Virus record (IMG/VR): IMGVR_UViG_3300027754_002682
DNA from: an uncultured virus (IMG/VR IMGVR_UViG_3300027754_002682)
Taxonomy: Duplodnaviria; Heunggongvirae; Uroviricota; Caudoviricetes
DNA: 20,000 nt
Direction: 5' to 3' (one strand)
The translations under genes and the position numbers were made by a program. The notes below the pieces were generated by a model, which saw only the letters and a program-made list of their open reading frames with translations, was not told the DNA's origin and did not search any database. Shown here one piece after another: positions 1 to 20,000 of this stretch (position 1 is the stretch's first letter; each line of letters opens with the position of its first letter).

Positions 1-1083
1 CGGAGATTGATTATCCCCACCTTTCACTTTTGGATTGCCGAATGTTTGATGATAATGATATAAACATGCACCTATTGCAGAACCACTATCCGATGGAGCA
101 AATGGTATAAATACATTCTTAATTGCCGTAAAGTGTTTGATTTTACCATTGGCAGTTCCATTATATGCACAACCACCACCTAATACTAAATTTTCACATT
201 CCCAAATATTTGTAATTCTATTGATAATAAAATATAATGCAGCTTCATACCATCTTTGTAATGAAGCAGCTAAGTCTTTATGATGTTGTTCTATTGGTTC
301 ATCTTTGAAACGTGGAGGAAATCCAATTAAATCTATTAACTTATCATTAAACATATCGTTATCCGATGTATGCCATGTAAAGTAAGACATGTCCATCTTT
401 ACGATGTCGATTTCACCACCGGTAGTAACAACTTTGTCAAATATGTTATTGTATTTTTGATTATCCCCATATGGAGCAAGTCCCATTACTTTATACTCAC
501 CTTCGTTTGGTTTGAATCCTAAATAAGCAGTAAATGCTGAATATATCAATCCTAACGAATGTGGAAAGTGTAATGTTTGTATTTTGTGAAACCCCTTCTC
601 ATCACACATTGCAGCGTATATAGTATGTGACTCACCAACTCCATCAATTGACAAACCTATTGCTTTATCAAATGGTGATGTATAGTAAGATAGTGCCAAA
701 TGTGAATGGTGATGTAATGAATATAAAATTTCTCCATCATATCCAATTGATTCTAATATTCCTTTTAAGTTACCTTCTGTTTCATTCCATCTTTTAATAA
801 ACTTTCTCCATTTCATTGGATATCTTAAACCACCCCACTTACCAATCGTCTCTCTAACTCTTTCAAATTTATCGTTTGGATTTTCATACCAACAAACCAT
901 ATCAATTTCATCAATTGTTATTTTTGCATATTCTAAACACCATTGAATTGCTTTAAACGGAAAAGAACTATCATGTTTTTCACCAGATAGTTTTTCTTCT
1001 TCAATTGCACATATTACTTTGCCATCTATAACTAATGCTGCTGCTGAATCATGGTAAAATGCTGATAAACCTAATTGTATCAT
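1..1083 (-). CDS. Carbamoyltransferase (NodU/CmcH/TobZ family), 5' part; runs off the left edge of the window
   Basis: Not in the ORF track; translated by hand from ATG at 1083: MIQLGLSAFYHDSAAALVIDGKVICAIEEEKLSGEKHDSSFP...HHHSH...SIDGVGE...HSLGLIYSAFTAYLGFKPNEGEYKVMGLAPYG...LVLGGGCAYN...PFAPSDSGSAIGA. These are the hallmark motifs of the Kae1-like N-terminal domain of O-carbamoyltransferases. Confidence 0.93.
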   Translation of the reverse strand, partial: MIQLGLSAFYHDSAAALVIDGKVICAIEEEKLSGEKHDSSFPFKAIQWCLEYAKITIDEIDMVCWYENPNDKFERVRETIGKWGGLRYPMKWRKFIKRWNETEGNLKGILESIGYDGEILYSLHHHSHLALSYYTSPFDKAIGLSIDGVGESHTIYAAMCDEKGFHKIQTLHFPHSLGLIYSAFTAYLGFKPNEGEYKVMGLAPYGDNQKYNNIFDKVVTTGGEIDIVKMDMSYFTWHTSDNDMFNDKLIDLIGFPPRFKDEPIEQHHKDLAASLQRWYEAALYFIINRITNIWECENLVLGGGCAYNGTANGKIKHFTAIKNVFIPFAPSDSGSAIGACLYHYHQTFGNPKVKGGDNQSP

Positions 1084-1086
1084 ATT

Positions 1087-1785
1087 TTAAATTTTTATAT
1101 CACCATATTTATCAAATTCACTATAAAGTGCCATTTGTTTTTCTTTCATTTTATTGACAACTTTTGTAATATAATGAGTAGGGTGACCTGTCATTTCTCT
1201 AATAAGTAAATATAGTGACTTTTTGTTAAAATTTTCTATGTAATTCGCTCTTCTAAATAATTCTAATACGGAATCTGCAATTTGCATATCTCTTTTCTTT
1301 GGAAAATGATTTTCTAAATGTTTATCCCAATATTCTAACATTCTAATATTAAATGTTCTATGTTCGTCATTTCTTTCCTCCTCTCTAAAATTATTTTCAG
1401 TATCAAATGATTCTGGTAAACCCGACATCACATCGGTATCTTTATATCTTTTATAGTTTGCATTATTATTTAAAATAAGATAATTTCTTGCAACAATTGT
1501 AAAATAACTAAATGCTTTACCTTTTCCTGCTTTGTACATATGAATTTTTTCAATCATAAATGCAACAACTTCCGACATTACATCTCTTGGGTCATCATCA
1601 AAGTAAGTAAACTTCCATTTATTGTAAACTATTTCTGCAAGTTTATCAAATGCAGATGCAATTCGTTCTCTATATAATTTATCTTTAATAAACTGGTCAT
1701 TAGTAAGATTATACTCAATGATTGCATCTTCGGTATCTTTTGGAAAATATTGTCTATTCGGCCCTCGCTTCTTTCTAATTGCCAT
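1087..1785 (-). CDS. Phage sigma-factor-like protein (T4 gp55-like / sigma70 region 2-like)
   Basis: DVMSEVVAFMIEKIHMYKAGKGKAFSYFTIVARNYLI resembles sigma region 2 (compare FDPxKGxxFSTYAxxxIRN). There is a possible C-terminal HTH (LYLLIREMTGHPTHYITKVVNKMK). Confidence 0.55.
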   Translation of the reverse strand: MAIRKKRGPNRQYFPKDTEDAIIEYNLTNDQFIKDKLYRERIASAFDKLAEIVYNKWKFTYFDDDPRDVMSEVVAFMIEKIHMYKAGKGKAFSYFTIVARNYLILNNNANYKRYKDTDVMSGLPESFDTENNFREEERNDEHRTFNIRMLEYWDKHLENHFPKKRDMQIADSVLELFRRANYIENFNKKSLYLLIREMTGHPTHYITKVVNKMKEKQMALYSEFDKYGDIKI

Positions 1786-2041
1786 TTTTTTGTTGTTTGA
1801 ATTTTTCTATTGTTTCTTTGATTTGATAAAATATAGAACCAACTTCATCATCCTTCTCAAACATTTCACGACTATCAATTAGTCTCAATGCTTCCAGTAA
1901 TGCTTCGTTTCTTTCAATTTCTGTTTGTATAAATTTTTGTGTATCTTCGTATGCATCTTCGTATTTTTCTAATTTTTTTAGAAGATTGTAAACTACATAT
2001 GATAATGTAATTATAAGTAATGTAAGTATTGTATATATCAT
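1775..2041 (-). CDS. Small protein with an N-terminal TM anchor and coiled coil
   Basis: Likely start is MIYTILTLLIITLSYVVYNLL at 2041, because the track start at 2101 overlaps the def gene by about 60 nt. Hydrophobic N-terminus followed by a charged helix. Confidence 0.7.
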   Translation of the reverse strand: MIYTILTLLIITLSYVVYNLLKKLEKYEDAYEDTQKFIQTEIERNEALLEALRLIDSREMFEKDDEVGSIFYQIKETIEKFKQQKNGN

Positions 2042-2042
2042 A

Positions 2043-2678
2043 TTAAACGATTTCGTATCCTTGTAAAAATAATTTATTTGCATTTTTGAATTTAACTTCA
2101 ATCAATTCACCTTCTTTTGATTTCATTACAATCTTTTCATTTCTGCCAAAGTCTACTTTTTTAACAACCTGTGTGTTATAAACTCTATCTTTAATGGTAA
2201 TTCCGTCCAAATGGTCAATTTCATGTTGAACAATAACCGTCATCATTGTTTCTTTTGATATGGATTCATTTGTTTTATCACCTTCTGGATTAATTTCAAA
2301 TGTTAACTCACCCAAATTATCCGTATCAATTACGACTTTACAAGCTCTAATAGTTCTTGTTGGTTTTGAAAGTGATGATGGGATAGATAAACACCCTTCC
2401 ATAAAAAGAAATCCTTCTTTTGACTTTTCTTTAATAATTGGATTTACTAAGAATAATTCCTCTTCACCCAATTTAATATAACAAGCTCTCTTTTTAATTC
2501 CCAATTGAGTTGCTGATATTCCCAATCCAGGATATTCAGTTAAACCTTCTTCTAATTGTTTTCTTAACTCATCTGCTTCTTGTTGGGTTATTTCTGATTT
2601 TAGTACAGGAGTTTTAAGATACTCTGTAAACTCTTTTGTTATTAGTCCGTTAGAACCTTTGTCAACTATTAATTTCAT
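2043..2678 (-). CDS. def: Peptide deformylase with a C-terminal extension
   Basis: All three PDF motifs are present: GLGISATQ (GxGxAAxQ), EGCLS and QHEIDHLDG (HExxH). Confidence 0.95.
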   Translation of the reverse strand: MKLIVDKGSNGLITKEFTEYLKTPVLKSEITQQEADELRKQLEEGLTEYPGLGISATQLGIKKRACYIKLGEEELFLVNPIIKEKSKEGFLFMEGCLSIPSSLSKPTRTIRACKVVIDTDNLGELTFEINPEGDKTNESISKETMMTVIVQHEIDHLDGITIKDRVYNTQVVKKVDFGRNEKIVMKSKEGELIEVKFKNANKLFLQGYEIV

Positions 2679-2681
2679 ATT

Positions 2682-2891
2682 TTATTTTTTTAATCCGTAT
2701 TTAATCCATTTATACCAAACTCTTTCGTGAATATAGTATTGTATGGGTTTATAAATCAATTCTGCTACTCCAAATGCTGCTCCAATTTTAATTGAACCAC
2801 TTATCAACCACATTAATAAGAAACCAACTATGGTACTTATAATACGATATGAAATGGTTTTAGCAATGTGTCTCTTACGCTCTACTATCAT
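2682..2891 (-). CDS. DUF2061-like small membrane protein
   Basis: KRHIAKTISYRIIST...YYIHERVW pattern with two hydrophobic segments. Confidence 0.75.
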   Translation of the reverse strand: MIVERKRHIAKTISYRIISTIVGFLLMWLISGSIKIGAAFGVAELIYKPIQYYIHERVWYKWIKYGLKK

Positions 2892-3270
2892 CTTCGGTAT
2901 CTATATTGTAAACGATTACATCACCATTTGAGTCGATGTATTTTTTTCTAATTGCAGTTCCACTAATTTGTTCTATTTCTTTTGGTGGTTCGTGATAGAT
3001 TACATCATATCCTACACCTCTACCATAGTTTACACTTTCAATATCAGGAATCATGCTGATTAGAATTTTATCTATGTTTTCTTTTATAAATGTTTCTTCC
3101 ATTAAATCCATCATGACTCTATGTCCTGATTTAGGATTGTTTTCATCGTTGGGTACATCCCTAACGGCTATCCAAACATTTTTACCTTTTTGTAATTGTT
3201 GATTTATTAACCACTCATGACCTTTATGCCATGTTTGCCATCTTCCAATAAATAATGCGTATTTTTTCAT
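2875..3270 (-). CDS. HIGH-superfamily nucleotidyltransferase (cytidylyltransferase-like)
   Basis: FIGRWQTWHKGH (GRxQxxHxGH motif), NP motif, and C-terminal ISGTAIR (SxTxIR). Confidence 0.85.
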   Translation of the reverse strand: MKKYALFIGRWQTWHKGHEWLINQQLQKGKNVWIAVRDVPNDENNPKSGHRVMMDLMEETFIKENIDKILISMIPDIESVNYGRGVGYDVIYHEPPKEIEQISGTAIRKKYIDSNGDVIVYNIDTEDDSRA

Positions 3271-3275
3271 ATTTG

Positions 3276-3307
3276 TAATATACGAAAATTATTCTAAACT
3301 ACCAAAT
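3276..3307 (-). promoter_or_regulatory. Repeated promoter motif TTTGG-N17-CGTATATTA (copy 1)
   Basis: ATTTGG-TAGTTTAGAATAATTTT-CGTATATTA, 5 nt upstream of the ATG at 3270. One of four copies with an identical 17-nt spacer. Confidence 0.75.
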
Positions 3308-3309
3308 AA

Positions 3310-4464
3310 TTAATAAGTTTTAATTAAATCGTCTTGTTGGGTTTTTTTGTATTTTAACCAATAATTTATTGCATTTTGGTCATTTATCCATTTTGTTTTA
3401 TCATCCCAATCAAATCCTGGTCTTGCATAATAAGGTAATAGATTTCTTTTACCTTTGGTTCTTTCTTCGTGGCCTTCGGGAGACCATTCATCTATAATTC
3501 CATCATTATTTGTATCATATCCATCAATTGTTCCATCACCATCCAAGTCAATAGGAATCCTAACAATTGAATTTTCATTTTCTTTGTAATTCTCATCTTG
3601 TTTGTTTTCATTAATAATATCATCTCCGTAAACCTTATAATCTTTGTAATTTTCTTGCATCAAATCATCTAAATCATATAATCCTAATTTTTGGTTATTT
3701 TCTACCATTTCACCCAAAAGTCTTTCTTGTTTTTTATTTTTATTTTCAATTAAACCATTAAATGCGATAATAAGTGCTACTGCTAACGGGTCAAATACGA
3801 TTACAATCAAAAATATGAAGAATTTTACTACATTTTTCAGTTCTATACCGAATGCTTCAGCTACAAACCTAAAACCACCCACTTCTTTCTCTAAATCTAT
3901 GTTAGAAGTCTTAATTTCATTTATTTTTTCGTTCTCTTTAGCGTTTTGGTCTTGTAAATCACTAATTTTTTTGTTAATTTTAGCAATTTCTTTGTCTCTA
4001 TTGTCTATTGAGCGTAAAAGACGAGAATTTACCTTACCACCATCAATGATTTTACCTTGATTTTTGTTAAACTCACTAATTTGTGTTGATAGTTGCGTAA
4101 TTTGAATAGTATTTTGGTCAATTTTAGTAGAGTGTACCATAATTTCTCTATCTACTTGTTGTAGTTTAAGTGATTGTGCCTGAAAAGCGTTAGAAAGGTA
4201 ACCAAATATACCCGCCGATGTAATAATCATTAATAATGCAACTGCAGTGACCAAATACCACTTATTAAATCCCTTAATTTCATCCCACATTTGTTTTAGG
4301 TAAGTTGCTGCTACTAATTTAGCAAACTCCAAAGCACCGGCCATTACCATTACTGCGGTTGAGGCACCACTAAATAGAACACCCAATCCGGTAACCGAAA
4401 AGAACGCTGCACAACCGGCTATAATTAGTGCAGAAAATCCGACTAAATATTTAAGCCAATTCAT
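3310..4464 (-). CDS. Multi-pass membrane protein with a long coiled coil and an acidic C-terminal DxDxDG repeat
   Basis: Three N-terminal TM segments, a coiled coil of about 100 aa, a fourth TM (FFIFLIVIVFDPLAVALIIAF), then DLDGDGTIDGYDTNNDGIIDE. Confidence 0.75.
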   Translation of the reverse strand: MNWLKYLVGFSALIIAGCAAFFSVTGLGVLFSGASTAVMVMAGALEFAKLVAATYLKQMWDEIKGFNKWYLVTAVALLMIITSAGIFGYLSNAFQAQSLKLQQVDREIMVHSTKIDQNTIQITQLSTQISEFNKNQGKIIDGGKVNSRLLRSIDNRDKEIAKINKKISDLQDQNAKENEKINEIKTSNIDLEKEVGGFRFVAEAFGIELKNVVKFFIFLIVIVFDPLAVALIIAFNGLIENKNKKQERLLGEMVENNQKLGLYDLDDLMQENYKDYKVYGDDIINENKQDENYKENENSIVRIPIDLDGDGTIDGYDTNNDGIIDEWSPEGHEERTKGKRNLLPYYARPGFDWDDKTKWINDQNAINYWLKYKKTQQDDLIKTY

Positions 4465-4641
4465 TTATCTATTTATTCTTGTTAATTCTGTAACTCTTTC
4501 TACAATCTTCCTTGAATCTTCTAAAACTTCGATTGCTTGAGAAGGTGTAATTTGTTGAGCTCCGTTAATAACATTTTGTAAAATCCTCAACTTTCCGTCT
4601 AAAGATTCCAATAACATTTGTATTTTTTCGTTGTATATCAT
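4465..4641 (-). CDS. Small hypothetical protein (58 aa)
   Basis: Below the track cutoff: MIYNEKIQMLLESLDGKLRILQNVINGAQQITPSQAIEVLEDSRKIVERVTELTRINR*. It fills the gap exactly and its TAA abuts the next ATG. Confidence 0.75.
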   Translation of the reverse strand: MIYNEKIQMLLESLDGKLRILQNVINGAQQITPSQAIEVLEDSRKIVERVTELTRINR

Positions 4642-4645
4642 AGTA

Positions 4646-4653
4646 ATAAATAT
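4646..4653 (-). promoter_or_regulatory. Candidate late-promoter motif ATATTTAT
   Basis: Lies after a terminator and 4 nt before an ATG; the same arrangement recurs at 16945 and 18581. Confidence 0.4.
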
Positions 4654-4664
4654 TTGTTTATAAT

Positions 4665-4697
4665 AAAAAAGGTAGAAGTGTTTAAACTCCTACCTTT
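4665..4697 (-). terminator. Intrinsic terminator after hsp20
   Basis: Minus strand reads AAAGGTAGGAGT-TTAAAC-ACTTCTACCTTT followed by TTT; the stem contains one G-U pair. Confidence 0.8.
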
Positions 4698-4698
4698 C

Positions 4699-4730
4699 TA
4701 ATATACGAAAAATAACTGAATTAACCAACT
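4699..4730 (-). promoter_or_regulatory. Repeated promoter motif (copy 2), overlapping the hsp20 stop codon
   Basis: AGTTGG-TTAATTCAGTTATTTTT-CGTATATTA with a 17-nt spacer. Confidence 0.6.
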
Positions 4731-5107
4731 TTAGGGGTTAATTTTTTTGGTTTGGACTCTTCCTTTCTTTCAATAGTAATTAAGAGAATACCATTTTTAA
4801 TCTCAGCTTTTGCTTTTCTACCATCAAAGTTTTTACCTACTTGTACTCTTTCTTCAATGTCTGAAACCAATTGATTAAAAGGATTTTCTTTATCCTCTCC
4901 TATCTTTTTAGCTTTAATTTCAATTTTGTCCTCAAAGCAATTAATTTCAATATCTTTTGGGTCGTGCCCTAATACTGATAATGCAAGGGTTGCAGCTTCA
5001 TCTTTAATGTCTACTGCGAATTTGTTTTGAACATAAGTCGTTCTTGTCTTTGGTTGTTCGATTGGAAAAAATTCATCGAATAACTTACTGTAATCAATCA
5101 TGTACAT
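4721..5107 (-). CDS. Small heat-shock protein (HSP20/alpha-crystallin)
   Basis: LSVLGHDPKDIEI...IEIKA...AKAEIKNGILLITI...KPKKL; alpha-crystallin domain pattern, 128 aa. Confidence 0.88.
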   Translation of the reverse strand: MYMIDYSKLFDEFFPIEQPKTRTTYVQNKFAVDIKDEAATLALSVLGHDPKDIEINCFEDKIEIKAKKIGEDKENPFNQLVSDIEERVQVGKNFDGRKAKAEIKNGILLITIERKEESKPKKLTPKVG

Positions 5108-5143
5108 AATATAAATGTTTTTTAGTTAATAATACCCATATAG

Positions 5144-5160
5144 TCCAAATACTATACCAA
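5144..5160 (-). promoter_or_regulatory. Sigma54-like -24/-12 promoter candidate upstream of hsp20
   Basis: Minus strand TTGGTATAGTATTTGGA compared with consensus TTGGCACnnnnTTGCW; GG-N10-GG instead of GG-N10-GC. Confidence 0.4.
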
Positions 5161-5226
5161 CCCCAAATGTGTAACAAAGTTATGACAAAACTACCCTAAC
5201 TTTATTACAAATCGGAAAATCTGTCA

Positions 5227-5874
5227 TTAAATTGTGTTATCTTGTCTTTCAATGATTGTCGACATATGGTCTGCCCAATGCATAATAAATTGTAACTTAT
5301 AAACTAATTGTTTCTTTAAGTCGTGACCAGCTAAATACTTTTGATTATCTTCGTCATACATACCATCGGTAAGTTTGATTGCAAAATACTCTTTCTCATT
5401 ATACTGAATACCATAATGGTTCAATGTAAAGAAAGTTCTATCGGTTAGGGTCATATATGGAATATTCTCATTACGAACAAATAAAGTTCCGTATTTCTTT
5501 TGAGACCATTCTTCTTGATTTGGTAAATAATGTAATTCACCTCTAATACCTAACTTTCCCAAATCGTGATGTAGACAACTAAATATCAATTCTTCTTCGG
5601 TAAAATCTATCTCTCCACCTTGCATTACGAACAGGTCTCTCATTTTAAGAGCGTTCTTACATACATTAAAGATGTGGTCTATATACCCACCTATATATGC
5701 GTTATGATAGTGTTTTGAGCCTGATGCGGGTGATACTGCTAAATTACTACCCAATTCTTCTTCGGAATACATATGGAGTAATTTCTCCAATCTATCTCCT
5801 TTAAAATACTTCTTAATTATACCTATAAATCGGTCATAATTTGCTTTCAATTCTTGTTCTGTCTTTTGTTTCAT
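5227..5874 (-). CDS. HD-domain phosphohydrolase (YhaM-like HD domain)
   Basis: SPAS..HYHNAYIGGYIDH, LHHDLGK and HWADH motifs. Confidence 0.88.
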   Translation of the reverse strand: MKQKTEQELKANYDRFIGIIKKYFKGDRLEKLLHMYSEEELGSNLAVSPASGSKHYHNAYIGGYIDHIFNVCKNALKMRDLFVMQGGEIDFTEEELIFSCLHHDLGKLGIRGELHYLPNQEEWSQKKYGTLFVRNENIPYMTLTDRTFFTLNHYGIQYNEKEYFAIKLTDGMYDEDNQKYLAGHDLKKQLVYKLQFIMHWADHMSTIIERQDNTI

Positions 5875-5903
5875 TGTTTAGAGTTTAATTGTTTATAATA
5901 CTC

Positions 5904-5935
5904 TAATATACGACAAATTTTTGACATTACCAAAT
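5904..5935 (-). promoter_or_regulatory. Repeated promoter motif (copy 3)
   Basis: ATTTGG-TAATGTCAAAAATTTGT-CGTATATTA; begins immediately after the stop codon at 5936. Confidence 0.75.
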
Positions 5936-6499
5936 TTATATTAACTTATTTGTAAATTTGGTATATCTAAGTTTATTATTTTTATTTAAAATATTTAAAA
6001 ATTTACTATCTACTATACCTAAATAATTATTTAATTTTTTTACATTTTCTCCAGTAATAAAAATTGATTCATATGTAAAATGTTCAGCTACTAATTTTAA
6101 TAAAAATTGTTTATCTTTTTCTAATTTTGTTTTTATATTATTTAATTTTTCAATATTAAAATTTTTAATATCGTTAATATTCCAATTAACATCCCATTTA
6201 TCATTTTCAATTGAATTATAAAAACTTTCGGCCTGCTCCATTACATCTTCTCTTGTTAATATAATAGTTTTATCAAATTTTGTTTTAATATCTTCAAATG
6301 ACATATTTAAATTTAATAATTCCCATTCCATAATTTTTACAACAATATTATCTTTAAGAAATAATGAATCTATATCAATTGAACCATTTTTATTTGAATT
6401 GGTTGGTTCATAAATTTTTTCTAGATTTAATGAATTACCAATGTATGTAGTTAAAGATGTTGACCCACATCTTCCTTGTGAAAATATTAGTATTCTCAT
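5936..6499 (-). CDS. Sulfotransferase-like protein (Stf0-like P-loop fold)
   Basis: N-terminal ILIFSQGRCGSTSL (PAPS 5'-PSB RxGST), EP motif, IILTREDVMEQAES (3'-PB R...S), FTYESI. Confidence 0.75.
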   Translation of the reverse strand: MRILIFSQGRCGSTSLTTYIGNSLNLEKIYEPTNSNKNGSIDIDSLFLKDNIVVKIMEWELLNLNMSFEDIKTKFDKTIILTREDVMEQAESFYNSIENDKWDVNWNINDIKNFNIEKLNNIKTKLEKDKQFLLKLVAEHFTYESIFITGENVKKLNNYLGIVDSKFLNILNKNNKLRYTKFTNKLI

Positions 6500-7563
6500 A
6501 TTAAACCCCTTCTTTTTTTAGGTAAATGTTTATCAATTATATCGTTCATGTTTGTATGAGAATTATATTTATTTACAATTTTTTCTAATTCAATTAAAAA
6601 TAAATTAAATTCAGGATGCTCTTCATTCCATATTTGTTTTAATTTATATTCACCATTACCAAATGTTCCCCAGTTTAATATTTTAGTAAACAATACTTCA
6701 TATCCAGTTGTAGCGTGTGGTAAACTCATAATCATTTTATAATAATCAAACATTTCTTTGTAATTGGTATCTTGTACAACAAAAGAAAAGGTTTTTTTTC
6801 GCATTGTATCGATGGTTGCTATAAATTTTATATTTTTTTGTAAAATATCCCAATCTCCACCACGTCTAACTATGTTGTATGTTTCCTTAGTTGCAGCATC
6901 TATACTTATATCAATTGTTTGTATAAATTCTTTAACATTTTTTAATTTATCCCACATTTGTTCATCTAATAATATTGCATTTGTATGAATGTGTATTGTA
7001 TTTAATTTTGGAAATTTAGTTTTATCAAAATTTAATAAAAAATTTCTAAATGTTTTTGAAGCAAATGGGTCAGCTGTACCTGATATGTAAAAACAATTTA
7101 TACTTTTTCCAAATACATCAATTACTTCATCCATTGTTTTATCTATAATATCTAATTTTTCACCACTAGCCATTATAAGTGATATTCTACACGAAGGACA
7201 TGATAAATTACAACTTCTATCAAATGCTAAATTAATCCTTAATGGGCCGGTGTTACCATATAATATTTTATTTAAATTTTTATCCGATTTTTTATGGAAT
7301 ACACTGCCAACTATATTGTTGTATACAAGTTCACTTATATATGGACACAATTGTTTATCACAATAAGAATATGAACCATCCAATACGGATTCTTGTATTT
7401 TTTTTAATGTATCACCATTATATACTTCATTTAATTTACCAACTTCTCCAACGGAGGTTGGTAACCAAGATGGACAACATGCCCATACCTGTTTATCATG
7501 TATTTCTAAATAATGAAATGGGCTACCACATACATATTCTTTTAAAATATCTTCTTTTGCCAT
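6496..7563 (-). CDS. Radical SAM enzyme with an N-terminal SPASM/twitch-like Cys cluster
   Basis: CNLSCPSC (CxxxCxxC), SGTADPF, HTNA, ISIDAATKETY..VR.GG; N-terminal CGSPF...WACC...YCDKQLC. Confidence 0.92.
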   Translation of the reverse strand: MAKEDILKEYVCGSPFHYLEIHDKQVWACCPSWLPTSVGEVGKLNEVYNGDTLKKIQESVLDGSYSYCDKQLCPYISELVYNNIVGSVFHKKSDKNLNKILYGNTGPLRINLAFDRSCNLSCPSCRISLIMASGEKLDIIDKTMDEVIDVFGKSINCFYISGTADPFASKTFRNFLLNFDKTKFPKLNTIHIHTNAILLDEQMWDKLKNVKEFIQTIDISIDAATKETYNIVRRGGDWDILQKNIKFIATIDTMRKKTFSFVVQDTNYKEMFDYYKMIMSLPHATTGYEVLFTKILNWGTFGNGEYKLKQIWNEEHPEFNLFLIELEKIVNKYNSHTNMNDIIDKHLPKKRRGLI

Positions 7564-8097
7564 TTATTTTAATTGTGTTGTTGCTGTTATGGTCATTTGT
7601 TGTATTTCTATATTGTGTGGTTGGTTTAAACACCATTCGACTACCTCAGCAACTTTATTACATTCGATTTTATTAAAATTGTTAAAATTTTTATGTGAAT
7701 CAAGTGTTCCTAAATTTAAATTGATAATTCTAACTTTTTTATTTGGATATTTATCAATTAAAGATTGCGTAATATTATTTAAATGTTTTTTGTTTGCAAC
7801 ATATTGAGGACTCCATGCTCCTGATTGATGTATAGAACTACTATTTATGTTTATTATTGTTTTTTCTAAATCTTTCCATTTATCAAATAATTTTAAAATT
7901 AAATCGGATTGTGTTGTTTCATAATACACATTATTTATAAAAATATCACAATTTTCTAATTTTTCTATTATTTTATTCGGTGATTGAACATTGTATCCAT
8001 TTGTTCTACTAAACCCAATTACATCATATAATGTAATTAATTTATCATATATTGCTTTACCTAAACCTGCAGTATGTCCTGTTATTCCAATTATCAT
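7564..8097 (-). CDS. Short-chain dehydrogenase/reductase (compact)
   Basis: ITGHTAGLGKAI (TGxxxGxG), DIFINN, IININS, YVANK (YxxxK). Confidence 0.88.
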   Translation of the reverse strand: MIIGITGHTAGLGKAIYDKLITLYDVIGFSRTNGYNVQSPNKIIEKLENCDIFINNVYYETTQSDLILKLFDKWKDLEKTIININSSSIHQSGAWSPQYVANKKHLNNITQSLIDKYPNKKVRIINLNLGTLDSHKNFNNFNKIECNKVAEVVEWCLNQPHNIEIQQMTITATTQLK

Positions 8098-8594
8098 AAT
8101 AATCCTTTTTTTAATTCTAAATTATCTATATGCAAAAATGATATTATGCTCCACCTTTCTCCATCGGTAATTTCTTTAACTGCATGTTCTCTTAAACTTG
8201 GAAAAGTATATATTTCACCTTGTTTTTTTGGTAATATTTCATATGGTTCATATAATACAAATTCCCCACCCGTATAATCATCATTTAAACAAACACCTAT
8301 ATTATGTATTTGTGTTGGATATAAATCGTCCTTGTGTTTAGTAAATTTATTACCCTGTTTATAATTATGTAAATATATAATGTCTAATTCTTTTTTTATT
8401 TTAATTCCTGTTGTGTTTGTAAAATAATTAAATAACTTATCAAAAATCCACTGTGTTTTTGGAGTTCTATGTATATTCCAAACATTATATTTTATATCAT
8501 TTTCATTTTTAAAATATAAATTTGAATCTTTTTTTTCAATATCTTTTGATAAAAGTATAATCCCATTACATTCTTCTTTGGTAAAACAAATCAT
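8094..8594 (-). CDS. 2OG-Fe(II) oxygenase (prolyl-4-hydroxylase-like)
   Basis: HKD...LNDDYTGGEF...HAV..ITDGERWS. Start is probably MICFTKEEC at 8594, giving an ATGA overlap with the SET gene stop. Confidence 0.88.
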   Translation of the reverse strand: MICFTKEECNGIILLSKDIEKKDSNLYFKNENDIKYNVWNIHRTPKTQWIFDKLFNYFTNTTGIKIKKELDIIYLHNYKQGNKFTKHKDDLYPTQIHNIGVCLNDDYTGGEFVLYEPYEILPKKQGEIYTFPSLREHAVKEITDGERWSIISFLHIDNLELKKGLL

Positions 8595-8977
8595 AATAAT
8601 TTTTTTGCTCTTGCTTTCCAATATTTTTCACCATAATTGTGGCACATCTCATCGCCGATTTTAATATCAATTAATGAATAAAAATTAATAATCTTTTTTT
8701 CATAATCAACAATATTCCACATAATATTTGGTGTATAACTATGATTATATATACTACCAAATCCAAACGGTAGATAATGTTTATTATTTTTAACATCAGT
8801 AAATACATAATCATATGATGGGTGTGTTATTATTGCAAAATCCATAATTAAACAATAACACATTTCTATTAATGTATTTTTTTTAATATTTTTTAGTGCA
8901 AATACACCAAATCCAATTTTATCATTTATATATCTAACCTCTATTTTATTAGATGGTTTTATTTTAATCAATTCCAT
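8591..8977 (-). CDS. SET-domain protein-lysine methyltransferase
   Basis: GFGVFA, YNHSYTPN (NHSxxPN), DIKIGDEMCHNYG..YW (ELxxDY). Confidence 0.92.
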   Translation of the reverse strand: MELIKIKPSNKIEVRYINDKIGFGVFALKNIKKNTLIEMCYCLIMDFAIITHPSYDYVFTDVKNNKHYLPFGFGSIYNHSYTPNIMWNIVDYEKKIINFYSLIDIKIGDEMCHNYGEKYWKARAKKLL

Positions 8978-9628
8978 TTAGATTATAGTTTTTACAATTT
9001 CATTTTTTCTGTGTCGTATGATTGGTATTACACATTGATTCCAATCGGGGTTAAAATAAAATCCCTTACCACTTTCATATTGTTCTTTTTTTGATGGGAT
9101 ATTATTTAATGTTAATATTTTTTTATCAAATTCAAATTCTTTGTATAAAATATCGGTAGTTCCACCATTTACGATTTGAAAAGATATTCCTTCCCAATAA
9201 GAAAATACTCCGTTTTCTTTTAATATATTTTTTAAATGTGGTAAAAATATTTCATAAAAGCCATCATCTTCCCAGGTATCAAAATATATTCCATCAAATT
9301 TTGGTAAATCATTTATAACATCTTGCCATTTACCAAATATTATTTTTACATTTGGTTTCTTATCCCAACCATCTTCTATCATTTTTGAATAGACATCTGG
9401 ATGTGCTTCTATTATTGTATGTGAATTTATTGGATATGTTTCTATAAAAGAATCGATTATTCCCATACCAAATCCTATATTCAGTATATCACCACCAGAT
9501 TCGCAAATTATTTTAGCAGATTCATACATCCATTCGGTCTCCCAATCCATCATAACAGCATGTCCCTTTTCATCTATTAATCTACCATCGATTGTATATT
9601 TTAATTTGTGTTCTAAATAATTTTTCAT
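8978..9628 (-). CDS. Class I SAM methyltransferase, RMT2/GAMT-like
   Basis: VMMDWETEWM, ILNIGFGMGIID, HTIIEAHPDV, GKWQDV, FDGIYFDT, GVFSY; these closely match protein arginine N-methyltransferase 2 and guanidinoacetate methyltransferase motifs. Confidence 0.88.
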   Translation of the reverse strand: MKNYLEHKLKYTIDGRLIDEKGHAVMMDWETEWMYESAKIICESGGDILNIGFGMGIIDSFIETYPINSHTIIEAHPDVYSKMIEDGWDKKPNVKIIFGKWQDVINDLPKFDGIYFDTWEDDGFYEIFLPHLKNILKENGVFSYWEGISFQIVNGGTTDILYKEFEFDKKILTLNNIPSKKEQYESGKGFYFNPDWNQCVIPIIRHRKNEIVKTII

Positions 9629-9631
9629 TTT

Positions 9632-10153
9632 TTAAAATAACTTTCTTTTTTTAGTAAGAAAAAATTGTAAAGTAATTCTATCTTCTGCGTTTATATTAGT
9701 TGTTGTTACACAATGTTTGGTTCCTGCTTCTAAAAGTATTCCTAAGTTTTTTTGTGGTATAATACCTGTTATTTCATTATCTTTTTTGTAAAGAAATATA
9801 CCACCCCAGTTTTCTTTCCAATCTTCATTTAAATAAATTGTTAATGCATGTTCACAATGGTCATCTAAATGCCATGGAATATATGCTAATTTTGGAAAAA
9901 TATGAACAACCATATCAGTTATAGAATATTGGGTTTTTTTTAAAACAACTTCTTTTATTTTATCAAATAAAGCTGCATCATTGTTTTCAAACTGATATCT
10001 TATAATTGGACTAGAGTGTGCTTTAAGGCCTTCTTCCCATCCTCTATTGGTTGTTAATTTAGATTGTTTAGAATTCATTATTGTTTTTATAAAATAAATT
10101 ATTTCTTTAAATAAATCTTCATCAAAAAAATTATCAAATTTTTGTATACACAT
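9632..10153 (-). CDS. 2OG-Fe(II) oxygenase
   Basis: IPWHLD...TIYLNEDWKENWGG...HCV...RITLQ. Confidence 0.88.
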   Translation of the reverse strand: MCIQKFDNFFDEDLFKEIIYFIKTIMNSKQSKLTTNRGWEEGLKAHSSPIIRYQFENNDAALFDKIKEVVLKKTQYSITDMVVHIFPKLAYIPWHLDDHCEHALTIYLNEDWKENWGGIFLYKKDNEITGIIPQKNLGILLEAGTKHCVTTTNINAEDRITLQFFLTKKRKLF

Positions 10154-10154
10154 A

Positions 10155-10955
10155 TTAAATTATTTTATTATTTTGTATAGGTAAATAGTTTGGGTGGTTT
10201 TTTAAAATATATTCGTATAATAGGTGTGCGTATTTTTTGTTTGTATGCGGGCCCGAATGTATATTATCAACACCATAATCCAAAACATACGGGCCTTCAC
10301 CATCAAATCTATTATTTTCAACATAAGTGGGTGTTGAATTTGTTCCGTTCCACACCCAATTACATTTTTTAGTTTCTAAAAAGTATTTTATTAATAAATG
10401 ATTTTTATACCAATTATTTATAAAATCATCATATATATTTAAATTTTCTACAAAATTTTTGTGAATTTGTTTACCAGTATCGGTTTCCATAAAATCCCAA
10501 GTTGATGTTGGCATAAATGGTTCAACACTTGCCGTTTCTGTATAATATTCTTTTCTATGAAAAATTGTATAAAATATTAAAACTAAATCAGGTTTAATTA
10601 AATCATAGTATGTATGTAAACATCTTACTATATAATCATTACTTCTACCTGCACATCCAAAATTTAAATCAACTCCATTTGGTACTAATTTTGCAAATTG
10701 TGCCGGCCAAGTTTCATTATCATTAACGCCAACTCCTTCGGTATATGAACATCCAATCGACATTATTTTGAATCCTTTTTTAGTTGGTTCGTCACCTCTA
10801 AAACCTAATGAATTATAAGTGTAGGTACACAAACCACTGGTATCGTTTGCCGATTTATCTGTTTTTAAATTTCTTCTTCTTTCTAAACTATCTCTATAAT
10901 AACTTGATATTTCAAATGTATTTACATTCCAAAAATTTAATGGATTATTACTCAT
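10155..10955 (-). CDS. SGNH/GDSL-like hydrolase or acyltransferase
   Basis: YNSLGFRG, SIGCSYTEGVG (block I), NFGCAGRSN (block II), DNIHSG (DxxH). Confidence 0.75.
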   Translation of the reverse strand: MSNNPLNFWNVNTFEISSYYRDSLERRRNLKTDKSANDTSGLCTYTYNSLGFRGDEPTKKGFKIMSIGCSYTEGVGVNDNETWPAQFAKLVPNGVDLNFGCAGRSNDYIVRCLHTYYDLIKPDLVLIFYTIFHRKEYYTETASVEPFMPTSTWDFMETDTGKQIHKNFVENLNIYDDFINNWYKNHLLIKYFLETKKCNWVWNGTNSTPTYVENNRFDGEGPYVLDYGVDNIHSGPHTNKKYAHLLYEYILKNHPNYLPIQNNKII

Positions 10956-11464
10956 AACAAACTTTTTGTATCTTTTTTTGTGATATTTCTAAATCGTAAA
11001 AGACATAATAAACTATATCTTATTCCATTTATTATAGGTTTAACTTCGTGATAAACATCGGAATCATAATTATAAAGTTCACCCACAGGTTTATTGTAAA
11101 CTAAATCATTTAAATAAAAATCACCACCTATATAATCATCATTAAGTCTTGTATTAATATTAGCAATGGCACCATGTGTAAAAGTAGTGTGGAATTTCGT
11201 TTTATCCATATGTCTACCAAAAAAATCACCATTTATATATTTTAAAATATACACTTCAAAATTATCAATTTTATATTTTGATAAATTTTCATTAATATAT
11301 TCTTTAAATACTTTTTGGGGTGTACTAAATTCTGATATTTCTTTGATAAAATATCTATTATTTTTACGCTCTATTCTATCCCATTCGTTTAATGTAATAT
11401 TTTCTGCATAATCGATAATTTCATTACATTCAAACTTTAAAAATTGTATTTTATCAATAGACAT
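10952..11464 (-). CDS. 2OG-Fe(II) oxygenase
   Basis: FGRHMD...LNDDYIGGDF...HEVKPIINGIRYSL. Confidence 0.88.
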   Translation of the reverse strand: MSIDKIQFLKFECNEIIDYAENITLNEWDRIERKNNRYFIKEISEFSTPQKVFKEYINENLSKYKIDNFEVYILKYINGDFFGRHMDKTKFHTTFTHGAIANINTRLNDDYIGGDFYLNDLVYNKPVGELYNYDSDVYHEVKPIINGIRYSLLCLLRFRNITKKDTKSLL

Positions 11465-11465
11465 A

Positions 11466-12038
11466 TTAAATAAGAATTTTATTTTCTTCTATAATCTCCC
11501 AATTATGTATTGGCATGACAATAGACCATCTATTTCCATTTGTTATTTTTTTTATTTCATGTGGAACTCTGCAATGATAAAATAAAGCAGTACCAGTTTC
11601 TTTTGGTAATACTATTGAATCACCATTTTTATCGTAACAAACATACTCTCCACCTTCATATTCTTCGTTTAATTGAATTCCTAAATTATACCTTCTTTCT
11701 TCAAATCCTTTTGATAAATCTATATGTTTGGAAAATTTATCGCCTACGATATATTTGTGTAATGTACAATTCGGATGTTTTATTTCTTTATTAAATTTAA
11801 CACCAGTTTTTTCAGAAAACCAATTAATTAGTTTATTAAACATCCACTCTGTATTTTCGTTATTATCAATACTATATACATTATATGATGCTGCTTTTGG
11901 AAAAACTATTCTATTTTTTTCATATTTTCCATTCAAATGATTAGAAAAATCAAAATTTATATCTTCATTTGTATTTTTTGAGAAATTTATAATTTTTTCA
12001 CACTCTTCTTTTGTAAATATTTTCTCGTATTGAATCAT
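11466..12038 (-). CDS. 2OG-Fe(II) oxygenase
   Basis: FSKHID...QLNEEYEGGEY...HEIKKITNGNRWSI. Confidence 0.88.
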   Translation of the reverse strand: MIQYEKIFTKEECEKIINFSKNTNEDINFDFSNHLNGKYEKNRIVFPKAASYNVYSIDNNENTEWMFNKLINWFSEKTGVKFNKEIKHPNCTLHKYIVGDKFSKHIDLSKGFEERRYNLGIQLNEEYEGGEYVCYDKNGDSIVLPKETGTALFYHCRVPHEIKKITNGNRWSIVMPIHNWEIIEENKILI

Positions 12039-12046
12039 ATAGTAAC

Positions 12047-12649
12047 TTATATTAATTTATTAGGTTTAATTCCATATCTACCATTAAAATCATTCATACT
12101 TTCATTTGAACGATTTAGATGAAAATATATTGGTGTTGGTATAAAATATTCTGTCTTTAAAAAATTTTTAATGCTAATTCCAAATTCTTTGTCTTCTTGA
12201 TTTCGTATATGTTTAAATTTAACTTTATCTATTATTTCTTTTTTAATTGGACATTTCTGGTCAGGAGCAATGTAGAATGTATTTTTTTTAAATTCCCACA
12301 TATGTTTTATTGAATAATAAAAAAATTCATTTGTCCATGTTTCTTTATCAATTGGTGATTTATGCGTTATACAATCAACATTTAAATCAATAGCTTTCAT
12401 GATTAATTGGATTGCATCTTTACTAATCCAATCATCATCATCCCATTGAACAACATATTTACCCGTTGCCATTTCATTTAATTTGTTTCGTTTTTCACCT
12501 ATCGTCATATCTTTATTATCACATAAGGAAATAATTTCAATCTGATTTCCGTAAGGATTTGATTGGCGTACAATTTCTTCGTAGAATTCTTCGAAACATT
12601 TTTTTCTCCTTTCAACGGTTGGTATTGTGATTGATAGTAATGGTTTCAT
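12047..12649 (-). CDS. Glycosyltransferase family 2 (GT-A fold)
   Basis: LSITIPT, IGEKRNKL..MATGKYVVQWDDDD (DxD), QED. Confidence 0.88.
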   Translation of the reverse strand: MKPLLSITIPTVERRKKCFEEFYEEIVRQSNPYGNQIEIISLCDNKDMTIGEKRNKLNEMATGKYVVQWDDDDWISKDAIQLIMKAIDLNVDCITHKSPIDKETWTNEFFYYSIKHMWEFKKNTFYIAPDQKCPIKKEIIDKVKFKHIRNQEDKEFGISIKNFLKTEYFIPTPIYFHLNRSNESMNDFNGRYGIKPNKLI

Positions 12650-12657
12650 TTGTATTC

Positions 12658-13218
12658 TTATAAAAAAGATTTTATTTTTTCATGCGTTGGCCAACAATTT
12701 AACGAATATCTCATTCCACTTTTTATAACATCAATTCTATGTTGTGTTGTTGATTCAAAAATTATTAAAGTGCCTGTTTTTTTACTAAATTCTTTTTGTT
12801 CGGAACCATTCATATAATAAAAACTTCCTCCTTCATACTCTTCATTTAATTGGATTGCAATTGTTAATGTTGCATTATTAAATTTAATTTCTGCCCCATC
12901 TTTATGCCAATCTAAAAAATCATCAATCATATATTTGTTAAAAGTATATGCGCGTATTTTTTTATATGCAATTCCTTTTAATATATTTAGTTCATTTAAT
13001 TTATTTATAATTTTATCATTTAAAGATTCGAATTCTGATGCATTTATAAATTTTGCTTTTCTTTTATTAAATATGTAATCCGAAAAACTTTCTGAATTTT
13101 TACTAAAGTCCATTGTAGAAGCATCTTCTAATTCATATTTTTTTGATATGGTATTTATAATTTCATCACATTCTTCTTTTGATAAGAAATCAAATATTTC
13201 AATTGCAGCTTCTTTCAT
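12658..13218 (-). CDS. 2OG-Fe(II) oxygenase
   Basis: FLSKEECD, LDWHKD...QLNEEYEGGSF...HRI..IKSGMRYSL. Confidence 0.88.
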   Translation of the reverse strand: MKEAAIEIFDFLSKEECDEIINTISKKYELEDASTMDFSKNSESFSDYIFNKRKAKFINASEFESLNDKIINKLNELNILKGIAYKKIRAYTFNKYMIDDFLDWHKDGAEIKFNNATLTIAIQLNEEYEGGSFYYMNGSEQKEFSKKTGTLIIFESTTQHRIDVIKSGMRYSLNCWPTHEKIKSFL

Positions 13219-13742
13219 TATAATAATGTTTTTTTATTTTTGGTTTCTGTTTCTAAAAAACAAATTAATGTATATCTATCACCTTCAATAACATTTTTTA
13301 CTCTATGTAATAATAGAGGATTCTGCATAATTGATACTCCTTTTTTTGGTTTTATTTCTACAAACACATCATTATCATCTACATATTCATATTCTCCACC
13401 TAAAAAATTATCATTTAAAAATGTAATCATAGTAAATTGTGATTCATCTGTATGAAAATCGGCATTTATATTATATTGATTGGTAATTTTATTAATCCAA
13501 ATTGCTTCAATTTTTACATTTAAATTAAAATTTTTTTTTATATAATTTAATAATTTATTTTGGTAATTTAATAAATCTACATTTTTATCTAACATCATTC
13601 TATGATAAAAATTTTGATATGTATTTTCCTTTATTGTTATACTATCTACTGGTACACTATTTGAAACAAAATTATTCATTGAATTTTTTAAAAAATCAAA
13701 TTCAATATCATTTAATAATACATTATCTATAAACCTAACCAT
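13218..13742 (-). CDS. 2OG-Fe(II) oxygenase
   Basis: DFHTD...FLNDNFLGGEY...HRV..VIEGDRYTL. Likely start is MVRFIDN at 13742, 1 nt after the upstream stop. Confidence 0.88.
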   Translation of the reverse strand: MVRFIDNVLLNDIEFDFLKNSMNNFVSNSVPVDSITIKENTYQNFYHRMMLDKNVDLLNYQNKLLNYIKKNFNLNVKIEAIWINKITNQYNINADFHTDESQFTMITFLNDNFLGGEYEYVDDNDVFVEIKPKKGVSIMQNPLLLHRVKNVIEGDRYTLICFLETETKNKKTLL

Positions 13743-13743
13743 A

Positions 13744-14016
13744 TTACAATAACTTTTTATTAAATATTTTTGGGTGTTGTACATCCACTTCGTTCCATTT
13801 CTCTAATGGACAATCATTGAATGTTCCAGTAAATATTTTTTTTGATAATGGACAACCACATTTTCCACAGATGGTAGGAAATCCCTTAATATATTCTGTT
13901 CTTTCAGGACACACATTACATATTTTTAATCTTTTTTCAGCAAGTGTTTTTTGTTCTTCTCCACCAAACCAAGAATCAAACCAGGCCTTTGATATTTTTT
14001 TTAAATCTAATTCCAT
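13744..14016 (-). CDS. Small Cys-rich putative metal-binding protein (DUF6171-like pattern)
   Basis: RLKICNVCP...CGKCGCPL..K......CPLEKW; first gene after promoter copy 4. Confidence 0.7.
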   Translation of the reverse strand: MELDLKKISKAWFDSWFGGEEQKTLAEKRLKICNVCPERTEYIKGFPTICGKCGCPLSKKIFTGTFNDCPLEKWNEVDVQHPKIFNKKLL

Positions 14017-14033
14017 AATAACATTATAATGTT

Positions 14034-14065
14034 TAATATACGATTTTTTATTTGAATTGCCAAAT
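14034..14065 (-). promoter_or_regulatory. Repeated promoter motif (copy 4), heading the enzyme operon
   Basis: ATTTGG-CAATTCAAATAAAAAAT-CGTATATTA, 17 nt upstream of the ATG at 14016. Confidence 0.75.
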
Positions 14066-14075
14066 TATTTATAAT

Positions 14076-14119
14076 AAAAAAAGGTTCTAAGGTTTATTTC
14101 TAAAACCATTGAACCTTTT
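14076..14119 (-). terminator. Intrinsic terminator after the ATP-grasp-Hint/small-ORF unit
   Basis: Minus strand AAAAGGTTCAATGGTTT-TAGAAAT-AAACCTTAGAACCTTTT followed by TTT; bulged stem plus U tract. Confidence 0.7.
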
Positions 14120-14140
14120 CTATAATAATTAAAAAAAATT

Positions 14141-14254
14141 TTAATTATTTTGTATATCAGTTTTTATAGCTGAAACAATTTCTACGATTTTTGTTGAAAT
14201 CGCTGCTTTTTCTTCTATTGATAATTCGATTATTTCATGTTTAATTATTGCCAT
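14141..14254 (-). CDS. Small peptide ORF (37 aa)
   Basis: Below the track cutoff: MAIIKHEIIELSIEEKAAISTKIVEIVSAIKTDIQNN*. It has an A-rich leader and lies between the Hint gene stop and the terminator. Confidence 0.6.
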   Translation of the reverse strand: MAIIKHEIIELSIEEKAAISTKIVEIVSAIKTDIQNN

Positions 14255-14278
14255 ATTATTTATTTTTATTGTTTTTTA

Positions 14279-15745
14279 TTATTTTTGTGTACAGGATGCA
14301 GGATTACAATTACCACATTGTGCGTAACTTTGACATGAAGGCCATTTACCTCTTGAGCTACATATAGCGTTACACACATTATGTTGAATTACTGCTAAAT
14401 TATTTGCTACTAATGGTAAGAATACATCTTTTGCTTCAACATTAATTTCACCAAGTCTTATGTTTTCTTTAAAAATTATATTTAAATTTGAAACTGTTTT
14501 ATGTACTAATGTGTAATTTATAGTTTCTATACATTCTACAACATCACCTACAACAAAATCATTTACCGTTTTAAATCTAATATTATCACCTTCTTTTACC
14601 AATATGTGTGATGTTTCATTATCATCCCATTGAGTACCATCCTCAAATGTTATTCTTATAAACAAATCACTAAGTTCTTGTGATTCTATTTTATCTATAA
14701 CTTGTGAAGATGTTACATAAAAATTTTCTGAGAAATTTTGGAAAGAACCAGTCCATGTATTCATATTCGCTATAACTTCATCATCATCTAAATCAGGAAT
14801 TGCAATTGATTTAACCTGGTCTCCAACAACAATATCATCAAATATTTTTATACTTCCATCGGCCATAGTGATATCTTCATCGACATCAACAATATAGTTT
14901 ACTCTATCTTCAACATTATATGTGTATGTTATGTATTTTGGTCTATCTTTTTTATCCATTAATCCATTTGAATCAAATGTTGATTCCCATATATCGACTG
15001 GTATCATGTTTCCAACTTTATAACCACCCAATGAAATGATATCTAAGTTTCCACCATAAAGTAAATCAATACCTCTAACAATTGAATGTGTATTATTAGT
15101 AAGTTCTGATGGTATATATTCTTGTATAAACTCTTCAGTTCCGTTTATAGAAGCTTTTAAATCATTTAATTCTTGTACTGATTTTATTTGATATAGTTTA
15201 GGAAAAACATATTTGTCGTAATTAGGATATCTTTTTTTAACAATAAAATTAGGTATACCCTCTGTGTATGTAATTTCCGTTAAACCCACAAAATCATCAA
15301 CTACATCTACTATATATGATTTTGGTTTACATTCTAAAGAATCTAAGGCTTTTATAAAATTATATTTATCGGCTGCATAATCAGAATCAATAATTGCGGT
15401 AGTATCATATGAAATTCTAATTGTAAATGAACCTTCTACATCCTCAATGTATGGAACCGTAATACTACCTTGAGTAGTTTCATATGCGTTGAATGTGATT
15501 CCACCTATTTGATTTTCACAAATATCTTTTATAATATCTTTAATACCATTATCATATGCCGGATAAATTACATTTACCGATGTAAAATTATTTGATTCGA
15601 TAAATAATTTTATATTATTCCACTCTAAAATGCTTACATCCAAATCTTCCAATACACCTAAACTGGCATTAGTGTTAGTTTCTAAAACCTTATATTCACC
15701 GGTTGAAGTTTTAATGTAATCCGTAGCTATTAATACTGCTTTCAT
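14279..15745 (-). CDS. Circularly permuted ATP-grasp-like domain + Hint (intein-like) domain + Cys-rich C-terminal peptide
   Basis: N-terminal ATDYIKTSTGEYKVLETNTN (D..G...LExN), then PNFIVKKR and FIQEYI..VR. Hint domain at about aa 285-456: ITMADGSIKIFDDIVVGDQV, IRITFEDG, VNDFVVGDVV, EINVE..DVF...IQHN. The tail is VCNAICSSRGKWPSCQSYAQCGNCNPASCTQK. Confidence 0.8.
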   Translation of the reverse strand: MKAVLIATDYIKTSTGEYKVLETNTNASLGVLEDLDVSILEWNNIKLFIESNNFTSVNVIYPAYDNGIKDIIKDICENQIGGITFNAYETTQGSITVPYIEDVEGSFTIRISYDTTAIIDSDYAADKYNFIKALDSLECKPKSYIVDVVDDFVGLTEITYTEGIPNFIVKKRYPNYDKYVFPKLYQIKSVQELNDLKASINGTEEFIQEYIPSELTNNTHSIVRGIDLLYGGNLDIISLGGYKVGNMIPVDIWESTFDSNGLMDKKDRPKYITYTYNVEDRVNYIVDVDEDITMADGSIKIFDDIVVGDQVKSIAIPDLDDDEVIANMNTWTGSFQNFSENFYVTSSQVIDKIESQELSDLFIRITFEDGTQWDDNETSHILVKEGDNIRFKTVNDFVVGDVVECIETINYTLVHKTVSNLNIIFKENIRLGEINVEAKDVFLPLVANNLAVIQHNVCNAICSSRGKWPSCQSYAQCGNCNPASCTQK

Positions 15746-15862
15746 GTTTCTTTTTGTTTATTTCTTATAAGTATATATTAATTTCAATTTTGAATTATAT
15801 ATATTATTTTTTTTATTGTGATTGTGAATATACAAATATATATCGACATTACAAAAAATATC

Positions 15863-15880
15863 GGCGGGGGTTGGGGGGGG
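15863..15880 (+). repeat. G-rich tract GGCGGGGGTTGGGGGGGG
   Basis: Directly visible in an otherwise extremely AT-rich intergenic region. Confidence 0.8.
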
Positions 15881-15936
15881 TAAAGTCGTTTTTTAAGAAA
15901 ATTTTTGGAATAGGAATATCTTACCTCTATTGATAG

Positions 15937-16497
15937 TTATATTAATTTAATAGGAATACGCTCTCCATTTAACATCTTAGTCAAATAAGGTTTATCATTT
16001 TCTATCATACTATATAATTTATTTAACGAATCGGTATTGACCATTTCTATTATCGTTGAAGTGGTATCCGTAGAATTATGATAATAATTCATATTGTAAT
16101 TATTTGGGTCGTATGGAATATCGGTAAACAAATTTGACAAATAGGTTAACTCTATAACTTTAAACTCTATTCTATTCCAATGGTTATACATATAGTTAAA
16201 TAGTATAGGAGACCAATGTGTGCCCGTACCATTTAAAAAAGAATTTATAATTGTATCTATATCACCACCATCGAATTCAATTGCAGTTCTAATTTCAGTT
16301 TTTAAAGCAGATTCTAAATGTTCTCTACCCACTCTATATACCCAGTAAGTATCTTTTGTAATGTTTTCGATTTTATATATAGTAGATAGTTCTTCTATTG
16401 ATGTGGGATTGGTTTCGTTTTCTAGCCACCTTGTACCACATTTTAAAGGTGCGATTATATCTAATCCATTTTCGTATCGAAATCTTTTTAAAACCAT
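15937..16497 (-). CDS. Divergent sulfotransferase-like protein
   Basis: IIAPLKCGTRWL (KxGT PAPS-binding loop), VYR....HL.SAL, THWSP; pattern of the Sulfotransfer_2 family. Confidence 0.55.
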   Translation of the reverse strand: MVLKRFRYENGLDIIAPLKCGTRWLENETNPTSIEELSTIYKIENITKDTYWVYRVGREHLESALKTEIRTAIEFDGGDIDTIINSFLNGTGTHWSPILFNYMYNHWNRIEFKVIELTYLSNLFTDIPYDPNNYNMNYYHNSTDTTSTIIEMVNTDSLNKLYSMIENDKPYLTKMLNGERIPIKLI

Positions 16498-16503
16498 ATA
16501 CCT

Positions 16504-16674
16504 TTATTTCTCATTTCTATACCACTTCCTTCTCTCTATATACCAAAACGGAAACTTACACACCCAATAGATGATAAGACCACAGGCAGCAACCAAAAGT
16601 AGTGGGGAAAGGATTATTAGGGTTGTTATGTTTGATACCTTTTTAATAAGACTTCGTCTAGTGAGTGATTCCAT
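16504..16674 (-). CDS. Small single-TM membrane protein
   Basis: Likely start MESLTRR at 16674; hydrophobic segment ITTLIILSPLLLVAACGLIIYWVC. Confidence 0.55.
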   Translation of the reverse strand: MESLTRRSLIKKVSNITTLIILSPLLLVAACGLIIYWVCKFPFWYIERRKWYRNEK

Positions 16675-16939
16675 TTCCGTAAATTGATGTGTAAATACCA
16701 ACAAGTCCGACAAACATCCAAAAAATATTTAAGATAAGGTATGCTCTATTACTTCTCTCCCATGCACAATATGTTAGAATGATTGCATCAATAGTATTCC
16801 ATATCCACATATAAAGAAAAGGAGTTTCAGGTCCCATAATAGAAAGAGTACCAAATGCAATGATTCTCATCACTACTCCGATGTTCTCCATCCATTTAAC
16901 CGTCCCTTCCATTAATAACTTTAGTTTCATGTAACTCAT
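16658..16939 (-). CDS. Small three-TM membrane protein
   Basis: Three hydrophobic segments in 93 aa; co-oriented with its neighbours. Confidence 0.65.
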   Translation of the reverse strand: MSYMKLKLLMEGTVKWMENIGVVMRIIAFGTLSIMGPETPFLYMWIWNTIDAIILTYCAWERSNRAYLILNIFWMFVGLVGIYTSIYGNGITH

Positions 16940-16951
16940 TTAAAATAAATA

Positions 16952-17920
16952 TTACTTTTGTTGTAATTTTCTTTGGGTCTCTGCTAATTCATTTTGAGTA
17001 TTGGTTAATCCTCTTTGTAACCTTTCACCCGTTGTTTGTATTTGTTCGGTTAAAGATTGATTTTGTTCCACCAATTTAGTAGATGTGGTGATAGCAACTT
17101 CTGCAACCTTTTGTGTAGGAGTAGTTTGGACACCCGTAGTGGTACTATACTTATACACTATTTGATTACTTTCTTCAGCAGGGTTAGTTTCTGCCATAAT
17201 CTCTAAATTAACTCTACCCAATGTAGCGGGTTCTTTTCCTTCTAAGAATACACCCTTAATCATTTGAAAGTCCTCATTAAGTATCTTTAGTCTGGTTTTA
17301 ATATCTGACAAAAAAGATTCTAACTTACTCTTATCTAATGTACCATCTACCTGTGCAGTAGAAACATTAAGAGGTAAGATGTTATATACTGATATGTCAT
17401 CTCCTAATTGTAATTCATATATAGAGAACTTATCCATTGGTCTATCTATATTCTGAACGATGGTATAGTTTATTTGGTCAATTAATCCTTTGGGAACTCC
17501 GTCTAACATCTCACCTTCATATATGTAATCAACCGAAGCAATACCTGCATTTCTATTTCTAATATCTCTTAAATCACCTATTGTAGATAAATTGTTTATT
17601 GTAATTTCTATGATAGGTATAGTCTTACCTACTTTCACTTCTTTATCCTTTACTATAACTACACCATTTTGTTTTATATCATAGTGGGGATTGGCCGATT
17701 TTTCTATCTCATTTAATGTTATTTGAGAAATTAGGTAGTGTTCGCCTGCTTTCACTATAATACCATCACTCAATAAGTAAGGTTTAAGTGTAAAAGGTAA
17801 TGGGGTAGTGGTAAGTGTAAGTGGAGTAACCCCTTTATTGGGTGAGTCTCCATTTGCCGATATAACCCAATTCTCACCTTGCTTAGAATATCTGTCCGGA
17901 TTTTGTGATATAGTTTTCAT
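16952..17920 (-). CDS. Hypothetical protein (322 aa) with a C-terminal coiled coil, possibly virion-associated
   Basis: Long ORF, Thr-rich linkers and a C-terminal heptad pattern; no motif recognised. Confidence 0.75.
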   Translation of the reverse strand: MKTISQNPDRYSKQGENWVISANGDSPNKGVTPLTLTTTPLPFTLKPYLLSDGIIVKAGEHYLISQITLNEIEKSANPHYDIKQNGVVIVKDKEVKVGKTIPIIEITINNLSTIGDLRDIRNRNAGIASVDYIYEGEMLDGVPKGLIDQINYTIVQNIDRPMDKFSIYELQLGDDISVYNILPLNVSTAQVDGTLDKSKLESFLSDIKTRLKILNEDFQMIKGVFLEGKEPATLGRVNLEIMAETNPAEESNQIVYKYSTTTGVQTTPTQKVAEVAITTSTKLVEQNQSLTEQIQTTGERLQRGLTNTQNELAETQRKLQQK

Positions 17921-18209
17921 CTTTTGTTATTTCTATGAGAGCTCTATTATATATAGTGCTTTCTTTTAATCTTTTATCTCCTTTTAATCTTATTCTATAT
18001 ATCTCTCTTTGTAGTTCCTGATACATATTGATTTCAATTGCATCACATATAATTGCATTTAACTCTAAGTCTGGCTCAATTGTCTTAAAGGATTCTATAC
18101 CTTCTTCTTTAATTTGTTCTTTTTTATTCTTATACCCTATGGCATGTGCAACACCAACGGATGTACCAAACTCTTCTGCTGCCTGTGTATATGTTGCTTC
18201 TTTTAACAA
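17883..18209 (-). CDS. Hypothetical protein
   Basis: TTG start 1 nt after the upstream stop; fills the gap. Confidence 0.6.
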   Translation of the reverse strand: MLKEATYTQAAEEFGTSVGVAHAIGYKNKKEQIKEEGIESFKTIEPDLELNAIICDAIEINMYQELQREIYRIRLKGDKRLKESTIYNRALIEITKDENYITKSGQIF

Positions 18210-18210
18210 T

Positions 18211-18576
18211 TTATTTTTTTATTGAGTGGTCTCTCCTGATATTAGAAAGAGATTGTAATGCGTTCTTTAATCTATCACTATGTAATTTTTTTTGTTCGGG
18301 TGATTTGGTTGCACTAATCTTATCTCTTAATACTTTAATTCTATTATTAAGGTTTTGTATTCTTTCTCCTGTATTAGGCGTGTCCGCTTCATTTGTTTTG
18401 TTAGGTACTAATATTTTCTTTTTCATTACATTAGGGATATTAGATAACTGACTTATTCCGAATTGTTGATTAAACATATCATTTCCACAACGGGTTAGAT
18501 ATGCTTCATCGGTTTCGTTAGGTAATCTTTCACAATTACCTTCGTATATTTGTGTTAATAGTTCTTTTAATTTCAT
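18211..18576 (-). CDS. Hypothetical protein, possibly an internal head protein
   Basis: Likely start MKLKELLTQIYE at 18576, 4 nt after ATATTTAT; basic coiled-coil C-terminus. Confidence 0.65.
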   Translation of the reverse strand: MKLKELLTQIYEGNCERLPNETDEAYLTRCGNDMFNQQFGISQLSNIPNVMKKKILVPNKTNEADTPNTGERIQNLNNRIKVLRDKISATKSPEQKKLHSDRLKNALQSLSNIRRDHSIKK

Positions 18577-18601
18577 ACTAATAAATATCATTAAATAGAA
18601 T

Positions 18602-18633
18602 AAAAAAACCCCCTACATTTTAAGTAGAGGGTT
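18602..18633 (-). terminator. Intrinsic terminator
   Basis: Minus strand AACCCTCTAC-TTAAAAT-GTAGGGGGTT followed by TTTTT. Confidence 0.85.
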
Positions 18634-18639
18634 CTCAGT

Positions 18640-18750
18640 TTATAATTTAATAAACCTTTTGAAAAAAGTGATTGCGTAAGGTAAAACTTTCCACCCTACT
18701 AATACACCTACCCAAAACGGATAGTGTAAAACGAAATCTAATACTTCCAT
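18640..18750 (-). CDS. Small hydrophobic peptide (36 aa)
   Basis: Below the track cutoff: MEVLDFVLHYPFWVGVLVGWKVLPYAITFFKRFIKL*. It has an A-rich leader (TAAATTAAAT-ATG) and is followed directly by a terminator. Confidence 0.65.
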   Translation of the reverse strand: MEVLDFVLHYPFWVGVLVGWKVLPYAITFFKRFIKL

Positions 18751-18889
18751 ATTTAATTTAGTTTGGTTAAAAAATAAGTCAACTAATTCCGATATCGTAT
18801 AAATAAGTATCACTTAGGTAAAAGAAAAACACCTATTTTCACTTTGTGTGTATCATACATCATGTCAAAATTGCTCCTATACACAAAAA

Positions 18890-19046
18890 AATTGACCCCG
18901 GTATATTCACAGGTCCGACCCGGTATACAGTAACGCGGTTTTGCCGAGTTACACGTAACTGTTTGCAAAAAGTAATGAGCACAAGAAACCCGCAACGACG
19001 TGACTCATTGCGGGGTCGTGAGGATAACCACTTCCTCACTCTTGCT
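18890..19046. other. GC-rich structured non-coding element
   Basis: Direct repeat GACC(C)CGGTATA twice, palindrome AGTTAC-AC-GTAACT, and hairpins CCCGCAA/TTGCGGG and GTGAGGA/TCCTCAC. Confidence 0.55.
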
Positions 19047-19078
19047 AAAATAAAAATGAAAACATTAGAAACTCAAAT

Positions 19079-19288
19079 CTAATTTCTTTTACTTATGTAG
19101 TTTGTGTACTTTGTATACTGCGACATTAACTCATTTGCTTTAAGTCTTTGTTCACTTACTACCTCTACTCTACTACCTATGTTATATTGTTTACACCATT
19201 CTATGAATTTTGTATCATTCATTGTTTGGTTTCTTTGTGTCTCTATACTATTATACTTCTCTATGTCTATATGTGTTATACTATCCAT
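19079..19288 (-). CDS. Hypothetical protein (69 aa)
   Basis: Co-oriented ORF with a plausible amino-acid composition. Confidence 0.6.
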   Translation of the reverse strand: MDSITHIDIEKYNSIETQRNQTMNDTKFIEWCKQYNIGSRVEVVSEQRLKANELMSQYTKYTNYISKRN

Positions 19289-19330
19289 ACTATCTATTTA
19301 ACTGAATTTATTTTTATTAAGATTGTCCGA

Positions 19331-19561
19331 CTAAGCTTTTGCCTTAGGTGGATGTGATACGAACACTTGCTTTAAGTAGTTGTCCTCATCTTCTATGTCC
19401 TGCTCGGTTATACTATTGTATCTCTCTAACAATTCAATAGCGGACCTGATTTCATCTAACTGCTCTGCAGCAGCCCACTTAGGTTTGCCATCTTGCAGTC
19501 CTTTAATCTTTTTCATCAATACTATCTCGTCTTGTTTCAATTTCATTATTGCGTAATCCAT
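19331..19561 (-). CDS. Hypothetical coiled-coil protein
   Basis: Likely start MDYAIMK at 19561, giving a short overlap with the upstream gene. Confidence 0.65.
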   Translation of the reverse strand: MDYAIMKLKQDEIVLMKKIKGLQDGKPKWAAAEQLDEIRSAIELLERYNSITEQDIEDEDNYLKQVFVSHPPKAKA

Positions 19562-19953
19562 TTTGCTTTTTGTTTTATGTGTGACCAGCATGGTCTTAAA
19601 TATTTATCTTCGTTTCGTCTTGCTTGCCTCTCATAAGGGTTTCTACTATATGTACCTGGGTACTTATCGTACTTTGTTAATATCGGTTGCAGTTGGTGTG
19701 TCCATTCGTGTATGCAAGTACCTATCAGCTCTCTTACATCGTAACAATTGTTATAGTATATATGTACTTCATTATCCGTTGCATCATATTCACCACAATC
19801 ACTATCCCACCCTATGCGGACTGACCATATAGGTTCGTACTTTTTTCTATTATTTGTACCCATATGTTTCCGACACCATCGCAATGCCATATTTGCTAAC
19901 GCAACGGCATGCTTTCTCTCTAAACTTTCAATCTTTGTGTTTAAGTAAATCAT
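19546..19953 (-). CDS. Small zincin-like metallopeptidase-domain protein
   Basis: GEY....EVHIY, TCIHEWTHQLQ (HExxH), NPYERQA (third-ligand Glu). Confidence 0.75.
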   Translation of the reverse strand: MIYLNTKIESLERKHAVALANMALRWCRKHMGTNNRKKYEPIWSVRIGWDSDCGEYDATDNEVHIYYNNCYDVRELIGTCIHEWTHQLQPILTKYDKYPGTYSRNPYERQARRNEDKYLRPCWSHIKQKAKWITQ

Positions 19954-19970
19954 TCGTGTTATTTCGTTAT

Positions 19971-20000
19971 AAAAAAAGTGGCTCTATTGGGGAGCCACTT
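19971..20000 (-). terminator. Intrinsic terminator
   Basis: Minus strand AAGTGGCTC-CCCAATA-GAGCCACTT followed by TTTTT. Confidence 0.85.

Follow-up and report, generated by a model that had tools for sequence, protein, structure and literature searches.

A basic, di-aliphatic C-terminal tail on unrelated enzymes of an ATP-grasp–Hint gene module in uncultured T4-like phages

Gene content of the island

The window analysed here is a stretch of 20,000 nucleotides from an uncultured virus (IMG/VR IMGVR_UViG_3300027754_002682), whose minus strand contains an island of enzyme genes between positions 5936 and 16497 together with a gene for an ATP-grasp–Hint (ligase-Hint) protein, as listed in Table 1. 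The RMT2-like label that a preliminary description had given to one methyltransferase agrees with the matching guanidinoacetate N-methyltransferase chains, and its SGNH label is backed by a GDSL_2 match, but only a weak one. For the two proteins that it had named sulfotransferases (15937..16497 and 5936..6499), no family or PDB match was found in the Pfam and PDB searches. The start of the 2OG-oxygenase paralogue ending in KKTLL was set at the ATG overlapping the upstream stop. Sequences similar to the C-terminus of the tiny ORF were also observed at the ends of P0131 and P0211.

Table 1. Genes of the island, in minus-strand order, with their C-terminal residues
Product	Position	Strand	C-terminus	Remarks
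186-aa protein, unassigned family	15937..16497	-	PIKLI	Immediately precedes the ligase-Hint gene
488-aa ATP-grasp + Hint + 32-aa six-Cys peptide	14279..15745	-	CTQK (untagged)	Heads the tagged run
Tiny 37-aa ORF	14141..14254	-	DIQNN (untagged)	Directly after the ligase-Hint gene
90-aa Cys-rich zinc-ribbon-like protein	13744..14016	-	NKKLL	Weak DZR_2/FtrD-like matches
2OG-oxygenase paralogue	13218..13742	-	KKTLL	Aligned with paralogues; invariant H137, R147
2OG-Fe(II) oxygenase	12658..13218	-	IKSFL	PF13640, E 6e-10
GT2 glycosyltransferase	12047..12649	-	PNKLI	PF00535, E 1e-6
2OG-Fe(II) oxygenase	11466..12038	-	NKILI	PF13640, E 1e-10
2OG-oxygenase paralogue	10952..11464	-	TKSLL	Paralogue alignment
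266-aa GDSL/SGNH-like protein	10155..10955	-	NNKII	Weak GDSL_2 match, PF13472, E 0.012
2OG-Fe(II) oxygenase	9632..10153	-	KRKLF	PF13640, E 5e-6
GAMT/RMT2-like methyltransferase	8978..9628	-	VKTII	PDB guanidinoacetate N-methyltransferase, E 2e-15
SET-domain methyltransferase	8591..8977	-	AKKLL	PF00856, E 2e-11
2OG-Fe(II) oxygenase	8094..8594	-	KKGLL	PF13640, E 2e-9
SDR	7564..8097	-	TTQLK (untagged)	PF00106; sole untagged enzyme of the run
Radical SAM enzyme	6496..7563	-	RRGLI	PF04055
187-aa P-loop-like protein	5936..6499	-	TNKLI	Ends the run; 60-nt spacer after it

The tail and its selection at the protein level

ORF translation of the window recovered all 14 basic and di-hydrophobic C-termini that had been listed before, each at the named gene on the minus strand. 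The earlier count of 14 of 15 holds in its numerator, but the denominator is 16 island ORFs, as both the SDR and the ATP-grasp-Hint protein are untagged, the latter as had been described. The strict motif, K/R-x(0-1)-[LIF][LIF] at the terminus, thus occurs in 14/16 island ORFs versus 0/16 flanking ORFs (Fisher test, p = 5e-7), and the looser [LIF][LIF] in 1/16 flanking ORFs, in line with the earlier statement that flanking proteins lack the tail. These counts leave out the ORF at 1-1083, whose C-terminus lies beyond the window, the ORF at 18810-18995, and all plus-strand ORFs, since these overlap longer minus-strand ORFs. At 3311 internal positions of the same proteins, the strict motif was observed at 1.4% (binomial p ~1e-24) and [LIF][LIF] at 5.0% (binomial p ~7e-17).

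The tag logo exhibits L or I at positions -2 and -1, with I/L/F as the last residue in 93% of tags and Leu-Ile as the commonest end, whereas lysine is enriched from -7 to -3, reaching 21–45% across -7 to -4 and 45% at -4 itself. The consensus proposed earlier, with K/R within the two preceding residues, is therefore kept for the two fixed terminal hydrophobic residues and revised for the basic residues, which are spread over -3 to -7; K/R is found at -3 or -4 in only 49/120 of the radical-SAM homologues nearest in sequence. Position -3 is occupied by T (21%), S (17%), K (23%) or N (13%). The tail is predicted to be disordered, as in the AF2 model of the radical SAM enzyme residues 351-355, located beyond the last helix (340-346), have pLDDT <50. 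When Ile and Leu at -1 were compared over 33 loci (chi-square p = 0.085), the tag showed no clear preference by genome of the kind that would point to co-evolution with a phage receptor.

The tail is not explained by base composition, stop/start overlap or a DNA motif. An origin without any protein signal, through AT-rich codons ahead of the stop, overlaps of the ATGA type, the edge of a DNA cassette or paralogue ancestry, would account for the more frequent TGA stops of tagged ORFs (123/428 versus 106/710) and the over-use of ATA at -1 (71% versus 47%), both of which are expected from ATGA overlaps, and six of the 14 tagged genes of the window are 2OG paralogues. The controls already contradict this origin, to which we give a negligible probability: mock ORFs read in the island's other frames carry the strict motif in 12/233 cases (5%) and [LIF][LIF] in 42/233, non-island genes in two whole related genomes (G005 and G003) have a background of 1.5–3%, and the strict tail was found in only 1/180 genes of the AT-rich Pelagibacter phage HTVC008M (6/180 with the looser ending) and in 3/198 ORFs of low-GC cellular loci. 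The PIKLI gene is followed by a 190-nt spacer, so its tail does not derive from a stop/start overlap, and 86/326 unique ORFs (26%) with more than 40 nt to the next start are tagged. The tails draw on the full set of synonymous Leu and Ile codons, at near their frequencies in the protein bodies, and the nucleotide information is concentrated at second codon positions and ends at the stop codon, with nothing in the nucleotides beyond it. Moreover, the tagged families, about 20 in number, have no detectable sequence similarity to one another. The tail is hence confirmed as a genuine protein-level signal, selected as protein, on unrelated folds.

Differential conservation of the tail was observed with distance among homologues. 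Among the 120 nearest radical-SAM homologues, all (120/120) end in two hydrophobic residues and 114/120 in [LIF][LIF], whereas in cellular radical-SAM homologues [LIF][LIF] was seen in 2/70 and the strict motif in 0/70. The GAMT-like homologues are tagged in 41/44 of the nearest and in 7/76 of those ranked next, and for the 2OG protein at 11466..12038 the ending occurs in 97/150 nearest cluster representatives, with the fraction dropping with rank. Over whole loci, the tail was found on 488/1460 ORFs of 80 viral loci versus 35/1191 ORFs of 80 cellular loci. No tag was seen in the cultured T4-like phages looked at, including 43 annotated CDS of an S-CAM7 region read by eye. The tag is thus absent from the flanking genes, from cellular homologues and from the other AT-rich T4-like phages examined.

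The ligase-Hint protein and its module in related phages

The AF2 model of the ATP-grasp-Hint protein has a pLDDT of 80. In Foldseek searches, its Hint part matched BIL, hedgehog and mini-intein structures (E 1e-7, target TM-score 0.7-0.78), and the N-terminal 330 residues matched the glutathione synthetase and E. coli YgiC/YjfC fold (E 1e-5), with ATP-grasp matches to 5oeu, 7uk8, 8fbz and 3kaj at E 9e-6 to 1e-4 and low TM-scores of 0.26-0.35; no Pfam match was found for the protein. The residues E22-x-N24, R110 and K170, predicted to bind Mg/ATP, are invariant in 28 sequences, and by its modelled fold the head gene would encode an ATP-grasp ligase of the glutathione synthetase/GspS/YgiC-YjfC class. 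In alignments of homologues, the C-terminal HN of the Hint part is invariant and the first residue of the Hint module is not Cys, so that only C-terminal cleavage seems possible. The six-Cys core has a conserved Cys framework with hypervariable loops. All 169 homologues are unnamed.

The same module recurs in uncultured T4-like phages of 200-335 kb, the window being one example. It consists of the ATP-grasp-Hint gene with its hypervariable six-Cys peptide, the tiny ORF and variable enzymes of ~20 unrelated families, such as 2OG, Asp/Asn hydroxylases, radical SAM, SET, GAMT-like, GT2, GT9, SDR, SGNH-like, P-loop and zinc-ribbon proteins. The ligase-Hint gene occurs in one copy per complete genome, and no homologue was found in 50,697 deposited phage records. 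The related T4-like phages carry the gp23 capsid protein. Over 42 loci, the genes at +1 to +5 from the ligase-Hint gene are tagged in 88–95%, the rate being ~50% at +9 to +11, ~48% at -1 and -2, and lower farther upstream. By family, tails were found on 24/26 of the 187-aa P-loop-like proteins, 17/21 unique members of the Cys-rich zinc-ribbon-like family, 14/16 GDSL/SGNH-like and 4/4 SET proteins, and on 5/7 unique SDR members, with ends such as NKTLL, GKTLL, NKTLI and PKSLL. The last codon of the SDR of the window is AAA; ATA instead would yield LI. The strict tag was present in 8/207 genes of G005, five of them within the island bin, and in 17/376 genes of G003, seven within the bin, and the enrichment in island over non-island genes proposed with the preliminary description was thus positive both genome-wide and in related phages. 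In G003, tagged SGNH-like and P-loop genes also lie far from the island, indicating that any reader of the tag must act in trans. Few neighbours are tagged around a distant ligase-Hint homologue of 918 aa (L081), and long-form ligase-Hint proteins without the Cys peptide nevertheless head tagged runs, so recruitment to the peptide would not be the whole story.

Possible roles of the tail

Of the docking function suggested earlier, a protein-level tag on unrelated folds, specific to the phage clade, to the island and to its enzyme classes, is upheld, and for a possible recruitment to a common scaffold the evidence is the tight, conserved association with the ATP-grasp-Hint gene. Our leading interpretation, which is tentative and to which we assign a probability of about 0.38, is that the tail may be a disordered, carboxylate-anchored short linear motif by which interchangeable enzymes dock to a hub that the phage encodes and that is probably the ligase-Hint protein, as that gene association suggests; the association could also reflect merely one pathway in one operon. 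The Lys-rich disordered stretch and the two aliphatic residues at the free C-terminus have been placed by this phage clade on at least ~20 unrelated tailoring-enzyme families, and because the tail is common to them, one reader could recognise whichever enzymes a phage carries. The likeliest reader would be a component of the same module, with the ATP-grasp-Hint protein, which appears to carry or release the hypervariable six-Cys peptide, as the first candidate, and the tail would bring the interchangeable enzymes to this protein or to its peptide. Such a tail resembles an address label recognised by a single shared partner; no description of it was found in the literature searched.

The tail might instead be a C-terminal degron or unfoldase handle for a host or phage Clp-type AAA+ machine, through which the tailoring enzymes would have a brief, timed lifespan or be extracted from a tight complex. 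It exhibits the unstructured, basic-then-aliphatic C-terminus of the ClpX degron C-motif-2 of MuA (...QNRRKKAI), which, in the passages available of PMC12723719, is likewise extreme C-terminal, combines a basic run with two aliphatics, and is transferable, functioning when fused to the C-terminus of Arc. The predicted disorder is as in degrons, and ClpP (E 1e-56 to 1e-58) with an AAA_2 Clp-type ATPase was detected in 3/4 complete related genomes, the ATPase of G003 being a 670-aa two-ring ClpC-like protein (AAA, AAA_lid_9, UVR, AAA_2, ClpB_D2-small). However, ClpP and the ATPase are both missing from G005, which has tag and island, the terminal pair of MuA-type tags consists of small residues (Ala-Ile) and not of Leu/Ile-Ile/Leu, and the tail here is common to ~20 enzyme families of one phage operon, with no evident reason why this enzyme set alone should be unstable; we regard the degron as unlikely. 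It is more doubtful that the tail serves as the substrate of the ATP-grasp enzyme, its carboxylate being activated and joined to an amine, either the N-terminus that Hint cleavage would expose on the six-Cys peptide or that of a polyamine. The predicted fold and the invariant residues described above fit such chemistry, ATP-grasp enzymes of this class join amines to the terminal carboxylate of small peptides (YgiC and YjfC, by the title of one study, reportedly "possess peptide-spermidine ligase activity"), and an enzyme of this kind would require a motif strictly anchored at the free carboxylate, as the tail is. Against this, we know of no protein C-terminus that is a substrate of this subclass, the covalent tagging of ~10 different enzymes has no obvious purpose, and the Cys peptide itself would be an equally possible substrate of the ligase.

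Two localisation signals are also conceivable. A polybasic stretch with two hydrophobics could form a minimal membrane tail that keeps glycan or envelope enzymes at the inner face of the cytoplasmic membrane, as many tagged families are of glycan type (GT2, GT9, SIS, HAD, SDR, GDSL-like), a carbamoyltransferase and a cytidylyltransferase lie nearby, and Lys is enriched close to the end; but two hydrophobics beside a charged carboxylate make a poor anchor, the fixed register with the terminus points to a carboxylate-reading pocket, and the SET, GAMT-like and Asp/Asn-hydroxylase enzymes act on proteins, which leaves a membrane role improbable. Encapsulins have C-terminal cargo-loading peptides and a shell of the phage HK97 fold, and the phages here are T4-like with gp23, so that the tail could load enzymes into the capsid or virion for delivery to the next host. 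T4, however, uses N-terminal capsid-targeting sequences, and the tag tracks the ligase-Hint operon and not structural genes, which makes packaging, if anything, the more improbable of the two.

The docking interpretation shares its logic with the cargo peptides of encapsulins and microcompartments and with cellulosomal dockerins, where unrelated enzymes carry one terminal label for one scaffold or shell. Those labels have ~10-70 residues with their own consensus or fold, whereas the tag comprises two fixed residues and a basic stretch; no consensus of at least ~10 residues beside a shell gene was found, and the neighbours of tagged genes are enzymes and the ligase-Hint gene. PDZ ligands likewise have a free carboxylate and a hydrophobic last residue, and two places before it Ser/Thr (class I) or a hydrophobic residue (class II). 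Thr or Ser together make up 38% at -3 of the tags, but Lys or Asn are as common there, and as for a PDZ reader, PF13180 (PDZ_2) and PF03572 (S41 protease) were found in 0/4 complete related genomes with positive controls, in a search that covered phage genes.

Among marine T4-like phages, similar runs of 2OG oxygenases, glycosyltransferases, carbamoyltransferase and radical-SAM cassettes are described in the available passages on the tandem dioxygenase array gp45-54 of cyanomyophage Syn9 (Iyer et al. 2010, PMC2938197) and on the pelagimyophage host-recognition cluster (PMC7029224), with peptide or surface modification as the proposed role. These passages do not mention a tag, and "C-terminal" has 0 occurrences in those of PMC7029224. 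In contrast to the island, the strict tag occurs in 0/19 proteins of the Syn9 array ([LIF][LIF] in 1/19), and the tail was seen in 1/18 tailoring enzymes of HTVC008M.

In its gene content the module also resembles RiPP clusters, as tailoring enzymes surround a putative ribosomal precursor whose Cys-rich core is hypervariable. In RiPP systems the substrate carries a leader and each enzyme a recognition domain, whereas here the recognition element is on the enzymes and an ATP-grasp-Hint protein of 450 residues would take the place of the "leader"; if the docking interpretation holds, the usual RiPP logic would be reversed. The island includes both radical SAM enzymes and hydroxylases, families that are characteristic of peptide modification.

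C-terminal tag in the island and its anatomy

All genes of the window are carried on the minus strand, and 14 of the 16 ORFs in the island (5936-16497) were observed to close with [LIF][LIF] preceded within two residues by K/R, the strict form of this tag being K/R-x(0-1)-[LIF][LIF]. The C-termini listed in the preliminary description match the sequence for 16 ORFs, and its claim that the flanks are untagged is borne out, with the strict motif in 0 of 16 flanking ORFs and [LIF][LIF] in one, SGQIF, which has a TTG start and is of doubtful reality; ORF 1-1083 (C-terminus beyond the window), ORF 18810-18995 and the plus-strand ORFs, all overlapping longer minus-strand ORFs, were excluded from this flank count. 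The untagged island ORFs are the SDR (TTQLK) and the 488-aa ligase-Hint protein (CTQK). The SDR is the only untagged enzyme of the run, its last codon (AAA) being one base from ATA, which would give Leu-Ile, and its family counts 7 unique members, of which 5 are tagged, with the window SDR as the odd member.

Internal positions of the same island proteins (3311 positions) show the strict motif at 1.4% and [LIF][LIF] at 5.0%, giving binomial p values of ~1e-24 and ~7e-17, respectively, while the Fisher comparison of island and flank gives p = 5e-7. Mock ORFs drawn from the remaining five island frames carry the strict motif in 12 and [LIF][LIF] in 42 of 233 cases.

The logo of 428 unique tagged ORFs displays K at 21-27% from -7 to -5, K (45%) and N (16%) at -4, K/T/S/N at -3, L (66%) and I (20%) at -2, and I (58%) and L (29%) at -1. 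The end is fixed across the six 2OG paralogues, whose linker past the last strand differs in length. In the radical SAM protein as modelled with AF2 (pLDDT 88.7), residue 346 closes the last helix and residues 351-355 fall below pLDDT 50. A genome-specific preference for Ile or Leu, considered as a sign of receptor co-evolution, was not significant (p = 0.085).

When 1490 ORFs were clustered, 24 families had 3 or more unique members and a hydrophobic pair at the end of 60% or more of them. Three of these families, peptide deformylase (EIV/QLV), a SIS protein (SVI) and family 86, are without the basic part and probably do not carry this tag proper, leaving ~20 tagged families, whose Pfam or PDB identities include 2OG-FeII_Oxy_3, Asp/Asn beta-hydroxylase, two SET families, GT2, GT9, radical SAM, SDR, HAD/NT5C, GAMT-like, GDSL (weak) and DUF6734. 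No Pfam or PDB sequence match was obtained for two window ORFs (see table) or for families 3, 13, 20 and 28. Conserved neighbours that are rarely or never tagged include the ligase-Hint protein (1/33), Hsp20 (0/26), DUF2061, the cytidylyltransferase-like protein and a 370-aa membrane protein.

Distribution of the tag in related loci and homologues

No close relative was detected among deposited phages by megablast of the island or tblastn of the ligase-Hint and radical-SAM proteins, and single-protein searches of IMG/VR returned solely an identical 11.8-kb contig. The loci recovered with the radical-SAM homologue profile (A2) comprise 80 viral ones, all of 25-35% GC, and 80 cellular ones. Four viral contigs, each with a T4 gp23 capsid gene, represent genomes that are 97-100% complete and span 202-336 kb, and in one locus (L018) synteny with the window extends into the flanks. 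With a simple greedy caller (ATG start, at least 60 aa), [LIF][LIF] ends were found in 488 of 1460 viral-locus ORFs (322 strict), 35 of 1191 cellular-locus ORFs (11 strict) and 9 of 198 ORFs (3 strict) in the 14 cellular loci below 40% GC, these loci being partly redundant and the crude ORF calls missing genes shorter than 60 aa.

In the complete genome G005, 8 of 207 genes carry the strict tag, and the 190-200 kb bin accounts for 5 of these. The strict tag occurs in 17 of 376 genes of G003, whose 310-320 kb bin of 12 genes holds 7 strict and 10 [LIF][LIF] ends; the tagged G003 genes outside this island bin are mostly SGNH-like or P-loop by N-terminal motifs, and the tag therefore tracks enzyme class plus place. 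HTVC008M, a T4-like Pelagibacter phage of 33% GC with 13 annotated 2OG oxygenases, has the strict motif in 1 and [LIF][LIF] in 6 of 180 genes, and the tag in 1 of its 18 tailoring enzymes. The strict tag was found in 0 of 19 genes of the Syn9 dioxygenase array, and the tag is absent around the 2OG genes of S-CAM7 and marine virus AG-345-E15.

Among the best 120 of 1106 radical-SAM homologues, with identity down to 49%, a hydrophobic pair closes all 120, being [LIF][LIF] in 114 cases, and the residues ahead of the pair are variable; in viral loci 63 of 65 radical-SAM rows at 40% identity or more are tagged and 6 of 20 more distant ones, and in cellular loci 2 of 70 (0 of 70 strict). The GAMT/RMT2-like methyltransferase is tagged in 41 of its 44 nearest homologues versus 7 of the next 76. 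Eukaryotic RMT2 forms are among those without the tag and have different ends beyond the same last conserved block. For the 2OG oxygenase at 11466-12038 compared with 1.84 billion cluster representatives, [LIF][LIF] occurs in 97 of the best 150, declining from 22/25 at the top to 10/25 at ranks 126-150, and 30 of the other homologues among these 150 have a G-P-x-F-K/R type end, like cyanophage and pelagiphage enzymes. A general 2OG property was therefore rejected, both because the 2OG enzymes of AG-345-E15, S-CAM7, Syn9 and HTVC008M are without the tag and because the untagged homologues end in this different motif.

Codon use was assessed on unique ORFs of the window plus the 80 viral loci, 428 of them tagged and 710 untagged. 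The tag positions use all synonymous Leu and Ile codons close to body frequencies, with two deviations, ATA at -1 (71% vs 47%) and TGA stops (29% vs 15%), which fit with ATGA overlaps. Nucleotide information peaks at second codon positions and is at most 0.16 bit past the stop codon, a profile that rules out a DNA motif or cassette boundary as the cause. Tagged ORFs account for 165/386 where the next start overlaps, a class overestimated because the ORF caller takes first-ATG starts, and for 65/214, 34/120 and 86/326 at gaps of 0-10, 11-40 and >40 nt. An adjacent downstream start is thus not required for the tail, and translational coupling or ATGA overlap as the cause was rejected since the tail persists with a distant next start. 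Codon or composition bias is likewise ruled out by the internal-position, mock-ORF, genome-wide, codon-use, HTVC008M and low-GC cellular controls. That the tail is an artefact is hardly credible.

The ligase-Hint gene and its neighbourhood

The 488-aa ligase-Hint protein (AF2 pLDDT 80) was found, by structure comparison of the model, to resemble glutathione synthetase and E. coli YgiC/YjfC over its N-terminal ~330 residues and BIL, hedgehog and mini-intein Hint domains in its C-terminal domain; longer relatives match Pfam Hint families. Alignment of 28 relatives shows no variation at E22-x-N24, R110, K170 or the C-terminal His-Asn of Hint, and the first Hint module is without an N-terminal Cys. 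Beyond His-Asn, short forms (the window protein and homologues P0121-P0240) have an extension of 27-35 residues whose six Cys keep a fixed framework and whose loops are hypervariable, usually closing with Lys; this extension looks like a putative self-released, fast-evolving knottin-like or RiPP-like core; in long forms, one or two extra canonical Hint modules replace this Cys peptide. The family comprises 169 members among 5.8 billion proteins, all unnamed and without a Pfam domain, and G003 and G005 hold one copy each. Sequences like the 37-aa ORF listed in the table are appended to two mis-called homologues, P0131 and P0211.

Across 42 ligase-Hint loci, many of them near-duplicates so that the counts are not independent, the neighbours at +1 to +5 are tagged in 40/42, 37/42, 39/42, 38/41 and 36/41 cases. 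No tRNA was found in the window by ARAGORN.

Features of the window and of related genomes and loci
Feature	Coordinates or position	Strand	Remark
Flank	1-5874	-	conserved in relatives: carbamoyltransferase, 232-aa protein, peptide deformylase, DUF2061, cytidylyltransferase-like protein, 384-aa membrane/coiled-coil protein (Asp-rich repeats), Hsp20, HD-type phosphohydrolase; all untagged
Two unmatched ORFs	5936-6499; 15937-16497	-	
Radical SAM	6496-7563	-	
SDR	7564-8097	-	
GAMT/RMT2-like	8978-9628	-	
2OG	11466-12038	-	
37-aa ORF	14141-14254	-	directly 3' of ligase-Hint gene; helical by appearance
Ligase-Hint gene	14279-15745	-	
Short doubtful ORFs only	18600-19080		GC somewhat higher
Neighbours of ligase-Hint gene	+6 to +8		tagged 83% falling to 68%; 42 loci
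Neighbours of ligase-Hint gene	+9 to +11		tagged 42-54%; 42 loci
Neighbours of ligase-Hint gene	-1 and -2		tagged 48%; 42 loci
Neighbours of ligase-Hint gene	-7 and -8		tagged 5-8%; 42 loci
Neighbours of ligase-Hint gene	-9 to -12		tagged 0-38%; at most 8 genes per position
ClpP/Clp-type ATPase genes	G003 154213-156225 (L181:14213-16225), 173799-174479 (L182:13799-14479)		also in G002 and G004 (320-335 kb relatives)
Dispersed tagged SGNH-like groups (GDS-type N-termini) and P-loop protein	G003 2502-9201, 216722-226705, 247186-247848		far from island
Radical-SAM arrays	L051:941-12200; L077:4066-12201		five to six tandem paralogues, mostly untagged

Candidate readers of the tail

That the tail keeps its register relative to the carboxylate, is disordered and recurs on unrelated folds speaks for a single reader protein with a pocket, which would grip the free carboxylate of the tail; this reader would be the ligase-Hint protein or another component of the module. 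The ligase-Hint protein is the only large, conserved, untagged protein tied to the tagged run, and docking of the enzymes to it or to another module component is therefore ranked first, tentatively, at a probability of about 0.38. When ATP-grasp residues 1-335 were modelled in complex with the C-terminal 40 residues of the radical SAM protein, the prediction scored 0.04 against a mark of 0.32, a value that bears neither way on binding. A Clp-type degron, ranked second, is doubtful. The tail is similar to the MuA C-motif-2 tag, and genes for ClpP and for an AAA_2 Clp-type ATPase are present in three of the four complete genomes (the ATPase of G003, of 670 aa, being two-ring and ClpC-like without an N-domain); G005 (202 kb) encodes neither.

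The third-ranked reading, an improbable one, takes the tail as the carboxylate substrate of the ATP-grasp in a phage-encoded protein C-terminal ligation system, where the Leu-Ile carboxylate of every tagged protein would be activated and then coupled to an amine, either a polyamine or the N-terminus of the six-Cys peptide fresh from Hint release; structural relatives of the ATP-grasp join amines to peptide C-termini (reportedly so for YgiC/YjfC). The enzymes would then bear covalent labels, and to our knowledge such conjugation logic has no precedent in viruses. Membrane targeting by the tail is more improbable still, and virion packaging marginally more so. No phage-encoded PDZ or S41 reader was found in the complete related genomes. 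Binding to an sHSP groove, considered as Hsp20 adjoins the island in many loci, was set aside since the untagged S-CAM7 and HTVC008M also have Hsp20; a second ground is that the tag is without the spaced Ile-x-Ile pattern.

If the tail is the address label of an exchangeable enzyme toolbox, it would offer a simple sequence rule to spot module members in metagenomes, useful because many members are without Pfam or PDB sequence matches, a handle to reconstitute a pathway of uncultured phages by which hypervariable cysteine-rich peptides appear to be made or decorated, and perhaps, for protein engineering, a new minimal tag for docking, degradation or ligation. The tag is also an example of phages putting a common linear motif on many protein folds, as eukaryotic short-linear-motif systems likewise do.

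Full-text literature searches turned up no published account of the tag or of the module. Tandem dioxygenase arrays in cyanophages, with peptide or metabolite modification proposed (Iyer et al. 2010, PMC2938197), and, for pelagimyophages, hypervariable islands that contain radical-SAM cassettes (Zaragoza-Solas et al. 2020, PMC7029224) have been described; the available portions of both papers mention neither a C-terminal tag nor the ligase-Hint gene, and 'C-terminal' has 0 occurrences in that of PMC7029224. The radical-SAM arrays of L051 and L077 adjoin APS-kinase-like, cytidylyltransferase-like, DUF2061 and ligase-Hint genes.

Follow-up and report, generated by a model that had tools for sequence, protein, structure and literature searches.

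Gene arrangement of the island

The window, that is, the whole 20,000-nt stretch of DNA analysed here, carries every one of its genes on the minus strand. From ORF calling, it is clear that 14 of these form an array running from position 14016 down to 5936, in the order Cys90, 2OG188, 2OG186, GT2, 2OG190, 2OG170, p266, 2OG173, p216, SET, 2OG175, SDR, rSAM and p187 (Table 1). The junctions between them measure −4 to +8 nt, except at two places where apparent overlaps (41 and 31 nt) vary with the start codon picked, confirming the 14 tightly packed genes described in the initial annotation. The range of 5936–15745 given there for the array is correct for 5936–14016, but it also includes the ATP-grasp-Hint gene itself (AGH, 14279–15745, minus strand). 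A fifteenth gene, p186up, lies upstream of AGH and is counted as an island member because it ends in the same C-terminal motif as the array proteins. On one side, the island is flanked by genes for an HD phosphohydrolase, Hsp20, peptide deformylase and a carbamoyltransferase, while the ORFs on the other side gave no match in the libraries tried, including Pfam and PHROG. By PHROG, the carbamoyltransferase gene occupies 1–1083, with a cytidylyltransferase-like gene close by. The island stems from a freshwater phage. Our literature searches found no published description of an AGH-enzyme island.

The array had been thought to lie directly downstream of AGH and behind one promoter; the first point did not hold, and the second is not supported. 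AGH and the array are separated by a 262-nt spacer, which contains a conserved 37-aa ORF that was missed earlier, a strong hairpin with a T-run, and a promoter-like site; the latter is weak, since such sites do not rise above shuffled sequence (96 found versus 107 expected). The 86-nt stretch 14065–14150, in which this hairpin is accompanied by a second one made only of A/T, folds with −22.6 kcal/mol (z −5.19), which was equalled by none of 200 shuffles. The hairpin was not picked up by a consensus scan, and no general equivalent was found in relatives. Of 81 unique loci, 80 have an ORF of 25–52 aa starting 1–47 nt past the AGH stop codon; its sub-types follow the tail type of AGH.

Table 1. 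Features of the AGH-enzyme island, in the order of transcription
Feature	Coordinates	Strand	Basis
p186up, 186 aa, upstream of AGH	15937..16497	-	P-loop-like KCGTR, ends IKLI
AGH ATP-grasp-like domain, residues 1 to ~280	14906..15745	-	AF2 pLDDT 85 + Foldseek
AGH Hint/intein-fold domain, residues ~285-456	14378..14893	-	Foldseek, alignment
AGH tail, residues 457-488, 32 aa, candidate core peptide	14282..14377	-	alignment, pLDDT <50
Small ORF, 37 aa, directly after AGH	14141..14254	-	translation, conserved in relatives
Terminator-like hairpin + T-run, between small ORF and array	14077..14121	-	folding
Promoter-like TTGGCA-17-TATATT, upstream of first array gene	14035..14063	-	10/12 matches, weak
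Cys90, 90 aa	13744..14016	-	six conserved Cys CxxC...CxCxC...C, C-terminal motif
2OG188, 2OG-Fe(II) oxygenase, 188 aa	13218..13784	-	phrog_61 7e-13; HTD...H...RYT
2OG186, 2OG-Fe(II) oxygenase, 186 aa	12658..13218	-	PF13640 6e-10
GT2, family 2 glycosyltransferase, 200 aa	12047..12649	-	PF00535 1e-6; phrog_8858 2e-22; DDD
2OG190, 2OG-Fe(II) oxygenase, 190 aa	11466..12038	-	PF13640 1e-10; triad
2OG170, 2OG-Fe(II) oxygenase, 170 aa	10952..11464	-	PF13640 19 bits, below cut-off; phrog_2297 7e-11; triad
p266, SGNH/GDSL-like, 266 aa, weak assignment	10155..10955	-	Pfam E 0.012, NCBIfam E 0.0036, GCSYTEG
2OG173, 2OG-Fe(II) oxygenase, 173 aa	9632..10153	-	PF13640 27.8 bits vs cut-off 27; triad
p216, guanidinoacetate/RMT2-type methyltransferase-like, 216 aa	8978..9628	-	protein-atlas feature search only
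SET, SET-domain methyltransferase, 128 aa	8591..8977	-	PF00856 2e-11; NHS, GDEMCHNY
2OG175, 2OG-Fe(II) oxygenase, 175 aa	8094..8621	-	PF13640 2e-9; triad
SDR, short-chain dehydrogenase/reductase, 177 aa	7564..8097	-	PF00106 1e-8; GxxxGxG, YxxxK
rSAM, radical SAM enzyme, 355 aa	6496..7563	-	PF04055 6e-9; CxxxCxxC (CNLSCPSC)
p187, Stf0-type sulfotransferase-like, 187 aa, last island gene	5936..6499	-	protein atlas only; RCGST P-loop

Enzyme families of the array

Most of the enzyme families named earlier were recovered: the six 2OG oxygenases by their motif, and GT2, SET, SDR and rSAM by Pfam; the SGNH assignment remained weak, and p187 and p216 were recognised in the protein atlas only. Pfam matches at or above the curated cut-off were obtained for rSAM, SDR, SET, GT2, 2OG175, 2OG190, 2OG186 and 2OG173. 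The Pfam search gave no match for 2OG188, and the HxD...H...RxS/T motif is kept in all six oxygenases, with H105, D107, H160 and R170 of 2OG186 invariant among 59 relatives. The rSAM protein has an extra N-terminal Cys cluster (Cys at 12, 29, 30, 68 and 73), and its best NCBIfam family is N_Twi_rSAM (52 bits versus a cut-off of 170). Relatives of p266 in other islands match DUF6071/GDSL. For p216, the top atlas clusters are 100% PF27704 (score 0.98), with no Pfam match above chance (one row, Mito_carr, E 0.24). For p187, which likewise had no Pfam match, comparison with Stf0/sulfotransferase atlas clusters gave a structural TM of 0.71–0.75 and a feature score of 0.96. No family match was found for p186up in Pfam or NCBIfam, and the sulfotransferase-like profile pulls in its relatives. 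Cys90 is modelled by AF2 with a pLDDT of 90 and has no known fold, as checked by Foldseek (no match at E ≤ 0.001) and VIA (best Z 3.7). Neither a RiPP recognition element nor a peptidase was found in the Pfam and NCBIfam searches.

Related islands add an Asp/Asn beta-hydroxylase, a Trp halogenase and a B12-type rSAM. Judged by family, these enzymes, together with SET, the P4H-type 2OG proteins and the twitch-type rSAM, point to protein or peptide substrates. The GT2, SDR, SGNH, Stf0-like sulfotransferase and guanidinoacetate-type methyltransferase families are more often sugar or small-molecule enzymes.

Architecture of the AGH protein

The AF2 structure model and Foldseek confirmed the predicted ATP-grasp-Hint-peptide architecture of AGH (488 aa), in which an ATP-grasp domain is followed by a Hint domain and a 32-residue tail with six Cys. 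The ATP-grasp part had no match in Pfam; by Foldseek it matches glutathione synthetase (2hgs/8fbz) and YjfC/YgiC (7uk6/7uk8), and its invariant residues in the alignment are E22, N24, K170, R172, Q208, E209, R224, R268 and K270. The Hint part matches 1at0, 6y75, 2in0 and others, with a target-normalised TM of 0.7–0.8 and E down to 8e-8. It ends in the invariant pair His455-Asn456, and no N-terminal Cys, Ser or Thr is conserved in the alignment. None of H455, N456, C458, C462, C471 and C477 varies among 64 sequences.

The tail is hypervariable between its six Cys and ends in Lys. All residues attributed to it previously (Arg, Lys, Pro, Asn, Trp, Tyr, Ser and Cys) were indeed counted in the window tail, the composition being C6, S5, N3, Q3, K2, P2, R1, W1, Y1 and T1. 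Among 206 pooled short tails, 178 have exactly six Cys and 113 have Lys as the last residue, with a further 59 having K/R within the final three residues. Since Asp and Glu are missing from the window tail and from 82 of the pooled ones, the peptide C-terminus is the only carboxylate common to all tails.

In longer AGH relatives, a second self-cleaving module is placed after the Cys-rich part, being either Peptidase_S74-like with a ...K↓SD site or a canonical Hint, as would be expected if the peptide ends have to be free; one such form (P0109) matches Peptidase_S74 in Pfam with E 2.8e-4 and 21.6 bits versus a cut-off of 22. Relative P0232 has three tandem Hints, and P0248 a 540-aa cargo after the Hint.

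A C-terminal motif shared by the island proteins

Across about 15 unrelated families, almost every island protein has K/N-x-L/I-L/I at its C-terminus. In the window, this motif is present in 13 of the 14 array genes and in p186up, the sole array exception being SDR, which ends in TQLK. The terminal hydrophobic pair is kept in unique relatives of 2OG186 (65/66), 2OG190 (29/29), the halogenase (32/33), p187 (51/53) and SET (10/10), and only 0–1 of 45–71 backbone genes have K/R ahead of the terminal pair. Of the genes 0–2 kb downstream of AGH, 82% are tagged, as are 67% of those up to 2 kb upstream; at 8–10 kb, the share is 4% downstream and 23% upstream.

Could the island be a hyperplastic slot that piles up unrelated accessory cassettes with no common function, the gene ends being a nucleotide-level junction for translational coupling or cassette recombination rather than a protein signal? 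The tight gene packing is in line with such an account, as is the island content, which differs greatly between close relatives with an HD gene 88–100% identical. The final 21 nt are also A-rich, and the last codon favours ATA over ATT (0.69 versus 0.48 in gene bodies). In DNA from other samples, contigs connect different positions of the island, a weak observation given the short matched sides. However, the motif follows the stop codon and not the next start, being kept on the last gene and before gaps of 8–61 nt. Synonymous codon use at its two terminal positions is near the gene-body average (Leu codon TTA 0.75 versus 0.66 background), and these positions are L/I/F/M instead of K, N or Y, which are just as rich in A/T. 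In the AGH-less loci L160 and L131, the replacement genes at the same slot carry the motif in one gene each, and the p187 homologue of L160 lacks it. Moreover, a core of AGH, small ORF, Cys90, 2OG and sulfotransferase-like genes is stable down to 30% AGH identity. An assembly of unrelated cassettes thus appears highly improbable to us. The motif could still be partly a DNA-level junction, given the A-rich preceding stretch and the preference for ATA over ATT.

Conservation of the island in related loci

We found 248 AGH relatives in IMG/VR and kept 80 loci, in 75 of which Cys90 is present and each time adjoins AGH, on either side. Among the unique related loci, 28 have 5 kb or more on each side of AGH; in these, a 2OG oxygenase occurs in 27, sulfotransferase-like and Cys90 genes in 25 each, SGNH in 15, a halogenase in 14, rSAM in 12, GAMT-like genes in 9 and SET in 5. 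The proposed check for co-occurrence is thus positive from the AGH side. Of the 81 unique loci, 78 have a 2OG oxygenase no more than 7 kb from AGH. AGH and the enzyme module are kept together in two different backbone arrangements. Comparison thus gives the association of AGH with the enzymes good support, short of proof. RNA-library contigs from two studies match AGH and five array genes (Cys90, 2OG188, 2OG186, 2OG190 and 2OG170) over part of their length with full identity. At least two Trp are present in the tail at 27 of 28 halogenase-bearing loci, and among loci with flanks of at least 6 kb (n=24) no halogenase occurs where the tail has fewer than two, a residue-enzyme covariation that is confounded by descent (two independent pairs, leaving the sign test powerless).

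The same loci bear on another reading, in which AGH is functionally separate in the same variable slot and the enzymes build or modify either a surface polysaccharide or a small molecule derived from a sugar or amino acid. Several features speak for it: the island has GT2, SDR, SGNH and Stf0-like families, related islands contain a dTDP-sugar epimerase, GT4+FkbM and GT9, a plain glycan module occupies the slot in L160 and L131, and the carbamoyltransferase and cytidylyltransferase-like genes lie nearby in the window. Yet the latter two are outside the tagged block and lack the motif, and the same-slot glycan modules are mostly without it, whereas the AGH-linked enzymes have it. The enzyme sets also track AGH through rearrangements, and the island includes a SET domain, which is essentially a protein-lysine methyltransferase. 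We regard a small-molecule or glycan product as distinctly unlikely.

Proposed function and comparison with known systems

Taken together, the island is most likely one functional unit built around AGH, with a heavily modified Cys-rich peptide as its output. The earlier proposal that it hyper-modifies the released peptide or a virion surface protein is partly supported by the co-occurrence, the backbone rearrangements and the shared motif; on the other hand, several of the families (GT2, SDR, SGNH, Stf0-like and guanidinoacetate-type) are met just as typically in glycan or small-molecule chemistry as in that of peptides.

We tentatively favour a RiPP-like system, in which the tail is modified by the enzymes and freed through cyclisation at the invariant His-Asn, a reading that we would rate just short of evenly balanced. 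As the structure model shows, AGH consists of ATP-grasp, Hint and 32-residue tail; its large body would be an internal leader or scaffold during modification of the tail by the island enzymes. The modifying set would comprise the six 2OG oxygenases, the SET and guanidino-type methyltransferases, GT2, SDR, the SGNH-like protein, the radical SAM enzyme with its N-terminal cluster and two sulfotransferase-like proteins. Given its fold and conserved motif, the Hint domain, having no N-terminal nucleophile, would then cut after Asn456 via Asn cyclisation. More speculatively, the ATP-grasp domain may use the C-terminal carboxylate of the tail for ligation or ring closure. The small Cys protein might be an adaptor, the 37-aa ORF an antidote, and the K/N-x-L/I-L/I motif a docking tag; the peptide may be freed at lysis or be active inside the infected cell. 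Several observations count against this RiPP-like reading, among them the lack of any match to a RiPP recognition element or a peptidase in Pfam and NCBIfam. Thirteen catalytic genes for one 32-residue peptide would be extreme, the +1 residue after the Asn is variable and no nucleophile in the alignment, some distant AGH relatives have no Cys-rich peptide after the Hint, and the AGH loci L053, L143, L158 and L103 have few or no recognisable oxygenases. If the RiPP-like reading is true, the phage would carry its own genes for producing a peptide with many modifications.

Alternatively, the tagged enzymes may form a coherent module whose target is a different protein, be it from the host or from the virion (a fibre, for instance), with AGH as a further member, for example a ligase attaching the released Cys-rich peptide to the target. 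The clustering of the motif around AGH suits any shared-target model, and the Peptidase_S74-like intramolecular-chaperone module that ends long AGH forms is of a kind typically seen in tail fibres and spikes. L009, L012 and L058 also have very large coiled-coil ORFs, of 1438–1901 aa, behind the island. In the window, however, profile searches found no recognisable structural gene flanking the island, the near-universal tight neighbours of AGH are the small ORF and Cys90 rather than any large protein, and no candidate target varies in step with the island. We consider this alternative unlikely. Pelagibacter phage HTVC008M, whose genome gave no AGH match, has homologous 2OG and halogenase genes between those for neck, terminase and sheath; this favours the alternative, counts against the RiPP-like reading and, from the array side, partly contradicts the co-occurrence with AGH. 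These homologues differ from the island proteins in that the motif is missing in six of seven, the other being a loose match.

In contrast to the peptide product favoured here, Iyer et al. 2021 (PMC7824862) describe a similar cyanophage cluster encoding carbamoyltransferases, a halogenase, 2OG dioxygenases, a cupin and methylases, and read it as a secondary-metabolite or capsule-decoration pathway. The small-molecule or glycan alternative above follows this kind of proposal, made for cyanophage clusters of 8–12 genes.

A compact array of modification-type enzymes

All ORFs of the window lie on the minus strand (G+C 22-35%), and 14 of them form an array with junctions of −4 to +8 nt, except for two apparent overlaps that depend on the choice of start codon. 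The ORF calls and junctions thus bear out the 14 tightly packed, co-directional enzyme-type genes described in the initial annotation. Its range for the array (5936-15745) includes the gene of AGH itself, the 488-aa protein with an ATP-grasp fold, a Hint fold and a six-Cys tail; the array does not follow that gene directly, as a 262-nt spacer lies between them; and the set of 14 genes stands but was left one short, since the upstream gene p186up also belongs to it. The single promoter proposed for the array cannot be shown (96 sigma-70-like sites were found against 107 expected, an uninformative count).

Eight of the 14 array proteins reach the Pfam cut-off: a radical SAM protein (rSAM), an SDR, a SET protein, a GT2 and four PF13640 oxygenases. 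As to the other two oxygenases, 2OG170 stays below the PF13640 cut-off (19 bits) and 2OG188 matches PHROG phrog_61 only (7e-13). The HxD...H iron triad and the 2OG-binding Arg (HxD...H...RxS/T) are kept in all six, and both are invariant in an alignment of 59 relatives of the oxygenase 2OG186. The names first given to the six 2OG oxygenases, GT2, SET, SDR and rSAM therefore hold, while the SGNH assignment of p266 is weak, and the sulfotransferase (p187, Stf0-like) and guanidinoacetate/RMT2-type (p216) names come from protein-atlas look-alikes only.

The window rSAM contains CxxxCxxC and scores 52 bits against the twitch-domain family NF033640 (NCBIfam), where the cut-off of 170 is not reached. 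Extra Cys residues (12, 29, 30, 68 and 73) precede CxxxCxxC and none is found past residue 280; the auxiliary cluster of this enzyme is N-terminal. No leader-recognition element appears among the Pfam and NCBIfam matches of the window proteins, and the fold of Cys90, a 90-aa protein with six Cys, has no Foldseek match at E ≤ 0.001 (best VIA Z 3.7).

Coordinates of features in the window and in related loci (L-numbers)
Feature	Position	Strand	Remarks
p186up gene	15937-16497	-	upstream of AGH
C-run (C8-AA-C5-G-CC-G)	15862-15880	-	in the 190-nt spacer upstream of AGH
AGH gene	14279-15745	-	488 aa
Small ORF	14141-14254	-	37 aa; in the 262-nt spacer, 24 nt past the AGH stop
A/T-only palindrome	14124-14149	-	second hairpin; shares bases with the 3' end of the 37-aa ORF and directly precedes the G+C-containing hairpin
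Array (14 genes)	14016-5936	-
rSAM gene	6496-7563	-
DNA runs X5 and X6	5936-15900		contigs of other samples
Downstream backbone	1-5874	-	HD phosphohydrolase, Hsp20, 384-aa membrane/coiled-coil protein, cytidylyltransferase-like, peptide deformylase, carbamoyltransferase
Carbamoyltransferase gene	1-1083	-
Tagged 2OG oxygenase	L049:17584-18102		ends ...KTII; between cytidylyltransferase-like and deformylase genes
Very large ORFs	L009:16780-21434; L012:15802-21506; L058:13829-18145		1438-1901 aa; weak coiled-coil-type matches
Glycan-type module	L160:3447-9209; L131:282-9885		GT7, GT2, GT25, UDP-glucose dehydrogenase, methyltransferase, 460-aa rSAM

ATP-grasp and Hint folds of AGH

AGH has no sequence match in Pfam, NCBIfam, PHROG or the PDB, and its AlphaFold model, built from 64 relatives, has a pLDDT of 85 and is confident except at residues 459-488. 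Residues 1 to ~280 show an ATP-grasp fold (Foldseek: 8fbz/2hgs, 7uk6/7uk8 and 5oev, E 6e-6 to 2e-5), with glutathione synthetase and YjfC/YgiC among the matches; the TM values are low, each chain being aligned only in part. For this part of AGH, neither Pfam nor NCBIfam gives a family at E ≤ 0.01, and the AGH relative P0112 yields only PF14397 (E 0.045). Glu22, Asn24, Lys170, Arg172, Gln208 and Glu209 are invariant or nearly so, and they may map to an ATP/Mg active site.

Residues ~285-456 show a Hint/intein fold (Foldseek: 1at0 at 7.8e-8, 6y75 and 2in0; target-normalised TM 0.7-0.8), the matches including the Hedgehog autoprocessing domain, BIL2 and mini-inteins. His455-Asn456 and four of the tail Cys residues are invariant in 64 sequences. 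At the start of the domain (residues 280-300, position 1 having been assigned by eye) no Cys, Ser or Thr is conserved, and Tyr284 and Asp287 are invariant; an hhalign comparison of the AGH profile with the second Hint of P0112 aligned only pseudo-symmetric halves (probability 10%) and did not fix position 1. The +1 residue after Asn456 varies (A, L, S, P, G, V and others), and Cys stands at +2 in 170/206 tails.

Since the Hint domain has neither Cys/Ser at position 1 nor a nucleophile at +1, splicing is excluded, and cleavage after the Asn through its cyclisation is plausible. No protease gene was found, and the invariant His-Asn that ends the modelled Hint fold suggests that AGH may cleave itself.

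A variable Cys-rich tail in a large viral family

The tail of the window AGH (residues 457-488) is a C-terminal stretch of 32 aa in which six Cys form a conserved frame around variable positions. When 206 short tails from relatives and loci were pooled, their lengths ranged from 21 to 48 residues and exactly six Cys were present in 178. Lys is the last residue in 113 of them, with K/R among the last three in 59 more, and Asp and Glu are both absent in 82.

The AGH family is large and viral: IMG/VR contains 248 relatives, and a search at E ≤ 0.001 gave 562 representative clusters. When 185,579 prokaryote genomes were scanned with an AGH pattern, 50 matches appeared, none of which was confirmed. 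Neither the island (megablast) nor two AGH proteins (tblastn) had a match in 50,697 phage records, and the AGH profile found nothing in the whole records of HTVC008M, Flavobacterium phage immuto and a cyanophage, an empty result that proves little by this method.

PF07591 matches were found on AGH relatives. In some longer relatives, the Cys-rich stretch is itself longer and is followed by a self-cleaving module of Peptidase_S74-like type, with the junction between K and SD (...K|SD). In other longer relatives a second, canonical Hint domain has been added. The distant relatives P0232, P0211 and P0237 have two or three tandem canonical Hints (each C...HN) right after the AGH Hint, joined by linkers of only 2-5 residues and with no Cys-rich peptide. 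In P0248, a ~540-aa domain that is not Cys-rich follows the His-Asn, and the C-terminal cargo of the AGH family is therefore polymorphic.

Enzyme arrays accompany AGH in related loci

We compared 80 loci anchored on AGH and 80 anchored on the conserved HD phosphohydrolase gene (HD), their ORFs being searched with the window proteins and iterated profiles. Among 81 unique AGH loci, 78 have a 2OG oxygenase within 7 kb, and Cys90 is present in 75. The co-occurrence of AGH with enzyme arrays, which the initial annotation proposed to check, is evident in the 28 loci flanked by 5 kb or more on each side, where 2OG oxygenases are found in 27 (mean 3.1, maximum 7), sulfotransferase-like proteins in 25, Cys90 in 25, SGNH/DUF6071 in 15, Trp halogenase in 14, the window-type rSAM in 12, GAMT-like proteins in 9 and SET in 5. 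Cys90 always lies directly next to AGH, on its downstream or its upstream side, and the module stays intact in two backbone arrangements, upstream of HD-Hsp20-p384 or downstream of carbamoyltransferase-p131. Further enzymes occur in other islands, namely an Asp/Asn beta-hydroxylase, a B12-type rSAM, FkbM methyltransferases and an arginine-deiminase-fold protein, as well as a dTDP-sugar epimerase, GT4 and GT9. The island is a real and coherent unit linked to AGH.

The order of the backbone downstream of the window's island is kept in many relatives, and in one backbone arrangement very large ORFs come after the island (L009, L012 and L058). Two loci with a near-identical HD gene, L160 and L131, have no AGH and hold a glycan-type module at the same slot, which therefore swaps whole modules. 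Within X5 and X6, contigs join distant positions of the island, for example 6004 to 13556 and 8914 to 13518; with matched sides of only 20-24 nt, these joins may stem from a different order of the cassettes in related strains or from cross-matches between paralogues.

A common C-terminal motif on unrelated enzymes

All array proteins but one, the SDR, have the ending K/N-x-L/I/F-L/I/F (13 of 14); p186up carries the same ending, and AGH and the backbone genes are without it. Counted over unique proteins, the hydrophobic end pair is present in 65/66 2OG186, 29/29 2OG190, 28/28 2OG175, 15/15 p216, 10/10 SET, 51/53 p187, 32/33 halogenase, 70/79 Cys90, 32/43 rSAM and 44/52 DUF6071 sequences. In the backbone genes, K/R plus the pair was found in 1/71 HD, 1/66 Hsp20, 0/68 p384, 0/71 p131, 0/45 peptide deformylase and 1/47 carbamoyltransferase sequences. 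Downstream of AGH, tagged genes make up 82% within the first 2 kb but only 15% between 6 and 8 kb and 4% between 8 and 10 kb; the corresponding upstream values are 67%, 14% and 23%.

The position of the motif goes with the stop codon, whatever the gap to the next start, and codon use at two motif positions is near that of the gene bodies (TTA 0.75 against 0.66, ATA 0.69 against 0.48; n = 470 genes). Because of this tie to the stop codon and the near gene-body codon use, we read the motif, from sequence, as mainly a protein feature, with an added nucleotide-level contribution being possible. It could serve as a docking tag for AGH or Cys90, as a degradation signal or as a cassette boundary.

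In the AGH-less loci L160 and L131, one gene each fits the motif, and the p187 homologue of L160 has lost it. A tagged 2OG oxygenase of L049 sits outside the main island, and tagged genes are therefore not strictly limited to the AGH block.

A small ORF after AGH

The 37-aa ORF in the spacer after AGH has counterparts of 25-52 aa at the same place in 80/81 unique loci, and their sequence sub-types track the tail type. In the window, a strong hairpin with a T-run (z −5.2) comes after this ORF, and then a promoter-like site. Such a hairpin is not general: in a crude test, the best one within 160 nt downstream of AGH beat the coding-region control in only 28/80 loci, the window's own hairpin lying partly outside this range. 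The A/T-only palindrome at the end of the small ORF was noted in the same spacer. The T4-type late-promoter word TATAAATA was found 7 times against 9.6 expected, which is uninformative. The spacer upstream of AGH holds a C-run, in a genome of ~27% G+C.

Candidate substrates of the island enzymes

A stable core of AGH-linked genes and their shared tag argue for the AGH tail as the substrate, as do island enzymes of protein-directed families (SET, P4H-type 2OG, Asp/Asn hydroxylase, Trp halogenase and rSAM). Also in favour are the Trp-rich tails of 27/28 halogenase-bearing loci, the exception being L002, which has a halogenase and no Trp. Among 24 loci with flanks of at least 6 kb, 12 had a Trp-rich tail with halogenase, six a Trp-rich tail without, six a Trp-poor tail without and none a Trp-poor tail with halogenase; when the tree was taken into account, the pairings of Trp with halogenase and of Lys with SET offered only two independent pairs, and the test hence had no power. 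On the other hand, the chemistry of several island families fits sugars or small molecules, enzymes of this kind lie among the structural genes of HTVC008M with no AGH match there, and a similar cyanophage cluster has been read as a metabolite or capsule pathway (PMC7824862). The tail is thus a candidate substrate of the island enzymes.

Taken together, we consider a RiPP-like role the best single explanation of the island, at slightly less than an even chance of being right. Both the small ORF and the common C-terminal motif are newly observed here, and whatever explanation is chosen has to cover them. A more specific scheme, which would make the island an undescribed viral peptide factory and which we regard as rather unlikely, includes both. 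Here, a hypervariable peptide with a cystine frame would form the last 21-48 residues (up to ~100 in long forms) of a self-cleaving AGH, and a changeable set of up to ~14 tailoring enzymes would be recruited via the common C-terminal tag, either directly or through Cys90. The Hint domain would free the N-terminus of the peptide, the ATP-grasp domain would then close or ligate the peptide via its conserved free C-terminus, and the tiny gene after AGH would encode the antidote.

Occurrence and implications

Even the nearest cultured relatives are distant; the HD protein shares 39% identity with that of Flavobacterium phage immuto. Several studies have freshwater and lake metagenome runs that contain the window stretch. 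In two metatranscriptome libraries, fragments identical to parts of AGH, Cys90 and four oxygenases occur, a weak sign that these genes are transcribed, as the RNA contigs cover too little to show levels or transcript ends and DNA carry-over is possible.

Reports of several small 2OG oxygenases and flavin halogenases in T4-like phages from aquatic habitats go back to at least 2010, with no substrate known for these enzymes (PMC3037559), and no natural product is listed for the viral halogenase VirX1 (PMC8407142). Through neighbourhood and C-terminal motif, the same enzyme families are tied here to one concrete, expressible candidate substrate, and the substrate question is therefore directly testable. 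If the peptide-factory scheme were true, it would provide a natural substrate for these long-unexplained oxygenase and halogenase genes of aquatic phages. If the RiPP-like reading is right, lytic phages make hyper-modified, fast-evolving peptides, a new player in phage-host or phage-phage conflict. The Hint domain would then be a self-removing leader of use in peptide engineering, and the sharing of one tag by unrelated enzymes would represent a new way to assemble a biosynthetic pathway.

Comparison with known systems

No description of an ATP-grasp-Hint-peptide protein or of such an island was found in full-text searches of the openly available literature. The arrays of T4-like cyanophages and HTVC008M contain the same enzyme families, with several small oxygenase genes in a row; the halogenases of L049 and HTVC008M share 37% identity, and 2OG186 matches cyanophage proteins at ~25% identity. 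Unlike the AGH islands, however, these genomes give no AGH match, and the homologous oxygenases and halogenase of HTVC008M are without the C-terminal motif, one in seven (...YKIV) fitting the loose pattern. Published proposals for these arrays are 2OG/nitrogen signalling or DNA repair (PMC3037559).

Cyanophages such as S-SSM6a also have an 8-12-gene 'sugar- and amino-acid-modification' cluster, which according to the available part of its description resembles the island in having a halogenase, several 2OG dioxygenases, methyltransferases and a carbamoyltransferase in one neighbourhood, but, compared by that description, includes no precursor-like protein or Hint (PMC7824862). The window carbamoyltransferase, in contrast, sits 5 kb outside the tagged block, and the HemK-like methylase, which forms the core of the S-SSM6a-type cluster with carbamoyltransferases, has no match in the window by Pfam or NCBIfam.

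The Hint domain of AGH shares its fold and terminal His-Asn with inteins, BIL domains and the Hedgehog autoprocessing domain, and blocks resembling the intein F and G motifs can be seen by eye in the AGH alignment. It differs in having neither a position-1 Cys/Ser nor a +1 nucleophile, so that cleavage on the C-terminal side alone is plausible.

Polymorphic toxin systems with a pre-toxin HINT domain were reportedly described by Zhang et al. in 2012. AGH is similar to them in its conserved N-terminal body, Hint domain and highly variable C-terminal cargo followed by a small variable gene, a candidate immunity gene. The PF07591 matches on relatives and the ~540-aa cargo that replaces the peptide in P0248 are further points of likeness. 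In contrast to these toxins, the N-terminus of AGH is an ATP-grasp enzyme and not a secretion or trafficking domain (none among the Pfam/NCBIfam family matches), its cargo is usually a Cys-rich peptide of 21-48 residues, its Hint is without an N-terminal nucleophile, and it comes with an array of tailoring enzymes.

Among RiPP systems, we take the closest comparators to be the six-Cys SCIFF/ranthipeptides, which are matured by radical SAM enzymes, the GT2-type S-glycosyltransferases of glycocins and the sulfated peptide RaxX. As in RiPP clusters, a peptide of fixed Cys and variable positions stands beside co-conserved oxygenases, methyltransferases, rSAM, glycosyltransferase and sulfotransferases, and a removable N-terminal part is predicted ahead of the core. 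Unlike in RiPP clusters, Pfam and NCBIfam give no recognition element, protease or exporter in the island, the 'leader' is a 456-residue ATP-grasp and Hint protein that would remove itself, the genes are phage-borne, and the enzymes carry a common C-terminal tetrapeptide motif.
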